Source: Polyangiales bacterium (lineage in GTDB: Bacteria > Myxococcota_A > Polyangia > Polyangiales > Houyiibacteriaceae). From it: a DNA stretch of 64,000 bases. The notes under the pieces are model-generated. The model worked only from the letters and a program-made list of their open reading frames with translations, ran no database searches and had not been told where the DNA came from. The stretch's first letter is position 1. Each line of letters starts with the position of its first letter. Location: contig OZ245758.1 in assembly GCA_965227405.1 (NCBI GenBank), positions 1,385,693 through 1,449,692 on the forward strand, written 5' to 3'. Position numbers and translations under genes: made by a program. This document shows positions 1 to 64,000 of the stretch, piece after piece.

Positions 1-158
1 ATCGTCCCGTTGCAGGCTAGAACCAACGCCCAAACCGATACTCGCGACAGCCGCATGCTTTCGAAACTGCGGGATCTCAGCGCCAGCCACACTTTCGAAG
101 GTGGCGCGGGGACTTTCAAAGCTGGCGCGCGAACCGAATGCCTGCGTTTCGACTACGT

Positions 159-908
159 TTAACGACCGAAACGCACCGCTTCGACCACGCCAAACACGTC
201 GTCTTCGAGCGGCTTGTTGTCGTCGCGCAAGGTGAATGCGAGGGCCACGCCGACCCCTGCAGCCACCACAACCGCGACTACAGCCGCAATCCAGCCTCGA
301 CGCGGTGGAGGCGGTTCTTCCAGTCCAGGAAGCGGCTCGGGTTCGACAAGTTCAACGTGGACCTCAACAGTCTCACCGGGATTGATTTGCTGCTCCACGC
401 GACCGCGACGCGGCCCTGCCTCCGCGTCGAACACGTGCGCGCCTGGGTTGATCTCAAACGCTTCGCCCTGACGCACGATGCGTGGTTCCGCGTCGTCCAC
501 AGAAAGCGTCGCTTCTTCCGCATTCGTCCAGCGGATCGATACCCGCGCGATTTCCGACTGCGACACCTCCGACAAGAGCGTGGCGAGGGCACGCTGATCA
601 TCGCTTAGCTCGCCGAGCTCACCGGCGAGAATCCGCTCGCACAGCGCTACCGCTTGGATCGGCTCGCTGTTCGCTCGATGTGCAAGCGCCAAGTTGTAGC
701 CGGTTCCAATGCGTTCCACGATGCCAAACGACTCCGCCAGAAGCTCCTGCGCTTGACGAGGTCGACGCGCATCCAACGCCGCACGACCTGCGTTGAAAAG
801 CTCGCGGGCTCGTTCCAACGAGGCTTCGGGAATCGTGGCACTGTCGACGTCTTGTGCGCTCGCAACGGCGACGCACAGAAGCAACCCGAGCGATAGCAAG
901 GCGCGCAT
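159..908 (-). CDS. hypothetical secreted/membrane-anchored protein (N-terminal signal peptide, helical TPR-like region, C-terminal TM helix)
   Basis: The ORF starts MRALLSLGLLLCVAVASA, a signal peptide. The C-terminus has a hydrophobic stretch AAVVAVVVAAGVGVALAF. No recognizable catalytic motif. Confidence 0.45.
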   Translation of the reverse strand: MRALLSLGLLLCVAVASAQDVDSATIPEASLERARELFNAGRAALDARRPRQAQELLAESFGIVERIGTGYNLALAHRANSEPIQAVALCERILAGELGELSDDQRALATLLSEVSQSEIARVSIRWTNAEEATLSVDDAEPRIVRQGEAFEINPGAHVFDAEAGPRRGRVEQQINPGETVEVHVELVEPEPLPGLEEPPPPRRGWIAAVVAVVVAAGVGVALAFTLRDDNKPLEDDVFGVVEAVRFGR

Positions 909-2330
909 CTAGAAATCCCACGACATCGTGAAGTCCATGTCGGGCTGCATCATCGTCGGAGTCATTTCCGCGTCGCGCATTTCGGTGCCGCGCATCTCCA
1001 CTCGCATCCCACGCATCCTGGCTCGCATCGTGCGACGCATGGGCGTGGGCTCGACGACTTCGGGCGTTGTCGTATCCACCGCGGGAAACTCGACCGGTTG
1101 CGCCGGCGGTGGCTCCTCAAACTCGGGCACGTCTGCGACCACAGACGGTGCCGGTGGCTCGTCGGCCGATGTCGTGAAGTAGTACCCGCCCGCGGCGACA
1201 AGCAAGACCCCCGCAGCGGTCGCAAGCCAAGGCCACATGACGCGTCGCTCCGATGAAGGCGCGTCAAGAGCAGCCATGCCACGGCGCAGCAACGCCTCGG
1301 TTTCCGCACGCCGATCCGCAAACAACCCGTTGACGTACTCGCCGATGTCGAGCGGGCCTTCGATCGACGCGAGATCCGCGATCAGCATATCGAGCCGCAT
1401 GGCCACGTCATGACCCGTGCTCGGTCGCTTCTCCGGTTTCTTCGCCAGCAAGGAAAAGAGCAACGAGACAACTTCGTCGTCCACGTCTTCGCGTTCATCG
1501 CCGATGTCGGGTGTCGGTCCATAGAGCGCTTCGCGAGCTCCTTCGGCGCCGTCTCGGTTGGCATAGAGACGACGGGCGGCGAGCAACTCGAAGAGCACCA
1601 CACCCAACGAATAGAGATCGGAACGACGATCGGGTTCTTGGTAGAGCAATTGCTCGGGCGACATGTAACCAAACTTGCCTTTCAGGGTGCCCGTCACCGT
1701 CTTGCTGCGACGGCCTAGCGCCTTCGCGACGCCAAAATCCGTCACGCGAACGGAGCCATCGAACCCCAAGAGCACGTTTTGCGGAGAGACATCCCGGTGG
1801 ACCAACTGAAGGGCACTGCCGTCGTGCCCCGTCAGTTCGTGTGCGGCGTGGAGTCCGCGCGCCACGGCAGCGGCGATTCGAAGCGCGATCTGCACCGGAA
1901 CGCGTGCGCGTTGTTCACGAACCCGCTTGAGCAGCTGACCCACCGAAACGCCTTCGATGTAGTCCATCACGAGGAACGGCCCTTGCGCGTCCTCGCCCAC
2001 ATCGATCACGCCCACGACGTTCGGATGCGAGATGAGGCCAGCGATTCGAGCTTCGTCCATGAACATCGAACGAAACGCTTCGTCGGTACGCAGCGTCGGG
2101 TGCAATCGCTTCAGCGCATACGCGCGCGTGAAGTCTCCTTCTTGCCGCATCGCGAGGTAGACGCGACCCATCCCACCCGCGGCGATCTCCGCGACCGAAG
2201 TGTATCGCTGAGTCGAAGCATCACGCGGCACGCAAAACGACGATATCACGAGGCTGGTTGGCGGTACCCTTGGACGGTGAGTGATCCCTTTGAGCTCGCG
2301 TCTCTTGGAAACTTCGATGCTGCTGAGCAC
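909..2330 (-). CDS. Hanks-type Ser/Thr protein kinase with C-terminal TM segment and Met/Arg-rich extracytoplasmic tail
   Basis: Gly-loop GGMGRVY; conserved Lys in YALKRL; catalytic loop HRDVSPQN; DFGVAK; GYMSPEQ. The TM is LATAAGVLLVAAGGYYF, followed by an MR-rich tail. The start is uncertain: an alternative GTG at 2249 is in frame, and the ORF overlaps a divergent ORF. Confidence 0.85.
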   Translation of the reverse strand: MLSSIEVSKRRELKGITHRPRVPPTSLVISSFCVPRDASTQRYTSVAEIAAGGMGRVYLAMRQEGDFTRAYALKRLHPTLRTDEAFRSMFMDEARIAGLISHPNVVGVIDVGEDAQGPFLVMDYIEGVSVGQLLKRVREQRARVPVQIALRIAAAVARGLHAAHELTGHDGSALQLVHRDVSPQNVLLGFDGSVRVTDFGVAKALGRRSKTVTGTLKGKFGYMSPEQLLYQEPDRRSDLYSLGVVLFELLAARRLYANRDGAEGAREALYGPTPDIGDEREDVDDEVVSLLFSLLAKKPEKRPSTGHDVAMRLDMLIADLASIEGPLDIGEYVNGLFADRRAETEALLRRGMAALDAPSSERRVMWPWLATAAGVLLVAAGGYYFTTSADEPPAPSVVADVPEFEEPPPAQPVEFPAVDTTTPEVVEPTPMRRTMRARMRGMRVEMRGTEMRDAEMTPTMMQPDMDFTMSWDF

Positions 2331-3749
2331 GCACTCACAAACCTCCCCGCGAACCGGCTGAGTCGACTTCGGCTAGACCTGCTTCGCGAGCTCGCGGGAG
2401 CCGCCAACACGCGGGTCGAAGCCGACGAACTCCATGCGCACGTCGTCGGTAACGAAGGCGTCGAAGCACTTGCGACGTTCGGTCGACGCGCGGTGCTCGA
2501 GGGCGACGTGACGTCGTTGAAGTGGGCGCTCGAGCGACAGCAGAGCTTGGGCGTCGATGACACCAATCTTGCCTGGCGCACGACTCGTTTGTGGTGGCAG
2601 CTCGCTACTGGCGCGCCAGACGTCGACGACGCAGTCTCCGCAGAAGCGCTTGCCGTGCAGAAACGCGACGCGTCACGAGTTGTCGAAACCGCCACGTTGC
2701 GGGCGTGGTTTCTGCTGGAGCACGAGGACGAAGCGGCGACAAAGATGGTTCGCCGCGCCTCACGCATGGCGAGTACCGAGAGTCGTCCCCAAGAGGAGTA
2801 CCTTGCGCACACTCTCTTGGCCCGATTGCGGCGCACGGAACTTCGACCGCATCTGGCGCTTCGAATCGTGCGCTCGCTTCAAGAGGTTGCGCCGCCGATC
2901 TGGACACAGTGGTTGGCGTGGGAGTCTGAACTCGCGGGCAACAACGCCAACCTAGGTGTCGTGGCGATCGCGCAAGCGAGTCATCAGCGTACCGCGTTCG
3001 ACCAGGCTCGAAACGCGCTCGCCATGTCGTTTGCTCCCTGGCGCGAAGACGTGGATGCGCTTGTCGGTGCGCTGGACCTTCACGCCGAAGCCAACGATGC
3101 GGTTCAAGCGTGGCGACGTGGCACTCGCCCACATCCCCCGCGCGGCGTGCATTCGGTGTGTCTCGCGCTACCGGACGAAGACTCGACACTCGCCTACGTG
3201 CTGGCACCGGCCAAGGGACCCGCCGGACGCGTGCTTCGCCCGGGGCTTCGACTCGTCGATGTGGACGCTCTCCATCAACTTAAACAAAGCCAGCGCAAAC
3301 GGGGCCGTGTCGAAACCGCTGCGGCAGCACTCGCGCTCCACCCCAAGGGCATGGCCGAAGACGAGCTCTTCAGCGCGGTTTATGGCTTCGACCACGAAGA
3401 GGGTGTGCACGATGGGGTGCTCGACCTCGTCCTGCACCGTCTGCGCAAAGAACTCGGGGAAGACGGCTCGGTCACCCGCACCGCCAGTCGCGTGTCGATG
3501 ACGCATCGTGGGTTGCTCATCCCCGACCCACGGTGTTCGCTCCCCGTCGACAACCGAGTGTTGGCGGAACTCGCACGCAAACGTGCCAGTGCGAACGAAC
3601 TCGCGGCAGCACTCGAGCTACCGCTGAGGACCGTACAGCGCGTCCTCAAGCGTTTGGCGATGGACGGAGCATGCCTCAAAGAGCGTGAAGGTCGCGCCGT
3701 CGTCTACCGCGTCGAAGACACCACGTTCTCCGAGCCCACGCACCACTAG
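2277..3749 (+). CDS. transcriptional regulator with C-terminal OmpR/PhoB-type winged-helix and a terminal wHTH; N-terminal helical domain of unknown function
   Basis: The C-terminal segment ELFSAVYGFDHEE...LDLVLHRLRKEL resembles the OmpR trans_reg_C recognition helix/wing. A further HTH-like LRTVQRVLKRLAMDG sits at the end. The ORF is open from 1779, but the 5' part lies antisense to the kinase, so the start is placed at the first plausible GTG (2277). Start poorly defined. Confidence 0.45.
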   Translation: MSDPFELASLGNFDAAEHALTNLPANRLSRLRLDLLRELAGAANTRVEADELHAHVVGNEGVEALATFGRRAVLEGDVTSLKWALERQQSLGVDDTNLAWRTTRLWWQLATGAPDVDDAVSAEALAVQKRDASRVVETATLRAWFLLEHEDEAATKMVRRASRMASTESRPQEEYLAHTLLARLRRTELRPHLALRIVRSLQEVAPPIWTQWLAWESELAGNNANLGVVAIAQASHQRTAFDQARNALAMSFAPWREDVDALVGALDLHAEANDAVQAWRRGTRPHPPRGVHSVCLALPDEDSTLAYVLAPAKGPAGRVLRPGLRLVDVDALHQLKQSQRKRGRVETAAAALALHPKGMAEDELFSAVYGFDHEEGVHDGVLDLVLHRLRKELGEDGSVTRTASRVSMTHRGLLIPDPRCSLPVDNRVLAELARKRASANELAAALELPLRTVQRVLKRLAMDGACLKEREGRAVVYRVEDTTFSEPTHH

Positions 3750-5407
3750 ACATCATCAAAGCAAACACGACTTGGGGCGCTTCGATCACCGGTGTCGCCG
3801 GTCCCGAGCTGACCTCGTTCGTTGGCTCCCCAACAATACAAGCGCCGTTGCGCGTCGATTGCGCACGTGTGATCGCGATCCACAACAACATTCTGCCAAT
3901 TGCCGGGAACTCGTTGCGGCACAAACGTGCGCTCATCCACCGTCGCTGCGAGCTGTCCCCGCGCGTTGGAACCAAACGTGTACAACTCGCCGGTGACCAA
4001 AAGCACCGCGCTGTGCGACGCGCCCGCGGCCACTTCGAGCGCATCGATCGTGTCGGTAAGTTCGAGCGACTCATACCCCACGATGTCTTCGAACGGTTGC
4101 GCGCACTGACCATCGCGATTGCTTCCCCGACACGCAACTTCGCCGTTCATCCCGAAGTAGCAGGTGTGGCCTTCGCCGGCGGCTAGACCCGGAATCGACG
4201 CGCGCCCTGTGCTTTGAGTCGGTGCACAAATCACGTCGTCTGCGGGGTCGCTGGTGATCTGTCGCAAACTGTTGCTGCCCCAACAGCGCACGATCCCTGA
4301 GAACGCTGCGCACGCATGCGAGGCACCCGCAGACAGGTTTTCGATGCCGACTCCGGAGCGAACGGTCATCGGAGTGTCGCGCGATCCGCTGCAATCGAGT
4401 CCGAGTTGCCCGAGTCGGTCGCTTCCCCAGCAGGAGAGCTCGTCATCCGAGGACACGCACGTAAAGTCATCTCCGGTCGCCACGCGGAGCACATCACCAA
4501 TCTCTGGTTCGACAGGTGCCGGTGCCACGCCACCGTCACGTCCGAGCTGTCCTGCGTCGTCGGATCCCCAACACAGCAGCCGATTCGATTCGTCCACGGC
4601 ACAACCATGGCGGTCGCCAAGATCGATCGCGTTGAAGAGAGGAATCTGGCTCGCCGTGGGAACAAGAACGTCATCGCCAGGTTCGATTCCCAGTTGCCCC
4701 GCGTCGTTTTGTCCCATGCACAACACCTCGCGTTCACCGGACTCGCGGATGACGCGCGCGCACGTAGAGGCACGCCCCGCACCGACCGCATCAACGCGAA
4801 CGGACGAGACACATGCGCCGGCTTCACAGCGATCTCCTGCGCAGGGTCCGCACCGGGTACCGAAAGGCACATCGACACATGCACCCGCCTCGCAGGTTTG
4901 ACACTCGGAGCACGCGTCGCAGGCATCCGGCATATCGGGGCACGCGGCGGCCAAACTGCGTCGATCGACGACGGCGGGGTCCACACGGGTCGAATCGCAC
5001 CGGCCTGCGCCGTCGACGACAGTGCATCCCGAGCCCTCCGGGCAAGCGACATCGATGCAAGCGTCGCGAAAGCGAAGTGGGATCGAGAGCAGCGACCCGT
5101 CGTCAAAACCACCACGCAGCTCCACTCGCGAAAACGTTCCAGCATCGTCGAGCAACTCCGCAACAACTTGAAACCTGCGTGATGCGTCGTTGTCTTGGGG
5201 AACCAGAGGGATGCCTCGTAGCTCCGAAAATTCCGCGTTTGGAACCTCTCGCTCAAGGACGACGCCACCACCGTTATCGAGAACGCGCACACGCAACGCG
5301 GTCGCACGCTCAGCACTCTCTGGACCGAGGTACAGGCACACCACCGTTTGCGTGACCGGTGAGCTGCACGACCAAAGAGTCGCAACGACAACAAGCAAGC
5401 GCGTCAT
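3746..5407 (-). CDS. secreted RCC1 (regulator of chromosome condensation)-repeat beta-propeller protein with Cys-rich N-terminal region
   Basis: Repeated motifs [41 protein letters not shown], typical of RCC1/ATS1 repeats. The start is taken at [16 protein letters not shown] (signal/lipoprotein-like) rather than the upstream Met. Confidence 0.75.
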
Positions 5408-5553
5408 CGAACTGGTGAGCGTGTACCACGATCGCTGCTCAACCGACGGCTCCACACTACGCACAAGCGTAGGCTGCACCCCACGCCGACATCCTCAAAC
5501 CCTTGCAGAACCAGCAAAAACCGCAGGGCCCGTCGCTTGCAAAGGATCTCCCG

Positions 5554-5560
5554 AGGAGGT
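5554..5560 (+). promoter_or_regulatory. Shine-Dalgarno (GAGGAGG) for aqpZ
   Basis: GAGGAGGT lies 5 nt upstream of the ATG at 5565. Confidence 0.55.
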
Positions 5561-5564
5561 GCGG

Positions 5565-6275
5565 ATGAGTCTCGGTAAGCGCGCAGCAGCGGAAGTTTTC
5601 GGAACGTTCTGGCTTGTGTTTGGTGGCTGCGGAAGCGCGGTGCTGGCGGCCGCGTTCCCGACCGCAGAGTCCAACTTGGGCATCGGTCTGGTGGGCGTCT
5701 CGTTCGCATTTGGTCTCACCGTACTCACCATGGCCTACGCCATTGGACACATCTCGGGTTGTCACCTCAATCCCGCCGTCACGCTCGGCTTGGTCGCAGG
5801 CAAACGTCATCCGGCCAACGAAGCGCTTCCCTACATCATCGCGCAGGTCGTCGGCGGAGCCATCGGCGCGGCAGCGCTCTATCTGATCGCAACGGGCAAG
5901 CCCGGATTCGAGCTCGGTGGGTTTGCGACCAACGGCTTTGGTGAACAGTCGCCCGGTCAGTACAGCATGGTCGCTGCACTCGCGGCCGAAGTCATCCTCA
6001 CGTTCATGTTCCTGCTCATCATCATGGGCGCCACCGACAAACGCGCGCCGGCTGGCTTTGCACCGATTGCGATTGGCTTGGGCCTCACCCTCATTCATCT
6101 GATCGGCATTCCGGTAACGAACCTCTCGGTCAACCCGGCGCGCAGCACGGGCCCGGCACTCTTCGTCGGAGGCGAGGCGCTCACCCAACTCTGGCTCTTC
6201 TGGGTCGCACCCATTGTCGGCGGCGTACTCGGCGGAATCGCCTACCACACGCTCTTCCGCGACAACGACGAGTAA
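5565..6275 (+). CDS. aqpZ: aquaporin Z (MIP family water channel)
   Basis: Two NPA boxes (HLNPAVT, SVNPARS) and six TM segments. N-terminus [29 protein letters not shown] matches AqpZ. Strong RBS. The upstream 5190-5564 portion of the ORF is a non-coding extension. Confidence 0.95.
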
Positions 6276-6279
6276 GGAG

Positions 6280-7362
6280 TCAGCGCGGTCGAACGGGGAT
6301 CATCATGCACTCCCCAGTGTTGTAGCTAACGCCATCGCTTCGCGAGACCTCGCTGTTGCCGCCGAAGTTCAACACGCCACCGCCCCACTGAAACTCACTG
6401 TCGGTAAACGCCAGCATCAGACACATCTCTTGGTCGCCGATGCCGTAGCCCACGTCTTCGCTGCGCGGGTTGTCGTAGACACACGTCACTCGTATCCCGT
6501 CTGCGCCATTCAGTTCCAAGGGCGGATCAAACCCTTCGCCGAGGGGATCACCAACCGAAGACCGCGTCTCCCACAGAATCTCTCCGTCGCGCTCTCCACC
6601 GATGAGTTCCAAACGCATCCCGACACCAAGCTCATGATAGTGGGGCAACACGTAGTAGAGCTTGAAGTCGATCGGTTCGCCCGACGCCCCACCGAAGTCG
6701 CAGTCCATCGAAAACTCGGCCCCCATGCGCGCTGGAATCTCCAGGTCGAGATAGTCGAACGCTAAACCGTTGAGCCGCGTGGTGACCGACTCTTCGGGAA
6801 TCGTCACGATGTCCATCTCGGCTTCGATCTCGAGATCATCAGGCGTGATGTTCAAGAGGTGGATGTCGGCGACAATCACCGCGTCGGGTGGGATGCGAAG
6901 CGCAGTCCCCGGTGCAAACACCTGGTCGTCGGTCTCCGATTGCGTGGACTGCGCAAAGAGCACGCCGCCTTCGACACTTGCTCTCAGCGTGTCAAAGCCG
7001 CGCGCACGGCAGGGATGCACTCCGTCCTCTCCCTCGAACGTGGAGGGACGCACGTGAAACCAGTTGCTGTGGTGGATGCCTGCAGACGACCGCAGGTGCA
7101 CCGCGTTCACCCACAAGGTCTCTTCGTTATGCAGCGACCAAAAGAAGCACGTGTTGGCGTTCTCCTGACCGACGCCGAGTTCGATCGGACCCAAGCTGGT
7201 GGAGAAGGTCTCGCCCATCGCAGGAACAGAAGTATCGACTCCGACATCCTCGTCCGAGCCGCTGTCGATGGACGCGTCCGTTCCAGGACCGCTATCCGGA
7301 TCAACCGCGTCGTCCGTTACGCAACCTGCGAAGAGGAGCGCACAACACACTCGCCACACCAC
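6280..7362 (-). CDS. hypothetical lipoprotein (acidic, secreted)
   Basis: Lipobox LLFAGC at the N-terminus. Asp/Ser-rich linker. No recognized domain. Confidence 0.5.
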   Translation of the reverse strand: MVWRVCCALLFAGCVTDDAVDPDSGPGTDASIDSGSDEDVGVDTSVPAMGETFSTSLGPIELGVGQENANTCFFWSLHNEETLWVNAVHLRSSAGIHHSNWFHVRPSTFEGEDGVHPCRARGFDTLRASVEGGVLFAQSTQSETDDQVFAPGTALRIPPDAVIVADIHLLNITPDDLEIEAEMDIVTIPEESVTTRLNGLAFDYLDLEIPARMGAEFSMDCDFGGASGEPIDFKLYYVLPHYHELGVGMRLELIGGERDGEILWETRSSVGDPLGEGFDPPLELNGADGIRVTCVYDNPRSEDVGYGIGDQEMCLMLAFTDSEFQWGGGVLNFGGNSEVSRSDGVSYNTGECMMIPVRPR

Positions 7363-7421
7363 GAATTGAGCCTAGCAGAAATCACTTTCCGGTTCCCTCG
7401 ACGTCCACTAGCGTTTTGACA

Positions 7422-7805
7422 ATGGACGGGTCCTGGCCAGTCGTTTTAGTCGCAGAGGACGACGAAGCGCTTCGAAAGATGGTGGGGCACTTCCTCGCGG
7501 ACATCGCCGAAGTTCACCTCGCGTCGGACGGTCGGGCTGCACTCCAGTGGCTGCAATCGCGCGACACTCCGCCGGATCTGCTGATCACCGACTTGATGAT
7601 GCCTGGCCTCGACGGGCTCACCCTGGTGCAGCAGATGAAGAAAGACGACAAGCTCAAGCGCACGCCGGTCATCATGCTCACCGCAAAAGATCGCCCCACC
7701 GACGTCGTGACGGGAATCAATGCGGGCGCCAGGCATTACATCACCAAGCCTTTCAAACGAGATGAGCTCGTGAGCAAGGTCAAGAAGGTGTTGCGACTCG
7801 ACTGA
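7422..7805 (+). CDS. single-domain CheY-like response regulator (receiver domain only)
   Basis: VLVAEDDE..., phospho-acceptor Asp in LLITDLMMPGLDG, conserved T/K (VIMLTAK, ITKPF). The ATG at 7422 follows an ORF extension from 6888 that overlaps the antisense lipoprotein gene. Confidence 0.9.
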   Translation: MDGSWPVVLVAEDDEALRKMVGHFLADIAEVHLASDGRAALQWLQSRDTPPDLLITDLMMPGLDGLTLVQQMKKDDKLKRTPVIMLTAKDRPTDVVTGINAGARHYITKPFKRDELVSKVKKVLRLD

Positions 7806-7825
7806 TGGTGTCGACGGACTGACGG

Positions 7826-9430
7826 ATGGCGTCAAAACGCCGCAAGAAGAAAAAGAAGCCCGACACCCCCGCGTTACCGCCGCGGGTTCGGTGGGGGAAT
7901 CTGTTGTTGGCGTCGCTCGGCGGCGTGATGCAGTGCCTCGGCTTTGCAGGCTGGAGTTGGTGGCCCTTCGCACTCATCTGCTGGCTACCCATGTTCTGGA
8001 TTCTCGAAACCGAACCGAACATGACCGGCAAGCGAGCGTTTCGCCTGGGTCTCGCACACGGGTTCGTGGGCTACACCGGCGGGTACTACTGGTTGGTCGA
8101 CATGCTGGAGAATTTCTCCGGTTACGAGGGCATCCCCAACTGGTTCTTCGGCAGCGTGTTCTTCCTCTATCACGGCTGCCAACAGGCATTTATCTACGCG
8201 CTGTACCACCGCATCCATCGACGCGGTTGGCCCCGCATGCTCGCGGCCATTGCGGCGCTGCTCACGCTCGAGATCGCCTTCCCGGTCCTGTTCCCAGCGT
8301 TTCTTTCCACCGGGTTCCACAACGTTCCAATCTTCATTCAAACGGCAGACTTTGCCGGGCCCATGTTCGCGAGTGCGGTGGTGATGTCGATCAACGTCGC
8401 TCTCTACGAGATGTGGAAGTGGCGCAAAACACGCATCTTGCCCAAACGCGACCTGATGATTGCGATCGGCTCGCTCGTGTTCTCGCTCGGCTACGGCGCG
8501 TACCGGATGGCGAACATTGATGCGCGCGCCGAGGCCGCACCCACGCTTGAAGTGGGAACGGTGCAGGTCAACATGGGCATCTTCGAGAAGCGCGAAGAGC
8601 CTTTTGAAGGCCACCGACGTCACCTGCGTCAGAGCCAGTTGCTTGAGCGCAACCATCCCGACCTCGATCTGCTGGTGTGGCCCGAAAGCGCGTACACATT
8701 TTTCCTTCCCGAAAGCATGACCAACGTGAAGGAGCGCGTGCTCGGTCCTGTGTCGACACCCACCTTGTTTGGAGGCCTGACGCGTCGGCAAGGCGAGAGT
8801 CGAATGGAGGCGTTCAACACCGCGTTCCTGACCGACGCCGACGGCGAGATCGTCGGCACGTACGACAAGACCTATCTGCTGATGTTCGGCGAGTACCTGC
8901 CCTTTGGAGACACCTTCCCGGTGCTCTACGAGTACTCGCCCAACTCCGGTCGGTTCACTCCGGGCGACCATGTGCGTCCCTTGGTCTTGCCGCACCCCGA
9001 GCACGGCGACGTACGCATGAGCACGCTGGTTTGCTACGAAGATGTGTTGCCGCGGTTCACGCGAAGTGCGGTTCGAGAAGGCAATCCCCACCTTTTGGTG
9101 AACATCACCAACGACTCGTGGTTTGGGGACACCCAAGAACCGTGGATTCACCTGGCTCTCGCTAAGTTTCGAGCGATCGAGCACCACCGCGCGCTTGTGC
9201 GGTCGACCAACAGTGGAGTCAGCGCGTTCGTCGATCCTGTGGGCCGCGTGATCGACACCATCGGGGTGGAAGAGCAAGGCCAATCGACGGCGGAGCTACC
9301 CCTACTGGATGGTTGGACGCCCTACCAAACGCTTGGCGACTGGCCCGGCTGGGCGGGACTCGGTCTCGCGTTTTGGTTCGGATTTGTGGGGCGTCGTAAA
9401 GAAGACGAGAGCGCGCCCGCCGACGCCTAG
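7826..9430 (+). CDS. lnt: apolipoprotein N-acyltransferase
   Basis: N-terminal multi-TM region plus a CN-hydrolase domain with the E-K-C triad context (LLVWPESA; TYDKTYLLMFGEYLP; LVCYEDVLP) and LLVNITNDSWFG. Confidence 0.9.
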   Translation: MASKRRKKKKKPDTPALPPRVRWGNLLLASLGGVMQCLGFAGWSWWPFALICWLPMFWILETEPNMTGKRAFRLGLAHGFVGYTGGYYWLVDMLENFSGYEGIPNWFFGSVFFLYHGCQQAFIYALYHRIHRRGWPRMLAAIAALLTLEIAFPVLFPAFLSTGFHNVPIFIQTADFAGPMFASAVVMSINVALYEMWKWRKTRILPKRDLMIAIGSLVFSLGYGAYRMANIDARAEAAPTLEVGTVQVNMGIFEKREEPFEGHRRHLRQSQLLERNHPDLDLLVWPESAYTFFLPESMTNVKERVLGPVSTPTLFGGLTRRQGESRMEAFNTAFLTDADGEIVGTYDKTYLLMFGEYLPFGDTFPVLYEYSPNSGRFTPGDHVRPLVLPHPEHGDVRMSTLVCYEDVLPRFTRSAVREGNPHLLVNITNDSWFGDTQEPWIHLALAKFRAIEHHRALVRSTNSGVSAFVDPVGRVIDTIGVEEQGQSTAELPLLDGWTPYQTLGDWPGWAGLGLAFWFGFVGRRKEDESAPADA

Positions 9431-9452
9431 AGTCGTGCTCCGCCCTGCTCCG

Positions 9453-9953
9453 CTAGAGCCCCTGCTCCGCGCCACCGTCCAACATCAACTCGGCTTCCTC
9501 GACCACCGACGCATCGCTCACGCGTACTTTTGTTCGCGTGCCTCGCTCCGGTTCATCTTCGTCGGTGTTGTCGAGTTCGATCAATGTTCCGAACACCGCA
9601 CTGACCGCCGTCACGAAGAGCAGTGGAACTTCGGTCCACGCGGTTCCCGACTCGACGCCGGGAATCGCAAAGGGAAGTTCGAAACTGCCCCACTTCGAAC
9701 TGACCCAGTAGATCAACGCGCCCACGCCCAAGCCAGCAACAGCCTTGAGCAAGCTTTCGATCCACGCGGCTTGTTTCCACGGTGGCTTTCCAACCAGGAT
9801 CCCTGCAGTCGCTCCTGCACCCATCGCGAGGAGGTAACCGAGTAAGCCGCTGGCGATCGTCCAACCGAGGCCAAAATGGAGCCCGGCACCGACCGCACCT
9901 CCGATCAACACCCCTTTGACCAACCCCATGACCAGACGCTTGAGCACGATCAC
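9453..9953 (-). CDS. hypothetical multi-pass membrane protein
   Basis: Four predicted hydrophobic helices rich in Gly/Ala; acidic C-terminal tail. Confidence 0.45.
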   Translation of the reverse strand: MIVLKRLVMGLVKGVLIGGAVGAGLHFGLGWTIASGLLGYLLAMGAGATAGILVGKPPWKQAAWIESLLKAVAGLGVGALIYWVSSKWGSFELPFAIPGVESGTAWTEVPLLFVTAVSAVFGTLIELDNTDEDEPERGTRTKVRVSDASVVEEAELMLDGGAEQGL

Positions 9954-10026
9954 CTCTTTCGATTGTTGCTACCTGTGGAGAGTTCCCTGACTTGGGGAAT
10001 ACGCGCAAACCCCTCGAGAGATTTCA

Positions 10027-10818
10027 ATGTATCCTGGGGGGCCGATGGCGGAGCAGCAGAACTTTCTCAGTTGGTTGCAGAGCCTCGACCGTCCTCGCCC
10101 AGGATTCCGACGAACACGACGTCCGTCGCAGATTCCGAGCGTGCTTTCCGCAGGCCATATTCGTGTGGTCTATCAACCCATCGTCAAGCTGCGGGGACGG
10201 GGAATCTTCGCGTATGAGGCGCTGGTCCGAAGCGACTCTCCCCATTTTGAGAGTCCACCTGCGCTCTTCACCGCAGCGATTCGCGGCCAGTGTTGCGGCG
10301 CGCTCGGACGCGTGATTCGAGAGATCGCGACATCCAACTGTCCGGATTATCCGCTCTTCATCAACATCCATCCCAACGAATTTGATGAAGCGTGGTTGGT
10401 GCAGCCCGACGATCCGATTTTCGAGCACTACCACAACATCTACCTCGAGATTACCGAGTCGGTTCCGCTGAGCCACTTCGCGTTGTGCCACTCCGTGTTG
10501 CGCGAGATTCGTGGCAAGGGTGTGCACGTCGCCATCGATGATCTTGGCGCCGGGTACTCGAATCTGAAGTACATCGCCGACCTCGAACCCGACGTGGTTA
10601 AACTCGATCGAAGTTTGGTGGCTAACGTGCACCGCGAGAAGCGTCTCCAGATGCTGGTGCGTCATATGGTGCGCTTGTGCGATGACCTCGGCGCAATGGT
10701 CGTCGCGGAGGGCGTGGAGAACGGCGATGAACTCGCGGCCGTGATCGACTGCGGTGCGCATCTCGGACAGGGCTACTACTTCGCAAAGCCCAGCTTTCCA
10801 CCACCCATGCCCAAGTGA
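10027..10818 (+). CDS. standalone EAL-domain c-di-GMP phosphodiesterase (all catalytic residues present)
   Basis: YEALVR (EAL motif), NIHPNE, YLEITES, AIDDLGAGYSN, VKLDRSLV, VVAEGVEN, GAHLGQGYYF. An alternative Met lies at 10045. Confidence 0.85.
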   Translation: MYPGGPMAEQQNFLSWLQSLDRPRPGFRRTRRPSQIPSVLSAGHIRVVYQPIVKLRGRGIFAYEALVRSDSPHFESPPALFTAAIRGQCCGALGRVIREIATSNCPDYPLFINIHPNEFDEAWLVQPDDPIFEHYHNIYLEITESVPLSHFALCHSVLREIRGKGVHVAIDDLGAGYSNLKYIADLEPDVVKLDRSLVANVHREKRLQMLVRHMVRLCDDLGAMVVAEGVENGDELAAVIDCGAHLGQGYYFAKPSFPPPMPK

Positions 10819-11012
10819 TGGACGTTCCGGACGAAGTTCTGGAGAAAGCCTGCAAGGCGCGACGAATTCGCGGTGACGACAGGTTTCTTGTTCTGGCGTT
10901 GCTGGAGCGCCCCGAAAGCGCATGGCCGGGCTGTTGTGGCAGCGGTTGCGAACCATGCATGGAAGACATCATGAGCGCCGCGCGCGAGATTCGTGAGCAA
11001 TGCGGTTCGTAG
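10815..11012 (+). CDS. small Cys-rich protein with CCxSGCxxC motif (Oxidored-like / OXLD-type domain), translationally coupled to the EAL gene
   Basis: The ATG at 10815 overlaps the EAL TGA stop (ATGA). The motif PGCCGSGCEPCM matches the CCxSGCxxC signature of oxidoreductase-like N-terminal domains. Confidence 0.5.
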   Translation: MMDVPDEVLEKACKARRIRGDDRFLVLALLERPESAWPGCCGSGCEPCMEDIMSAAREIREQCGS

Positions 11013-11554
11013 TCGTCTTGCTGCTGCTGTGGTCGTTGCCTGCCTATGCGGACGATGTGGACTCCGACGTGGAGGCACCTTCCGGACAGTCGATCGGACA
11101 ACCATTCACGGGTGAACGCGACGTACAGATGGAGATCTACGGCGGCGTCGGTTGGTACGGGCCGGGACTTAGCGTCGGTCTACGTCTGAACATTCCGCTG
11201 ATGGACAACGGGTTTGTCGACGAGATCAACAACGCGATCTTCGTCACCTTCGGGGCTGAGCTGTACTACGCGCGCTACACCGATAGCGGCCAGGATGAGC
11301 GCGGCATCGGTTTTGGTGTGCCCTTCGGGATGATGTGGGCGTTCTACTTCTCGGACGCGTGGTCCGCGTTTTTCGAAATCGGACTGAGCCTGTACTTCCC
11401 ACCCTCGTGGGTTGGCGGTGGCAGCTTCGTCGACGATGCCGGCGGCTGGGTCCTCGCTGGCGTGGGCGGACGTTGGCACTTCTCCGAACGCGGTGCACTG
11501 ACCGTCCGACTCGGAACGCCGTCGTCGAGCATCGGCTTGATGCTCAACTTCTGA
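11000..11554 (+). CDS. hypothetical secreted protein, probable small outer-membrane beta-barrel
   Basis: Signal peptide MRFVVVLLLLWSLPAYA. Alternating aromatic/Gly-rich beta-strand-like segments. C-terminal residue F. Resembles the ORF at 51138-51665. Confidence 0.5.
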   Translation: MRFVVVLLLLWSLPAYADDVDSDVEAPSGQSIGQPFTGERDVQMEIYGGVGWYGPGLSVGLRLNIPLMDNGFVDEINNAIFVTFGAELYYARYTDSGQDERGIGFGVPFGMMWAFYFSDAWSAFFEIGLSLYFPPSWVGGGSFVDDAGGWVLAGVGGRWHFSERGALTVRLGTPSSSIGLMLNF

Positions 11555-11576
11555 CTCTGTTGCTTGCTTTCGCGGC

Positions 11577-13421
11577 TCAGCCGACCGGATTCACGAGCAC
11601 TTGCGCGCCCTGCGAACCGGTCACCTCGGCAATGCCGGTGACCTTGGGACCGTCTGCGCTCTTGGACACGTGCACGATCACCTGAACCGCGCGTGCCACA
11701 AGCGTGGCTGAAGTCTCAGGCGAGTGGCCGGAGAGCGTCGCCAAGAAGACCAAGGGGAAACCGGGGTCCTGCGTAGGCGCGGAGTTTGCGCCAAGGAAGC
11801 CGCCACCACCGTGGGAAGCCAGCGCTGCGAGAACATCAAACGCCGAAGCGTCTGCGACACCATCGACGAAGAGGTGGTCCACGCGCATGCGCGCGGCTTG
11901 GAGCGCCACCTGACCCACCGACACGCCGTTCGTCCCACCGCTGAGGTGCATGACGTGCGGCAGATCCAGCGTTGCGGTCGCACCACGACTCACGGCTGCA
12001 ACGCGATCACTCGGGTCGAGCAAACTGGCTAGCGACGCGATCAGCTCAGACACCTCCGAACCTTGCGGTCCGACGACCGCGATCGTCTTGTTGTTGGCAA
12101 CAGCCGCGCGCAACACCTGTGCACCGTCGCTCGAGAGCACGCCTCGGGCCACGAACGCATCGATGTTGGGTCCACCGCCACGACGAATCTCAACGATCGG
12201 TCCACCGACAGCAATGGGAGGCAGCATCGCGCTGACCTGACCACCTTGCGGCAACACGCCCTGAAGCATCGCGCCCTTGGGCGACGTGGGACCACGCGAG
12301 CAAAGACGACGCGCGATCACGCTGAGCATCGCAGCCGATGAGAAGTTGGCTTCGGAAGGCACGAGTCCTGCGCCCTTGTCGACGAGAACTTTCGATGGAC
12401 CTTCGACGACGATCTCCTTGATCGACGAGTCGCCGAGCAACGCTTCGAACGCACCCAAGCCCACGGCTTCGCGAAGTGCCGCCGCAGCAAGGTTGGCGTC
12501 GTTGGCATCGACTGCGCCGCCCTTGCCGAGCTCACGCATCACCTCCGCGATTGCTTTCTTCGCCGCGGATTGGCGGGTTTGATCCTGCACGCCGAGCGCG
12601 CTTCCGTCCTCGAGTCCGGGGAACGCGCTCTTCAACGCACCCATGACCGCAGGCAATCCCGTCGGTCCAGGAGCCACGGCGGGCGCAGGCTGCGGTTGTG
12701 CAGGCGAAGGCGATGGCGCGGGTGCACCGCTTCCGACAGAAGGTCGCGGCGCACGCGTCGGCGGCTCAGGCTCACGATCAAGCTGGAACTGATCCTGCGC
12801 TGGCGTAGGTTGAGGTGCGGGCTGCGCTGGCACCGCGGTAGGAGCCGGCGCAGGTTGCGGCTGTGGCGCGGGTTGCGGCGCGGCTTGAGGCTGCGGCGCA
12901 GAAGGAGGCGGACCGATGGGCTGCGGCGCCGGTTGCGGAGCAGCTTGCGGCGGCGGTGCGGCTTGAGGCGGCGGCGCAGCTGCAGGAGGCGGTCCGATCG
13001 GTGCGGGCGCTGCAGGTGCAGGTGCAGAAACCGCAGGTGCAGGCGCAGAAGGAGCAGGCGGAGGACTCGAACGCAGAGGCGGCGGACCAGGCCGCGGCGG
13101 TGCAGCCGCAGCATCCGGGTACGCAGCAGCACCCAAGTCCTCGACGGTCAGAATGAAGTCGCCGATGTAAACCTTGTCACCCGGCTTCACGACGAGCGGC
13201 GAGGTGATCTTGCGTCCGTTGACGTAGGTGCCGTTCGTGCTCTTCAGGTCCACCACAATGAAGCGGCTATCCTTCAGAACGATCCGACTGTGACGCTTGG
13301 AGACGTTTCCCTTCGGGAGAATGATGTCGTTGCCTTGAACGCGGCCAATTGTGACCTCGCTCTTGTCAAACTCCATCCGTCGTTGGGCCCCGCCCTTTTC
13401 GGTGATCACCACTGCGAACAT
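11577..13421 (-). CDS. FHA-domain protein fused to a degenerate CpaF/TadA (VirB11-like) secretion-ATPase domain (predicted pseudo-ATPase), with Pro/Ala/Gln-rich linker
   Basis: N-terminal FHA: TIGRVQGNDIILPKGNVSKRHSRIVL...STNGTYVNG. The C-terminal ~330 aa align to CpaF-like ATPases (SIKEIVVEGPSKVLVDKGAG...; MLPPIAVGGPIVEIRR). The Walker A position reads VVGPQGSEVS instead of GxxGxGKT. The Walker B/Glu box reads HLFVDGVAD. The His box reads HGGGGFLGANSA. Confidence 0.8.
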   Translation of the reverse strand: MFAVVITEKGGAQRRMEFDKSEVTIGRVQGNDIILPKGNVSKRHSRIVLKDSRFIVVDLKSTNGTYVNGRKITSPLVVKPGDKVYIGDFILTVEDLGAAAYPDAAAAPPRPGPPPLRSSPPPAPSAPAPAVSAPAPAAPAPIGPPPAAAPPPQAAPPPQAAPQPAPQPIGPPPSAPQPQAAPQPAPQPQPAPAPTAVPAQPAPQPTPAQDQFQLDREPEPPTRAPRPSVGSGAPAPSPSPAQPQPAPAVAPGPTGLPAVMGALKSAFPGLEDGSALGVQDQTRQSAAKKAIAEVMRELGKGGAVDANDANLAAAALREAVGLGAFEALLGDSSIKEIVVEGPSKVLVDKGAGLVPSEANFSSAAMLSVIARRLCSRGPTSPKGAMLQGVLPQGGQVSAMLPPIAVGGPIVEIRRGGGPNIDAFVARGVLSSDGAQVLRAAVANNKTIAVVGPQGSEVSELIASLASLLDPSDRVAAVSRGATATLDLPHVMHLSGGTNGVSVGQVALQAARMRVDHLFVDGVADASAFDVLAALASHGGGGFLGANSAPTQDPGFPLVFLATLSGHSPETSATLVARAVQVIVHVSKSADGPKVTGIAEVTGSQGAQVLVNPVG

Positions 13422-13551
13422 GTTCGTCAGACCTCATGGCTCGGACGCCCGAGCGTGGGGAGCGATTGAACGATCTCAGTGAGGCTGTAGTCAAGCCATC
13501 GGCGCGAATTGACGGGAGAATTCTCGCTTCTTCGGAGTCTTTTCCAGGGGC

Positions 13552-16386
13552 TTACTCGACCAGCCGAAGCCCGGGCGGGAGGCTGTCGCCGAAAATTCGG
13601 CGTTCATCGGCCTCGCTCAGCACCTGAACCGAGCGAACCATCTCGACCCAGGTGTCTGGATGTCCTGCATGGGCCAGGCGATCGGCAACCTGGCCCCGTA
13701 GACCTTCGTCGAGATCCCGCTCTCGATCACCACTACACCGAGCGAGCAGAGTTGCGGCAAACGCGGCTGGTGCGGCATCGCGCCAATCGAACGTGAGGGC
13801 GAGTTCCAGCCACTGGACAGCCACGTGACGCGGCACCACCCGGTGTGCACTTCCGTAGAAAGGCACACGCGCGCCAAGCCGTCCCACAGCCCACCACGAC
13901 TGCACGTTCTCGTCGTGCTTGTCGAGACGCGTAACCAACCACCCACCAACCTGCGCCTTGCGATCAGGTTCCAGGTGTTCGAGTGCACCCGCGAGACGAA
14001 CCATGGCGTCGTACCCCTGCATCTTGGGACCTGCGGGACGCTTGCGCGGCTTCTTCGTCGGAGGGTGAAGGTAGTACTCGAGCTGCGCCATCAGCGAACT
14101 CTGACTCTTGGGTGTGAGTCCGCCTGCGATGCGGCGCCACATCGTCCAGAACTCCGACCAGTTCTGAGCCTCGGGCGCAAACTGTACGCCGCCCTTCATG
14201 ACCCCTTCGACGATCTGCTTGGTGCGCCACTCGTCCAGTGGATATCCAAACCCAGGTCGCAGCGTGTAGCCGACCAAGTTGAACCAGACGCGTTCGTGAT
14301 CTGCAGACCGTCGCCGACGCTTCATTCCGGCGTGCAGTGCACCAAAGAGTTCGCGCAGCAGAGGCGTTTGCCAACCGTCACGCGGTCCGAGCACCTTTTC
14401 GATGTCAGGCCGCAGTCGTTTCACGTCGCGTTGAGAGATGTCGTTTTTGCCTTTGCTCTTGCCGTAGACCAGCTTCACGCGATCGGTCGCTTCGGCAAAG
14501 CGCGGGTGCAACTGTGTGACGCGTTGAGCCGCAACAGCGTCTGCCGACTTGCCCCGCAGCTGGAGCTCCAACTTCCAGCGTTGCTGCGACTGTTCGGCGT
14601 GCACGCAACTCATCTCGAGCGTGCCCACTTCCGTGAGTGCGCTCGAAAGCGTCACGGGCACTTCTTTTTCGTCGGACGAGTCGCTGCTCGCATCGTCGAG
14701 AACCGCCGCGATCGGCGGAAGATCCCGATAGCGTTCCGCGTCTTCGACTTCGACGATTTCGCCGGGTCGCACATGCTTCACATCGCTGGTTGTGGCCACG
14801 AGGTGAAAGCGAACGGGGCGACCGAGGCGCAACGAGAACGTGCGATCTTTGAGCGGGATCTCTTCCCCTTCTTCGGAGCCGCGCGGAAGAATGCAAACAC
14901 CGCGTCGTTGTGAGGGCACGAGCGATTGACCGCGTGGTTTCTCGCCAGCGTCGACGATCAAATAGTAGCTGCGTGCCGATCCACCGCCGATGCGCAGACC
15001 CAATCCACGTCGAGCAAGACCGTACGCGACCGCGCCCTTCGCAACAGCTTGATCGGGGGCATCGTTGTCCAAGCGTCGGACTTCCGCACCACGCCACCCC
15101 GTCATGACCGAGCGCATACGTTCGCGAAGCAACGCGCTGTTGAACACACCACCGTTGAACAGGACAGCATCGGGAATGTCGCCTGCGATGCCTTCACCAC
15201 GTTCGTCTTGGGTTCCCAGAGCTTCGCGACACAAGTCGGTGTGACTCGCCAGAAACGCCGCGACATGTCGCGAGACTCCGGCATCGGCCACGTAGGGAAG
15301 TCCGAACTCCACGATGCCGCTTCTTCGCCGTTGGGGTGTGGCGTCGGCTCCGACTTCGGGAAAGAACCCTTCGAGCACCAGCTTGTGCACCGCGTCGCGT
15401 TTGACCGAAACCGATTGTGAGCCGCCAATGAGTTTGGATCCCGCGCCGAGAACTGTGACCCGGACTTCGTCGGGTGCGTCGGGTGCGAGCAGGCGTTCTT
15501 TGGCTTGACGACACTGTTGAACCAGCTGTGTGAACCGGGCTGCGCCCAAGTTCTTTCCGAGTTCTTGCTCTGCGGTTTTGGCGAGCGCGAGATCCATGTT
15601 GTCGCCGCCGAGCATCAAGTGATCGCCAACCGCGATGCGAGTGATGCGCGGACCGCTTTCGCGTAGTTCGATCTTGATCAGCGTGAGGTCGGTGGTACCG
15701 CCGCCAACATCGACCACGAGTGCGAGTCGAACGCTTCCGAGAGCGTGGTCGAGTTCGTCACGGTTGCGATCGAGCCACGCGTAGAATGCAGCTTGGGGTT
15801 CTTCGACCAGGCGGACTTTGAGCCCAGCGTCTTTGGCTGCGCGAAGCGTGAGACCTCGAGCCGCTTCGTCGAACGATGCAGGAACTGTCAGCACCACGTC
15901 TTGCGTGGACATCGGGTTGTCGGGGAAGCGTGCGTCCCATGCGGCGCGGACGTGCGCGAGGTAGGAGGCGGACGCGTCGACCGGCGACACCTTTTCGACT
16001 TCGTCGGGAGCGCCCCAGGGGAGGATGTTGGCCGTTCGATCGACCGCGCCGTGACTGAGCCAACTCTTGGCGGACGCCACCAGCCGCCCGGGTGTTTTGG
16101 TGCCCAGTTCGAGCGCGAGTTCACCGAGAACTGGCTGTCCTTCAGACGGCGCTGCCCATGGGAGCGCGAGCTGAGCGGGTGGGATTTCTCCGGGAGACGC
16201 GTGGTAGCGGACCGAAGGAAGCAGAGGTTTGGCCGCCACTTGGCCGGGCGCGATGAGCTGTTCGACCTCGAAGGATTGGATGTCGGGCGGCGCGTCAGGA
16301 GACGACGCCTTGGTGTCGGCGTAAGCGACCACGGTGTGGGTCGTGCCGAGATCGATGCCAACGAGGTAACGAGAGGCGACAGCCAT
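13552..16386 (-). CDS. atypical large Hsp70-family (DnaK-like actin-fold ATPase) protein with ~450-aa C-terminal extension
   Basis: Hsp70 motifs: VGIDLGTTHTVVAY, DVVLTVPASFDEAARGLT, LVEEPQAAFYAW, LVVDVGGGTTDLTLIKI. The C-terminal half has no recognized domain. Paralogous to the ORF at 21555-23366. Confidence 0.85.
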   Translation of the reverse strand: MAVASRYLVGIDLGTTHTVVAYADTKASSPDAPPDIQSFEVEQLIAPGQVAAKPLLPSVRYHASPGEIPPAQLALPWAAPSEGQPVLGELALELGTKTPGRLVASAKSWLSHGAVDRTANILPWGAPDEVEKVSPVDASASYLAHVRAAWDARFPDNPMSTQDVVLTVPASFDEAARGLTLRAAKDAGLKVRLVEEPQAAFYAWLDRNRDELDHALGSVRLALVVDVGGGTTDLTLIKIELRESGPRITRIAVGDHLMLGGDNMDLALAKTAEQELGKNLGAARFTQLVQQCRQAKERLLAPDAPDEVRVTVLGAGSKLIGGSQSVSVKRDAVHKLVLEGFFPEVGADATPQRRRSGIVEFGLPYVADAGVSRHVAAFLASHTDLCREALGTQDERGEGIAGDIPDAVLFNGGVFNSALLRERMRSVMTGWRGAEVRRLDNDAPDQAVAKGAVAYGLARRGLGLRIGGGSARSYYLIVDAGEKPRGQSLVPSQRRGVCILPRGSEEGEEIPLKDRTFSLRLGRPVRFHLVATTSDVKHVRPGEIVEVEDAERYRDLPPIAAVLDDASSDSSDEKEVPVTLSSALTEVGTLEMSCVHAEQSQQRWKLELQLRGKSADAVAAQRVTQLHPRFAEATDRVKLVYGKSKGKNDISQRDVKRLRPDIEKVLGPRDGWQTPLLRELFGALHAGMKRRRRSADHERVWFNLVGYTLRPGFGYPLDEWRTKQIVEGVMKGGVQFAPEAQNWSEFWTMWRRIAGGLTPKSQSSLMAQLEYYLHPPTKKPRKRPAGPKMQGYDAMVRLAGALEHLEPDRKAQVGGWLVTRLDKHDENVQSWWAVGRLGARVPFYGSAHRVVPRHVAVQWLELALTFDWRDAAPAAFAATLLARCSGDRERDLDEGLRGQVADRLAHAGHPDTWVEMVRSVQVLSEADERRIFGDSLPPGLRLVE

Positions 16387-16486
16387 AGAAGCCGCTTACT
16401 CCTGTTTTCCGGGGACAGCCATCAGGCGCTCTACACTAACCTCTTCGCCGTTTCGGAGGACGCCCGTTTGCAGGATGCAGCCCAGC

Positions 16487-16573
16487 GGCGGCTGATGGCT
16501 GCAGGACACCCAGGAGGCGGCTGATGGCTGCTGGACACCCATCAGGCGGCTGATGGCTGCAGGACACCCATCA
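16487..16573. repeat. three tandem 29-bp direct repeats (GGCGGCTGATGGCTGCAGGACACCCAKSA) in the intergenic region upstream of the large Hsp70 gene
   Basis: Copies sit at 16487-16515, 16516-16544 and 16545-16573 with 1-3 mismatches. A partial inverted copy (CAGCCATCAGGCG) lies at about 16413-16428. Confidence 0.9.
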
Positions 16574-16636
16574 AGCCCAAGCAGTCACTCAGGCGGGACC
16601 AGCCACCTCGAATATGACGGACGCGCCGTTTGGCAG

Positions 16637-16888
16637 CTATTCCTCTTCAGAAGACGGTGTATTCGGCGTCAACCCGGCTGACGCGGGGCCCTTCGCCAAA
16701 ACCTCACGCAGCAACTCATTGAGCTCTGCCAGGAGCTCGTTCTGTTTCTTGGCCGTTTTGACCTGTTGACGCATCAGCTTCATCGCAGTGTCTTGTTTCC
16801 GAGACAGGGTGCGGATGCGAAGCATCGCGAACGTTGCAACGAGCGCCAGGAGGATCGCCCCCACAGAAAGAATCGCCTGGTTCTCCAT
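16637..16888 (-). CDS. possible small membrane protein (one TM helix plus amphipathic coiled-coil tail)
   Basis: MLGAMENQAILSVGAILLALVATFAML followed by KLMRQQVKTAKKQNELLAELNELLREVL. The start overlaps the CrtI-like ORF start at a CCATGG palindrome. Existence uncertain. Confidence 0.3.
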   Translation of the reverse strand: MENQAILSVGAILLALVATFAMLRIRTLSRKQDTAMKLMRQQVKTAKKQNELLAELNELLREVLAKGPASAGLTPNTPSSEEE

Positions 16889-18497
16889 GGCGCCGAGCAT
16901 ACTTGAAGCGCCCCTGGGTTGCCTCCAGAGTTCCAGGACACCCATCTTGATCTCATCGAAAACACACACGTTCTTGCCAACGGGCCGACTGATCCGTCCT
17001 GAAGACCGGCGCTCGGTTGCGCCGAACGCGCCACATGCAGTTGTCATCGGTGCTGGGTTCGGAGGGCTCGCCGCAGCAATCCGACTCAGCGTACGTGGCT
17101 ACCGTGTGACGGTTGTCGATAGATTGAGTCAGCCGGGTGGACGCGCTCGTGTACATCGAATCGACGGTTACACGTTCGACGCGGGGCCAACCTTGGTCAC
17201 CGCTCCATTTTTGTTCGAAGAACTCTGGGCACTGTGTGGCGAAGACCTGCACACGAGTGTGGATCTCCGACCAACCGAACCCTTCTACCGGATTCGATTC
17301 GACGACGGCGAGAGCTTCGAATACAGCGGCGACCTTGAGCGCATGCGAGCCGAGATCTCTCGCATTTCGCCACGCGATCTGGCGGGCTACGACGCATTTC
17401 TCGAGAAGAGCCGGGAAATCTACGAGGTCGGTTTTGAGCGACTCGGCCACACACCCTTCGGTCGACTGACTGATATGGCGCGAGTCGCTCCGGCGATGAT
17501 CTCGCTGGACAGCCATCTTTCGGTGCACCAACTGGTCGCACGATACATCCGCAACGAAAAGTTGCGGCAGGTTCTGAGTTTTCACCCGCTTTTGGTCGGT
17601 GGGAATCCGTACCAAACGACCAGTATTTATACGTTGATTGCCTATCTTGAACGTCGATGGGGAGTTTGGTTTCCCATGGGCGGTACGGGGAAACTCGTCG
17701 ATGGGATGGTCGCGTTGTTGCGCCGTCGCGGCGTTCGATTTCTGCAGGACACCCATGTTTCCGAGGTCGTTATCGTCGATGGATCGGCAACGGGAATCCG
17801 TCTCGAAGATGGGTCTGTCATCGACTCCGACATCGTGGTCAGCAACGCAGACTCCGCATGGATGTACCGGCATATGGTTCCATCGCAGTGGCGCAAACGC
17901 TGGACCAATCATCGCATCGACAACGCTGCGTACTCGATGAGCCTATTCGTCTGGTACTTCGGAACCTCGCATCAGTACGAAGATGTTGCGCACCACACGA
18001 TCATCCTTGGGCCCCGGTATCGCGGTTTGCTCAACGATATTTTCAAGCATCAACGGCTTCCTGACGACTTTAGCCTGTATCTGCACCGGCCAACTGCGAC
18101 CGACGCTTCGATGGCGCCACGTGGCTGCGATGCCTTTTACGTGCTCGCACCAGTCCCGCACCTCGATGCGTCCGTCGACTGGAACCAAGCGCAAGAACAC
18201 TACAGGACACGCATCGAACGGCATCTTGAAGCAACCGTGCTGCCGCGGTTGCGCTCACGTCTCACAGTCAGCAAATGCTTGAACCCCATCGGGTTTCGAG
18301 ATGACTACGCGTCGCTGAAAGGCGCGGCATTCGGTTTGCAACCTCAGTTGCTCCAGAGCGCTTACTTCCGTCCTCACAACCAGAGTGAGGACATCCAGAA
18401 TCTGTACCTGGTCGGGGCAGGCACCCATCCGGGAGCAGGGCTTCCCGGAGTCCTCAGCACCGCGCGAGTCCTCGATTCGATCGTGCCCGATCCGTAG
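16887..18497 (+). CDS. phytoene desaturase-family FAD-dependent oxidoreductase (CrtI/CrtD-like)
   Basis: Rossmann dinucleotide-binding motif VVIGAGFGGLAAAIRL...DRLSQPGGRA. The C-terminus GAGTHPGAGLPGVLSTARV is typical of the CrtI family. The true start may be the TTG at 16974. The ORF is open from 16788. Confidence 0.8.
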   Translation: MAPSILEAPLGCLQSSRTPILISSKTHTFLPTGRLIRPEDRRSVAPNAPHAVVIGAGFGGLAAAIRLSVRGYRVTVVDRLSQPGGRARVHRIDGYTFDAGPTLVTAPFLFEELWALCGEDLHTSVDLRPTEPFYRIRFDDGESFEYSGDLERMRAEISRISPRDLAGYDAFLEKSREIYEVGFERLGHTPFGRLTDMARVAPAMISLDSHLSVHQLVARYIRNEKLRQVLSFHPLLVGGNPYQTTSIYTLIAYLERRWGVWFPMGGTGKLVDGMVALLRRRGVRFLQDTHVSEVVIVDGSATGIRLEDGSVIDSDIVVSNADSAWMYRHMVPSQWRKRWTNHRIDNAAYSMSLFVWYFGTSHQYEDVAHHTIILGPRYRGLLNDIFKHQRLPDDFSLYLHRPTATDASMAPRGCDAFYVLAPVPHLDASVDWNQAQEHYRTRIERHLEATVLPRLRSRLTVSKCLNPIGFRDDYASLKGAAFGLQPQLLQSAYFRPHNQSEDIQNLYLVGAGTHPGAGLPGVLSTARVLDSIVPDP

Positions 18498-18578
18498 GGA
18501 AGCTCGTTCCAAACTGGCGAGAGATGGGTGTCTTGTCATTTGCCCGCAACTGGGGTCGCGCGGTTCCGATAAAGGGGC

Positions 18579-19529
18579 ATGACTCGCGCACGCTCCGAAT
18601 CCTACGACCTCGATTCAACCCCTTTCTACCACTGCATTTCGAGATGCGTACGCCGCGCATGGCTTTGCGGCCGCGACCCGTACACAGGACAAGACTTCGA
18701 ACACAGGAAAGACTGGATCGAAGAGCGTCTCTTCTTTCTCGCGGAGATCTTTGCCATCCAACTTTTTGCGTACGCGGTCATGTCCAACCACCTCCATATC
18801 GTGGTGCGAGTCGATCGCGCGTTGGCTCTGTCCTGGACCGACGAGGAGGTGGTCGAGCGCTACACGAGACTCTTCAAAAACTCCAAAGCGCGTCTGGATC
18901 CGCTGCCGAGTCACGCACGCAAGTCGCTGATCGCGTTGTGGCGCGAACGCCTTCACGATCTGTCTTGGATGATGCGCACGCTCAACGAGCACATTGCTCG
19001 GCGCGCCAACAAAGAAGACAACTGCACCGGCCGCTTCTGGGAGGGTCGCTTCAAGTCTCAACCGCTTCTCGATGAAACTGCGGTGCTCACATGCATGGCA
19101 TACGTCGACCTCAACGTCGTTCGGGCGGGCGAGGTTGAGTCGCTCGACGAAGCAATGCACACCTCGATCACGCGGCGGTTGAAATCGGCTCCGAGTGCGC
19201 CGCGCGGCCTCGCACCGTTCGAGGATCAAACTGGGAAGTCAGACATTGCGGTGCCCATGCATTTCCGCGACTACGTCGAGGTTCTCGAGTGGACGGGCCG
19301 GTGCTCACGCGCGTATGGACCCGGTGCACGCTTGCGCGGAAAACCGCCACAGCTTCTCACACAGCACAGTCTTGATTCGTCGACTTGGCTCGACACCATG
19401 CAAAGCCACGGTCTCTCCAAGCTTACCGCGCTGGGATCGACCTCAGAGATTGCCTCGTTTGCGACAAAGAAAGGTCGCACGTGGATCCGAGGAGCGGGTC
19501 TCGCCCGTGCTCGGACCTACCCTCGGTGA
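18579..19529 (+). CDS. HUH-family Y1 tyrosine transposase-like protein (IS200/IS605 TnpA-related long form, COG1943-like)
   Basis: HuH motif SNHLHIVV and the catalytic-Tyr region MAYVDLNVVRAGEV (YxxxNxVRAG). Also TGRFWEGRF. About 316 aa, so longer than minimal TnpA. No obvious terminal hairpins identified. Confidence 0.65.
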   Translation: MTRARSESYDLDSTPFYHCISRCVRRAWLCGRDPYTGQDFEHRKDWIEERLFFLAEIFAIQLFAYAVMSNHLHIVVRVDRALALSWTDEEVVERYTRLFKNSKARLDPLPSHARKSLIALWRERLHDLSWMMRTLNEHIARRANKEDNCTGRFWEGRFKSQPLLDETAVLTCMAYVDLNVVRAGEVESLDEAMHTSITRRLKSAPSAPRGLAPFEDQTGKSDIAVPMHFRDYVEVLEWTGRCSRAYGPGARLRGKPPQLLTQHSLDSSTWLDTMQSHGLSKLTALGSTSEIASFATKKGRTWIRGAGLARARTYPR

Positions 19530-19552
19530 CAAACGGGCCCTATGCTTAAGTC

Positions 19553-20026
19553 GTGGATCGAACTGTATTGTTGATTCGTGCTTTTCGCGCTGCCGCGAAT
19601 CGGTTACGCGACGGGGCAACGTACAAGTGGTCGCACTACGCGATGTGCAACTGCGGCAACTTGGCGCAAGTGGTTACAGAGCTAGATCCTTCAACGATCT
19701 ATGAAGCGGCATTCGATCGTCCAGGCGACTGGGGTGAGCAAGCTCGTGAGTACTGTCCGACCAGTGGGCGCCCAATGGATTTGATTCTGCGGCAGATGTT
19801 GGACTTAGGACTCTTACCGGAGGACATCCGCCATATCGAACGGCTTTCGCATCCGCACGTGCTTCGTCGAATCGATCGCCGGCGCAAACCTCTTCACCAT
19901 GCTCGTCGAGAAGACTGCGTGTTGTTCTTCGAAACATGGGCAACGATGCTGGAGGAGAGATTGTCAGACACCCAGCTGGCTGAACTCGCAGAACTCGATC
20001 GTGCTCCGCTTGCCGTGGCGAGCTAA
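19553..20026 (+). CDS. hypothetical protein (GTG start)
   Basis: ORF immediately downstream of the transposase-like gene. No recognizable domain. Slightly lower local GC. Confidence 0.4.
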   Translation: MDRTVLLIRAFRAAANRLRDGATYKWSHYAMCNCGNLAQVVTELDPSTIYEAAFDRPGDWGEQAREYCPTSGRPMDLILRQMLDLGLLPEDIRHIERLSHPHVLRRIDRRRKPLHHARREDCVLFFETWATMLEERLSDTQLAELAELDRAPLAVAS

Positions 20027-20044
20027 GGACAGCCACAAAAACGG

Positions 20045-20719
20045 TCAGAAACCTCGACCGAGCGTCTCGATTCGCACGACCCGGCCATCTTCAAACGTCA
20101 CACGGCGCATGAAACGAAGCGGACCGAAGTTGTACACCCACGTTTCGACTTGAACGGCGCGTTGGGCGGTCTGCACGACCCCCTCTACAGGCGCAACCGT
20201 CACGCCTGTTTGAACAACACGCGAGTTTTGCTCAGTTGGCTCACCCCAAGTTGCCCGGACGCGGGATGGTGAGTGTCCCAATCTCACGTCGTACGCTCGT
20301 GTGCCCAGTTGATCAGGCGGAAAGCCGCGACCCAACGTTTCAACGGTGTTCACCACCCCATCCTGAAACTCAATGCGGACCATGAAACGCTGGGGTCCAA
20401 AGTTGAGTGTCCACGTCTCGATGGTCGAGGTCACACTCCTGCTGAAGATGGCACCGAACTGCGCCTGATGGATTGTTCGCTGGTCGACGCGGACAGCCAC
20501 ATCAACGGGATCTCCGCAGCGCGCACGCACCTCTGCTTGGGTGTCTCCTCGATCGATCAAGTGGGTTCCGCATCGAAGAGCGCTCGCCTCGGCTTGAAAA
20601 ATGAACGAGGCCGCAAGCGCTGCCAGCGCTGCGGCGAGTTTGATGGGTGTCCTTGGGCTAAGCCGCATCATTCCTGAACGATGAACTCCCTCTCGCCTCG
20701 GGACAACGAGGGGATCCAC
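20045..20719 (-). CDS. secreted protein with two tandem ~85-aa repeats (DUF2845-like)
   Basis: Signal peptide AALAALAASFIFQAEA. Repeat units end IETWTLNFGPQRFMVRIEFQDGVVNTVETLGRGF and VETWVYNFGPLRFMRRVTFEDGRVVRIETLGRGF. Confidence 0.6.
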   Translation of the reverse strand: MDPLVVPRREGVHRSGMMRLSPRTPIKLAAALAALAASFIFQAEASALRCGTHLIDRGDTQAEVRARCGDPVDVAVRVDQRTIHQAQFGAIFSRSVTSTIETWTLNFGPQRFMVRIEFQDGVVNTVETLGRGFPPDQLGTRAYDVRLGHSPSRVRATWGEPTEQNSRVVQTGVTVAPVEGVVQTAQRAVQVETWVYNFGPLRFMRRVTFEDGRVVRIETLGRGF

Positions 20720-20723
20720 CTGT

Positions 20724-21551
20724 TCACGTCATGGCCAACCGCATTTCATCGGCGCTCTGATACCGCTCGGTCGGATTCTTGCGAATCGCCTTCATGACCA
20801 CGCGATCCACGCGTGGATCCAACGACGGTCGGACAGTCGAGGGTGGAGGCGGAAAATCCTCCAAGATGGTGCGAAACACCTCTTCCACAGGTCCCTCAAC
20901 GGGCGGAAACGCACGCTGCCCAGTCAGCAGTTCGTAGGCCAAAACGCCGGCGCCATACACATCCGTCCTCGCATCGACGGGATCTGCAAGGATCTGCTCG
21001 GGAGACATATAACTGGGTGTCCCGAGAGCTTCCTGCGGCTTGGTGAGCGTGGTGGTCGGGGTCAGTCGGTCCAGATCCTTGCTCAAACCAAAGTCGATCA
21101 CCTTCACAACACCTTCACTTGTGATGAAGACGTTTGATGGCTTGAGATCCCGATGAACCACGCCCCCGTCGTGGGCGGCCTGCACACCACGAAGCACCGA
21201 AACGATGATCTTGCGTGTCCTGGGAACCAACATCGGCCCTTCTCGCAAGGTGGCCAATAGGGTGTCCCCCACCAGCAGCTCCATCACGAGAAACGGGGTC
21301 TGGTCCACCACGCCTGCATCGTAGGTTTCGACGACGTTCGGGTGCTTCACCTGCGCGGCCAACCGAGCCTCACGGACAAAACGCCGATGCAGGGTGTCTG
21401 TGTTCAGGTGTTCAGCCAGAACCTTCACAGCCACCGGTCGGCCAAGATGGGTGTCCCAGGCTCGATGAACCACCGACATCCCGCCTTTGGCGAGGACCTT
21501 TTCCAGCCGGTAACGGTCAAGCAAGACTTCGCCTGCGCTAAACCGGCTCAC
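20724..21551 (-). CDS. Hanks-type Ser/Thr protein kinase, catalytic domain only (275 aa)
   Basis: LAKGGMSVVHRA, AVKVL, HRDLKPSNVF, DFGLSK, GTPSYMSPEQ. Four bp downstream of the Hsp70-like gene, so probably an operon. Confidence 0.85.
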   Translation of the reverse strand: MSRFSAGEVLLDRYRLEKVLAKGGMSVVHRAWDTHLGRPVAVKVLAEHLNTDTLHRRFVREARLAAQVKHPNVVETYDAGVVDQTPFLVMELLVGDTLLATLREGPMLVPRTRKIIVSVLRGVQAAHDGGVVHRDLKPSNVFITSEGVVKVIDFGLSKDLDRLTPTTTLTKPQEALGTPSYMSPEQILADPVDARTDVYGAGVLAYELLTGQRAFPPVEGPVEEVFRTILEDFPPPPSTVRPSLDPRVDRVVMKAIRKNPTERYQSADEMRLAMT

Positions 21552-21554
21552 GCT

Positions 21555-23366
21555 TCACTCTCGTACGTCGAGTTCGACTTTCCATACGTGCTCACCCCCA
21601 CGACTGAGGGCTTCGAGCACAAGAGTACCTAACTCCGACACTCGACCGCGAAGACGAACGGGAACCACTTCACCAGGCGAGTTCCCCTCCGTTGGCAATG
21701 TGGCCTCAATCTGCCCCAACTCCACGAGTTCGTCGTCGTTCCACCGCTCGAGCAACGCGCCTGTGTCGTCGTCCCTTCGCACGGACGAACCAAAGAATCG
21801 AAACCGCACGGGCTCCCCAACGACCAAACCCAGTTCCTGCGGCGGTGCTTGCGAGGCACTGCCCTCTTCCAACCCAAAGGGTGCAACACACAGCGCGTGA
21901 ATCGGTGGCTCGATCCCCGGAACGGCGGGAGCTGCTGTCTCCACACCCACATAAAACGCCTGCGCCATTCCTCCACGAATGCGCACTCCGCCACCCTGTC
22001 GAACGTACCCGTAATACGCCGCACCACGCGCCACGGCACCATCCAGATCAGCGCCCTCAAGCACGCGTGCAGCCGGTGCGCCATCGCTTTCCAACCACTT
22101 TGTGATCAACGCCTCCACACGCTTTGCGATCACCGGTGCCTTGAACACACCACCGTTGAACAGGATCGCAGTCGGATGCAGAAACGCGGCGTCTGGTGAC
22201 ACATCAAACAGGTCCGCGGTTGCATTCACCTGTCGGCTCAAGAACGCAGCGAGGTGACGCGTGATCGCCGCATCCTGCGCGTACGGAAGCCCCAACTGGG
22301 TCAACGCACTTCGCGCACGCGTCTTCGGCTTCGAGTCCACGCCCACATCCGGGAAGAAACCCTCCAACACAACGGCTTCCACATCTGCGCGCGTCAACTC
22401 CGTGCGCAACGAACCACCGATCAACTTGCTGCCTCGGCTGGGCACCACAATCGGAACGCTGTCCGCCTTCCCGGCCAACAAGATCTCTTTCGCGCTTCGG
22501 CAGCTCTGCGTGATCGCGCGTACCTGCCAGTCATCGAGCTTCTTGCCCTCGGCTTCGAGCTTCGCTTTCACGGTGTAGCCCAAGGCGAGATCCATGTTGT
22601 CGCCGCCGAGCAAAATGTGGTCGCCCACGGCAACCCGTTCCAACTGCAGCGCACCCTCACTCTCGTGCACCGCAATCAGCGAGAGGTCGGTGGTTCCACC
22701 ACCCACATCAACCACAAGAATCACGTCGCCGACGTTCAGCTTGTCGCGCCACTCACCTCGGGTCTGTTGAATCCACGCGTAGAGCGCAGCTTGGGGCTCT
22801 TCGAGAAGCGTCAGGTTCGCGTACCCAGCTTTTTGGGCAGCCTCCGCCGTCAGTTCGCGCGCCGCGGGGTCGAACGACGCGGGAACCGTCAGCACGACCT
22901 CTTGATCCGCAAAGGGTTCCCCGGAATTCGCATGGTCCCAAGCCGCTTTGAGGTGCGCGAGGTACTGCACCGAAGCATCCAACGGGCTTAGCCGCGTGAC
23001 GTCGTCCGGTGCATCTGTCGGTAGGATCGGACCACGACGGTCGACCGCCGTATGACCCAGCCAGGACTTCGCGCTCGCAACCAAACGAATGGGTGTCTTG
23101 GCGCCAAGCACTCGCGCCAACTCGCCCACGACGTACGAGGGTGTCGCGTTCCACGGCAAGCTCGATGCACCACGGGCGAGTTCCGTGTCGTGTGGAAGAT
23201 AGAGAAAGCTTGGCAGCAACGTGCGCCGCTCCACTTCCGCTGGAGCGATCGCTTGATCGATTCCAAACGGTTGAAGCGCGACCTCTTCGCCTTCACTCAG
23301 ATCCAAATCCAACGCAGACAACGCACAGTGCGTCGTTCCAAGGTCGACACCGAGTACGAACGTCAC
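21555..23366 (-). CDS. Hsp70-family (DnaK-like) ATPase-fold protein, paralog of 13552-16386
   Basis: VLGVDLGTTHCALS, QEVVLTVPASFDPAARELT, LLEEPQAALYAW, ILVVDVGGGTTDLSLIAV. The start is taken at GTG 23366 (V47 of the longer ORF), which overlaps the upstream gene. Confidence 0.8.
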   Translation of the reverse strand: MTFVLGVDLGTTHCALSALDLDLSEGEEVALQPFGIDQAIAPAEVERRTLLPSFLYLPHDTELARGASSLPWNATPSYVVGELARVLGAKTPIRLVASAKSWLGHTAVDRRGPILPTDAPDDVTRLSPLDASVQYLAHLKAAWDHANSGEPFADQEVVLTVPASFDPAARELTAEAAQKAGYANLTLLEEPQAALYAWIQQTRGEWRDKLNVGDVILVVDVGGGTTDLSLIAVHESEGALQLERVAVGDHILLGGDNMDLALGYTVKAKLEAEGKKLDDWQVRAITQSCRSAKEILLAGKADSVPIVVPSRGSKLIGGSLRTELTRADVEAVVLEGFFPDVGVDSKPKTRARSALTQLGLPYAQDAAITRHLAAFLSRQVNATADLFDVSPDAAFLHPTAILFNGGVFKAPVIAKRVEALITKWLESDGAPAARVLEGADLDGAVARGAAYYGYVRQGGGVRIRGGMAQAFYVGVETAAPAVPGIEPPIHALCVAPFGLEEGSASQAPPQELGLVVGEPVRFRFFGSSVRRDDDTGALLERWNDDELVELGQIEATLPTEGNSPGEVVPVRLRGRVSELGTLVLEALSRGGEHVWKVELDVRE

Positions 23367-23379
23367 AACTGCACCGCGA

Positions 23380-23955
23380 TCAAAGCTCGACCTCAGCGGG
23401 CGCGACCACCGACAAGTCGTGCCCCGCAGCAACTTTCGGCAAGCGCACCTCCGCAATCTTCCAACCGCGATGTTGCAACGTTCCCTTGAACGGCGGCTCG
23501 CCAACCACGTTTCCGGTCACGCGAACCTCGGTCGCGTCGAATCCCTTCGGGAGCTCCACCGACGTTCCCTCTTCCTCAGACCGCACGGGTGTAACGTCAA
23601 AGTGCTCGGCCAGCGCTTTCTTGCACCCTTCGTGCACGACGCGTGCAGCAGCGCCAATGTCGGAGTCGGAAAACGCAGACACGTCTTCTTCCAAAAAGTC
23701 GATGAACCGACCTTCGCGTTGCAAGAGACCAAGCAGTTGAAGCGCAGCATCGGGTGTCGCTTCCACGACGGGAGGCGGTTCGGGTTCAGGCTCTGGCTCG
23801 GGCTCAGGGGCCGGCAATGCAGGCTCGCCCTGCATGAGCTGTCTCACAGAGGCACCCAGGTCCGCTGAGAACAGAACGCGTAGTGCGAGGCCAAAACGCG
23901 CGAAGAAGGAAGGCTTCCGTTCCAATGCTCGTAACTCCTGGCGCGGCTGTAGCAC
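23380..23955 (-). CDS. DUF2760-like protein (Hsp70-associated small protein)
   Basis: About 190 aa with an N-terminal hydrophobic FFARFGLALRVLF, a PEPEPEPEPEPP linker, and a conserved C-terminal domain (LQREGRFIDFLEEDV...GNVVGEPPFKGTLQHRGWK). Sits directly upstream of the Hsp70-like gene. The family assignment is from memory of the DUF2760 context. Confidence 0.5.
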   Translation of the reverse strand: MLQPRQELRALERKPSFFARFGLALRVLFSADLGASVRQLMQGEPALPAPEPEPEPEPEPPPVVEATPDAALQLLGLLQREGRFIDFLEEDVSAFSDSDIGAAARVVHEGCKKALAEHFDVTPVRSEEEGTSVELPKGFDATEVRVTGNVVGEPPFKGTLQHRGWKIAEVRLPKVAAGHDLSVVAPAEVEL

Positions 23956-24055
23956 ACCAGCACTGGATCGGCCCCGCGTTGCTCTGGTACTGAGGCCGCG
24001 CTCGACAAAAACGATCGAGATGACGGCGAAGCGATTCGCCCCCTAGGAGGCAAGA

Positions 24056-24658
24056 ATGAAGAGTCTCAGCGTTGCGATTGGACTGCTCCTGGCCGTTGGA
24101 TGCGGCGGAAACGAAGCGGAGCAACAGCAACAAGCGAACGAGCAGGCGGAAGCCCTGGCCAACCAGCTGGGTGCCGCCCTTAACATGGCAGCGGAACAGG
24201 CGCAGCAGCAGCAAGCAGCGCAGCCTGCTCAGGCCGCTCAGCCCGCCGGTGATTCGAACTTCGGCACCGTGAGCCTGAACCCGGGCTTCATGCCGGATCC
24301 GCACACCGCGTCCGGTACCTCGGGCGGCGCCACCGACGCCACCACGCTCGGCACCGCCGGCTGCGTTGGCTACATCGCCGGTACCCCGGACCACCTGTTC
24401 AACGCGACTGGCGCGTTCTCGAGCCTTCGCGTCATGGCGCACTCCACCGCCGACATCACCCTCGTGATTCAGAAGCCCGACGGAAGCTACGTCTGCGACG
24501 ACGACACCGACGGCACCAACCCGCTCGTCGAGGCCCCCTTCCCGGCCGGCGTGTACAAGGTCTGGATCGGAAGCTACGAGCAGGGCACCAACTCGCCCTA
24601 CACGCTCGGATTCTCGGAGCTTAGCTCCAGCACCCCCAGCTCGCTGGCAGGTGGCTGA
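24056..24658 (+). CDS. lipoprotein with Gln/Ala-rich linker and C-terminal beta-sandwich (PPC-like) domain
   Basis: Lipobox LLAVGC; QQQ/AQPAQAAQPA linker; C-terminal ITLVIQKPDGSYVCDDDTDGTNP...GVYKVWIGSYE. Confidence 0.5.
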   Translation: MKSLSVAIGLLLAVGCGGNEAEQQQQANEQAEALANQLGAALNMAAEQAQQQQAAQPAQAAQPAGDSNFGTVSLNPGFMPDPHTASGTSGGATDATTLGTAGCVGYIAGTPDHLFNATGAFSSLRVMAHSTADITLVIQKPDGSYVCDDDTDGTNPLVEAPFPAGVYKVWIGSYEQGTNSPYTLGFSELSSSTPSSLAGG

Positions 24659-24691
24659 TCACTCGAGTTCAACTCGTTTGAAGGAGACTTG

Positions 24692-24722
24692 GGCCGTTCT
24701 TTCGGGAACGGCCTTTCTCTTT
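24692..24722 (+). terminator. rho-independent terminator (8-bp GC stem GGCCGTTC/GAACGGCC followed by TTTCTCTTT)
   Basis: The hairpin is at 24692-24713, followed by a T-rich tract. It lies 34 bp after the stop of the 24056-24658 gene. Confidence 0.6.
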
Positions 24723-24796
24723 GCTCTCAAGACACCTGTTCAAGAAGCAAAGATCCATCCCTTCTCGCGCGTCGTACCTCACGCCGGATATAGTTC

Positions 24797-26458
24797 GTGA
24801 CGATGGATTCTGCCCAAGAGCTCGACCCGAAGGTCGGCATGATGTTGCAGGACCGCTATCGCGTCGTGCGCAAGCTCGGCGAGGGCGGAATGGGCGCGGT
24901 CTACGAAGGCGAGCACGTGCTCATCAAGAAGCGCGTCGCGATCAAGTGTTTGCACCCGCAGTTCGCGAAGAACCCCGAAGTTGTCGCTCGCTTCCACCGC
25001 GAAGCACACGCCGCCACGAGCATTGGCCACGAGAACATCATCGAGGTCACGGACATGGGTCGTTTCGACGACGGCACTGTGTTCATGGTTCTCGAATTTC
25101 TCGAGGGTCGCGATTGGAGCGACGACATTGAGAGTCACGGTGCACAACCTCTCGGTCGTGTGGTTCGGATCATGTCGCAAGTCTGCGACGCGCTGGATGC
25201 CGCCCACTCGAAAGGAATCGTTCACCGCGATCTCAAACCGGAGAACATCTATCTAATTTCACGAGGTGGAAACTCGGACTTCGTGAAGGTGCTCGACTTC
25301 GGCATCTCGAAGTTCAAAGACCCCAACGGGCCAAACAAGTCGATGACCCAAACGGGCACCACGCTTGGCACGCCCTACTACATGTCCCCGGAACAAGCGC
25401 AGGGACGCAAAGACGTCGACGCGCGCGCGGACATCTACTCACTCGGAGTCATTCTCTTTCAAGCACTGACGGGGCAGTACCCGTTCGACGACGATTCGTA
25501 CCCGATGCTTGTGTTGAAGATCTGCACGGAGCCCGCTCCTTTGGCGCGCACGTTTCGTCCCGATCTGCCCGAGGAAGTCGAAGCGATCATCGCGCGTTTG
25601 CTCAGCAAGGATCCAAACGAGCGGTTTCAAGACTGTGGCAGCCTCAAAGCAGCGCTCGCGCCCTTTGCAGAGGCCGATGCAGCACCGGTTGTCGCGGATG
25701 CCCCTTCGACGAAAGGCGCGCAATCGTCGGTTCTCGGCAAAGCCGCTTCCGGTGTTCGCCCGCGCGATCAAGAAGGATTTCCGAGCCAGCCGTACGACCA
25801 GAGTGCCTTCACTCCGCCGACCAAGAGCCGTCTCCCACTGATCGTGGGTGGTGCACTGATTCTTCTCCTCGGAGCGGGTGCTGCCATCGCCGTCGGATCG
25901 GGTGCGTTCTCGAGTGACCCCGAACCAGTCGTCCCTCCAAGGGTGCTTCCGCAACTGCCGACACAGCCAACGACCATGGCGGAAGAGCGGGTCGCGGTGA
26001 ACATCACGACGCTCGACGAAGCGGGTCAACCTCTCGCTGCAGACCTTTTTCTCGACGGGTCACCGATTCGGAACCCGTTTCAGGGCCAGCTTCCTCGACG
26101 CCTGTTTCGCGTCGAAGCGCGCAAGGATGGGTACACAAGCGTGATCCAGGACATGAACCTGGAGTTCGACGCCGGTGGCGAACTCACGCTGCGGATGGAG
26201 CGTGGTTCGGGCACGGACGACCGTCGAAGCTCGATGCGAACGGCACGAATGACGTCGATGTCCTCCATGCAGGCGACCACAACGATGGAGACGCCCACCA
26301 CGATGGAGGCAGCGCCAACAATGCGTGAGCGGCCGCAACAGACGGTCACGGTGACGGAGCCTCCCCCAGTCATGGAACCTGCGATGCAGGAGGCCCCCAT
26401 GACCTCCGAGCCGGCGACGATGATGGATTCGATCATCCGGCTCAGCGGCATGATCTGA
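24797..26458 (+). CDS. Hanks-type Ser/Thr protein kinase with TM helix and C-terminal PEGA-like domain
   Basis: LGEGGMGAVYEG, VAIKCL, HRDLKPENIYL, DFGISKF, GTPYYMSPEQ. TM is LPLIVGGALILLLGAGAAIAV. PEGA-like segment FLDGSPIRNPF...RVEARKDGY. Confidence 0.9.
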   Translation: MTMDSAQELDPKVGMMLQDRYRVVRKLGEGGMGAVYEGEHVLIKKRVAIKCLHPQFAKNPEVVARFHREAHAATSIGHENIIEVTDMGRFDDGTVFMVLEFLEGRDWSDDIESHGAQPLGRVVRIMSQVCDALDAAHSKGIVHRDLKPENIYLISRGGNSDFVKVLDFGISKFKDPNGPNKSMTQTGTTLGTPYYMSPEQAQGRKDVDARADIYSLGVILFQALTGQYPFDDDSYPMLVLKICTEPAPLARTFRPDLPEEVEAIIARLLSKDPNERFQDCGSLKAALAPFAEADAAPVVADAPSTKGAQSSVLGKAASGVRPRDQEGFPSQPYDQSAFTPPTKSRLPLIVGGALILLLGAGAAIAVGSGAFSSDPEPVVPPRVLPQLPTQPTTMAEERVAVNITTLDEAGQPLAADLFLDGSPIRNPFQGQLPRRLFRVEARKDGYTSVIQDMNLEFDAGGELTLRMERGSGTDDRRSSMRTARMTSMSSMQATTTMETPTTMEAAPTMRERPQQTVTVTEPPPVMEPAMQEAPMTSEPATMMDSIIRLSGMI

Positions 26459-26477
26459 TGGTGGTACGCTCCGCGTC

Positions 26478-27446
26478 ATGGCACGTGGATGGTGGGTGAT
26501 CCTCCTCTTGCTGGCGTCCTCGGCGGTTGCTCAACCGCCCGCAGAGACGCCTGCAGAGACTAGCGAAGAGCAGCCTGAAGAAGAGGTGGTCCCACCGCAG
26601 GACCCGCCTCAATTGGTCGAAGCACGTGAGCGCATTGCGCGAGCGGAAACGCTGTTTGATTCGGAGAGCTACGACGCGGCGCTCGCCGAGTTCCAGCGCG
26701 CACTCGAGTTGCTTGAGGGCCACGAGATGCGCTTCTTCGTCCTCTTCAATATCGGGCGTTGCCAGGAAAAGCTGTTTCGATACTCGGAAGCCATGGCGAG
26801 CTACCGCGGGTTCCTCGACCAAGGGGGTGCAGACACCGAGTACGCGCCGCAGGTCACCGCGAAGATCGATCTGCTTGAAGGCTTGCTCGGAACCGTTCGC
26901 GTGTCGGTGAACATCCAGGGGTACGAGCTCTGGGTGGATGACCGCATGATCGGCACCGACGAAACCGAGATTCTCCTTCCCGGCGGATCGCACGTCGTGG
27001 AGGTTCGTGCGGAGGGCTACGTCCAAGCGCAGCAGCAGGTCGATGTTGTCGCGCGCGACGAGTCGCAGCTCACGTTTGAGATGGAGGAGCTCGCCGAAGA
27101 GTTTGAAGGACTGCATCCGGGACTCTTCTGGACGGGTGTGGGCGTCACGGTGGTCGCGCTCGCCGGTGGAATCGCGTTTGGTGCTCAGGCGCTCAGCCGA
27201 AGCAACGACGTCGATTCACGCGATCCGTCCATCGCGACGAGCGCGGAAGTCGACGACATCAAGAGTTCTGCCCGAAACGCTGACATCCTGTTTGGCGTGG
27301 CGGCATTGGCTGCGACCACCACCGTCATCTTTGCCGTGTTTACCAACTTCGGCGGCGATAGCAGCGACGATGACGAAGCGAGTATTCGGATCCAACCTGC
27401 CGCCGGGCCCGGTGGTGCAGGCCTCAACGTTCAGGGGTCGTTCTGA
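26478..27446 (+). CDS. secreted TPR-like plus PEGA-domain protein with C-terminal TM anchor
   Basis: Signal peptide. TPR-like region YDAALAEFQRALELLEGH...RCQEKLFRYSEAMASY. PEGA-like segment VSVNIQGYELWVDDRMIGT...VRAEGY. TM is LFWTGVGVTVVALAGGIAFGA. Starts 20 bp after the kinase stop. Confidence 0.6.
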   Translation: MARGWWVILLLLASSAVAQPPAETPAETSEEQPEEEVVPPQDPPQLVEARERIARAETLFDSESYDAALAEFQRALELLEGHEMRFFVLFNIGRCQEKLFRYSEAMASYRGFLDQGGADTEYAPQVTAKIDLLEGLLGTVRVSVNIQGYELWVDDRMIGTDETEILLPGGSHVVEVRAEGYVQAQQQVDVVARDESQLTFEMEELAEEFEGLHPGLFWTGVGVTVVALAGGIAFGAQALSRSNDVDSRDPSIATSAEVDDIKSSARNADILFGVAALAATTTVIFAVFTNFGGDSSDDDEASIRIQPAAGPGGAGLNVQGSF

Positions 27447-30067
27447 TGCGCACGTACCTTCTCGCGATTGGAACTCTGGTCACCGGCTGCAGCGCCTTGG
27501 GCTTGGATGACTTTGATCGGTGTGACGAACTTGGCGAAACCGCACTGGAACAGGAAGCTGCATGTGCAGGCGGCTTGAACGCAGAGTTCGGCTTCCCGGC
27601 AAGCTGTCGCCCCTTTCGTTGTGTCGATGGCGAGTGCGTTTTGGAACGAGACGTCGAACTTTGCGACGGCTCGGACAACGACTGTGATGGCTCCGTGGAC
27701 GAAGCCGTGTTCGCGCCCTCTGGGTTTGGAGGCGTGCAGTACGGTGAAACGCCCTCGATCCTAAGCGTTGCGTCGACCGGAACTGAGGCTCGCGCGTTTT
27801 GGACCGAGATCCCCTCGCGCGAAGCATCGACCGTCGCGGTTTCGCCGCTCATTGGCGAAATCGCAAACGCGGTGACGTACGCGCGCCACGCCGACACCGA
27901 CGAAGACGGTATCGATGACGGAAGTCTGGCGAACACAATGGTGGAAGAGGGCTGCTGGCAACAAGAAGTGATCGTCGAAATGGCTGAAGCGGGTCGACCA
28001 GAGATCCGAATCGACAACTGCAACGCGGACCAAGTCGTTGCTGCGGCAACGGGCTCACACACTTTTGCTGCCGCGATCAGCACACGTGGGTGTCCTCAAG
28101 GACGCGTGCGCTTCGCAGAAGTCAACGAAGGCTCACAGCTTCGAGTCGTGGGTCCCGCAGGACGTAGCAACAGCTTTTTGGGTGTCGGACTTACCCAAGA
28201 CGGAGTCTGCTCGGCGGCGGATCCCGACGCCTGTGCGGCAGCGCGCGCTGCGGTAACGAACGTGGGGTCGAACGATCTCTGCGTCGACTCTCCGTGCGCG
28301 GGCAGTGAGGAATGCGTCTGCGGCCGTTGTGTGAGCCCAGAGCAGGCCGTGGTGTTGCGCGAGTGCGGATTCACCGATGTCGCCGTCGATGTGGTGCAAA
28401 CCCCTCGTGGAGGTTCAGCGGAAGCGCATGCACTCGTTGCCGGTGTCGGCGGTTCCCGAACCGCACAGTGTGCTCTCGACACGCCCCGACCCATCGCGGT
28501 GTGGGGCGCGTTTATTCAGCAGGAGAGTGGTGTCTCCCACATCAACGCCACCGATGAGGGAACGCCACTCGTCATCGGTGAAACAAACGGGTTCGGCGCG
28601 CCCGGTGTGGCAGGAGCAGGCGACGCCTTCGTGGTCGCGTTTCCGAACACCGACGGAGGCGGAACTGTCTCCGTGATTGGACCGTTGGCCGAGCCCGGCG
28701 CGACAGACCTGACGGGGTGCGAAACGGGCGTTGCAGGTGCGTGCGGTGAAACAATGCCGCAGCGAAGCCGGTGTTTGTTCCCCGAGTGCGGCTCTGACGT
28801 CGGCGTCTGTCAAAGCGGTCAAGCACGCTGCAGCAACGGCGTGAGCTTCTGCTTCGGTGTGCGCGACCCGGATGTCATCGAACAGTGCGACAACATGCTC
28901 GACGACGACTGTGACGGCCGCACGGACGAAAGCGATTGTGGCACTTGCACAGCGACAGCCGAGATCTGCAACGCGATCGATGATGATTGCGATGGAATGG
29001 TCGACGAAGAGGTCACCGATACGTTGGAGGGCGCTGCGCTTGGCGAAACTTGTGGTAGCGACGTGGGCGTCTGCGAGTTCGGTACGGTCGCGTGCACCGG
29101 CGGAAAACTGCACTGCGACGGAGGCGTGATCCCGCGCACGAACGGAACGGGGAACTTGAGAGACTTGTGCAGCAACGGAGAAGACGACGACTGCGACGGG
29201 ATGGTCGACGAGGCGACTTGCGACGCAGAGTGCGTCCCCGCCGTGCCTCCGCGTGAAACGTGCGATGGAGACGATGACGACTGCGACGGGCTGATCGACG
29301 AAACGCGCATCGTCGGACCGGCGTGTGACGCCATGACCGAGTGCCCCACAGGCAACCAGCTTTCGTGCATTGATGGTATGTGCGCGGAAGCCGCGCAGCC
29401 GCCGGGCACAAACGACACTCCCGAGCGATTTGTTCAGCCTGCGCGCAGCCGAACGCTCGCCGGTGTGCGTGAGTGCATCGCCACCGATCCCCTTGCAAGT
29501 CCCAGCGAATCGACGGTCTCGTTCAGCGCCGATGGGTTGGACCATTTCGTCCTCGCGACTGGCGGTTCGACCGACGACTCGCTGGCCGTTGCTCTCGCCT
29601 GGACCGAGGGTGAAGGAGCCCACGTGGCGGTTCGCGTACTCACCATGGATGCGACATGCACCTGCCGCGACGGAACCGCATGCTCAGACGAAATGTCCTG
29701 TGAGCGTGTGGTCACGCCGACAGGGTTGCGCGACGCAGGCTCAGTCCAACGGGTGAGCACGAGCGCAGGAAACTACGGCCCGCCCACCATCGCCTATGCA
29801 CCTACCGGTTTTGCTGCCGAGGGTGACACCGGCGGCTGGTTCGTCATCTGGGCGGATCGCTCCGCACCAAACCAGATCCTCGCCACACGCGTGGCCGCAG
29901 ACGGGAGTGTTCTCGACATGCCGTTCCCCGCAGGACGCAACATGATGGGTGAAGAACTGCCGGTCGCGTTCAGCGTGGACTCAGGTGTGGGGTACGCGTA
30001 CGTGGATCGCGTGACAGGCGAGGTCGTTTCGGCGCGGATGCAATGCCCTCCGCCTGCTGCGGAGTAA
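27446..30067 (+). CDS. large secreted lipoprotein with multiple MopE-type putative metal-binding repeats (Cx...DDDCDGxxDE)
   Basis: Lipobox LVTGC. Repeated motifs CDGSDNDCDGSVDE, LDDDCDGRTDE, IDDDCDGMVDE, EDDDCDGMVDE, DDDDCDGLIDE. The start ATG overlaps the previous stop (TGATG). Confidence 0.75.
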   Translation: MRTYLLAIGTLVTGCSALGLDDFDRCDELGETALEQEAACAGGLNAEFGFPASCRPFRCVDGECVLERDVELCDGSDNDCDGSVDEAVFAPSGFGGVQYGETPSILSVASTGTEARAFWTEIPSREASTVAVSPLIGEIANAVTYARHADTDEDGIDDGSLANTMVEEGCWQQEVIVEMAEAGRPEIRIDNCNADQVVAAATGSHTFAAAISTRGCPQGRVRFAEVNEGSQLRVVGPAGRSNSFLGVGLTQDGVCSAADPDACAAARAAVTNVGSNDLCVDSPCAGSEECVCGRCVSPEQAVVLRECGFTDVAVDVVQTPRGGSAEAHALVAGVGGSRTAQCALDTPRPIAVWGAFIQQESGVSHINATDEGTPLVIGETNGFGAPGVAGAGDAFVVAFPNTDGGGTVSVIGPLAEPGATDLTGCETGVAGACGETMPQRSRCLFPECGSDVGVCQSGQARCSNGVSFCFGVRDPDVIEQCDNMLDDDCDGRTDESDCGTCTATAEICNAIDDDCDGMVDEEVTDTLEGAALGETCGSDVGVCEFGTVACTGGKLHCDGGVIPRTNGTGNLRDLCSNGEDDDCDGMVDEATCDAECVPAVPPRETCDGDDDDCDGLIDETRIVGPACDAMTECPTGNQLSCIDGMCAEAAQPPGTNDTPERFVQPARSRTLAGVRECIATDPLASPSESTVSFSADGLDHFVLATGGSTDDSLAVALAWTEGEGAHVAVRVLTMDATCTCRDGTACSDEMSCERVVTPTGLRDAGSVQRVSTSAGNYGPPTIAYAPTGFAAEGDTGGWFVIWADRSAPNQILATRVAADGSVLDMPFPAGRNMMGEELPVAFSVDSGVGYAYVDRVTGEVVSARMQCPPPAAE

Positions 30068-30070
30068 GGA

Positions 30071-30676
30071 CTACTGCCGTACAAACAACCCGAGCCACTC
30101 CTTGCCTTCGCGCTCGGGGCGGCTCTTGGTGATTCGCTGCAGCGACTCCAGTCGGAATGCTCCGTCCAACAACGCAACAATGGCATCGGGGTCGAGTGGC
30201 CACGGCGGCCCCTCGTAGTTCGGGGGTGCATCGAACACGGGGAAGAGCAACGTCGCCAGCGTTCCCTCGGGTCGAATGAGTTCGGCCATCCGAGCCGCCC
30301 AGGCCGCACGCTGACTTGGATCGATCGCACACAGAAACGTGTAGTCCCAGACCAGGTCGTAGAGTTGGTCCGACTCGCGCCACGCGTCGTCGAAGAAGTC
30401 ACCCACCACCAGCGATGCATGCGCGGTCGAAACTCCAGCCGCCTTTCGCTCCGCTTCGAAGTACTCACGCACACTCGGCGCGAGGTCGAGACCCGTAACG
30501 TGTCGGTCTTCGTTCGCGAGTGCGAACACGTCGTGTCCTGAACCACATCCTGGGACCAACGCGCGTCCGCGTGGCAACGAATCCGCCACGCCAACGAGTG
30601 CAGGCGAGGGTCCGCCCGCATCCCAAGGCACGTTGTGGTCTTGCCACCGCTGCTCCCAACTCACATCAACGCCCAC
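30071..30676 (-). CDS. SAM-dependent methyltransferase, thiopurine S-methyltransferase (TPMT/Tmt) family
   Basis: W..RW..NVPWD N-terminus; the SAM-binding VPGCGSGHDV; acidic motif LYDLVWDYTFLCAI. Overall resemblance to bacterial Tmt. Confidence 0.65.
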   Translation of the reverse strand: MGVDVSWEQRWQDHNVPWDAGGPSPALVGVADSLPRGRALVPGCGSGHDVFALANEDRHVTGLDLAPSVREYFEAERKAAGVSTAHASLVVGDFFDDAWRESDQLYDLVWDYTFLCAIDPSQRAAWAARMAELIRPEGTLATLLFPVFDAPPNYEGPPWPLDPDAIVALLDGAFRLESLQRITKSRPEREGKEWLGLFVRQ

Positions 30677-31923
30677 ATCGTGATGAACGCGTTATGAGCG
30701 AGATGCACAAGCGCGGTCAAGAGCGTCGATCCAGTAAAGCGGCGAAGCAAGGTGAGGACGATGCCGGTTGTGGTCACTGCTGCGAACGCACCCCACGCGC
30801 CCCACTGCTGAGGCAAGTGAACGACCGCAAAGAGCACGATGGTGACGAAGGTGGCGATGTTGGCACCACGAAGCCGTTCCACCGTGCCGTAGAGGAAACC
30901 GCGGAAGAAGATCTCTTCAGCGACCGGAACGAAGACCGCAACCGATCCCATCGCCAACGCTCCGCTCGGAAACGACACGAAGGTTTCGACCGGCGACACA
31001 CCGGTCGACGGCACCAAGAGCATCAACAGTCGCCCGGCAAACCACACAACGACGCCCACAACCGGAGCGAGAGCCAGCAGCCACAGACCTTTGCGCGGCT
31101 TCACCATCCCCAACGCAAAGCGGCGATGGGGAATCGCTGTGGCGTCGTCACGAATCGCCGCCACCAACCACCAAGCCGCGCCGATTTCCACAGCAGCAAT
31201 CACAAGCCCGCCGAGTGCGCCGAGCATACGCCCTTGAAAGAAGAGCGAGCTGAACAGCGCAGCGACGACCAGAGCAAGTCCAGCGGCCACACGGGTCCAT
31301 CGCGCGGGTTCGTCGTGCGGCGCGACTTCTTCGACCAGTGGATCGGGCTTGGGAGGCCACGCGAACCCACTCAAGAATGCGATCGTCCCAAGCAGGATCA
31401 GCCACAACCCTGCGCGACCGGTCAGACCCAATGGAGTCCACGCTGCGATGTGCCCGTACACTCGAACATCAGCAAGTTGTGGGTCGAGTTCCGGATACGC
31501 CATCCCGAGTGCGATTTCGCCCGTCGCACCAAACCCCGAACTGGTGGCAACCGTGACGCAAGCATCGCCGAGGCGGTTACGCCGAACGTGCTCCTGCAGG
31601 TCCGCAAACGCGTGGGAAGAGATGCGATCGTCTTCGTCGAGAAACCAGATCTCGAACTCGACCTGGGTCCACGCCCCGGTTTCAAACCCGTCGTCTGCAC
31701 AAACCTCGAGAACTAGGTTTTGCCCTTCGTAGGCCGGCGTTGCGACGAAAAGGTGATGATCGACAGACTCGAGCTGCTGCAGCGTGGATGGTTCGCCAAA
31801 CGCATCGGACTCACGACTCTCCAGGCTATGAATCGCGTAGAGCGAGACCGCCCATCCGAGCGCAATCGTTGTGAGACCACCAGCGAGAAGCGCGCTACGC
31901 ATGCGTGGCAGCGAGCGTACCAT
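30661..31923 (-). CDS. CPBP-family (CAAX protease/Abi-like) intramembrane glutamic metalloprotease with N-terminal extracytoplasmic domain
   Basis: C-terminal motifs EEIFFRGFLYG, FAVVHL, HLAHN are characteristic of the CPBP family. Multiple TM helices. Confidence 0.75.
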   Translation of the reverse strand: MVRSLPRMRSALLAGGLTTIALGWAVSLYAIHSLESRESDAFGEPSTLQQLESVDHHLFVATPAYEGQNLVLEVCADDGFETGAWTQVEFEIWFLDEDDRISSHAFADLQEHVRRNRLGDACVTVATSSGFGATGEIALGMAYPELDPQLADVRVYGHIAAWTPLGLTGRAGLWLILLGTIAFLSGFAWPPKPDPLVEEVAPHDEPARWTRVAAGLALVVAALFSSLFFQGRMLGALGGLVIAAVEIGAAWWLVAAIRDDATAIPHRRFALGMVKPRKGLWLLALAPVVGVVVWFAGRLLMLLVPSTGVSPVETFVSFPSGALAMGSVAVFVPVAEEIFFRGFLYGTVERLRGANIATFVTIVLFAVVHLPQQWGAWGAFAAVTTTGIVLTLLRRFTGSTLLTALVHLAHNAFITMWALM

Positions 31924-31930
31924 TGCTGCG

Positions 31931-33157
31931 ATGTCGCTCCGACTACGGCTCTATGCGCGTCTCTTTGCCGTCGGATGCTTCTTTCACCTCACACTGCCAG
32001 ACGCGCACCAGTGGTCGTGGCTCGTTCCCAACATTCTCTTGGGAGGTGGAGCTGCGTGGCTCTTGGTGAAGCCGCCGACTGGTCGATTCGCATTCGCGCC
32101 TTGGGTGCTGTGTGGACTTGGAGCACTGGGACCGCTGCTCTTTGCGGGCGACCAGCTTACCCAGTCGGTGTTCCTTGTGGTGCAGTGCGTGCTCATGCTC
32201 AGCGCGTGGCGTACCCCCGAGCGCGCCGCCGCCGCGATCCGCACGTGCACGGTCGCGTTTTACGCCATCGCGGCCTTTCACAAACTCAACGCTGACTTCT
32301 TCGACCCTGAGGTGAGCTGCGCGGTCGGAGGCGTTCGTCTACTGGGCGAAAACTGGAGCGTCGTGTTGCCCGACCTCGGCGCCGCGTGGCCGATCCTGTT
32401 CATCGTCGTTGAACTGGGCATCGCCGTGGCCTGGGTCCTCCGCCCTGCACTCGGCGTCATTGTTGCCAGCGCAATGCACCTCCCGCTTACCATCGTGTTC
32501 GCGCCTGCGTTTGCTTGGGTGATGATCCCGGCGTGGGTGTGGTTCTTCGATGATGAAGATCTCGCGCACTACGTGAGCGTGTTCCGCGACAAGCGAGTGA
32601 TCGGTATCGGGCTGGTTCTCGGTGCGGTCAGCATGGCGTTTTACTTTCGCGACCACAGGATTCCCTACCCGTTTTGGCAACTCAACGAACTTGCGCTTTG
32701 GATCGTGGTGGTCGCGAGTGCACGGGCATGGTGGGTGCGAGCGGACCGGCTGAAGGGACGCGGCGCTTGGGGAGATAGCCCGATCGGTTGGCGCGGGTTG
32801 GTGTTGGTCGCGATGGTCGTCAACGCGTCCACACCCTACCTTGGTCTGCAGTTTCACCATGCGGGTGCGATGCTCAGCAACCTGCGCATCGACAAAGGGT
32901 GTTGGAACCACCTGCTCGTTCCTGAGTCCGCGCGTATTCGAGACCCCTACGTACGCGTCAACGGGCATCCGGATCTCGAGTCGACGCTCTGGCATCCCGC
33001 ACAGCTTCGCGATTGGCTGGAAGAACACTGTGAAGGGCCGATCCTGGTCACGGTGGACGACGAGGAAGTGGACGCATGCCAGCTCGAACTGGCTGGACGG
33101 CATGGACTGTTTCAAACCAACCTGGAGCGCAACTGCCCTCAACGCTGCATTCATTGA
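31931..33157 (+). CDS. hypothetical polytopic membrane protein
   Basis: Start taken at MSLRLRLYARLFAVGCFF. The ORF is open from 31871 but overlaps the CPBP gene. About 8 hydrophobic helices plus a C-terminal soluble domain. Confidence 0.5.
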   Translation: MSLRLRLYARLFAVGCFFHLTLPDAHQWSWLVPNILLGGGAAWLLVKPPTGRFAFAPWVLCGLGALGPLLFAGDQLTQSVFLVVQCVLMLSAWRTPERAAAAIRTCTVAFYAIAAFHKLNADFFDPEVSCAVGGVRLLGENWSVVLPDLGAAWPILFIVVELGIAVAWVLRPALGVIVASAMHLPLTIVFAPAFAWVMIPAWVWFFDDEDLAHYVSVFRDKRVIGIGLVLGAVSMAFYFRDHRIPYPFWQLNELALWIVVVASARAWWVRADRLKGRGAWGDSPIGWRGLVLVAMVVNASTPYLGLQFHHAGAMLSNLRIDKGCWNHLLVPESARIRDPYVRVNGHPDLESTLWHPAQLRDWLEEHCEGPILVTVDDEEVDACQLELAGRHGLFQTNLERNCPQRCIH

Positions 33158-33205
33158 TCTTGAACGGATCAGGCTTATGTTCGCGCTCCGCGACACCCCA
33201 ACACA

Positions 33206-35431
33206 ATGACTACCGACCCTCTCGACCAAGACCATTTACTCCAACTTGGTCGACAAGCTCTCGACCGCCTCGACTTCTCAGGGGCTGTCGAGATTCTGTT
33301 CAAAGCGAAAGCCACGCCTGCGCGGGACGTGCTCTTGGCGCGTGCCTACCGCAACACGGCACGACCACGCGACGTCGAGAAACTGCTCGTCCCGCTGGTG
33401 GAGAGCAACCCCGACGCTGCCACCGAACTCGGCATGCTGCGGTTGATTCTGGGTGGACACGACGAAGCCCGTACGTTGTTCGAGCGCGCACTCTCGCTCT
33501 CGGATGATTTTCAATATCATCTCGATGCAGTCCACGGTCTCGCGTATCTCGATGAGATCCACAGCGACGACCGCGCGATCGTGTACACGCGTCTGCGCGA
33601 CGCGCTGAAGCGCTATCCAGACAACACGATCCTCCTACAAACATTGGGAATTGCGCACCTCAACGATGGGGCGATCGACGAAGCGCGCGCCTTGTTTGAG
33701 AAGGTGATCGAACTTCGTTCGAAAGCGCCCTTCGCGGGTACTCGCTTTCAGGTCGAGGCGCACGGCAACCTCGCTTGCGCGTTGGTCAAAGCGGCTGACC
33801 ACGATGCCGCGCTCGACCAAGTCGAGATGGCGATGCAGTGCTGCCCGCGTTGGCTGCGCCAAGGCATGGCGATGAGCATGGAGCGTGACCCCGACCTGGA
33901 GCCCTTGCATTCACGCGTGGAGTTTCAGGCGTCGCTACGCATGCGCGACGACACGTCCCGACAAGAGCGCATTGCGCGCATCGAAGCGGAGCGCGCAACT
34001 GTACCTGCGCGACTCCCGGACCCCGCATCACTGCACGTGGAACTGACGTCTGGTGATCCCACGCGTGTTGCTGCCGCCTGCGAGATCGCCCAGGGCCTGC
34101 TGTCCGACCGTGAAGAGATCTGGGAAGACCACGGCTGGTGTGATCCTGGTGTGCGCACCTGCGCCGAAGAAGTGATCAAAACGTCGCTTCAGGACGCCAC
34201 TTGGCTCGAGCGCGCCGCGTTGGCGGATGGTTCGCGTCCCACCATCGAATTGATCGCCTTGCTGACCGGTTCGCATGATCAATCTCTGCGTGCACTGGGT
34301 GGGCCGATTGCGCTCAAGGTTCTCGAGCACTGGTTGCCACAGACCGGTGGGTACACCGTGATGCCCATCCTGGAGATCCTGGCGTTCGACGCCGACCCGA
34401 CGTTCAACGAGCCCATCCATCTTCCGGCAGTTCGTCCTTTGTTGGTCGCCGCCGCGTGCAACGCGGATACGGACACGAACGTTCGGAACACTGCGCTTGA
34501 AGCTCTGGCTCTTCTCGGAAAGGCAGAGGACGCAGCGGCACTGGTTCCGTTGGTCGACGTCGAAGAGGTCGCGACACAAGCCGTGCAAACGATTCATGCA
34601 CTCGACGCGAGCCAGCTTGATCCCGCACGTTTGCTGACCATCCCCACGACGCGCTACCAGACCGCGGTGACCTACGCGGAAACGCTGGGTATCGAACACC
34701 TCGACACGTTGATCGACGTCGTCGCGGAGCAAGATGAGTGGTGGCAGCGTGAGCAACTGCTTCGACAGCTGTTCGGGTTTGCCGATCAGCGACTGATTCC
34801 ACAAGTGTTCAAGCAGTTCGAGGCTCCGCACGCCGAGCACTGGTGCCTCGCGTGGATGCGCACTCAACAGCTGAGCCAAGAGCAACTGACACAATTGATG
34901 GCGTACCCGCTCACCGAGAAGCGTGCCGCTCATTGGCTGGCCGACGTCGCGCGCAATCAGAAGGGGCGCCTATCGTTCAACGGTGAAGTGCATCGATTGC
35001 CGAATCCGGACACGCCGCCAGACGAGGGCACCGCGAAGTTGGTGGCGTACTTGGGGCTACGCGATCGCCTCCCGTGGATCCGCGCGAACATCGCCGCTGC
35101 GGGTCGCCGAACCGTGGCTGGAATCGTCGTTGCGCTTGGTGCACTTGGCGACGACAGCGACCTTGCGGTGCTGGAACAAGTTGGCGGCCAGGTTTCGTGG
35201 TTACAACGTGATGCGCTGGTTGCCCGAGCGATGATCACCGACGATCTCGATCTGCTCAACACGCTCGAGCCACGTTCGCTCTTTGCGTTGTGGGCATTGG
35301 AGCGACTCGCGGACGAACACGGAATGCAGCCAGCGATCCGAGGCGCAGTGCAGCGGGCAAACGAGCGCGGTTTGCACAACGCAGACTTGAACGAGTTTCG
35401 TCGGGTCGTCGCTCGTTTGGTCAAGCTCTAG
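33206..35431 (+). CDS. hypothetical TPR/HEAT-repeat protein
   Basis: Helical repeat composition; TPR-like ARAYRNTARPRDVEKLL...; HEAT-like repeats later on. No catalytic motif. Confidence 0.5.
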   Translation: MTTDPLDQDHLLQLGRQALDRLDFSGAVEILFKAKATPARDVLLARAYRNTARPRDVEKLLVPLVESNPDAATELGMLRLILGGHDEARTLFERALSLSDDFQYHLDAVHGLAYLDEIHSDDRAIVYTRLRDALKRYPDNTILLQTLGIAHLNDGAIDEARALFEKVIELRSKAPFAGTRFQVEAHGNLACALVKAADHDAALDQVEMAMQCCPRWLRQGMAMSMERDPDLEPLHSRVEFQASLRMRDDTSRQERIARIEAERATVPARLPDPASLHVELTSGDPTRVAAACEIAQGLLSDREEIWEDHGWCDPGVRTCAEEVIKTSLQDATWLERAALADGSRPTIELIALLTGSHDQSLRALGGPIALKVLEHWLPQTGGYTVMPILEILAFDADPTFNEPIHLPAVRPLLVAAACNADTDTNVRNTALEALALLGKAEDAAALVPLVDVEEVATQAVQTIHALDASQLDPARLLTIPTTRYQTAVTYAETLGIEHLDTLIDVVAEQDEWWQREQLLRQLFGFADQRLIPQVFKQFEAPHAEHWCLAWMRTQQLSQEQLTQLMAYPLTEKRAAHWLADVARNQKGRLSFNGEVHRLPNPDTPPDEGTAKLVAYLGLRDRLPWIRANIAAAGRRTVAGIVVALGALGDDSDLAVLEQVGGQVSWLQRDALVARAMITDDLDLLNTLEPRSLFALWALERLADEHGMQPAIRGAVQRANERGLHNADLNEFRRVVARLVKL

Positions 35432-36441
35432 CGACGAAGGAGATGGGCGAGCGAACTTCGCTCGCTCACTCCGAGACGCTGATACACCGTCTTGAGATGC
35501 GTGCGGGCAGTCTCGACGCTTAACTCAAGACGCGCAGCCACTTCGCGTAAGGGCAGACCTTGAGCGGCAAGTCGTGCGACGAGGCGCTGCTTGGGACTTA
35601 GCAGTTCTTCTGCAGGGGACTGGGCCGCATCGTCGGTGGACGCAACGTCTGCCGACTCGAAGATGACCACCAGTTCTTCGACGCCCTTGTCGCCACGAAT
35701 GACGAGAACTTCGCCATAGAGATCACCCACAATGGGCCACGACTGACCGGCGTCGGACGCGCAGAGGTGACGAATCATCGCGTCGAGACGCGCACGTTGT
35801 TTGGCAAAGGGTTGACTAAACTGCTTTTCGAAAAGTTGTTCTGCTGCGCGCGACCACTCGATGACGCCTTCGTGAGTCGCGAGCCGAGCGTGCGGGAGAG
35901 ACAACAGGACGTCGCGCCGAACAGCGTCGGCCTCTCCGCGCCAGGCGCGAGCCGATCGCGCCCGACCGAAAGCTTGCTGCAGGTGCGGCGAGAGCATCGA
36001 AAGCAGCGTGCGATCATCGTCGCCAAAATCGTCGGACCTCGAGTTCATTCGGTAGAGGACGAGGTTGATGGGCGAGCCAGGCGATGGCAGCCGACCGATC
36101 GCAGCGTCGCGAAACCCGAGTCGGAGAAACTCTTGGTGGAGCTCCATCTCCAACTCCGCCGGTGTCGAGTCCGCGCGTACGAAGAACCACGATCCGAGCG
36201 GACGCGCAGCCAAGTACGCACGCGCGGGATCCTGATGGCCAAGTTCGGCGTAGACCTTCGGCCATTCCGGAGGCACACCCTCGCTTCTCAGGAACCCGCC
36301 AAAGCGACCCCACTCCTGGCCAACAACAATGGCATCGACGCCGAGCGTCTCGCGCATCGCAGCGAACAGCTCCTTCGCGTCGGCCTCGGATAAGACCCCG
36401 CGACCGAGCAACGCGAGCAACGATGCGAGTCCCGTCCCCAT
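35428..36441 (-). CDS. LuxR-family transcriptional regulator (C-terminal HTH) with N-terminal sensor-like domain
   Basis: C-terminal LSPKQRLVARLAAQGLPLREVAARLELSVETARTHLKTVYQRLGV is a LuxR/GerE HTH. Confidence 0.7.
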   Translation of the reverse strand: MGTGLASLLALLGRGVLSEADAKELFAAMRETLGVDAIVVGQEWGRFGGFLRSEGVPPEWPKVYAELGHQDPARAYLAARPLGSWFFVRADSTPAELEMELHQEFLRLGFRDAAIGRLPSPGSPINLVLYRMNSRSDDFGDDDRTLLSMLSPHLQQAFGRARSARAWRGEADAVRRDVLLSLPHARLATHEGVIEWSRAAEQLFEKQFSQPFAKQRARLDAMIRHLCASDAGQSWPIVGDLYGEVLVIRGDKGVEELVVIFESADVASTDDAAQSPAEELLSPKQRLVARLAAQGLPLREVAARLELSVETARTHLKTVYQRLGVSERSSLAHLLRR

Positions 36442-36504
36442 CGATGGACTCTACCCCACTCCCCCGAACATGGGATCCTCGGGCTGTGTCGCGCCGATTA
36501 GCGT

Positions 36505-39500
36505 GTGACGATGGCTTGGCGTGTTGCTCTTCTCGTGATCCTTGGTGCTTGCAAGACCGGGGGCGACCCTGACTCCGGTCCTGTTGACGCACAAATCGAT
36601 GCAGGACCCGAGAGTGACGGTGATGTCGATGGGTCGGTCCCGAGTTCTGGGGATGAACCTGCAACGCTCTCGCCCGAAGCGTGCCAGACCGACTTGGAAG
36701 TTGTTCGGGAGGAAGACTTCGATGTGCTCGACCATCCGCTCGAACACAAGCTGGAGTTCTACGGCGTGCGCACTGGTGGTTTGTTTGCGCTTCGTGCCAA
36801 CACGGTCATCGCAGCGGAAGGCCAGACGGTTGAAGGCTTCGATGAGTTGGAACTTGCGTTCGATCGCACCGTGATTGCTGTCGCAGAGGATCAGGGCGAC
36901 CAAAACGAGCCTACGTTTCCTGTCCTGTTCACCGGCTTCATGCGCGGAGCGGGTGGACTTCCAAACATCGAGTCACTTCTCGCGGCCGACGGTGCCGGTG
37001 ATGTGCGCAAGGTGATCGCCATCGGTGACACCGTCACGCTCAACGGAACCTCGGGAACCGTTCGTTCGTTCTCCCGACTGCACGTCACGCCCGAAGGTGC
37101 GGCTATGTTCGTGCTGGATCTGAACGAGAGCAGTGATTCGTTTCTTGTGCGCGTGGATGCCCCCGGATCGACGCCGAGTGTGATTCTCGAAGAAGGCATC
37201 GTGTTGGACGACGGTCTCACGCTTGGCGAAATCGAGTACTTCACCATCACTGCGTTCGGTAGCCCGGTAGTTCGAGCACAGATCCGTCGCGGTGCGGAGC
37301 TCGAAGGATTCGCGTATTTGCACGTGTTCTGGTTTGGCAGTGTTCAATGCCTGACCACCAACAGCTCGCTAAGCTGCCCACTTCCCATCGCGGACGATGG
37401 CCCGGTGGACATTGACGATTTCGGCTCCGACGGCGCCGTCACGGGTGTGGTGATTCGGACGAACCCGAGCGAGCCTCGGTTGGAGTACCAGTTGCCGAGC
37501 GGCCCAGGACAAATCGAGCGGGGTGTTGAGACGCAAGGCGTCACGTTCAACAACTTCAAACTTCCGCGCGCGTGTTCTCGCGACAACTCACTCTACTTCG
37601 TCGGCAGTGTGGTGGATGCCATGGGGCAGGTTCACGATGAACTCTTCAGTCTTCGCACCGGCGGTGAACTTGCACAGCTCACGAACTTTGCATCGCTCCA
37701 AGCACTCGAAGGCGATGTTCCTGATGAGGTCTTGGGATTGGCCCTTGGATACGGCTGCGACGCGGTGCTCCGTACGCGCGGTGCAACGCGAGAAGGTTCA
37801 ACGGCTCCGTACGAGGGCTACTGGGTGTCGTACTACGGCGACGACACAATGGAGATCATCGACGAAACGCCTGGTCGCGCAGACAACGGCAACGGCGATC
37901 TGCAAGTCATCGACCGTTCGCGTTCGGGGGTGGATGCCAACGCTGATGCACGCACGGCCAGCAACATTGCTCCCGATGGTTCGCTGACGTTTTTGATTGG
38001 GCGCGACGGAGGCGACGTCTATGTGCGAGCAACTCAGCCCACAGACCGTTGCCGCGCGCCCAACGTGGTCAACAGCGATGGAGATGCGAGCGATGTCGCA
38101 CCGGGGGACGGTCGATGCGACACCGGGCAAATGTCGGGTGGCATGCCCGAATGTACGTTGCGCGCAGCGATTGAGGAGACGAATGCCGCTGGCGGTTCGG
38201 ACACGATTGAATTCGACTCCACGCGTACGATCGGCGTCGAGAGCGCGCTGCCGCCGATCACTTCGCCACTGGTCCTCCAAGGTTCCGACAGCACCCTCGT
38301 CGGTAGCGGCCTCACCGGCGAGGAAGCGGGACTCACGATTCGCGCTGCGGGAGCAGCGATTCAAGGACTGGTGGTCGAAGGGTTTCCGGGCGACGGAATC
38401 CGGGCGGAAACGGATGTCACGCTGGACGGGGTCACCGCACGTTCCAACTGCGGATGGGGATTGAACACCGCGGCCGGTGCGGTCATCGAGCGTGGCGAGT
38501 TCTCCGACAACGGCGTTGGGGACTGCATGGCCGGAGGCATTCTGGCAAGCAGCGAAGACGCCACCGTGCGGGTCTCGACTGCCACGATTGCAGCAAACGA
38601 CGGGCCGGGCATCCTCTCGAACGCACGCGTTGTCATCGCGGACGCCACCATCAACGACAACCTCGGCGACGGAATCGTGGTCGACCGCTTAAGGTCGGGC
38701 AGCGCACTTTGGATTTCGCACGGCACGTTGACCATTCGAGCGAACAAAGGGCATGGCGTTTTGGTGCAAGGCGAGCTCACCAGTCAAAACGCGCGCTTGG
38801 TCGTCGAGGACAACTGCGGGTGGGGTGTTTGGATGGAAGACGACGCGATCACACTTGAGGAGCCCCTACCCCGCGGGCCGCAACACCAGATCATCAACAA
38901 CGGTCTGACTGCGGTCGACGGTGAAGGCAGTGTGTTCTGGAGATTGGATGAAGAGCCGCAACGCACCACGGGACGCTGTGGAGGAGGCGGCATCGCCACG
39001 ATCGGTCATGACGAAACCGTGCGGAACCGACTCTTCGCAATCGAAGTCACCGACAATCAAGGTCCAGGGGTTGCGAGTTCAGGCACATGGCAAATCACTG
39101 ACGCGCTTTTCGATGGCAACTCGGGTGCTGGCGTTTTGTTCCGAGCTGACGGCGACGAGACAAGTGCCGTTGTTGTGCGTCTTGAACGCGGCACGTTCAC
39201 CGGCAACCTGGGAGCGGGCATCGACGTGGAAGCGGGCTCGATTCAGCTGCGCGGCGACACACTCTTTGACAACAACGTGGGCGCGGGAATCGTCAGTGGC
39301 GCCGGCAACATCGACTTGAACAACGATCCAATGCGCCCGGGTGTCTCCACGGTACGCCGCAACGGACAGCCCATGGTGGACTGCGAGATTTGGATGCTGG
39401 GAAGCGACGACTGGGTGCGTTCCACCGCCCCTTGCGACGTTCAGGGCGGCGTCGTGGCGAGCGAAGGCAACATCGATGCGCGAAATCCGATCATCCGCGA

Positions 39501-39645
39501 CAACATCGGTCCGGGCGTGAGTGCATCCGACCCGGATTCGGACGGAGTTGGGATCGTGACGATCGATGGCGGTGAGATCTGCGGCAACAGCGAAGCGAAC
39601 GTTGCAGAGACGCTGAATCTGACCGGCGTCGATACCTCCTGTTAG
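36505..39645 (+). CDS. large lipoprotein with right-handed parallel beta-helix (pectin-lyase-fold) repeats
   Basis: Lipobox LVILGAC. The C-terminal half has repeated NxxGxGIxV/NNxG motifs (INDNLGDGIVVD, NNVGAGIVSGAGNIDL, DNIGPGVSASD), typical of the PbH1 fold. Confidence 0.6.
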   Translation: MTMAWRVALLVILGACKTGGDPDSGPVDAQIDAGPESDGDVDGSVPSSGDEPATLSPEACQTDLEVVREEDFDVLDHPLEHKLEFYGVRTGGLFALRANTVIAAEGQTVEGFDELELAFDRTVIAVAEDQGDQNEPTFPVLFTGFMRGAGGLPNIESLLAADGAGDVRKVIAIGDTVTLNGTSGTVRSFSRLHVTPEGAAMFVLDLNESSDSFLVRVDAPGSTPSVILEEGIVLDDGLTLGEIEYFTITAFGSPVVRAQIRRGAELEGFAYLHVFWFGSVQCLTTNSSLSCPLPIADDGPVDIDDFGSDGAVTGVVIRTNPSEPRLEYQLPSGPGQIERGVETQGVTFNNFKLPRACSRDNSLYFVGSVVDAMGQVHDELFSLRTGGELAQLTNFASLQALEGDVPDEVLGLALGYGCDAVLRTRGATREGSTAPYEGYWVSYYGDDTMEIIDETPGRADNGNGDLQVIDRSRSGVDANADARTASNIAPDGSLTFLIGRDGGDVYVRATQPTDRCRAPNVVNSDGDASDVAPGDGRCDTGQMSGGMPECTLRAAIEETNAAGGSDTIEFDSTRTIGVESALPPITSPLVLQGSDSTLVGSGLTGEEAGLTIRAAGAAIQGLVVEGFPGDGIRAETDVTLDGVTARSNCGWGLNTAAGAVIERGEFSDNGVGDCMAGGILASSEDATVRVSTATIAANDGPGILSNARVVIADATINDNLGDGIVVDRLRSGSALWISHGTLTIRANKGHGVLVQGELTSQNARLVVEDNCGWGVWMEDDAITLEEPLPRGPQHQIINNGLTAVDGEGSVFWRLDEEPQRTTGRCGGGGIATIGHDETVRNRLFAIEVTDNQGPGVASSGTWQITDALFDGNSGAGVLFRADGDETSAVVVRLERGTFTGNLGAGIDVEAGSIQLRGDTLFDNNVGAGIVSGAGNIDLNNDPMRPGVSTVRRNGQPMVDCEIWMLGSDDWVRSTAPCDVQGGVVASEGNIDARNPIIRDNIGPGVSASDPDSDGVGIVTIDGGEICGNSEANVAETLNLTGVDTSC

Positions 39646-39667
39646 TCGACACTGGTAGTGTTGCGCG

Positions 39668-40252
39668 ATGCACGGCGTCGAACTCGTACGCGTAGTTATT
39701 GAGAAGCTGGAGCACGAGGGGTTTGGTGATGATCCTCCCGTCGGAGTTCCCGCCGATGCACTTGAAGGACTCCGATTTCCCAACGGCACAGAGCTTTCTG
39801 CGAGCTTGAAAACCTGGTTGGCGTTTGACGCTTCGTTTCTCGGGTGGTTCGACGATCCCCAGAAGCCGGTGTTCGCGGGCACGAAGTTCGATTCGTGGAC
39901 GCTCGACGAATACGGAATGGATTGGGGGTTTGGTGCGCTCACCAAACGTTTGCCGGGAGACTGCTATCCCGTCCCGCTCGGAACCGATTCGCGACGTTGT
40001 CTGTACATCGGTGAACACCGCGACTCGATCGGCGAACCGCCAGTGCTGGTGATCGACGTCGACGATCTTCCGTACGCAGGCGTCGAGTACCCGGGCATCG
40101 ACGTTTACGTCGCGCATGCTTTCGGCGTCGTGAGCGAGCCGGAACAGGTCTACGGCGCGTACCGCAAGCACAAGGTCTACGGTGCGCGCATGCAGGAGCA
40201 CGCCGACGCACTCTTCGGCGGCAAAGTTGGACTCGAGATCTACGAGTTCTAG
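39668..40252 (+). CDS. hypothetical cytoplasmic protein
   Basis: ORF with no recognizable motif. Its stop overlaps the convergent Zn-ribbon ORF by 4 bp. Confidence 0.4.
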   Translation: MHGVELVRVVIEKLEHEGFGDDPPVGVPADALEGLRFPNGTELSASLKTWLAFDASFLGWFDDPQKPVFAGTKFDSWTLDEYGMDWGFGALTKRLPGDCYPVPLGTDSRRCLYIGEHRDSIGEPPVLVIDVDDLPYAGVEYPGIDVYVAHAFGVVSEPEQVYGAYRKHKVYGARMQEHADALFGGKVGLEIYEF

Positions 40253-40653
40253 TCCAGCCACGCCTTGAGGATCGAAACCCAGCCACGTTTGGGTTCGTCG
40301 GGCTCCGGCAAGGTGAATCCCGCGAGTGCCGCAATCTGCTGCGGCGTGAGGAACGCGGCCATACACGCGCTGCAACGATACAGATCGGGTCCCGTGTCCA
40401 AGTAGGCCTGCAAACGCATCGTCACGTTGCAGTCGGTGCAGGTCACAGTGTCCAACTGCGCGTTGGCGGGCTCCAACGAGTCACGCAACTCCGTCGCGAT
40501 CGCTGTGGGTTCACCGTCAAAGTAGTCGAGGAACACCCCACGACATTGTGAGCACTCGTCGACCGTGACCGTCTCGCTGTGCACGCGAAGACGACGCGGT
40601 TCCATCGGCGACGTGCAGCCGGGGCAACGCCGCCGGGGCGCCCGGTACGTCAC
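40249..40653 (-). CDS. zinc-ribbon protein (two CxxC pairs)
   Basis: CPGC...CSQC and CTDC...CSAC pairs. The GTG start overlaps the TGA stop of the upstream PpiD-like gene (GTGA), implying coupling. Confidence 0.5.
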   Translation of the reverse strand: MTYRAPRRRCPGCTSPMEPRRLRVHSETVTVDECSQCRGVFLDYFDGEPTAIATELRDSLEPANAQLDTVTCTDCNVTMRLQAYLDTGPDLYRCSACMAAFLTPQQIAALAGFTLPEPDEPKRGWVSILKAWLD

Positions 40654-42653
40654 CCTTCGGCTTCGGTCTGCTCTTCTTCAGCTTCTTCGGGTTCGTCGCT
40701 CGACTCTTCGTCGGACGACTCCTCCTCGGAGTCCATCGAGCTTTCCGCAGGCGCAGAGCCTCCACGGAAACGAGCAGATACCGTGCGTGCCTCAGTCATG
40801 GTCACGATGCAGGTCTCTTCGGAGCCGCTGCACGCGCCACCCCAGCCCGCGAACCGCGCTCCGTCACTCGGGCGCGCCGTCAGTTGGACCATCTCGGAGA
40901 ACTCGTACAGCGCGGTGCAGTCGGAGCCGCAGTCCACACCGGCGGGGTCACTGACCACGCCACCGTTGCCCGACACGGCAACTTCCATGTCGAAAGTCTT
41001 GATGCGGATACGACCATCACGCTCCGCTTCGTCGCGAAGGCGGGTGATGTAGCTGCGCAGGGCTTCGTCGCGCTTCGCGCGCAGCAGGCCGTCACGCAAA
41101 CGCTGACGAACCTCGTCGGTGTACCCCTCTTCGTTGGCTTCCGTGCGCTCGGTGAGCTGGTAGATGACGAAGTCGTTGCCAAGCTCCAAAGGCTCGTCGG
41201 GACGCGGGTTGTCGAGGTTGCGCGAGAACACGTCGCGCACGAGAGGACCGCTGTCGAAAGGTCCACGGATCGGGTTGTCCGCGCGACCAAAACTCATCGA
41301 CTCGCGCATCGTGGGCGCCAGCGGGTTTCGCTCTTCTTCCTCTTCCTCGGCGCCTTCCTCTTCTTCTTCCTCGGCCTCTTCGGTGGGCTCCGGTTCGGGC
41401 TCTCCGCGCTCACGACGATCGATCCACGCCTGGATGTCATCGATCACGATCCCGTTCGACAGCGCCTCAAGCGCTGCGGCTGCTGCGCTCTGGGCCATCT
41501 CCTTGGCACGCTCATCCTTGTACAAGCGATCCGCCAGTTCGCGCTTGGCCTCGTCTTCGGGCACGTCGCCTTCGCGCTTGCCCTCGACCTTGATGATGTG
41601 GAATCCGAATGTGGTCTCCACAAGGTCACTGACCTCGCCAACCTCCAGGTTGAACTGGGTCTCGTCGAACTCGGCGACCATGCGTCCGCGCGGGTTGTAG
41701 TCCAGGTCACCGCCGCGACGTGCGCTTCCGGTGTCTTCGCTGTTTTCGCGGGCGAGCTCGGCAAAATCAGCACCCGCTCGAATGCGCGCGAGCAGCTCTT
41801 CGGCTCGCGTGCGAGCTGCGTCACGAACCTCTTCCGACGCGTCGCGGCTGGCCTTGATCAGGATGTGCCGTGCACGAACCTGCGGCTCCAGGTTGGTGTA
41901 GCGGTGACTGTTTTGCTCGTACTCGCGGTCGATTTCTTCGGGATGCGCTTCGACCCAAGCGTCGAGTTCTTCGGCGGTCGGGGCGAGTTGTTCCCGGTAA
42001 TAGCTGGGCGAAAAGCGAACATGCTTGATTCGCGCGCGGTCGTTTTCAGCCACGTACGCGTCCCAAACTTCACCCTCGCTGACCTCCACCGATGTGGTGA
42101 TGGTCTGACGCATGCGCTCTGCGAGTTCTTCGGCCACCTGCGCCTCGGTGAACTCACCGACGGAACGCTGAAGCGTGTACTGCACAAAGCTGCGAACGCG
42201 CTCGGGATCGAAGTCGCCGTCTTGGTTGCTGATCGAACCGCGAATCGGAACCTCACCACCAGGGTACGGCGCGTTGACGCCCAAGGAGACGCGCATCGTT
42301 CCGTCTTCGGCCATACGCAGCATCACGTCGTCTTCGCTCACATGGAAACCCAACTCGCGGGCTTCACGCGCGAGAAGTGCACGCTCGATCAAACCGTCGA
42401 GAACACCCTTCCACAATTGCTCGCGACGCTGTTGCTCCGTCGGCGCTCGGTTGAACCCGAGGAACCGATACAAGGAACCGAACTCACCGGCGCTGACGGT
42501 CTCACCATCGACCTTCGCGGCGAACGCGGTACCACCGGCGGTGCAGCCCTCGGCCTGGGGGCCGCCGAACTGAAGAACAAAGACAGCGCTAAGCAGGATG
42601 ACCAGAGCCACCAAGACATAGGATTGAAGACGCGCAGCTAGCTTCTCGAACAT
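40650..42653 (-). CDS. PpiD/SurA-like periplasmic chaperone with parvulin-type peptidyl-prolyl isomerase domain, plus C-terminal Cys-containing repeat (divergent InlB B-repeat-like) and acidic tails
   Basis: N-terminal TM VLVALVILLSAVFVL. Parvulin motifs ARHILIK, GGDLD, FGFHIIKVE. C-terminal VSDPAGVDCGSDCTALYEFSEMVQLTARP..FAGWGGACSGSEETCIVTM. Start taken at MFEKLAARL. Confidence 0.75.
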   Translation of the reverse strand: MFEKLAARLQSYVLVALVILLSAVFVLQFGGPQAEGCTAGGTAFAAKVDGETVSAGEFGSLYRFLGFNRAPTEQQRREQLWKGVLDGLIERALLAREARELGFHVSEDDVMLRMAEDGTMRVSLGVNAPYPGGEVPIRGSISNQDGDFDPERVRSFVQYTLQRSVGEFTEAQVAEELAERMRQTITTSVEVSEGEVWDAYVAENDRARIKHVRFSPSYYREQLAPTAEELDAWVEAHPEEIDREYEQNSHRYTNLEPQVRARHILIKASRDASEEVRDAARTRAEELLARIRAGADFAELARENSEDTGSARRGGDLDYNPRGRMVAEFDETQFNLEVGEVSDLVETTFGFHIIKVEGKREGDVPEDEAKRELADRLYKDERAKEMAQSAAAAALEALSNGIVIDDIQAWIDRRERGEPEPEPTEEAEEEEEEGAEEEEEERNPLAPTMRESMSFGRADNPIRGPFDSGPLVRDVFSRNLDNPRPDEPLELGNDFVIYQLTERTEANEEGYTDEVRQRLRDGLLRAKRDEALRSYITRLRDEAERDGRIRIKTFDMEVAVSGNGGVVSDPAGVDCGSDCTALYEFSEMVQLTARPSDGARFAGWGGACSGSEETCIVTMTEARTVSARFRGGSAPAESSMDSEEESSDEESSDEPEEAEEEQTEAEG

Positions 42654-42794
42654 CGAAAACTCGTGGGAGGACGGGCGCCTACACGGGCCCGAAAGGCCGC
42701 GAACCATAGATGAGGAGACCAGCCTGGGCAAACCAGCGTTTCAAACCCCGAATTGACGGATCATTTCGGGCAAAGAGCGGTCTATTCTCTAGCC

Positions 42795-43967
42795 GTGTGG
42801 CGGGTTTTCTGGGGATGGATGACCCTCGTGTTGGCTGTGCCCGCGTGGGCCCAATCAGCACCCATCGCCCGGATCTCCGGTCCGAGCGAACGCCTGGGCG
42901 CGTGGGTCGAGCGCCTGGAGGAACAGGGAGCTCGCCTGGCCGAAGACATCACCGACCCTGCACCGAGTGTCGACCGAGCCGAACTTCGTGTGTTGGCCAG
43001 TGCTGAAGCGCTGCTCGTCGAAGCGCGTCAGGCGGCCGTCGAGTTTGACGAAACGCGTGCGCTCTCGCTTCTTGCGCGAGCCACCGATCAACTTGAGCGA
43101 GCGGCAAACGTTCCGGGCGTGAGTCAGTGGCTCGCCGAAGCGGAAACGATCACCGGGATCGTCGCAGCGCAAGCCAACCTGCCCGGACTCTCCGACGCAG
43201 CGCTCATTCGCGCAGCAAGCTTGGATGCGACGCGCGTGATCAAGCCTGCGGAAACCGCTCCCGCCGTTGTCGCGCGAGCTCGTGAGTTGGCCACGGCGCG
43301 CACTACAGCACTGCGGGGTCGGTTCATCGTTCGATCGAATGCAGCCAACGCTCGCGTGTATCTCGATGACGCCGAGATCGGACTCGCCCCAATCGAAGTC
43401 GCCGGTACGGTCGGACGTCACGTGCTGCGCGTCGCTGCGCCCGGCCACCGCACCTGGGGACGCACGATGGACATCCTCGAGGGGAACCGCCCCGATGTCG
43501 AAGTGCGCTTGGCTCCGACGCAGCGGCGGTCGGCACTGAATCAAATCGCGCGCGCCACTCGAATGGCAGATGCAGGAATCGCGGCGTCGTTGATCGGCAC
43601 GTCGGTTTGGTGGGTCGAGGTGGGCGACGGGTTGCGCGATCGCGCGTTGCTTTACGAGTGTACGTCGCAAGGCTGCAGCGCACCGGTGCGCATTAGCGCC
43701 GAAGGAGCATGGCGAAACCCACGTGCACCGATCCCCTGGTCGCGCCTACCTGTGGCGCGTCGGTCGGCCTGGGACTGGCTGCGCGAAGGCACCGCCGACA
43801 TCTACACGCCTGTGAAGCCGTGGCGGCGACGTTGGCAACTTTGGGTCCCGGTTGCGGCCGCCGTTGCAGCGGGTGTGGTCGGACTGGGACTCGGACTTCG
43901 TCCCGGGCCCGACCAGCGCTTTTCGACATCCGTCGATTGCGGCGATCTCTGTCCGCCCATGGAGTGA
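42795..43967 (+). CDS. secreted PEGA-domain protein with C-terminal TM helix
   Basis: A GTG start gives the signal peptide MWRVFWGWMTLVLAVPAWA. PEGA-like segment FIVRSNAANARVYLDDAEIGLAPIEV...VAAPGHRTW. C-terminal TM WVPVAAAVAAGVVGLGLGL. Confidence 0.5.
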   Translation: MWRVFWGWMTLVLAVPAWAQSAPIARISGPSERLGAWVERLEEQGARLAEDITDPAPSVDRAELRVLASAEALLVEARQAAVEFDETRALSLLARATDQLERAANVPGVSQWLAEAETITGIVAAQANLPGLSDAALIRAASLDATRVIKPAETAPAVVARARELATARTTALRGRFIVRSNAANARVYLDDAEIGLAPIEVAGTVGRHVLRVAAPGHRTWGRTMDILEGNRPDVEVRLAPTQRRSALNQIARATRMADAGIAASLIGTSVWWVEVGDGLRDRALLYECTSQGCSAPVRISAEGAWRNPRAPIPWSRLPVARRSAWDWLREGTADIYTPVKPWRRRWQLWVPVAAAVAAGVVGLGLGLRPGPDQRFSTSVDCGDLCPPME

Positions 43968-43999
43968 GCCGTCTGCGACGCGCGTGATATCCTTCGTCC

Positions 44000-44674
44000 A
44001 TGCGTGTTGTGCTTGCTTGTCTTGCGGTCGTTGGGCTGACCGCGTGTAACGGTACGGCCAGTGCCACCTTTCCGATCGGAACGTCGATTGAGATCGACGC
44101 CGCGGATCTTGGACTGCCAACCGATCTGATGGTTGGGATGAACGTCGGAAGTGTTCCGTGCGGTCCCATGGGGATGTGTCTGAGCACCGCCGAGGCTCCG
44201 GTCACGTGCGAAGCCGACGTGTGCAACCCGGCGCCACAAACGATCGCGATTCCCGTGGGCGACGTGATCGATGTCGACGAACTCGCCGGTGACATCGACA
44301 CGGTGTTTCGCAACATCGATACGATCGAGATCCTCGAGATCAACTACCGCATCGAACGGAACACGCTCACCTTCGCCACCGAGCCAATCGAAGTGCACTG
44401 GGGTCCGCCTGGGGCAACGGCCCTCGATGAAACGATGGGAGTCCGCGAGCTCGCGACAGTTCCGCGCTTCGATGCAGGTGAAACGAGTGAAGGTGGTGTG
44501 CCGCTGAACACCGCAGGATCTGCAGCTTTCACGGACCACTTCGAAAACACCTCGCATCAGTTCCGCTTTTTCGCGCGTACCTCCGCGGACTTGGAGCCGG
44601 GTCAACCGTGGCCGACCGGCGCACTCCGCGTCGAAGTCACCATGCGAATTCGCGTGTCCGGAAGCCTGATCTAG
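44000..44674 (+). CDS. hypothetical lipoprotein
   Basis: Lipobox VGLTAC; Cys-containing N-domain. No recognized family. Confidence 0.5.
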   Translation: MRVVLACLAVVGLTACNGTASATFPIGTSIEIDAADLGLPTDLMVGMNVGSVPCGPMGMCLSTAEAPVTCEADVCNPAPQTIAIPVGDVIDVDELAGDIDTVFRNIDTIEILEINYRIERNTLTFATEPIEVHWGPPGATALDETMGVRELATVPRFDAGETSEGGVPLNTAGSAAFTDHFENTSHQFRFFARTSADLEPGQPWPTGALRVEVTMRIRVSGSLI

Positions 44675-44833
44675 GAAAATTTCTAAGAAGGTGGTCGTGA
44701 TCGAACGAGCTTCTTCCTGGGAGGTTTTCTCCTTGCCGCGAAGAACACATCCTCCGAGATTTTCTGCTAGAGTCGCGGCGCCCATGAGGTGGTTGTGAGC
44801 GAATCGATTCCGGCACCCTCCGGTGGAGGCGGC

Positions 44834-45370
44834 ATGCGCTATGCCCTCATCGGTCTGTTGCTGATCCTCGGCGCTGTTGGTTTGTACTGCATGTCGCAGG
44901 ACGAGCCGGAGCCTGAACCCGTTGCGACAGTTCACGATGCGGGTCCACCCCAGCCTGTTCGTCAGATCGAACCGACATTCGAGATTCCTGAAGAAGAGGA
45001 AGATGCTGGGCCGCCCGACACCGGTCCCGAGCCCACGAAGATGTCCACGATGCGTGTTCCGATGCGTCGCCAGTGTGAAGGCGACATCGCCGTCGCAGGC
45101 ATCCAGCCGGTCATCTCGCGCGCACGCCCGCAGGTCCGCGCCTGCTACGAGCGTCGCCTCAAGGTGAACAACGTTCTGCAGGGTGTGGTCAATGTTCGGG
45201 TCATCGTCGACAACGATGGCACCGTCGATCAGGTCGCGGTGGGCGGCTCCTTGCGCGACTCCGAAGTCTTCTCGTGCGTGCGTCGATTGGCGAGCACCTG
45301 GCGCTTTCCCAACCCGACCGGTGGGTGTGCCCAAGTCAACGTTCCGTTTCGTCTGACGCCGCGCCCGTAA
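44834..45370 (+). CDS. membrane-anchored protein with AgmX/PglI-type (TonB-C-like) C-terminal domain
   Basis: GGAGG sits 4 nt before the ATG at 44834. TM is ALIGLLLILGAVGLYC; PEPEP linker. The C-terminal VRACYERRLKVNN.LQGVVNVRVIVDNDGTV..VAVGGSL.DSEVFSCV...FPNPTGG resembles the myxobacterial AgmX/PglI C-terminal domain. Confidence 0.5.
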   Translation: MRYALIGLLLILGAVGLYCMSQDEPEPEPVATVHDAGPPQPVRQIEPTFEIPEEEEDAGPPDTGPEPTKMSTMRVPMRRQCEGDIAVAGIQPVISRARPQVRACYERRLKVNNVLQGVVNVRVIVDNDGTVDQVAVGGSLRDSEVFSCVRRLASTWRFPNPTGGCAQVNVPFRLTPRP

Positions 45371-45383
45371 CCGCGACCGAAGC

Positions 45384-46988
45384 TTAGCGCCGTAGAACTC
45401 GGTACGAGGGTGGGTCTTGGAAGAAGTTCGCGATCACGCGAACGTTCTGACCGGGCGCTAAATCCAAGGGAACGCGTACCTGGCCTAGGTCGTCGTTGTT
45501 GAGAATGAGCGTGTGCCGACCCGGTGTGGTCCGATGCCGCCGAATCGGGGTGTTCCCCACGAAGCTGCGGTCCAGCGTCACATGCGCAAAGGGCTGCGCG
45601 TTGACCTCGATCGTCGACGGTCGAGGCGCGTTCGCGACCACCATCGTCTCCATCTCGGCCATTATCACCGGCTCTTCCATCTCCACCATGGCAACCGGTT
45701 CTTGGACCATCTCGATCACTTCCATGGTCGGCGGACTCGGTTCAACGATGCGCTGTGGTCGAGTGTCCGGATCTGGACCCGTCGGTCGCAGAAAGAGCCA
45801 AGCACCCAGCGAAGCAGCCACGATGAGCAACACAGCTGCCATGCGATTGCGTGGCGACGCTACGTCAACCGCTTCGACCTGACCTTCTTCGATCGCTTCG
45901 CCACGTTTCGCCACAGCGACCGTGCGCGGGGTTTCGTCGGCGCGCTTTCGAGAGGCGATTCGCTCGGTCATGGGCTGGGTGCCCATAGGCTCCGAATCGG
46001 GTTCTTCCTCGCGTGCGTCTTCCAGAATCGCACTCGTGGCCAAGGTCTGAACGTCTTGCTTGCGCGACGTTACCGTCACCGGCCCGGCATCGCCGGTCTC
46101 CAAGGGCTTCATCGCACTCATGGCGCGCTCGCCGAGTTCGTGGCCGGTGTCTTCCGCAAACTCGCTCGCGGACCACTTGCGCATGCGACGCCCAACTTCA
46201 GCGGCGCTGCCCGGTCGCTGCTCTGGATCGCGCGCGATCATTTCGTGAATCAAATCGCGCAACGCCGATGGAAACGTATCGTCGAGCTCGGGACCTTCTT
46301 CGTCCAACACCGCTGCGCGTGACGCTTCACGATCTTTGCGTAGGAACGCAGCCTTCCCCGTCAGACACTGGTACAGAACCGCACCCAACGTGAACAGGTC
46401 GCTGCGTCCGTCGATACTCTCGCCACGAAGCTGTTCGGGCGACATGTACCCTGGCGATCCGAAAACCTCGCCGGTCTCGCCTTGCGCGGGGGTGGCGATT
46501 CCGAAGTCGACCAAGCGTGCGTGGCCGCCTTCGTCGAGCAGGATGTTCCGTGGAGTAACATCGCGGTGCACCAAATCGAATCGCGTATGGGCGTGGTCCA
46601 GTGCGTCGCAAACCTGCGAAGCAATTCGCGCAACCAGCGCCGGAGGGAGCGGGCCCTCGTGCAAGATCGCCGAAAGGGTGGCGCCCTCAACAAGCTCCAT
46701 CGCGAGGAAGTACGTCCCATCCACGACACCGAGCTCATAGACAGGCACGATGTGGGGGTGGCTCAGCTTCACCACCGTCTTGGCTTCCTCGACGAACATC
46801 TCGACGAAGCGCGGATCGGATGCCAACTCCGGGCGGACCTGTTTGACCACCAACGGCTTTTCGAACCCACCTACACCTCGCAGGCGGGCACGAAAGACAC
46901 GTGCCATGCCGCCTTCGGCGATCAGCTCATCAAGAAGATAGTTTCCGAAGGGGACGATGGACCGCGACGATTGCTTCGGCGCCGGCAT
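45384..46988 (-). CDS. Hanks-type Ser/Thr protein kinase with TM helix and C-terminal PEGA-like extracytoplasmic domain
   Basis: IAEGGMARVFRA, LVVKQV, catalytic loop HRDVTPRNILL, DFGIAT, GSPGYMSPEQ. TM is AVLLIVAASLGAWLFL. C-terminal PEGA-like VTLDRSFVGNTPI... Confidence 0.85.
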   Translation of the reverse strand: MPAPKQSSRSIVPFGNYLLDELIAEGGMARVFRARLRGVGGFEKPLVVKQVRPELASDPRFVEMFVEEAKTVVKLSHPHIVPVYELGVVDGTYFLAMELVEGATLSAILHEGPLPPALVARIASQVCDALDHAHTRFDLVHRDVTPRNILLDEGGHARLVDFGIATPAQGETGEVFGSPGYMSPEQLRGESIDGRSDLFTLGAVLYQCLTGKAAFLRKDREASRAAVLDEEGPELDDTFPSALRDLIHEMIARDPEQRPGSAAEVGRRMRKWSASEFAEDTGHELGERAMSAMKPLETGDAGPVTVTSRKQDVQTLATSAILEDAREEEPDSEPMGTQPMTERIASRKRADETPRTVAVAKRGEAIEEGQVEAVDVASPRNRMAAVLLIVAASLGAWLFLRPTGPDPDTRPQRIVEPSPPTMEVIEMVQEPVAMVEMEEPVIMAEMETMVVANAPRPSTIEVNAQPFAHVTLDRSFVGNTPIRRHRTTPGRHTLILNNDDLGQVRVPLDLAPGQNVRVIANFFQDPPSYRVLRR

Positions 46989-47011
46989 CTATGGGAAAGG
47001 ATAGCAGTTAG

Positions 47012-48886
47012 GTGGGTTTGAGTGGAAAAGCCGCATGGTTCGGACTCGCAGCGCTGTTGGCGTGTGGCGGGCAGGATCCAGACATCCGTGCGGCGGACTT
47101 GGTGTTGAGACTGCCGCGCGTCGACGACTGCCAACCCACAGAAGAACCGACTGCGATCGTCGTGCAGGCCTTGGGTGATTTTCCACCCAGTGACGAGAAC
47201 ACCATCGACGTGTTGAGGCCCTCGACCGAGATCCAGATCATCGATCGTTTTCCATCGGACACCGAGATCATTGGTGTGCGAGTGATGGCTGGGAGTTGGA
47301 CCGGAATCGGCGCACGAATCCTTGGCGACGAAAGCGTGATGGGACCGCTTCTCTTGGTGCCCGAAGGTCGCTCGTGTCCACTCGTCGCGCTCGGCGATCT
47401 ACTCGATGAAGCCCAAGTCACATCACTGCCTAACGGCGGCTTGATCATGGTCGGTGGACTCGAGGGAAGCATCGGCACACCTCGGATCTTGCGCGTGCAC
47501 GCCGGCGAACGTGAGGGCGAAGTCCTCGCACCCGAACTGGCGATGCGTTTTGAACGCGTGGGGCATCGCCTGGTGAACTTGGGCGACCAAGTCTTGATTC
47601 TTGGGGGTGCGTTGAGCCTGATGGATACGGCGTTGGACGAGTGGGAAACCTACGACGTCACTCAGCAACGAGTGTTGGAGAACGTGGGTCAGATGCAGAG
47701 CCGGCGCATGCACCACGCTGCGGCGCGGTTGGCCGATGGGCGCGTTGTGGTCGCGGGCGGTCGAGCCCAGGGTACCGGTAATGCGACCGATACGGTCGAA
47801 GTGATCGACGTCGAAAGCGGAACCTCTAGCGAGGTCACTCCGCTTCAGGTCGCGCGAAGCGGACATCAGATGGTGACTCTCGATGACGGCACGACAGTCA
47901 TCGTGGGAGGGTTCAGCAACCCCGGTGCGTTTCTTCCGCAACCGGTGGTTTGGGATGCCGGCAACGAAGAGTTTGTGCAGCTCGACGACATCGGACTCGC
48001 GGTTGGACTGTGGCGCGAAGGCTTTCAGCTCGTCCCCATGGAAGGTGCGCGTGTCGTCGTGGTGGGCGACGCGGTGGGCGAGGCACCAGGAGGGCTTCGT
48101 ACTGCTGAAGCCGTCGTGCTGCGACACCCCGCGGGGCCTGATTTTGGTCCGCCTACGCTCGAGAAGGACAACTTGAACCTGCAGATCCCGGATTTGAGCA
48201 ACGTGCGCGGAGCGCAGCTGGATGACGGGCGACTGCTCGTGACCGGTCGAGACGCGTCCGGAAACCCGCGAGCGTTCGCGTTTCGGATCGGCGTGACCAA
48301 CGACGCAGGACAAACCATTGGTGAGGAGCTCGAGGCGTCTCCGCGTGTGCCGGATGCGCTTGTCGCGATGCGCGATGGATTGATCATGGAGCTTGCGGCC
48401 AACGGTGCGGCCGTGCGTCGAGAAGGACCGCTTCGGACGTCGTTGCACAACGCAGGAGCGACCGTGTTGGGCGAAGACCTCTCGTTGGATGGACCACTAC
48501 GTTGGGGCGAGCAGGCGGGTGAGTTGGTGGCGCAAGTGTTCGATGCGCGAGCGGATGTTCCAACCTTGCGCTTTGCGGACGTGGCGATCGAACTCAACGT
48601 GACTGACCTCGATGGCGGTGGAGTCGAGGTGTTGTTGCGACCCGAGCGGGGGCGACCTGTTGCGGTGTTTATTCGAAGCGATTCAGCAGGGCCGTCGCCG
48701 TGCGAAGCCGAGCGTGCGGAGGGAGCACCGGTGCGAATCGAGCGGCGAAGGAATCAACTTCGGATCGACGCGGGGAGCGAAGTTCGAACGTGTACAGTTG
48801 CGGGGCTGACCGGTCGGATTGGAGTGGGCTTTCGAGCGCAAGACGTGGATGCGCGGTTGAGTGGGATCTCAGTGGAGAGGCTCTAG
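47012..48886 (+). CDS. lipoprotein with Kelch-type beta-propeller repeats
   Basis: GTG start. Lipobox LLACGG. Kelch-like motifs HAAARLADGRVVVAGG and SGHQMVTLDDGTTVIVGG. Confidence 0.55.
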   Translation: MGLSGKAAWFGLAALLACGGQDPDIRAADLVLRLPRVDDCQPTEEPTAIVVQALGDFPPSDENTIDVLRPSTEIQIIDRFPSDTEIIGVRVMAGSWTGIGARILGDESVMGPLLLVPEGRSCPLVALGDLLDEAQVTSLPNGGLIMVGGLEGSIGTPRILRVHAGEREGEVLAPELAMRFERVGHRLVNLGDQVLILGGALSLMDTALDEWETYDVTQQRVLENVGQMQSRRMHHAAARLADGRVVVAGGRAQGTGNATDTVEVIDVESGTSSEVTPLQVARSGHQMVTLDDGTTVIVGGFSNPGAFLPQPVVWDAGNEEFVQLDDIGLAVGLWREGFQLVPMEGARVVVVGDAVGEAPGGLRTAEAVVLRHPAGPDFGPPTLEKDNLNLQIPDLSNVRGAQLDDGRLLVTGRDASGNPRAFAFRIGVTNDAGQTIGEELEASPRVPDALVAMRDGLIMELAANGAAVRREGPLRTSLHNAGATVLGEDLSLDGPLRWGEQAGELVAQVFDARADVPTLRFADVAIELNVTDLDGGGVEVLLRPERGRPVAVFIRSDSAGPSPCEAERAEGAPVRIERRRNQLRIDAGSEVRTCTVAGLTGRIGVGFRAQDVDARLSGISVERL

Positions 48887-49095
48887 ACGGGCGGGGTTAT
48901 TCAATTTTAGGGGAAGCTTCGAAGCCGCAAGACTCAAGCGCGCCGAGCGCGAAGCGCGAAATTTAGTCGGGTTCGATCGAGCGACCGCTGCTTGAGCTGG
49001 GGCGTGCACGACGCCGGGCATATCAAGAGAGGTCGGCAGAGAACACGACTGCAGGGAAGTTGCCGCCACACCCGTTGGGGCGATAGCTGTACTCC

Positions 49096-50034
49096 ATGCG
49101 CTTGCTCAAACGCGCCGTCACTCTCGCGCTCCTCGTGGGTATCGGTGTGCTCATCGCTCGCCGCGAAGGTTTCGCGACGATGGGCGAACACCTCCGCGAA
49201 CTCTCCTTCCCAGGACTGCTCCTCGCGCTCTTGATGCCCTTGGTCGCGGTCGGTGCATCCGTTCGTCGTTGGCAGCTCCTGCTTCAACACGAGTCGATCG
49301 CACTGCCCTACCCGACGCTCTTGCGTTCCTTTCTACGCGGTCGCTTCGTCGGTGCGTTCACGCCCTCCACCACAGGGCTCGACCTCTACCGCATTGTCGA
49401 CATTGGGAAGCGAACCGGACAACGCGCAGCGTCGGGTCGAAGCATTTTGATCGAGAAGCTCTATGGCCTGGTCGCCCTCGCGGTCGTGACCATGCTTCTG
49501 CTTCCCGTGGGACTTGCTCGGTTCTTCGGAACCACAGGCATCGTGGTCGCCGCGGGCATCGGAGTCGGATCCGTCGCGCTACTCGTACTGTTGGCACGAC
49601 CACGTTGGATCCCATTTCAGGGCAACGCCAAAGTCGCCAAACTCGTCGACGTGCTGACCACGCGTCCCATGGCGATAGGGCAACACGCGCGTGTTCTCGG
49701 ATTGGGTATCGTCAGCCACGGCGCAGCAGCGGCGACGTTCGTCGGGACCGGACTTGCGCTTCAAGTCGACGCGTCGGCATTCGATCTGATGGTCGTCGGA
49801 AACGCGATCGTGCTCGCGACTCTAGTTCCGATCAGCATTGGTGGAATTGGTGTGCGCGAAGGTACGGCCGTCGCGTTGCTCTCAACGTTGGCCGTCGAGC
49901 CTGGTCTCGCAGCACTTGTGGGCTTCCTTGGCTACGTGGTCATACAACCCCCAGCCCTTGCAGGCGGACTCTTGGCGCTCCGCGCACCTACGATTCCCAC
50001 GACCTCACCAGGCACGATCTCCGCGCCTGTCTGA
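49096..50034 (+). CDS. lysylphosphatidylglycerol-synthase-TM-domain (UPF0104/flippase-like) family membrane protein
   Basis: Eight predicted TM helices with the typical pattern (SVRRWQLLL; GRFVGAFTPSTTGLDLYRI; IGGIGVREG). Confidence 0.55.
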   Translation: MRLLKRAVTLALLVGIGVLIARREGFATMGEHLRELSFPGLLLALLMPLVAVGASVRRWQLLLQHESIALPYPTLLRSFLRGRFVGAFTPSTTGLDLYRIVDIGKRTGQRAASGRSILIEKLYGLVALAVVTMLLLPVGLARFFGTTGIVVAAGIGVGSVALLVLLARPRWIPFQGNAKVAKLVDVLTTRPMAIGQHARVLGLGIVSHGAAAATFVGTGLALQVDASAFDLMVVGNAIVLATLVPISIGGIGVREGTAVALLSTLAVEPGLAALVGFLGYVVIQPPALAGGLLALRAPTIPTTSPGTISAPV

Positions 50035-50049
50035 GCCACAAATGGGGGT

Positions 50050-51075
50050 TCAGGCGATCATTCGCACTGCGTCTTCGACGTCGAGTTTGCTTCCGATGTA
50101 CAGCGGGGTTCGCTGGTGCAGCTCGGTTGGTTCGATGTCGAGAATCGCGCGCTTCCCGTCGGAGGCTTCGCCGCCTGCGGCTTCACACACAAACGCCAAG
50201 GGCGACGCTTCGTAGAGCAAGCGAAGTTTGCCCTGCAGGTTCTTCTGGTCCGAGGGATACGCAAAGATCCCACCGCGCAACAGGGTTCGGTGAAAGTCTG
50301 CGACCATCGCGCCGATATAACGCAGCCGATACGCGCCAGTTCCTTCGTCAGGGTTCTTGATCCAATCGACCCAACCACGAACGCCGGCATCCCACTTGTG
50401 ATAGTTGCCTTCGTTGATCGAGTAGGTCTTGCCACGTTCCGGAATCCGAATGTTCTCGTGGCTCAAGAAGAACTCACCGATCGCCGGATCCAACGTAAAG
50501 CCGTGCACACCATCACCGGTGGAGTACACGAACATGTTGGACGAACCGTAGATCACGTAGCCCGCGGCCACGATGTCCTTCCCCGGCTGTAGGCAATCGG
50601 CAACTGTGCCCGGCCCCGACGGCGTCTTACGCTTGTGAATCGAAAAGATGGTTCCAATCGACGCGTTGATATCGATGTTGCCCGACCCGTCGAGCGGATC
50701 AAACTGCAGCACGTACTTGCCTTGCGGGTACTGCGGGGGAACCAAAATCGGTTGCTCGATCTCTTCGCTGCCCATCACACACACGTGGCCGCCCTGCTGA
50801 ACGCAACTGACGATCGTGTCGTTGGCAAAGATGTCGAGCTTCTGAACCTCTTCACCCTGAACGTTGACCTGGCCGGTCAACCCCAAGATGTTCGCCAGTC
50901 CAGCTTTGCTGACCTGACTGCTGATGATCTTTGCGGCCAACGAGAGTTGGTGAAAGAGACCCGTGAAGTCACCCGTCGCGCCGCTCGCATTGCGCTGCCG
51001 ATCCAGCAAATGCTGCTCGAGCGTTTGCCCGTAGAACGTGGGACCGGAGGGACCAATCGAAAGGTGTTCAACCAC
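50050..51075 (-). CDS. fbp: fructose-1,6-bisphosphatase class I
   Basis: Metal-binding motif DPLDGSGNIDIN. Also GEEVQKLD, YRLRYIGAMVADFHRTLL, and full-length similarity to class I FBPase. Confidence 0.95.
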   Translation of the reverse strand: MVEHLSIGPSGPTFYGQTLEQHLLDRQRNASGATGDFTGLFHQLSLAAKIISSQVSKAGLANILGLTGQVNVQGEEVQKLDIFANDTIVSCVQQGGHVCVMGSEEIEQPILVPPQYPQGKYVLQFDPLDGSGNIDINASIGTIFSIHKRKTPSGPGTVADCLQPGKDIVAAGYVIYGSSNMFVYSTGDGVHGFTLDPAIGEFFLSHENIRIPERGKTYSINEGNYHKWDAGVRGWVDWIKNPDEGTGAYRLRYIGAMVADFHRTLLRGGIFAYPSDQKNLQGKLRLLYEASPLAFVCEAAGGEASDGKRAILDIEPTELHQRTPLYIGSKLDVEDAVRMIA

Positions 51076-51137
51076 GGTCGGGACCTAGCACACCCAAAAC
51101 GCGCTAGCTTCTTCTTCAGCAATATCCGACCGTTGGC

Positions 51138-51665
51138 GTGCCGATGAACCGAATCGCCCTGCCGCTGATGGTCGCGACGTTGATCACCTCGACGGCGTAC
51201 GCCGAGCCCACCGAAAGGGATCAACTGGTCTTCGCCGACCTGAGCTTGGGCGTGATCAGCGCCGGGTTCGAACAAGTCTTCGCGGACCGCGTCGGAGTGA
51301 GCGCAGCAGTCGGCGTGTACGGACCTTGGTACGTGGATCGACCCGTCAACATCCTCGCCTACAACCTCGAACTCCGGGTGTTCTGGTATCCGCTCGGAAC
51401 CGAGTCTCGCGCCACGCTCTACGTGTCGCCTGGCTTTCGTATCGGCCGAGCACGCGCTGACGACGAAGGCACAACACTACGCGGAGTGTCGTACGCACCA
51501 CGGCTAACGCTGGGCGGACACTTTCGGTTCGGACACTTTTTCTTCCGACTCGGCGCCGGCATCCAGCACCACAACGTCGACCTCGACAACCGACCCACGG
51601 GCGAGTCCGTCGACATTCACGGCGTCTACCCGGCCGTGGACATCTACGTCGGTGCTGCGTTGTAA
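51138..51665 (+). CDS. hypothetical secreted protein, probable small outer-membrane beta-barrel (paralog-like of 11000-11554)
   Basis: Signal peptide IALPLMVATLITSTAYA. Aromatic-rich alternating segments. Confidence 0.5.
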   Translation: MPMNRIALPLMVATLITSTAYAEPTERDQLVFADLSLGVISAGFEQVFADRVGVSAAVGVYGPWYVDRPVNILAYNLELRVFWYPLGTESRATLYVSPGFRIGRARADDEGTTLRGVSYAPRLTLGGHFRFGHFFFRLGAGIQHHNVDLDNRPTGESVDIHGVYPAVDIYVGAAL

Positions 51666-51692
51666 CCACCTCACCCAACCGCGTACCAAGGT

Positions 51693-51864
51693 GTTAACTT
51701 TGGGGACAGGTTAACTATTTAACCCACCCTCGATCTCCAAGTATCTGAGATCAGTGATCCCGGAAGCCAGACCGACGTCTTTTCCCAGGTCCGTCGCAAA
51801 ACGTGTTTTCGGGCACTTAGAGATCGAGGGTGGGTTAAATAGTTAACCTGTCCCCAAAGTTAAC
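51693..51864. repeat. 172-bp AT-rich element with perfect 45-bp terminal inverted repeats flanking an 82-bp core (MITE-like / large palindromic hairpin)
   Basis: Left arm 51693-51737 GTTAACTTTGGGGACAGGTTAACTATTTAACCCACCCTCGATCTC is the exact reverse complement of right arm 51820-51864. The arms begin and end with GTTAAC. Local GC is far below the surrounding genome. It sits between two convergent genes. Confidence 0.9.
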
Positions 51865-51879
51865 CCCCGAATGAGAGCC

Positions 51880-52476
51880 TCAGGCTTTACACGTCGTGTC
51901 GGTTTCTTTGGCGTCACGGCGCATCCAGACAAAGTCTCGAAACGCTTCTTCGGTACCCAGACCCAAGAAGGTGCTGTCGTCGCCCGCAGCAATTGCTGGT
52001 AGCCGCTCGTCAAAGGGACCGTCTCGCCACTCTCGGGTCCAGGTGTGCAGCAACTCCGCTGGCGACGCAGAGAGTTCAACACCGACATCCGAAGCGAGTG
52101 AGTTCACAACAGTAGGATCCGAGATGTCTCTGCCCTGAACCCAAAGCGCTCGGTACAACGCTCGACGAAGTCGTCGCGCCAAGTCCGGCGACTGCGACCT
52201 TGCGTCGATGATGGCCAACGTACCCAAATAGGAACTGGGTCGTATCTCGGGATTCACCACGTCGAGGTCAGGTTCACGCGCCCGAAGTCGCTCAACCTCC
52301 TCCCGAACCATCTCGGTTTCTCGAGGTGAAGTCTGAACCTTCTCGCGCCTCAAATCAGGCAAGTGCTCGATACCGCGCCACTCGATGAGATGCTCGAATC
52401 CCAAACGATGAATGCGCTCACTTTGGGCGTAGCAAAACGGGCAATTCAGGTCGCCGTAGAAGAGCAGGGTCTGCAC
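51880..52476 (-). CDS. DsbA-like thioredoxin-fold protein (CPFC active-site motif)
   Basis: LLFYGDLNCPFCYAQ is a CxxC in the DsbA/thioredoxin-fold context. Confidence 0.6.
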   Translation of the reverse strand: MQTLLFYGDLNCPFCYAQSERIHRLGFEHLIEWRGIEHLPDLRREKVQTSPRETEMVREEVERLRAREPDLDVVNPEIRPSSYLGTLAIIDARSQSPDLARRLRRALYRALWVQGRDISDPTVVNSLASDVGVELSASPAELLHTWTREWRDGPFDERLPAIAAGDDSTFLGLGTEEAFRDFVWMRRDAKETDTTCKA

Positions 52477-52558
52477 CGGCCGGATAGTCGGATGGCAAAG
52501 CCCAATTTCCTAGGCGATTAACAACTTGACACTCAGTGCCACTTTGCTAGATCAGAGC

Positions 52559-53980
52559 ATGGCCAAAGCTCTTCCTCGTGAAGGCCTCCCGCAAGAGGAG
52601 GTCATCCGCGCGCTCGACGCACTCAAGAACGACGACCTGCCCGTCGATGACGGCAAAGCGTGGGGCTACGTGTACCACGCAGGTCCGGAAGTCGCGGCGT
52701 TGCAGAAGCACGCGGTCACCGCGTTCATGAGCAAGAACGGTCTCGACCCCACGGCGTTCCCCAGCTTGGAAAAGTTGGAGAACGAAGTCCTCGACTGGTG
52801 CATCGACCACCTTCACGGCGACGACAAAGCCTGCGGAAGCTTCACCAGCGGTGGCACGGAAAGCTGCATGCTTTCGATCAAAGCCGCGCGCGATTACGCG
52901 AAGGTCGAAGGCACGCCCGAGATCATTCTCCCCACCACGGTCCACGCCGCGTTCCACAAGGGAGCGAAGTACTTCGGCTGTAAGGTCGTTCCGATTCCGG
53001 TCGACTCTGAAACGTTCAAGGCAGACCTCAACGCGCTACGCGAAGCGATCACCGACCAGACGGTACTGATCGTGGGTTCCGCCGCCGGGTACGCCCACGG
53101 CGTCATCGACCCGATCGAAGAGATGGCAGCCATCGCACAAGAGCACAACATCCTGATGCACGTCGACGGGTGCGTCGGGGCGTTTGTACTCAACCTCTTT
53201 GAAGAGCTGGGCGAAGACATTCCCAAGTTCGACTTCCGCGTGCCGGGTGTCACCTCGATCTCGATGGATCTGCACAAGTACGGTTTTGCACCCAAAGGCT
53301 CGTCGGTGCTCCTGCATCGCGATCCTGCGGTGCGCCGTGCGCAGTACTTCGCGTGCGCGTCGTGGTCGGGCTACTCAGTGGTCAACGCGACGATGCAAAG
53401 CACCAAGTCGGGTGGCCCGCTCGCAGGTGCGTGGGCGGTGATGCGCTATCTCGGCCGCGAGGGCTATCTCAAGCTCGCCAAAGGCATGCTCGATGCCCAA
53501 AAGCAGCTGCTGACCACCATCGAAACGATCGATGGGCTGCGCATTCTTGGCAAACCCAGCATGGGACTGATCGCGATTGCGTCCGAGACGGTGGATGTAT
53601 TCGCGCTTGCAGACGAACTGGGACGCAAGGGTTGGTTCGTCGTGCCGCAGCTTTCATTTGGCAACAGCCCTCGCAATCTTCACCTGCAGGTCGAGCCGGG
53701 CAACGTGCCCAAGACCGCCGACTTCTTGAAGGACCTGCGCGCCGCTGCGAAGCATGTGCAGGACAACCCGCCGGCAGCGCTGCCCAAGCCCTTGCAGCAA
53801 ATGGCGCAGGTTCTGACGCCAGAGATGGTGCAGACCAACTACAAGGAACTGATGGCGATGGCCGGTGCCGGCGGCGGCATCCCGAAGGAGCGCACGCAGA
53901 TCAACCAGATCCTCGACGCGCTGACACCGCAAGCGAAGGAAGCACTGTTGATCGAGTTCATCGGCGAGATGTTCTCCTAG
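52559..53980 (+). CDS. PLP-dependent group II decarboxylase-fold enzyme, sphingosine-1-phosphate lyase-like
   Basis: PLP-lysine region SMDLHKYGFAPKGSSVLL (compare SPL xDxHKYGxAPKGSSV); GGTESCMLSIKAARD; MHVDGCVGAF. The ORF is open from the TTG at 52526, but that TTG forms a TTGACA -35-like hexamer, so ATG 52559 is preferred. Confidence 0.75.
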   Translation: MAKALPREGLPQEEVIRALDALKNDDLPVDDGKAWGYVYHAGPEVAALQKHAVTAFMSKNGLDPTAFPSLEKLENEVLDWCIDHLHGDDKACGSFTSGGTESCMLSIKAARDYAKVEGTPEIILPTTVHAAFHKGAKYFGCKVVPIPVDSETFKADLNALREAITDQTVLIVGSAAGYAHGVIDPIEEMAAIAQEHNILMHVDGCVGAFVLNLFEELGEDIPKFDFRVPGVTSISMDLHKYGFAPKGSSVLLHRDPAVRRAQYFACASWSGYSVVNATMQSTKSGGPLAGAWAVMRYLGREGYLKLAKGMLDAQKQLLTTIETIDGLRILGKPSMGLIAIASETVDVFALADELGRKGWFVVPQLSFGNSPRNLHLQVEPGNVPKTADFLKDLRAAAKHVQDNPPAALPKPLQQMAQVLTPEMVQTNYKELMAMAGAGGGIPKERTQINQILDALTPQAKEALLIEFIGEMFS

Positions 53981-53982
53981 TC

Positions 53983-55515
53983 ATGCTTCGGATCGCCTAC
54001 GCCCGCTTCAACCAAGAGACGAACGCGTTCTCCACGCTGACCACAACGCTCGCGGACTTTGAGAAACAACACTATCTCGAAGGCGCTGCGTTGTCCGATG
54101 CGTGTCGACCGCTGACTTCGGAAGCACCAGGTCTGACGCCGATCGGCGAACTGACTGGATTCACGTGGGCGTTGCGCAACGAACCGGTGGAGCTGGTTCC
54201 GCTGATGAGCGTGTGGACGCTTCCCAGCGGGCCCGTCGAGAAAGCCACGTTCGATACACTGGTCGAACGACTGCGCGAGTCACTGCGCGCAGCAGGTCCA
54301 CTCGATGGTGTGTACCTCGCGTTGCATGGCTCGATGCGAGCCGAGGGATACGACGAACCTGAAGAGGAAATCCTTCGCGCCGTTCGCAGCATCATCGGCG
54401 ACCGACCGCTTGCCGTGAGCTACGACCTTCATGGCTTGATGACGCCGGGCAAAGTCGAGATCCCCGATATCGTCACCGCGTATCGAACCAACCCGCATCG
54501 CGACCTTCCTCAGATTGGCGCGCGCACAGCACGACTGCTCTTGCGCACCATCCGAGGCGAGATTCGTCCACGGGTTGCATGGCGAACATTGCCCATGGCG
54601 ATGGGCGGCGGGATGGAAGTCGATTTCCTCGAACCCATGCGGTCGATCTTCGCGCGTATGAAGCGCATGGAAGAAGACCCGAAGCTGCTCTTCCCGTCGT
54701 TGTTTATGGTGCACCCCTTCTCCGACTCGAAGCGTTTGGGGTGGAGCACCATTGCGATGACGGATGGCGACAACGATTTGGCCGAACGCGTGGCCGAGGA
54801 TCTCGCCGACGCGTGTTGGGCGGTCAAAGATGTGCCGACACCTGCCCTGAAAGGTCCGCAAGAGGGCATCGAAGAGGCGCGAAAAGCACGCTGGGCTCGC
54901 CGCACAGGCGCTGTCTTCGTGACGGACATCAGCGACGTTGTCGGAGCGGGTGGCGTGGGCGACAACCCCAACCTGCTGCGAGAGCTTCGCGATCATGCGA
55001 CCGACTTGGTGTCGTACGTCCCGATTCGCGATCCCAAGGCAGTTCAACGGATGTGGGGCCACTCCAAGGGCTCACGCGTGACCGTAAAGCTGGGTGCGAT
55101 GTTCACCCCGCATCTCGGTACTCCGTGTGAAGTGAGCGGTCGTGTGGGTGAGCGTCGGGATCATCCCAAGACCGGTCGAGCGATTGTGCTCGACGCGGGT
55201 CACTTGAAAATCGTGGTCACCGAAGGTGCGCCATTTGGGATCTATCCGAGTTTCTTTGGTGGGTTGGGTCTGCCCTTGCGCAAGGCCGACATCATCGTGG
55301 TGAAGAGCTTCTTCCACTTTCGGATTGCTCACGTGCCTTGGGTGCGAAAGCACATCGGCATCAAGACGCGCGGAACCACCGACATCGATCTCTACGAAAC
55401 GATCCGGCACGACGCGCCGATCCATCCACGCGATCAAGTGTCGGATTGGCGAGCAACGGACGCGATGCGCCGAAAGGGCTCTGTGACGACGACGCGAGGC
55501 GCCCGCCTCCGCTAG
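53983..55515 (+). CDS. MlrC-family (M81) metallopeptidase / microcystinase-C-like protein (DUF1485 + MlrC C-terminal domains)
   Basis: N-terminus MLRIAYARFNQETNAFS matches the MlrC-family start. Length about 510 aa. The upstream ORF extension (53353-53982) overlaps the previous gene and is non-coding. Confidence 0.75.
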   Translation: MLRIAYARFNQETNAFSTLTTTLADFEKQHYLEGAALSDACRPLTSEAPGLTPIGELTGFTWALRNEPVELVPLMSVWTLPSGPVEKATFDTLVERLRESLRAAGPLDGVYLALHGSMRAEGYDEPEEEILRAVRSIIGDRPLAVSYDLHGLMTPGKVEIPDIVTAYRTNPHRDLPQIGARTARLLLRTIRGEIRPRVAWRTLPMAMGGGMEVDFLEPMRSIFARMKRMEEDPKLLFPSLFMVHPFSDSKRLGWSTIAMTDGDNDLAERVAEDLADACWAVKDVPTPALKGPQEGIEEARKARWARRTGAVFVTDISDVVGAGGVGDNPNLLRELRDHATDLVSYVPIRDPKAVQRMWGHSKGSRVTVKLGAMFTPHLGTPCEVSGRVGERRDHPKTGRAIVLDAGHLKIVVTEGAPFGIYPSFFGGLGLPLRKADIIVVKSFFHFRIAHVPWVRKHIGIKTRGTTDIDLYETIRHDAPIHPRDQVSDWRATDAMRRKGSVTTTRGARLR

Positions 55516-56565
55516 CTAGCGATCTGCACAACACCGAAACCCGGTGCTGTAGTCCGAGTACGCGGTGTTGTGCGCGGTCGTTCGATACAGACAGCCGTTT
55601 CCGTTCCGGACCGTGTCGACGTAGAACCCGCCGCGAAACGTTCCACTGGGATCGGCAGTCCACTCGTGCAAGTTGCCCATCATGTCGAACGCGCCTTCTT
55701 CCGTGGTGCATCCGGGATGGTCACCCGCCAAAGCAAGACCCTCATCGAGTTGGTTCAAACACGGATGGCCAAGCATCGAAAACACCGAATCGTCCGACGA
55801 CATGAAGTACTCGACCGCAGGGTGCACAGCGCGAGCGTCGTTGCACACGCCGTCCATTCGCGTGTTGCCGTAGGGATAGGTTCGACCGGTTGAGCCTTGG
55901 CAGGCGCGCAACCATTCGGCATCGGTGCACAAACGTTTGCCCGCTCGCGTGCACGCCGCGCCTGCTTGCGCACCACTGATGTAACCCTGCGGCACAGCAC
56001 CCGCGATCGAGACAGCACGCACGACTGCGCTTCCAGGATTGAAGTACGGCGAAACCGGTGCGCCCGTCGCATCGTCGACCAAGCTCGCTTCGTACCGGTC
56101 TACGCAGAAGGTGCTGACGGGAATCATCCCGCTGGGACATCCACCCATCCCTGCCGCTTCGCTGAGTCCGGTGTTCGGCTGCGGCATCGCATCCGGATCG
56201 CACGCCAACATTCCACCATCGGTCATCGGCGTCGTCGTGCAGCACTGAATGTTGGCCGGTCCTGGACAGAACCCGGGCGTGCTCATGCCCGTGCACTCCG
56301 ACACGTCGAGGCACAAGCCCGACATCCCACTCACTGTGCAGGGAGCACCGGCGTCACCCACGAACCCACCATCAAAGCCGCCGTCAAACGCCGCATCGAA
56401 GCTGGCGTCGAAGGCTGGGGCGTCCATGGGCGCATCGATTCCTGGAACATCCATCAACGACGCGTCGCGTCCTGCGTCTCCACGCGCATCGATGACGACC
56501 GGATCGTCACCGCACGCGATCAACGCGTACAGAAGAAGCCAATACGATCGTCGATGTAGTCGCAT
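55516..56565 (-). CDS. secreted FGE-sulfatase (SUMF1/formylglycine-generating-enzyme-like) domain protein
   Basis: Lipoprotein-like signal MRLHRRSYWLLLYALIACG. FGE motifs RLCTDAEWLRAC, MMGNLHEWTAD, FRGGFY, GFRCC. The 5' end overlaps the upstream protease gene by about 46 nt. Confidence 0.7.
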   Translation of the reverse strand: MRLHRRSYWLLLYALIACGDDPVVIDARGDAGRDASLMDVPGIDAPMDAPAFDASFDAAFDGGFDGGFVGDAGAPCTVSGMSGLCLDVSECTGMSTPGFCPGPANIQCCTTTPMTDGGMLACDPDAMPQPNTGLSEAAGMGGCPSGMIPVSTFCVDRYEASLVDDATGAPVSPYFNPGSAVVRAVSIAGAVPQGYISGAQAGAACTRAGKRLCTDAEWLRACQGSTGRTYPYGNTRMDGVCNDARAVHPAVEYFMSSDDSVFSMLGHPCLNQLDEGLALAGDHPGCTTEEGAFDMMGNLHEWTADPSGTFRGGFYVDTVRNGNGCLYRTTAHNTAYSDYSTGFRCCADR

Positions 56566-57767
56566 CGGAGTCCCATCGCACCGCAGTTGCGGCTTCGAAG
56601 CTCGCCTTCGTCGCACCACTCGGCCACGTTGCCGTCGCAACGACCGAGGTAGTCCAGCCCGCCGCAAGGATCTTCACGGCAGTCCACGATGCCGTCGACA
56701 TCTCCGCAGGTCAGGCCACACGCATCACAGTTGCGCGTGCGAACAGAGCCCGCTTCGCACCAACGGGCGACGTTTCCATCGCACGCACCCACGCTGTCCA
56801 GCCCATCGCAGGGATCGGCTCCGGAAATGCAACGAAAGCCATCCGCATCGTTGTCCCAACCACATGCGTCCGGACAGATATCGGATTGGATCTCGTCATC
56901 GACGCAGTAGAGCGCACGTCCGTCCAAGCAACGGCCGGCTTCCGTGATCGTGCCGCAGCCACCGCCTTCCACGATCGTCGGACCGGTGAAGGACTCGATC
57001 CACTCGACTGCGATATCGGTGCGCGAGTAGCGATCGCGTCCGACGCAACTCGGATCTCCGAAGCTCAAATCGCCCGTGATGCGGATGCTCCCGTCGGACG
57101 CCAACACAAACAGAGGTCCACCGGAGTCACCAAAGCACACGCCGCGCGTGCCTTCGCCATCGATGACGACGAACTCCCCTTCAAAGCCAACGATCGGTTC
57201 TGCGGTGAACTCGCGCTCACCGCTGCTCCCGTCTTCTTGGGATCCGTAGCCCGATGCTTCGGCAATCTCACCGATTCGACCCATCAACGACTCGGTGTTG
57301 ATCGCTGTGGGCACCGCGGTGGCGAGACGCGAACTCAACGTTGCGTCCATCCGAACCAGCGTCATGTCCTGCGAGGGATGACCACGCACTTCTTCTGCTC
57401 GAAACGCCACATTCGGTTGGTCGGCAACCACGCCGACGCGGAAGATGTCGCCGGGACGAATCCGACAGTGCGCCGCAGTGAGCACCCACTCTTGCGTGAT
57501 GAATGCACCGCTGCATCCACCCCACGTTCCGATGCCTTGGACTTGAGCAGGCGTTAGCGGGATCACCGTAGGCTCGGGCGTTCCGAAGTAGACCAGCGGA
57601 CGCGTGCGTGGTTCCCCACACTCGTCACCGCCGCCCGTATCGAACGCGACATCCACACCCGGCACGTCACGACGCGGGCCACTATCCGCAGGGCCGTCAT
57701 CATCGCCACAAGCCAGAACCAAACACACCACTACCACCAAACCACGGCGCATACTTGAGGCTGGCAT
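56520..57767 (-). CDS. secreted trypsin-like (S1 family) serine protease with C-terminal Cys-rich tandem repeats
   Basis: Signal/lipobox MPASSMRRGLVVVVCLVLACG. Active-site LTAAHC (His) and GDSGGPLF (Ser). The C-terminal repeats read CDGLDSVGACDGNVARWCEAG...CGLTCG and CGGLDYLGRCDGNVAEWCDEG... Confidence 0.85.
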   Translation of the reverse strand: MPASSMRRGLVVVVCLVLACGDDDGPADSGPRRDVPGVDVAFDTGGGDECGEPRTRPLVYFGTPEPTVIPLTPAQVQGIGTWGGCSGAFITQEWVLTAAHCRIRPGDIFRVGVVADQPNVAFRAEEVRGHPSQDMTLVRMDATLSSRLATAVPTAINTESLMGRIGEIAEASGYGSQEDGSSGEREFTAEPIVGFEGEFVVIDGEGTRGVCFGDSGGPLFVLASDGSIRITGDLSFGDPSCVGRDRYSRTDIAVEWIESFTGPTIVEGGGCGTITEAGRCLDGRALYCVDDEIQSDICPDACGWDNDADGFRCISGADPCDGLDSVGACDGNVARWCEAGSVRTRNCDACGLTCGDVDGIVDCREDPCGGLDYLGRCDGNVAEWCDEGELRSRNCGAMGLRCDYIDDRIGFFCTR

Positions 57768-57831
57768 GTCTCGACCGGCGCGCCAAGGACCGGAAAGTTG
57801 CAGCCTGACCATCTGCGGGTAGCGTGGGCTC

Positions 57832-58344
57832 ATGCGCGTTTGGACCGTTGTCGTGTTGGGCCTGTCGAGCATCGTCGTTGCTCAGACGCCCCATTTCTGG
57901 GCAGAGGGTGCGCGCCCCGAACCCGGCGAGGGTCCTGAGGAACTGGTCGGCTTTCACTTCGGCTGGAGTGTGGACCAAAGCGCCACTGCTTGTGAGCGCG
58001 CCGAGCAAGAATTCGTTCCTGGCGAACCCGTCGCGGTGTGCTCCGGCGTTGCGCGCGACACAGTGTTCGAGGGCAAGGTTCGATTGCGCTATTGCGACGA
58101 AGCACTCTGCGAAGTCAGCGCTGTGGTGGATGGCGACGAACGCACCTACACGCATGTCCTGTTTGCATTGCGACGTGCTTTCGGATCCGAGCTGGTGTCA
58201 CGCGTGCGTCCAGATGACAAACGTCACTATTGGAGCCCCGGGGGATTTGAAGCGTCGCTGCGTCATCGAACCCAGGGCAACGGGCTAAAAATCACGTTTC
58301 AGTCGCCTGCTCGTGTCCTCGAGCTCAGTCGGACGAGCGATTGA
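57832..58344 (+). CDS. hypothetical secreted protein
   Basis: Signal peptide MRVWTVVVLGLSSIVVAQT. No recognized domain. Confidence 0.45.
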   Translation: MRVWTVVVLGLSSIVVAQTPHFWAEGARPEPGEGPEELVGFHFGWSVDQSATACERAEQEFVPGEPVAVCSGVARDTVFEGKVRLRYCDEALCEVSAVVDGDERTYTHVLFALRRAFGSELVSRVRPDDKRHYWSPGGFEASLRHRTQGNGLKITFQSPARVLELSRTSD

Positions 58345-58383
58345 CTACATAAAGACGCGCGTTTTCCGGCACAATAGAGATCA

Positions 58384-59844
58384 ATGGTCGACCTCTGGGT
58401 CCAGAGCTTCGATGGAGATGCCGAGAAAGCCGTCGCCGGACTGGTCGACGTGTTTGGTCTCCCGGAAGCGACTGCACGAAAAATCGTCGCTGCAGCTCCA
58501 TGCGTGGTGAAAAAGAACCTCACCCCAGAACAAGCGGCGCCGTGGGTTCAGGCGCTGCGAAAGCTCGGTGCGCGAATTGAGCTCAAGGGACAAGAGCTTC
58601 GAAAGCCGCCACCTGTAAGCCTCCAAGTTCCGCGAGGGCGCTTCGACAAGAAGTCACTGCGTCCGTCCGGTCCGGCGAGTCAGCCTCCGCCGCCAAACAT
58701 GGATGTGATTCCATACGACGCAGCGAACGTTCCGTTGCCCGAACCCGATGACGTCCCCGATATGCACGCGGGACTCTTCTACGAAGATGGCGTTGACGAA
58801 GCGGACGCGGCAGCCGACGCACAACTCGACCTGAGCGACTCGCTCGAACTCGGGTTGGATGGACCCGTCTCCGACGAGTTCAAAGCGGTACATCCCTTTT
58901 CGGAGCCTCCGCCGGCTCGCACCTCGTCTCCGTCCATCCCGGGCGTGGTGCACCCGTCGTCTCCCGGGGTTGCGCGACCCTCGTCGCCTGGAACGGCACG
59001 CCCCTCGTCTCCCGGAATGGCCCCCGCAGCGGGAACCGTGAAGGCGTTTGGAAACGACTTTGGAGACGACGACCCCTTAGCGCCAGCGATCCCTGAAGGC
59101 GCTCTTGAGCTCGACGAGATCGCGCCTCCACCACGTCGTGAGCCGACGCCACTTCCGCCCGAACCCAGACCGGGCGAGTTCGATGAGTTCGAGGGCTCGC
59201 AGATCGGACTCATGAGTGACCCCGAGCCGGAAGGCAGCGGTTTGGTCACCGCGCTTGGGTTTCTGTTTCTCGGCGTGGGCGTCATCATCGCGAGACTGCT
59301 GTCGGGTAGCTCGTGTTTCATGGGCACGAGTTCGCTGCCCGCACTCGCGTTCGACGCACTCGGCCTCATCCTGAGCGGTGTGGGCATCGCATACGTTGTC
59401 AACGTGCTGCGAGACGGCACGAAAGGCAGCCTTAACGCATCGGTCGGGGCGGCAATCGTCATTCTTTCGCTCGCGAGCGTGGTCGGGCTCAACTACGCAC
59501 TCACACCTTCGCCCCAACGCCTTGCGGAAATGGAGCAAGAAGAGCGCGATAACGACACGCAAGATCTGATCGACGACGGAGTGATCGTCGAAGCGCGTGC
59601 GGCGATTAGTGCGACGCCCGAACCGCAAGTGCAACGCTTCGTCGAAGAGCTCTACACGTCGGGTGCAAAGACTGTGTACCGCTACGGCAGCAAGTTGGTG
59701 GTCGAGATGCCAGATACGAACGCGGCGCGCGGTGCCGTAGTGCGCAGCTATCGACGTTACTTGGGTTACCGCTTGGACTCGATGGAAGCCGAGGCCACAC
59801 CGCACCCGCTTGCGCGTTTCTGGCACATCACCGTCGTGTTCTGA
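58384..59844 (+). CDS. hypothetical membrane protein with N-terminal ribosomal L7/L12 C-terminal-domain-like module, Pro-rich PSSPG repeats and TM helices
   Basis: N-terminus AVAGLVDVFGLPEATARKIVAAAPCVVKKNLTPEQAAPWVQALRKLGARIELK resembles the L7/L12 CTD. Repeats VHPSSPGVARPSSPGTARPSSPGMAP. Two TM helices (LVTALGFLFLGVGVIIA; ALGLILSGVGIAYVV). Confidence 0.5.
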   Translation: MVDLWVQSFDGDAEKAVAGLVDVFGLPEATARKIVAAAPCVVKKNLTPEQAAPWVQALRKLGARIELKGQELRKPPPVSLQVPRGRFDKKSLRPSGPASQPPPPNMDVIPYDAANVPLPEPDDVPDMHAGLFYEDGVDEADAAADAQLDLSDSLELGLDGPVSDEFKAVHPFSEPPPARTSSPSIPGVVHPSSPGVARPSSPGTARPSSPGMAPAAGTVKAFGNDFGDDDPLAPAIPEGALELDEIAPPPRREPTPLPPEPRPGEFDEFEGSQIGLMSDPEPEGSGLVTALGFLFLGVGVIIARLLSGSSCFMGTSSLPALAFDALGLILSGVGIAYVVNVLRDGTKGSLNASVGAAIVILSLASVVGLNYALTPSPQRLAEMEQEERDNDTQDLIDDGVIVEARAAISATPEPQVQRFVEELYTSGAKTVYRYGSKLVVEMPDTNAARGAVVRSYRRYLGYRLDSMEAEATPHPLARFWHITVVF

Positions 59845-61220
59845 TGAGTCGCGTGTTTCAACGCGCGTTTGAGAACTTCACCGACTCGCATTCGTGGCGC
59901 GACATGCAGGTCGACGGCGAGATTCCCGCCGACCTTCGCGGCACGCTTTACACGACCGGACCCGCACTCTTTGAACTACTCGGCGATCGGTACGAGCATT
60001 GGTTCGATGGCGATGGAGCCGTCAGCGCCGTTCGATTTGAGGATGGACGCGCGCAAAGCGCTGCGAGGCTGATCGACACGCCTGCACTTCAGGAAGAACG
60101 TCGTGCGGGCAAGATGCTCTTTGGCGGGTATCACCGCCGTGGAGCGCTCCGGATGTTGCTTCGTTCGCCGATGCGACGCGGAAAGAACACAGGCAACACT
60201 GCGATTCTCGTCGAAGACGGACGTGTGTTTGCACTCTGGGAAGGCGGTCGACCCATCGAAGTCGATCCGGAGACGCTCGACACGTTAGGTCCCTGTTCGT
60301 TCGATGGTGTGCTGAAAGGAGCGTTTTCGGCGCACCCGCATTACGTCGCGGCCCGTGATGCGACCTACGGTTTTGGGCTTCGCGTTGGACGTGGTCCGGT
60401 ACTCGATGTCTTCGAAACGCGTCTGGGCACCACGCGCAAACTCACCTCGGTACCGTTGTGGCCGGTGCGCATGGTTCACGACTTCATCGTCACCGAGAAG
60501 CACGTTGTGTTTCTGATCCCGCCTGTTCGCATTCGAGTGGTGAAGGCGCTGTTTGGAATCGCTGGGCTGACCGACTACCTGCAGTGGGACCCGGATCTCG
60601 GAACGGAGATCGTGGTGATTCCGATCGACGAGCCAAGTGCGATGGTGCGCTACAAGGCCGAACCGTTTTATCAGTGGCACTTCGCCAACGCGTTTGAACG
60701 CGGCGACGACATTGTCATCGACGTTGTCCGGTATCCCGATTTTCGCACCAACGCGTGGATCCAAGCGTTTTCACAGGGTCGTCCGCTTCCCGAAGCGCAC
60801 TCGTCCTTGGATCGCGTCGTGCTCACCCCGAAGTCCGAACGTTTCGCCGTGGAGCCCATCTGGGACCATCCCTGCGAGTTTCCCACCATCGCGCGGACTC
60901 ATGCGGGACGGGAGCATCGCTACGCGTATCTGGCCGCGCATCGCGACCACAGCCAGGTGCGCGAAGGTCCGCTCGACCGCATCGCGAAAGTGGACGTCGA
61001 AACCGGAGTCGCAACGACCGTCGACTTCGGTTCAAAGACGATGGTGGGCGAGCCCTTTGCCGTGGACGCGGCCGCGGGACGGTGGTTGCTCACGCACGTC
61101 TACGACGCCGAGAGCCATCGCAGCAGCCTCGTCGTGTTGGATGCTGAAACGATGGATGTTCGTGCGCGCTGCTGGTTTGGCGGACACATGCCGCCGCGCC
61201 TGCACTCCGATTGGATGTAA
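59844..61220 (+). CDS. carotenoid cleavage oxygenase (RPE65/CCD family)
   Basis: Family-typical segments HWFDGDG, FSAHPHY, VHDFIVTEKH, YQWHFANAFE with iron-ligand His residues. The ATG overlaps the previous stop (TGATG). Confidence 0.85.
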   Translation: MSRVFQRAFENFTDSHSWRDMQVDGEIPADLRGTLYTTGPALFELLGDRYEHWFDGDGAVSAVRFEDGRAQSAARLIDTPALQEERRAGKMLFGGYHRRGALRMLLRSPMRRGKNTGNTAILVEDGRVFALWEGGRPIEVDPETLDTLGPCSFDGVLKGAFSAHPHYVAARDATYGFGLRVGRGPVLDVFETRLGTTRKLTSVPLWPVRMVHDFIVTEKHVVFLIPPVRIRVVKALFGIAGLTDYLQWDPDLGTEIVVIPIDEPSAMVRYKAEPFYQWHFANAFERGDDIVIDVVRYPDFRTNAWIQAFSQGRPLPEAHSSLDRVVLTPKSERFAVEPIWDHPCEFPTIARTHAGREHRYAYLAAHRDHSQVREGPLDRIAKVDVETGVATTVDFGSKTMVGEPFAVDAAAGRWLLTHVYDAESHRSSLVVLDAETMDVRARCWFGGHMPPRLHSDWM

Positions 61221-62510
<1,290 letters not shown>

Positions 62511-62522
62511 GGCGCCGTTATA

Positions 62523-62546
62523 CCCCAACTGCGCAAGCAGTTGGGG
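62523..62546 (-). promoter_or_regulatory. perfect 10-bp stem / 4-nt loop hairpin (CCCCAACTGC-GCAA-GCAGTTGGGG) in the gltA 5' leader / downstream of the FGE gene
   Basis: An exact palindrome with a tetraloop, 13 nt upstream of the gltA ATG. It could be a 5'-UTR structure or a terminator for the upstream gene. Confidence 0.5.
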
Positions 62547-62683
62547 GATAACCCCGTGCCCATGCCTGTGCCCGTGCTCGTGCCCGAAAGACGGAACCAA
62601 TAGACGGAGAAGCCTGTGCCCGAAAGACGAAACAAGCATCCGGTCCGCGCGGCGCTAAGCACCGATCTGTTCGGGATCGCCGC

Positions 62684-64000
62684 CTAAGGCGCCGTATCAC
62701 TGCAACAGCGGAACCCTACGTTCGTGAACTGGAACACATCGTCCGCCACGGTGAAGTCGTAGTCGCAACGCAATCCATCGCGCGGGTTGTTCATGCTGCC
62801 GCCGCGCAAGGGGTTGACGCCGGCACTACGCGCAACCGTCCACTCCTTCACGTTGCCGCTCAGGTCGTAGATGCGGTTCGACGCGCCACCATGCGTGACG
62901 TAGCAACTCGAAAGACTTTCGGTCGCCAGGACAACGTCGTCGTCGGGCGCCCCGGCAATCGGGTCGTACTCATTACCGTTGCACGTGTTGGGACCGTAGC
63001 TCCCACAGGACGTAGCTTCTGACCACGTACACGACCCGGTACTCGACTCACATGCGCGCTCCCATTCCGACTCGGTGCACAAGCGCATCCCGGCCGCGAT
63101 GCACGCATCTCGTGCTTCGGGATAGGTGACCTGGGTCCAAGGCAGAACGTCCGCACGCGAGCACGAGCGCGCACTCGACGCACCTGCGGAGGTCATCGTA
63201 GCGTCCACGCGTGATGCCTCGTACACGTACATCCAGAAATCGGCGCCACCTTGGGTGACCTCGATCATCGGCTCGACGACGTAGGAGGGGTTGGAACCTG
63301 GAGCGCCTCGCGGCTCGTCCATCAACCCGTCACAGTCATTGTCCAGACCATCGCAGATCTCGGTACCCGGCGTTCCAGCCGCAGGCGCGTTACACGCCAC
63401 GCCCATCCGATCGACCGTGCACACGATCGTTCCTGAACGGAGGCACGCACCGGTTCCGTTGGAACAGCTCGTCCCCAACCCCATCGCAAGGAAGGGCTCG
63501 TCGGCTTGTCCGTCGCAGTCGTTATCCAGTCCATCGCAAAGGGTTTCGACCGATTCGTAGGTTGACGGAAGGTCGCATTCCCAGCCCACTGCGGGATTGC
63601 AGATCACCGCCGCGCCTGCGCAAACACCATTGGGATTGCAGAAGTTGCTGGGCGGGGTGAGGTCCTCGTCGGTCACGGCGTCGCAGTCGTCATCCGCGCC
63701 GTTGCACGCTTCGGCGCCCGAGAAGTCACAGCGGTACTCGCAGCCGTCGGAAGGATCGCCGTTGGCATCCCAGAACCCGTCCTCGCAAGCCACGAGTACG
63801 CACGAGCTGGACTGACACTCGGCAAACCCGTTCGCGAACGAACACACGTTTCCGCACATACCGCAGTTGTTGATGTCGCCCGAGAGGAAGCCCTCGTCGG
63901 TCATGCTGTCGCAGTCGTCGTCGGTCATGTTGCAGACCTCGGTGCTTGGGCCGACAGAGCCAACGCACTCGACCACACCAGCCACACACTGCTCCACGCC
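62684..64000 (-). CDS. secreted protein with MopE-type Cys/Asp repeats and C-terminal FGE-sulfatase domain (5' end probably outside window)
   Basis: Repeats MTDDDCDSMTDE, GADDDCDAVTDE, GLDNDCDGQADE, GLDNDCDGLMDE. FGE motifs RLCTESEWERAC, GNVKEWT, RGGS, GFRCC. No signal peptide at the first in-window Met, so the gene likely continues past 64000. Confidence 0.7.
   Translation of the reverse strand, partial: GVEQCVAGVVECVGSVGPSTEVCNMTDDDCDSMTDEGFLSGDINNCGMCGNVCSFANGFAECQSSSCVLVACEDGFWDANGDPSDGCEYRCDFSGAEACNGADDDCDAVTDEDLTPPSNFCNPNGVCAGAAVICNPAVGWECDLPSTYESVETLCDGLDNDCDGQADEPFLAMGLGTSCSNGTGACLRSGTIVCTVDRMGVACNAPAAGTPGTEICDGLDNDCDGLMDEPRGAPGSNPSYVVEPMIEVTQGGADFWMYVYEASRVDATMTSAGASSARSCSRADVLPWTQVTYPEARDACIAAGMRLCTESEWERACESSTGSCTWSEATSCGSYGPNTCNGNEYDPIAGAPDDDVVLATESLSSCYVTHGGASNRIYDLSGNVKEWTVARSAGVNPLRGGSMNNPRDGLRCDYDFTVADDVFQFTNVGFRCCSDTAP

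Follow-up and report, generated by a model that had tools for sequence, protein, structure and literature searches.

The locus described here raises the question of what a bare Ser/Thr kinase is doing beside an Hsp70 gene, and of which neighbouring genes belong with that pair. Within the window, the whole 64,000-nucleotide stretch of Polyangiales DNA that we analysed, genes for a DUF2760 protein, a lidless Hsp70 (Hsp70A), the kinase and a secreted protein lie in tandem, and the original prediction took them for an operon. We found that all four are real and sit on the minus strand where they had been placed, and that only three of them (DUF2760, Hsp70A and the kinase) are one half of a wider gene set.

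Results

The first gene, read as an ORF from GTG 23955 to 23380, matches PF10816 at 187 bits, where the cutoff is 25 (Pfam, E 1.1e-55), so that the family name first suggested was correct. Because homologs are 181 aa long and begin MERKPSFF, translation probably starts at TTG 23925, giving a 181-aa protein (23380..23925, minus strand). Alignments display the layout that had been predicted, with a hydrophobic/basic N-terminal helix, a PE-rich linker and a conserved alpha/beta C-terminal domain, and they end in an invariant AEVEL tail; in nearly all of the best 150 representatives the domain runs to the protein C-terminus, and the AF2 model has a pLDDT of 80.

Hsp70A (21555..23366, minus strand; PF00012, E 4e-17) follows after 13 bp, and its call as a 603-aa paralog starting at GTG 23366 is confirmed by the identical database protein P0121 (603 aa). 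Aligned to DnaK it shows the motifs DLGTT, EEPQAA, DVGGGTTD and GGDNMD, so the catalytic motifs are intact, and the ATPase motifs are invariant among its orthologs. The AF2 model (pLDDT 84.6; residues 470-599 all-beta) predicts a nucleotide-binding domain and a DnaK-type beta-sandwich substrate-binding domain with no alpha-helical lid, and matches full-length ATP-state DnaK in Foldseek (E 1e-26, TM 0.62).

Only 3 bp further lies the kinase (20724..21551, minus strand), a stand-alone Hanks-type enzyme of 275 aa that consists of the catalytic domain only, as proposed: the Pkinase match (PF00069, 158 bits, E 3e-46) is the sole domain found. Its position beside the Hsp70 is also conserved: among 12 close Myxococcota relatives the kinase adjoins Hsp70A in 10 (the window, L001, L003, L008, L056, L169, L171, L172, L174 and L175; 50-86% identity), other lineages do not have it there, and K43, E61, HRD133-135, N140, DFG153-155, T170, T178 and SPE are invariant across the ten orthologs. 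It is missing from two close relatives, L170 and L173, and inverted in L169. Kinase ortholog clusters number about 48, nearly all of 275-300 aa. At least four Ser/Thr kinases are encoded in the window, and Myxococcota genomes are full of such genes.

The last of the four genes, an ORF from 20719 to 20045, matches PF11006 in two stretches (E 3.6e-36), as guessed (DUF2845), and both repeats carry the predicted ending ETWxxNFGPxRFMxRxxFxDGxVxxxETLGRGF. Its likelier start is ATG 20671, with GGGAG ahead and the signal peptide MMRLSPRTPIKLAAALAALAASFIFQAEASA after it, which would make the gene 20045..20671 (minus strand) and the spacer from the kinase about 52 bp, not 4 bp. A terminator-like hairpin with a T-run (20042..20060, minus strand; hairpin scan) lies over its stop codon, although hairpins of this kind in the region do not exceed the shuffled expectation. 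The four genes are bounded by a convergent gene at 19553-20026(+) and a divergent gene at 24056(+), the latter a lipoprotein of about 200 aa (24056-24658, plus strand) followed by a 553-aa membrane Ser/Thr kinase (24797-26458, plus strand), both conserved across the clade. Apart from the window, the DUF2845 gene itself turns up only in L001, the closest relative, where it is inverted and convergent with the kinase; we thus exclude it from the module, and the four-gene operon as first conceived is not conserved. Judged by this distribution, the gene is a recent neighbour of the kinase and not a conserved module component.

The proposed partnership of DUF2760 with an Hsp70 was borne out by gene neighbourhoods: at all 75 assessable loci, drawn from different species, an Hsp70A ortholog lies directly downstream of DUF2760. 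Hsp70B, a longer Hsp70 with a DUF3731 region, comes next in 53 of 66 loci, while in the other 13, mostly from Sandaracinaceae, no Hsp70B adjoins the DUF2760-Hsp70A pair. From these two counts we take DUF2760-Hsp70A-Hsp70B to be the conserved unit. This core set (Hsp70A about 610 aa, Hsp70B about 940 aa) is nearly unchanged in Burkholderiales, Rhodocyclales, Methylococcales, Chromatiales, Acidobacteriota and Myxococcota, with 58-66% protein identity between Myxococcota and Betaproteobacteria; examples include L007, from Trinickia, and a Bradyrhizobium conjugative plasmid, and the Hsp70A-Hsp70B junction measures only 17-27 bp in L007 and L176. No fourth conserved core gene emerged when flanking ORFs were clustered all-vs-all, scanning 140 deduplicated neighbours with Pfam gave a heterogeneous set with no constant extra partner, and no J-domain or GrpE gene was found beside the core set. 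On comparative synteny, the core is a widespread gene set of several phyla with variable surroundings.

In the window Hsp70B (13552..16386, minus strand; 944 aa) comprises a nucleotide-binding domain, a region resembling a substrate-binding domain and a C-terminal DUF3731 (PF12531, "DNA-K related protein", 321 bits, E 7e-96; PF00012, E 4e-14). Alignment to DnaK shows that its ATPase motifs are kept, and no solved structure matches DUF3731 in sequence. Beyond it lies a 614-aa FHA-domain protein (11577..13421, minus strand; PF00498, E 6e-18) whose N-terminal FHA domain has the pThr-binding GR, SxxH and NG motifs and is followed by a Pro-rich linker of about 150 aa and a C-terminal T2SSE/CpaF-like region (a weak T2SSE match) with a degenerate Walker A (GPQGSEVS); orthologs also lie downstream of Hsp70B in L003, L018, L025, L172 and L175. 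Hsp70B and the FHA gene are 4.3 kb downstream of the upstream half, and this arrangement had been read as two distinct pairings of an Hsp70 with phospho-signalling. In L003 (Hsp70B 75% identical, contiguous with the kinase) and L172, however, DUF2760-Hsp70A-kinase-Hsp70B-FHA are contiguous, so the two Hsp70 groups of the window are halves of one ancestral operon and not separate pairings. They are split by three plus-strand genes: a CrtI-like amine oxidase (16788-18497; Pfam), a Y1/IS200-like transposase-like ORF (18579-19529; Pfam) and the 157-aa ORF (19553-20026; ORF call) that bounds the four genes. The amine oxidase has the identical position and orientation in L056, L171, L174 and L175, and in L169 it is inverted along with the kinase. 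The order of genes among relatives thus indicates that the window holds a split five-gene unit whose halves were later parted by opposite-strand genes, and that the kinase was inserted between Hsp70A and Hsp70B in one Myxococcota clade only. In the window, Hsp70B and the FHA gene are no longer in the kinase's transcription unit.

Discussion

The window genes are clear members of database clusters defined by PF10816, PF00012 and PF12531, with the same order of DUF2760, Hsp70A and Hsp70B, and differ from them in the kinase inserted between the Hsp70s, the appended FHA gene and the split of about 4.3 kb. These clusters are annotated in databases, but no paper in the literature searched mentions DUF2760 or DUF3731, and the dual-Hsp70 cluster thus represents an unstudied gene set.

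We infer that the three core proteins may work together as a self-contained chaperone or remodelling machine, independent of J-proteins and brought under phospho-threonine control in this clade. DUF2760 would be the dedicated cofactor of this machine, its conserved hydrophobic/basic N-terminal segment and C-terminal tail docking on Hsp70 substrate-binding or helical domains and its folded domain contacting a nucleotide-binding domain, possibly in the manner of the nucleotide-exchange factor GrpE, which is among the closest known systems to the DUF2760 set. Hsp70B could act on Hsp70A much as Hsp110 does on Hsp70. The sensorless kinase would be held or controlled by the module and would phosphorylate a threonine, which could be the invariant T170 of its own activation loop or one on a module protein, and the FHA protein would read this mark and so couple the chaperone state to a downstream output. 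Taken as a whole, this explanation (a core chaperone set, an inserted kinase, an added FHA reader, a later split and the machine just described) is the best that we can offer, and we hold it tentatively, at a little under an even chance.

Known systems offer partial parallels. HscA/HscB/IscU and HscC/DjlC likewise place a dedicated Hsp70 paralog with a shortened or absent lid beside its own small partner, but here there is no J-domain protein, the Hsp70 paralogs number two and not one, and the partner is DUF2760 instead of HscB or DjlC; the Hsp70A nucleotide-binding domain scores best against HscA models, at 85 bits, far below the equivalog cutoff of 708. Hsp70-Hsp110 (and also Ssb-Ssz1/Zuo1) is an unequal-length ATPase pair in which the longer member has C-terminal helical extensions and serves as cofactor of the shorter; the pairing here would be analogous, with no homology beyond the Hsp70 fold. 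A 2026 review that describes bacterial DnaK derivatives as uncharacterised draws the same analogy and proposes an Hsp110-like role for them (PMC13580251). For the signalling arm, the PknB-type Hanks kinase/FHA pairs of Actinobacteria and Myxococcota are comparable, as here too one ancestral operon holds a motif-intact kinase together with an FHA protein whose pThr-binding residues are intact. The window kinase, however, lacks a transmembrane, PASTA or other sensor region, scores 291 against the PknB_PASTA equivalog (below the cutoff of 450), sits in a chaperone operon and has no phosphatase encoded in its module.

Alternatively, the kinase could be a syntenic passenger without functional ties to the chaperones, inserted by chance (like the amine oxidase and DUF2845) into a functional core in an ancestor of one kinase-rich clade and kept by shared descent, which we consider somewhat unlikely. 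Such an origin would suit a gene that is restricted to one clade (Hsp70A at least 70% identical), absent from about 70 other loci, missing from L170 and L173 and turned around in L169; an unrelated gene occupying the same gap, the amine oxidase, shows equal conservation, and the alignment contains no Ser/Thr column of DUF2760 or Hsp70A, as a candidate phospho-acceptor, that is specific to the kinase-bearing clade. Because Myxococcota are rich in kinases, and the window has several others, part of the adjacency could indeed be inherited synteny. However, the adjacency persists where kinase identity is as low as 50% and through repeated rearrangement of the flanks, it survives the L169 inversion, and the insertion lies inside a junction that is otherwise 17-27 bp; furthermore, a bare catalytic domain with all motifs under purifying selection must depend on a partner for its input and its specificity, and an FHA reader is conserved at the operon's other end.

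A second possibility, clearly doubtful, is that DUF2760 is the client or switch rather than the cofactor, a sensor (of redox state or metal, for instance, through its invariant His/Cys residues) whose activity or membrane association the two Hsp70s would set, as sigma-32 is controlled by DnaK or IscU handled by HscA; in this clade the kinase would relay the state of DUF2760. H98, C101, H152 and H169 are invariant in alignments and H108 nearly so. DnaK-type binding sites have a hydrophobic core flanked by Arg, and the N-terminal RFGLALRVLF of DUF2760 resembles one. HscA, whose models the nucleotide-binding domains match best, is a single-client Hsp70, and deletion of atypical Hsp70 genes in M. 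xanthus, not established orthologs, lowers oxidative resistance (PMC8265645). Against this, we detected no metal-binding or redox fold and no recognisable output domain in DUF2760, the need for two different Hsp70s is left unexplained, and the support is no more direct than what the cofactor model has.

It is improbable that the core is a mobile conflict or anti-phage module comparable to the CoCoNuT protein CnuD, with kinase and FHA protein as an infection-signalling arm. CnuD has Hsp70-like nucleotide- and substrate-binding domains plus HEAT-like repeats and often accompanies TerY-P kinase triads (PMC11090510); Hsp70B resembles it in the order of Hsp70 domains and helical domain (a comparison of architecture only), and both systems are associated with Ser/Thr kinases and present in Myxococcota. 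The core set is patchily distributed over phyla at very high identity, in variable contexts that include the conjugative plasmid and, in Thiodictyon, a neighbourhood of DUF1156, VapC, PLD anti-phage, Uma2 and TIR genes, and the kinase matches the PD-T4-6 and mad6 kinase models of PADLOC. Yet the PD-T4-6 matches reflect generic kinase-domain similarity, DUF2760, Hsp70B and the FHA protein are matched by no PADLOC model, the two Hsp70s giving only weak matches (2.6e-5 and 4.8e-4) to one candidate model, and only about 5 of the 140 deduplicated flanking ORFs match defence models. The module encodes neither a nuclease, NADase or pore nor any other effector; the McrB/McrC, HEPN, vWA and PP2C genes of CoCoNuT are not here, with no McrB or McrC gene nearby; none of 50,697 phage records contains the core set; and the ATPase motifs, degenerate in CnuD, are intact in Hsp70A and Hsp70B.

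Barely credible is a true four-gene operon with the secreted DUF2845 protein as functional output or partner of the DUF2760-Hsp70-kinase unit, which comparative synteny largely refutes: the gene is co-oriented with the other three, follows a spacer of 4-52 bp, has a terminator-like site at its stop codon but none ahead of it, and is adjacent in L001 as well, but it is present in just 2 of the roughly 95 loci examined, runs on the opposite strand in L001, is found in no other kinase-bearing relative, and encodes a predicted exported protein where the other three are cytoplasmic.

In the split operon, a tandem repeat (29 bp x 3; 16487..16573) located by repeat analysis lies 100-190 bp ahead of where Hsp70B starts, and may serve to regulate the downstream half.

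Results

The minus strand carries four consecutive, head-to-tail ORFs from 20045 to 23955. ORF calling together with Pfam assignment bore out the original prediction of four co-oriented genes there, including the two family names that it had proposed, DUF2760 and DUF2845 (PF10816 and PF11006, both above their gathering scores). The first gene encodes the DUF2760 protein (PF10816, 187.2 bits against a cutoff of 25, E 1e-55), whose residues 68–190 correspond to profile positions 2–124 of 124 and so cover the whole domain. Because homologs have 181 aa and begin with MERKPSFF, we place its start at the TTG at 23925, which retains a conserved N-terminal segment that a shorter 151-aa call (as at locus L168) would drop. 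The second gene encodes Hsp70A, a 603-aa Hsp70 paralog running from a GTG at 23366 to 21555 (PF00012, 62 bits against a cutoff of 20.6, E 4e-17, with the match limited to the nucleotide-binding part); an identical 603-aa database protein (P0121), encoded on a 9.07-Mb contig, confirms this start. The third, at 20724..21551, is a Hanks kinase (Pkinase PF00069, 158 bits against a cutoff of 31.7, E 3e-46), and the expectation that it has no sensor domain holds, since the protein ends at residue 275 and Pfam sees Pkinase alone, with no second domain. The fourth encodes a DUF2845 protein with a signal peptide and two copies of PF11006 (123.8 bits against a cutoff of 21, E 3.6e-36), its likeliest start being the ATG at 20671, preceded by a GGGAG motif. 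With corrected starts the spacers are 13 bp (DUF2760/Hsp70A), 3 bp (Hsp70A/kinase) and ∼52 bp (kinase/DUF2845). Plus-strand genes flank the unit, one for a lipoprotein at 24056 that is divergent from it and one at 19553–20026 that is convergent. A hairpin of the terminator type spans the stop codon of DUF2845, but such hairpins are only as frequent here as expected from shuffled sequence; a promoter scan found no sigma-70-like sites, and an Rfam search of the window returned no RNA family.

DUF2760 loci were taken from contigs encoding homologs and from a search, with a DUF2760 alignment, of a single genome for each species, which gave 80 further loci; six-frame ORFs were annotated by their matches to the window's proteins. 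In all 75 assessable loci DUF2760 is followed directly, on the same strand, by an Hsp70A ortholog, which substantiates the suspected partnership of DUF2760 with Hsp70 genes, and in 53 of 66 loci the next gene encodes a ∼940-aa Hsp70 with a C-terminal DUF3731 (Hsp70B). This three-gene core is present in Burkholderiales, Rhodocyclales, Methylococcales, Chromatiales, Thermoanaerobaculia and Myxococcota, its proteins being 58–66% identical to the window's even between phyla, and the DUF2760 family comprises ∼1,790 clusters at 50% identity (E ≤1e-10). Where no kinase intervenes, the Hsp70A-Hsp70B junction is 17–27 bp (loci L007 and L176). All-versus-all clustering of the ORFs on either side revealed lineage-specific synteny and scattered LysR regulators but no fourth gene that is conserved, and a Pfam scan of 140 deduplicated neighbours gave a heterogeneous, mainly housekeeping set. 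From the tight linkage of the three genes, the lack of an adjoining J-protein or GrpE gene and the variable surroundings, we infer that the core is a self-contained machine. It is absent from phage records and is carried, adjoining trb genes, by the 110-kb conjugative Bradyrhizobium plasmid pCC829_3 (L176, 8276–14125), where a MarR gene lies upstream.

In the window, Hsp70B (13552–16386, minus strand, 944 aa; DUF3731 by PF12531, E 7e-96) is on the same strand as Hsp70A but not directly downstream of it: ∼5.2 kb holding the kinase, the DUF2845 gene and three opposite-strand genes lies between them, the last being a CrtI-like amine oxidase, a Y1/IS200-like transposase-like ORF at 18579–19529 (plus strand) and a 157-aa ORF at 19553–20026. 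Next after Hsp70B is the gene for a 614-aa protein whose FHA domain has the GR, SxxH and NG motifs (11577–13421, minus strand). In two homologous loci (L003 and L172) DUF2760, Hsp70A, kinase, Hsp70B and FHA genes are contiguous on one strand, and L008 is arranged likewise as far as its contig extends; the window's two Hsp70 loci are therefore halves of one ancestral operon. What had been read as two distinct pairings of an Hsp70 with phospho-signalling is thus one system, and the real unit is DUF2760-Hsp70A-[kinase]-Hsp70B-[FHA]. The amine oxidase part of the split is old, because an amine oxidase fills the same gap in L056, L171, L174 and L175.

Several smaller features occupy the gap. The plus-strand ORF at 18579–19529 (316 aa) is a borderline match to Y1 (IS200-like/REP-associated) transposases, scoring 23.4 bits where the cutoff is 23; relatives have no such ORF in the equivalent gap. 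Between Hsp70B and the amine oxidase, 100–190 bp upstream of the Hsp70B start, a 29-bp unit is repeated three times in tandem (16487–16573; GGCGGCTGATGGCTGCAGGACACCCATCA; perfect to 96%), which could be a regulator-binding array or, given the transposase-like ORF close by, a REP-like element. A small ORF upstream of Hsp70B and co-oriented with it (16637–17047, minus strand) encodes a transmembrane helix and a coiled coil, with ∼84 aa from MENQAIL, and has no counterpart at that position in L171 or L175.

Orthologs of the FHA protein lie downstream of Hsp70B in L003, L018, L025, L172 and L175, and since L018 and L025 have no kinase, the FHA association is somewhat broader in Myxococcota than that of the kinase. 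A Pro/Ala-rich linker of ∼150 residues joins the FHA domain to a T2SSE/CpaF-like C-terminal half (Pfam E 5.5e-4), in which the degenerate Walker A position reads GPQGSEVS and suggests a pseudo-ATPase scaffold. The window's single tRNA call, an ARAGORN tRNA-Ala(GGC) at 12794–12873 (plus strand), falls opposite the coding sequence of this linker, in GC-rich tandem repeats, and is probably a false positive.

Both chaperones keep the catalytic motifs of the Hsp70 family: DLGTT, SAKSW, EEPQAA, DVGGGTTD, GGDNMD and NGG are invariant among 60 homologs of Hsp70A, and Hsp70B also retains DLGTT, EEPQAA, DVGGGTTD and GGDNMD. The two further have in common the motifs SAKSWL.H..VDR, which DnaK lacks, and so arose as paralogs within the system. 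Both score far under the DnaK and HscA equivalog cutoffs, the best-scoring model being HscA, and Hsp70A can be rejected as an equivalog of either (61 against 822 bits for DnaK, TIGR02350; 85 against 708 bits for HscA, TIGR01991). The AlphaFold2 model of Hsp70A (pLDDT 84.6) places an all-beta domain (residues 470–599) after the nucleotide-binding domain; its last beta strands reach residue 599 of 603, so that the C-terminal helical lid is lacking. In Foldseek the entire model aligns to full-length DnaK in the ATP state (∼630 columns, TM 0.62, E 1e-26). The beta domain was recognised solely in this way, through model and Foldseek, as hhalign against E. coli DnaK matched the nucleotide-binding domain only and left the substrate-binding domain undetected. 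A sequence search with DUF3731 against solved structures gave no match. Hsp70B C-termini (window 13552–13600; loci L011–L086) share the motif FG(E/D)(S/A)LPxGL(R/K)L, which resembles the HscA-bound motif of IscU, LPPVK, and may therefore serve as a tail that binds an Hsp70 of the system.

The model of DUF2760 (pLDDT 80) has two N-terminal helices over a conserved hydrophobic and basic segment (PSFFxRxxLAxxxxxRVLF), followed by a linker rich in Pro and Glu and by an alpha/beta domain in which several His and Cys residues are invariant. The N-terminal helix, of moderate hydrophobic moment and hydrophobicity, is not a transmembrane helix. The C-terminal tail AEVEL is invariant, and the domain runs to the C-terminus of the protein in nearly all of the family's 150 best representatives.

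Discussion

Pfam already links DUF2760 and DUF3731 to Hsp70, and in that sense the system is ordinary; what is new is a variant, equipped for phospho-signalling, of a dual-Hsp70 gene cluster that is annotated in databases and has had no experimental characterisation. The analysis defines one bacterial Hsp70 system precisely, as three linked genes found in several phyla with no J-protein. Our leading reading, which we hold tentatively at a little below an even chance, is a composite: a chaperone core with DUF2760 as cofactor, joined to a phospho-threonine arm made up of the kinase and the FHA protein. It builds on what is established: the gene set and how it is conserved, intact motifs in the ATPases and the kinase, the architecture of nucleotide-binding domain plus beta substrate-binding domain, and the history of insertion and splitting. 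Under this model DUF2760 would serve two cooperating Hsp70 ATPases as their dedicated cofactor. Its invariant ends would be the obvious candidates for docking elements, its folded domain may touch a nucleotide-binding domain, and the long paralog Hsp70B may act on Hsp70A as Hsp110 does on Hsp70. In this Myxococcota clade a sensorless kinase was inserted in the operon, with an FHA reader at its end. On the simplest reading the chaperones would bind or control the kinase, the kinase would make a phospho-threonine mark, either on its own invariant T170 or on a protein of the module, and the FHA protein would read that mark.

Alternatively, the kinase could be a syntenic passenger of the chaperone genes, which we consider unlikely but still worth serious weight. 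Its orthologs, at 50–86% identity, adjoin Hsp70A in the window and in L001, L003, L008, L056, L169, L171, L172, L174 and L175, that is, in 10 of the 12 loci with an Hsp70A identity of 70% or more; L170, L173 and all ∼70 loci beyond this Myxococcota clade lack it. The kinase was inserted at the Hsp70A-Hsp70B junction, and in L169 kinase and amine oxidase have been inverted together with their adjacency kept. The catalytic domain is complete (Gly-loop, VAIK Lys, alphaC Glu, HRDxKxxN, DFG and APE/SPE motifs), and an alignment of the ten orthologs, of 275–295 aa, holds the Gly-loop, K43, E61, HRD, N140, DFG, T170, T178, SPE and R263 invariant. A database search yielded ∼48 clusters at ≥46% identity, nearly all of 275–300 aa and all from Myxococcota assemblies, with ordinary multidomain kinases as the matches below ∼45%. 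For several of these clusters the longest contig is of equal length to that of Hsp70A or DUF2760 matches. A metagenome scan returned generic kinases at ≤45% identity and no orthologs. Neither DUF2760 nor Hsp70A has Ser/Thr columns specific to the kinase-bearing clade, which neither supports nor excludes their phosphorylation, and Hsp70B has four such columns, resting on four sequences only. The window also holds a 577-aa RCC1-repeat protein and at least two more Hanks kinases, with RCC1/kinase loci at 3746–5479, 909–2330 and 45384–46988 (all minus strand). This fits a kinase-rich Myxococcota genome and bears on how often a kinase would be expected close to any given gene. As an identity for the module's kinase, the PASTA kinase PknB/Stk1 was rejected (NF033483, 291 against 450 bits, with nothing beyond the catalytic domain).

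One could also envision a more far-reaching model, to our minds rather unlikely, in which the core is a new class of chaperone machine: the two Hsp70s would work on one another as Hsp70 and Hsp110 do, a GrpE-like DUF2760 would replace both J-protein and exchange factor, and the Myxococcota variant would be gated by phospho-threonine. A comparison of DUF2760 with GrpE gave no Pfam GrpE match, an hhalign probability of 0.85% and, in a profile search of the PDB, an empty result at E up to 10. It is improbable that DUF2760 is a client or a switch of the chaperones rather than their cofactor.

A role for the gene set as a defence module is distinctly improbable. PADLOC-DB 2.0, run on the six proteins and 140 flanking ORFs, showed no apparent defence enrichment, with sensitivity limited by crude greedy ORF calls in the flanks, and no known anti-phage system matched the module proteins specifically: DUF2760, DUF2845 and the FHA protein had no match, the kinase matched generic kinase models only, and the two Hsp70s matched only PDC-M61B, at 2.6e-5 and 4.8e-4. 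Approximately 5 of the 140 neighbours matched defence models (JetD, SspH, mad8 and two candidates). On the Thiodictyon megaplasmid pTs485 (L177, 1–14100) a DUF2760-Hsp70 pair lies amid DUF1156, VapC, PLD-type anti-phage, Uma2 and TIR genes. This locus and the Bradyrhizobium plasmid are two isolated hints of a mobile or defence context, which the survey of 140 neighbours does not generalise.

Among described systems, CnuD of the CoCoNuT systems combines Hsp70 nucleotide- and substrate-binding domains with HEAT-like repeats and often travels with kinase triads (PMC11090510). It is an architectural analogue of Hsp70B but belongs to McrBC systems, which are absent here: Pfam found no McrB-like GTPase, McrC (DUF2357), vWA or PP2C gene among the window genes at 900–35400, nor are McrB/McrC, vWA and PP2C among the top families of the 140 neighbours, so membership in a type III CoCoNuT (CnuD) or a TerY-P triad is rejected for want of the required McrB/McrC or vWA/PP2C neighbours. 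In the stk locus of M. xanthus (StkA, StkB and StkC) the 540-aa DnaK homolog StkA is followed by SCP2-like (StkB) and PhaE-like small genes (PMC4319316); we reject it as a relative, its gene content being different, with no DUF2760, DUF3731 or kinase gene. Bacterial DnaK derivatives have been described as unexplored "dark matter", with Hsp110-like cofactor roles proposed, in a 2026 review (PMC13580251). The literature searched contained no paper mentioning DUF2760, DUF3731 or their accessions (identifier matches were Plasmodium gene names only), and DUF2845 occurred once, in a genome report.

The system is widespread and unstudied, and the variant with kinase and FHA protein gives experiments a direct way in: with a kinase that has no sensor domain, the adjacent chaperones are the only plausible inputs and targets, and the FHA protein could be used to fish for the phosphorylated partner. 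Should the cofactor and Hsp110-like model be true, Hsp70-Hsp70 cooperation and a phospho-regulated Hsp70 cycle, both deemed eukaryotic, would have arisen in bacteria as well, and if the core is a new chaperone class, the Myxococcota variant would be the first Hsp70 system in bacteria to carry a Ser/Thr-kinase "writer" and an FHA "reader" of its own. If the composite model is wrong, the module would still be a well-delimited target for functional genomics, with Burkholderia, Paraburkholderia and Sandaracinus as tractable carriers of the core.

That all four genes at 20045–23955, DUF2845 included, form a genuine operon is scarcely credible: co-oriented as they are in the window, DUF2845 is otherwise found only in the closest relative (L001), where tblastx shows it running opposite to the operon. 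The DUF2845 gene is a recent and incidental neighbour, co-transcribed here at most by accident. Of the original interpretation, which is partly supported, the linkage of Hsp70, DUF2760 and kinase persists in conserved synteny, while the membership of DUF2845 and the separateness of the two pairings fall away. On the other side of the unit, divergent from DUF2760, a conserved plus-strand block at 24056–30067 encodes a lipoprotein of ∼200 aa that Pfam does not match, a membrane Ser/Thr kinase of 553 aa, a PEGA/TPR protein and a Cys-rich, MopE-like protein of 873 aa; it also lies beside or near the DUF2760 operon in L056, L169, L171, L174 and L175, and the lipoprotein gene is directly divergent in L001, L003, L008, L087, L172 and L173.

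Follow-up and report, generated by a model that had tools for sequence, protein, structure and literature searches.

The palindromic element at positions 51690-51867 of the window (the whole 64-kb stretch of DNA that was analysed), which we call Ew, is probably one member of a family of REPIN/MITE-like repeats that are palindromic, non-coding, intergenic and specific to the lineage. We are fairly confident that this family is dispersed and of a mobile type, whichever mechanism moves it. In our best reading, Ew is a non-autonomous element that is REPIN-like or, less likely, MITE-like. Its anatomy consists of inverted terminal boxes and a poorly conserved middle spacer, and the whole folds as one long hairpin. 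The host clade of the family is uncultured Myxococcota with a GC content of about 60%. The family itself is previously undescribed, and the kind of element to which it belongs is well known in bacteria. The window contains one copy and one remnant in 64 kb. We do not regard Ew as a proven REPIN.

Structure and extent of the Ew hairpin

Ew is located between two convergent genes. The features of the region are the following:

51138..51665, plus strand: convergent gene on the upstream side, a 175-aa ORF whose N-terminus resembles a signal peptide and which has no match in Pfam
51690..51867: the whole palindromic element Ew, 178 bp with imperfect outer and inner pairing
51693..51737, plus strand: left arm of Ew, 45 nt, exact reverse complement of the right arm
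51738..51819: core of Ew, 82 nt, the outer 16 nt of which pair at about 62% on each side
51820..51864, minus strand: right arm of Ew, 45 nt, exact reverse complement of the left arm
51880..52476, minus strand: downstream convergent gene, a DsbA-like thioredoxin-fold protein (Pfam DSBA)

The arm sequence GTTAACTTTGGGGACAGGTTAACTATTTAACCCACCCTCGATCTC occurs at 51693-51737 on the plus strand and, with 0 mismatches, at 51820-51864 on the minus strand, and it was matched in 0 of 100 dinucleotide-preserving shuffles. The exact complementarity of the 45-bp arms reported by the first-pass annotation is thus confirmed, and the 82-bp core that it described is present together with its own mini-palindrome (AAAACGTGTTTT). 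The previously annotated span 51693-51864 comprises the perfect arms and the core (172 bp). According to the repeat finder, the pairing extends further, to arms of 64 nt with 89% complementarity (51690-51753 and 51804-51867) around a 50-nt loop, and this centre of the core (51754-51803) contains small local hairpins. The mismatches of the extended arms fall at 7 of the 19 inner positions versus 0 of the 45 outer ones, a distribution for which a hypergeometric estimate gives a chance of about 8e-5. Such a pattern fits conserved functional ends. A perfect outer stretch of 45 nt next to a degenerate inner one of 19 nt suggests that the copy is young or that its ends are under selection or correction, and the arms may have been homogenised recently.

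In a scan of the window for inverted repeats with arms of at least 20 nt located within 400 nt of each other, Ew was the only one found, barring one 21-nt palindrome. There is no second copy of the Ew arm in the 64-kb window when up to 3 mismatches are allowed. As RNA, Ew is predicted to fold into a single long hairpin on either strand, with -111 kcal/mol for the plus strand and -120 kcal/mol for the minus strand (z of about -15). A search of Rfam with Ew gave no match at the gathering thresholds; at permissive E-values, the only matches were to miRNA-precursor models, below threshold and explained by a generic likeness between long hairpins. The core contains no ORF in the window-wide listing of ORFs of at least 60 aa, and no promoter-like sites are present in 51000-52700. 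The GC content is 61.6% for the window, about 49% for Ew and, by direct count, 44% for each of its arms. The figure of about 69% assumed at the outset is therefore wrong, and the AT-rich contrast noted then is real but smaller than claimed.

Ew lies in the 214-bp gap between the convergent stop codons, 24 nt past one and 12 nt before the other. The sequences that flank it are CCGCGTACCAAGG on the left and CCCGAATGAGAGCC on the right. The convergent arrangement of the neighbouring genes and the DsbA-like assignment had been recognized correctly, whereas the upstream gene, described as encoding an OM protein, is the 175-aa ORF for which Pfam offers no match. Exact-protein look-ups of the flanking ORFs gave no match. 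The best homologue of the DsbA-like protein is 48% identical to it and the top matches are from Myxococcota, Sandaracinaceae and Polyangium; the neighbourhoods of these homologues show no synteny and no hairpin. The DsbA gene is adjoined by a gene for a PLP-dependent decarboxylase. For the citrate synthase encoded 9.4 kb from Ew, relatives are found at 96% and 92% identity.

Related hairpins at other sites

The loci related to the window are these:

L019, Logan contig: 97.8% nucleotide identity to the window
L020, ENA contig: 85-89% nucleotide identity
L016 and L017/L018, ENA contigs: about 75-82% nucleotide identity
L021-L030, Logan contigs: about 76-77% nucleotide identity
L038, Logan contig: matching FBPase / PLP-decarboxylase neighbourhood

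The gene order around Ew is kept in every related locus obtained (L016-L030 and L038). L039, a relative with 72% GC, has no synteny with the window and no member of the hairpin family. An inverted-repeat scan of the related loci identified the following hairpins:

E1, L017 2943-3110: 39-nt arms at 97%, 90-nt loop, 168 bp, between two same-strand genes
E2, L017 16970-17294: 41-nt outer arms at 90% and nested 49-nt arms at 80%, 325 bp, between convergent genes
E3, L020 8106-8232: 38-nt arms at 84%, 51-nt loop, 127 bp, between convergent LPG-synthase and FBPase genes
E4, L021 12940-12987: 48-bp palindrome at the junction that E2 occupies

Local alignments compared with shuffles gave z values of 5.5 for Ew-E3, 6.3 for E1-E3 and 6.4 for E2-E4, whereas the similarities of Ew to E1 and to E2 were not significant on their own. 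The arms of Ew and E3 are identical at 26 of 40 positions, as counted on the alignment. Since the Ew-E3 and E1-E3 similarities are significant and the Ew-E1 similarity is not, Ew, E3 and E1 are treated as one family in which E3 is the link. E1 and E2, which reside in one genome, both carry ATTCTGGGGACG. Because of this common sequence, E2 and E4 are regarded as a probable sister subfamily, and they may form a separate one.

Approximately 160 kb of sequence from the lineage contains five elements, two of which are found within 21 kb of the L017 genome. From one related genome to another, they occupy different intergenic sites, most of which separate convergent genes, and a comparison of relatives shows that they have been gained or lost independently of the flanking genes. 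The site of E2 measures 71 bp in the window versus 368 bp in L017, and that of E3 measures 13 bp versus 189 bp in L020. The window contains one further relevant feature:

50043..50052, plus strand: remnant TGGGGGTTCA, 10 nt matching the left junction of E3 in L020

These 10 nt, 4 from the flank of E3 and 6 from the start of its box, are fused to the FBPase stop codon and are the remnant of a second copy of the family.

The Ew locus in related genomes

The DsbA gene is present in L019 and absent from L017, L018, L020, L021 and L038. In L017/L018, 80 bp separate the divergent FBPase and decarboxylase genes, and these loci lack the whole segment that comprises the 175-aa ORF, the hairpin and the DsbA gene in the window (~51093-52522). 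L020 keeps a 172-aa orthologue of the 175-aa ORF, which is followed by 84 bp compared to 857 bp in the window. It contains neither the hairpin nor the DsbA gene, and the left edge of the difference is the left end of the hairpin. As the DsbA gene is missing too, this empty site is not a clean one. A global alignment of the L020 gap with the window yields scattered fragments. A hand alignment, GCGTACC...CCTCAG, is suggestive of a precise empty site in L020 accompanied by a deletion of the DsbA gene, and is to be taken as suggestive only.

L019 starts inside the right arm, its first 30 nt being identical to the arm, and this start is an assembly break at the inverted repeat. Because the contig begins in the right arm and has the DsbA gene, Ew is present in this ~98% identical strain. 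Other relatives hold unrelated genes in the gap between the FBPase and PLP-decarboxylase genes, which is a hotspot of gene content.

Empty sites, which the first-pass annotation had suggested looking for, were therefore found on both sides of the comparison: L020 has no hairpin beside the orthologous 172-aa gene, and the window is empty at the sites of the sister elements. With sister hairpins located elsewhere and L020 devoid of the hairpin, Ew is not a structure that is single-copy in all related genomes and never absent from its site.

Terminal boxes and the ends of the elements

The members of the family have a box of 16-19 nt, GGTT[C/A]AnT[T/C][T/C]GGGGAC(AGG), inverted at both ends. The boxes of Ew and the palindromes next to them are as follows:

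51692..51710, plus strand: left terminal box of Ew, TGTTAACTTTGGGGACAGG, a variant of GGTT[C/A]AnT[T/C][T/C]GGGGACAGG
51709..51724, plus strand: left-arm sub-palindrome GGTTAA-CTAT-TTAACC with a 6-bp stem, next to the GGGGAC box
51833..51848, minus strand: right-arm copy of the sub-palindrome, identical to the left-arm one
51847..51865, minus strand: right terminal box of Ew, GGTTAACTTTGGGGACAGG, with 1 mismatch to GGTTCANTTYGGGGACAGG

In the box alignment, GGTTAACTTTGGGGACAGG of Ew is placed with GGTTCATTTCGGGGACAGG and GGTTCAGTTTGGGGACAGG of E3 and with GGTTCATTCTGGGGACG of E1, and the ends of E2 and E4 read ...GAT(T)TCGGGGACGCGTAG.

A short sub-palindrome, specific to the element in question, comes after each box of Ew and E3. 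Compared with shuffles, these box-adjacent sub-palindromes had p=0.013 in Ew and p=0.0006 in the right arm of E3; those of E1 and E2 were not significant. The heptamer GGTTAAC recurs in each arm of Ew, where it is found at the terminus, 17 nt inward and then inverted as TTTAACC, and the corresponding heptamers of E3 are GGTTCAG, GGGTCAG and CTGACCC. Folds of the arm DNA alone were no more stable than those of shuffles. That the terminal heptamer pairs with a segment further inside the arm was rejected as a consistent feature, since such pairing was significant only in Ew and in the left arm of E3, and we treat the heptamer and sub-palindrome pattern as suggestive only. The tetranucleotide GTAG is present in E1, E2 and E4 and absent from Ew and E3.

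The flanks of Ew, E1 and E3, which were read directly, contain no direct repeat that would represent a target-site duplication. Furthermore, where Ew has GTTAAC, the ends of E3 and E1 read GGTTCA, which shows that the TTAA of Ew belongs to the box of the element, in variant form, and did not arise by duplication of a TTAA or TA target. The first-pass annotation had proposed a mobile origin with TTAA/GTTAAC-type ends and a search for target-site duplications. The boxed hairpins at other sites and the empty sites of the window uphold the mobile and dispersed origin; the GGTTCA ends speak against a TTAA-end MITE, and none of the three elements has the duplication.

Search for a cognate transposase

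A scan of the JGI metagenomes with the family box in the form GGTTMANTTYGGGGACAGGKT gave 6 matches, five of which are in low-GC contigs, have no partner arm and look like chance. The sixth is in L036 (Ga0308176_10081218), a soil-metagenome contig with 55% GC and no assigned taxon. It contains four tandem boxes, GGTTCAATTCGG(GGACAGG), at 2535-2598. An ORF starting MGRAARVVLPGCAHHVTQRGNHQQDVFF / MGRAARVVLPGCAHHVTQRGNHQQDVFFCDTDRDLYVALLRD begins about 60 nt downstream of the boxes and is cut by the contig end. This fragment, which is too short for such a comparison, has no Pfam or NCBIfam match. It is 57.5% identical (E=2e-8) to a "transposase" of a Skermanella plasmid, which in turn scores 37.7 bits with Pfam Y1_Tnp (cut-off 23) and 74.9 bits with NCBIfam REP_Tyr_transpos (cut-off 80). 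By a rough estimate, made for a single truncated contig, the chance of a box match so near the start of a Y1 transposase is well below 1%. The apparent link between the box and a Y1 transposase thus comes from one truncated contig without an assigned taxon.

The window has a Y1-like gene of its own:

18579-19529: RAYT-like (distant Y1_Tnp-like) ORF, Pfam Y1_Tnp 23.4 bits (cut-off 23)

With REP_Tyr_transpos, this ORF scores 37.8 bits (cut-off 80). The HUH motif is present, and a Phe is located where the aligned homologue has the Tyr expected to be catalytic. Its flanks contain no box and no hairpin. Owing to the Phe in place of Tyr and the lack of a box or hairpin beside it, the ORF cannot be called the cognate enzyme. 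A PDB sequence search with it returned nothing relevant. Apart from this Y1-like ORF, no transposase is found among the annotated ORFs around Ew, and a DDE transposase with matching terminal inverted repeats, the partner envisaged in the earlier annotation, did not turn up.

Database searches were similarly negative. The degenerate arm motif had 10 matches in the GTDB representative genomes (one per species), all of them due to chance, as they were in unrelated, mostly low-GC genomes or in heptad repeats. An exact 22-mer of the arm had 0 matches in the JGI metagenomes, and the element had 0 matches in plasmids and phages (blastn) and 0 in viral contigs. No element combining the family ends with a transposase gene was found in the GTDB representatives (degenerate arm motif), JGI metagenomes, plasmids, phages or viral contigs.

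Mechanism and alternative explanations

Among the mechanisms, we rank movement of single-stranded DNA by a Y1/HUH transposase as the most probable and a MITE moved by a DDE-type enzyme as the second. The boxes would serve as the recognition ends for an enzyme acting in trans, and the likeliest candidate would be a Y1/HUH (RAYT / IS200-like) transposase, with a hairpin of single-stranded DNA as the form in which the element is moved. Movement in this form would explain why target duplications are absent and why the ends are conserved while the variable spacer still keeps the hairpin. We propose mobilisation by such a RAYT-like Y1/HUH enzyme tentatively. A bolder version, which we consider rather doubtful, is that these elements would be the first REPIN-RAYT-type system to be described in Myxococcota. 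In this case, they would be unusually long doublets of 130-330 bp with 16-19-nt GGTTCAnTTyGGGGACAGG ends that are the Y1/HUH substrate, the heptamers within the arms would co-vary (GGTTAAC in Ew, GG[T/G]TCAG in E3), and the perfect 45-nt arms would result from hairpin-dependent selection or correction and not from youth.

The strongest competitor is a classical MITE, i.e. an internally deleted insertion sequence of a DDE transposase (e.g. IS630/Tc1-like with TA or IS5-like with TTAA) that is cut and pasted via its long terminal inverted repeats. Ew does have long terminal inverted repeats, a small size and no coding capacity, it is AT-richer than its surroundings, and the GTTAAC at both of its ends could conceal a palindromic TA or TTAA duplication. 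That copies are dispersed and differ in presence and absence suits a MITE no less than a REPIN. However, the homologous ends of E3 and E1 have GGTTCA and not GTTAAC, which places the TTAA within the conserved box, and E1 and E3 are without flanking direct repeats, so that a duplication of fixed length, as expected of a MITE, is seen at none of Ew, E1 and E3. In addition, the collections scanned yielded no transposase-encoding element that has these ends, and the sole gene seen beside the box is that of a Y1/HUH transposase and not of a DDE enzyme. Hence, we regard a classical MITE as unlikely.

The two remaining alternatives both appear very improbable to us. According to one of them, Ew is specific to this locus, where it evolved to serve the 175-aa and DsbA-like genes as a long bidirectional terminator or a hairpin that stabilises mRNA. 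It fills the gap between the convergent stop codons, its fold is extremely stable on both strands and it is conserved in the ~98% identical strain, all of which would suit such a function. A U-tract does not follow the stem on either strand, though, and a terminator scan gave only weak, unrelated sites. The convergent pairs at 50034/50050 and 55515/55516 of the window have spacers of 0-15 bp without a hairpin, which means that Ew is not the normal terminator of this genome, and the very long bidirectional terminator considered in the first-pass annotation is not supported. Moreover, the terminal box is also found on hairpins at unrelated loci in relatives, and L020 has the upstream gene without the hairpin. 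A role in termination may still be a secondary consequence of insertion. The other alternative is a local rearrangement, such as fold-back priming or template switching, that perfected an older imperfect palindrome; the element would have no mobility of its own and might mark a recombination junction at which the DsbA gene was gained or lost. Outward extension from an old seed palindrome predicts what is seen in Ew, namely 0 mismatches in the outer 45 positions and 7 in the inner 19; the left edge of the indel of hairpin plus DsbA gene relative to L020 is the left end of the hairpin, and the gap between the FBPase and PLP-decarboxylase genes is a hotspot. Nevertheless, the perfect outer part is exactly the part that is common to E3 and E1 at other loci, and it is therefore inherited family sequence and not copied local flank. 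Homogenisation of the arms could have taken place on top of an origin as a mobile element.

Several known structures were compared with Ew and rejected. An intrinsic (Rho-independent) terminator would have a short GC-rich stem-loop and then a U-tract, whereas in Ew neither strand has a run of T after the stem. The ends GGTTAAC/GTTAACA do not fit, on inspection, the RYYYAAC/GTTRRRY core sites (R''/R') of an integron attC site, for which the DsbA gene and the hairpin would form a cassette in an array beside an intI integrase; Ew is 172-178 bp in length versus 57-141 bp for attC, there is no neighbouring integrase and the sister elements have no cassettes. An inverton is discounted by the lack of a promoter-like site and of a neighbouring recombinase and by the mere 50-82 bp between the arms. 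Myxobacteria are classic retron hosts, and no reverse transcriptase gene is adjacent to Ew.

At its present site, Ew must lie in the 3' untranslated regions of both the 175-aa gene and the DsbA-like gene, which share it. REP/BIME, ERIC and Correia elements suggest by analogy that it is probably transcribed as a long stem-loop that ends both mRNAs and probably acts there as an RNA barrier, which could stand in the way of read-through and 3' exonucleases or recruit RNase III.

Comparison with known systems

Small palindromic intergenic repeats of the REP/REPIN and MITE types are well known in Proteobacteria, and we found no description of them for Myxococcota: a literature search for REPIN, RAYT or MITE in myxobacteria or Myxococcota returned none, and the box sequence led only to unrelated eukaryotic, viral and mycobacterial papers. 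The Ew family does not indicate a new kind of system. In practical terms, a family of this type breaks short-read assemblies, as demonstrated by the Logan contig that ends inside the arm. Its copies are also landmarks of gene gain and loss, and the stability of neighbouring mRNA 3' ends may be influenced by them. If the RAYT link is true, the association of REPINs and RAYTs, which is proposed to be long-term and vertically inherited, would reach another phylum and much longer doublets.

A REP unit is classically a short imperfect palindrome beside a conserved GTAG motif. The 16-mer of a REPIN is present in tens to hundreds of extragenic copies per genome, and the RAYT gene is single-copy and flanked by REPs or REPINs. 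Such REPIN/RAYT systems, in which RAYT Y1/HUH transposases mobilise REP doublets that form hairpins, are found in Pseudomonas and Enterobacteria (Bertels & Rainey 2011, PMC3116915; Bertels et al. 2017, PMC5581495, which gives REPIN criteria). A REPIN consists of two conserved inverted 16-mers with a spacer of lower conservation in which the hairpin is maintained, and it has an alternative "clover" fold of two REPs (PMC3116915). Similarly, the Ew family has two conserved inverted ends of about 16 nt and a less conserved spacer that keeps the hairpin, it is extragenic and without target duplication, and it is gained and lost at orthologous sites. The box-adjacent sub-palindromes of some copies parallel the "clover" fold, and in one contig (L036) the box is directly upstream of a RAYT-like gene. 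The family differs from REPINs in its size, 127-330 bp compared to the 71 bp between the terminal 16-mers of the Pseudomonas GI REPIN (PMC3116915), and in that its members are far more divergent from each other. Furthermore, Ew has no GTAG, the RAYT-like gene of the window is not flanked by boxes, and the host phylum is Myxococcota.

The Correia elements of Neisseria, the enterobacterial ERIC/IRU, RUP and the Tn3-derived TIMEs resemble the Ew family in their length of about 100-300 bp, in being non-coding with long inverted ends, and in their intergenic location, often at the 3' ends of genes. These palindromic MITEs are co-transcribed as stem-loops that affect mRNA stability. Correia elements have a TA target duplication, TIMEs have one of 5 bp, and their DDE parents are known or inferred, whereas neither a duplication nor a DDE parent was found for the Ew family. 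The PATEs derived from IS200/IS605 are moved as single-stranded DNA hairpins by Y1/HUH enzymes, as is proposed for the Ew family, and are likewise without target duplication. However, the ends of IS200/IS605 are asymmetric, with differing left and right subterminal hairpins and not terminal inverted repeats, whereas the ends of the Ew family are inverted copies of each other.

Variable gene content between the FBPase and decarboxylase genes

The intergenic region between the divergent FBPase and PLP-decarboxylase genes (window 51077-52522) is a gene-content hotspot among the syntenic relatives. It has the following neighbours.

50050-51075, minus strand: FBPase, left neighbour of the gap
52562-53980, plus strand: PLP-dependent decarboxylase, right neighbour of the gap

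In the window and in L019, a contig from a strain with about 98% identity, the gap holds the hairpin, with a 175-aa ORF on one side of it and the DsbA gene on the other. It measures 80 bp and has no genes in L017 and L018, contains a 172-aa ORF alone in L020, has a 421-aa ORF in L021-L030, and holds a 1223-aa ORF and a 438-aa ORF in L038. Its right border is conserved and begins AACTTGACAC (window 52523). L019 (Logan SRR23272279, assembled from short reads) begins exactly within the right arm of the hairpin (bases 1-30). It is the inverted repeat that interrupts the assembly graph at that point.

The decarboxylase ORF as listed (52526-53980, 484 aa) starts at TTG 52526. Its orthologs are 472-473 aa long. 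Translated from ATG 52562, the ORF gives a 472-aa protein whose entire length matches the 473-aa database entry P0150 at 100% identity. The true start is probably some 11-12 codons downstream of TTG 52526.

Two small repeats were also seen around the 175-aa ORF. A 15-nt tandem direct repeat at 51515-51544 (CGGACACTTTCGGTT / CGGACACTTTTTCTT, 80%) codes for its GHFRFGHFFF stretch. A 14-nt inverted repeat (51323-51336 / 51679-51692, ACCTTGGTACGTGG / CCGCGTACCAAGGT, 93%) has one copy inside the ORF and the other in the hairpin's left flank, 342 nt further downstream; by our estimate this pair is close to chance expectation, which is about 0.2 pairs of this kind in 1.6 kb.

Other sites of the hairpin family

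The MlrC/FGE-sulfatase-like junction, which is the site of the related hairpins E2 and E4, differs in content among the relatives too. It is 0 bp long in the window, and it contains E2 (325 bp) in L017, the palindrome E4 (48 bp) in L021, an unrelated filler sequence of 518 bp that includes a (GGCATC)n microsatellite in L020 (12953-13469), and an additional gene for a 1020-aa HZS_alpha-domain protein in L016 (16892-19954).

The sequence TGGGGGTTCA at window 50043-50052 corresponds to the left junction of the related hairpin E3 in L020 (8102-8111). It merges with the stop codon of FBPase, which is provided by the TCA of this putative box remnant, and looks like the leftover of a deleted family copy.

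Possible relation to REP-associated transposases

Four tandem direct copies of the terminal box, GGTTCAATTCGG(GGACAGG), lie at 2535-2598 of the metagenome contig L036 (Ga0308176_10081218). A truncated Y1/HUH transposase gene starts about 60 nt downstream of them, and 126 nt of it are covered before the contig ends. The window also encodes a protein that resembles such transposases.

18579-19529, plus strand: Y1_Tnp / RAYT-like ORF, 316 aa

It scores 23.4 bits against Pfam Y1_Tnp (cut-off 23) and 37.8 bits against NCBIfam REP_Tyr_transpos (cut-off 80). Its 90%-identity cluster has no other member, and its flanks carry neither repeats nor family boxes. The HUH motif reads SNHLHIVV, and a Phe (GRFWEGRFKSQ) stands at the Tyr position of the aligned Skermanella homolog (GTLWEGRYKST).
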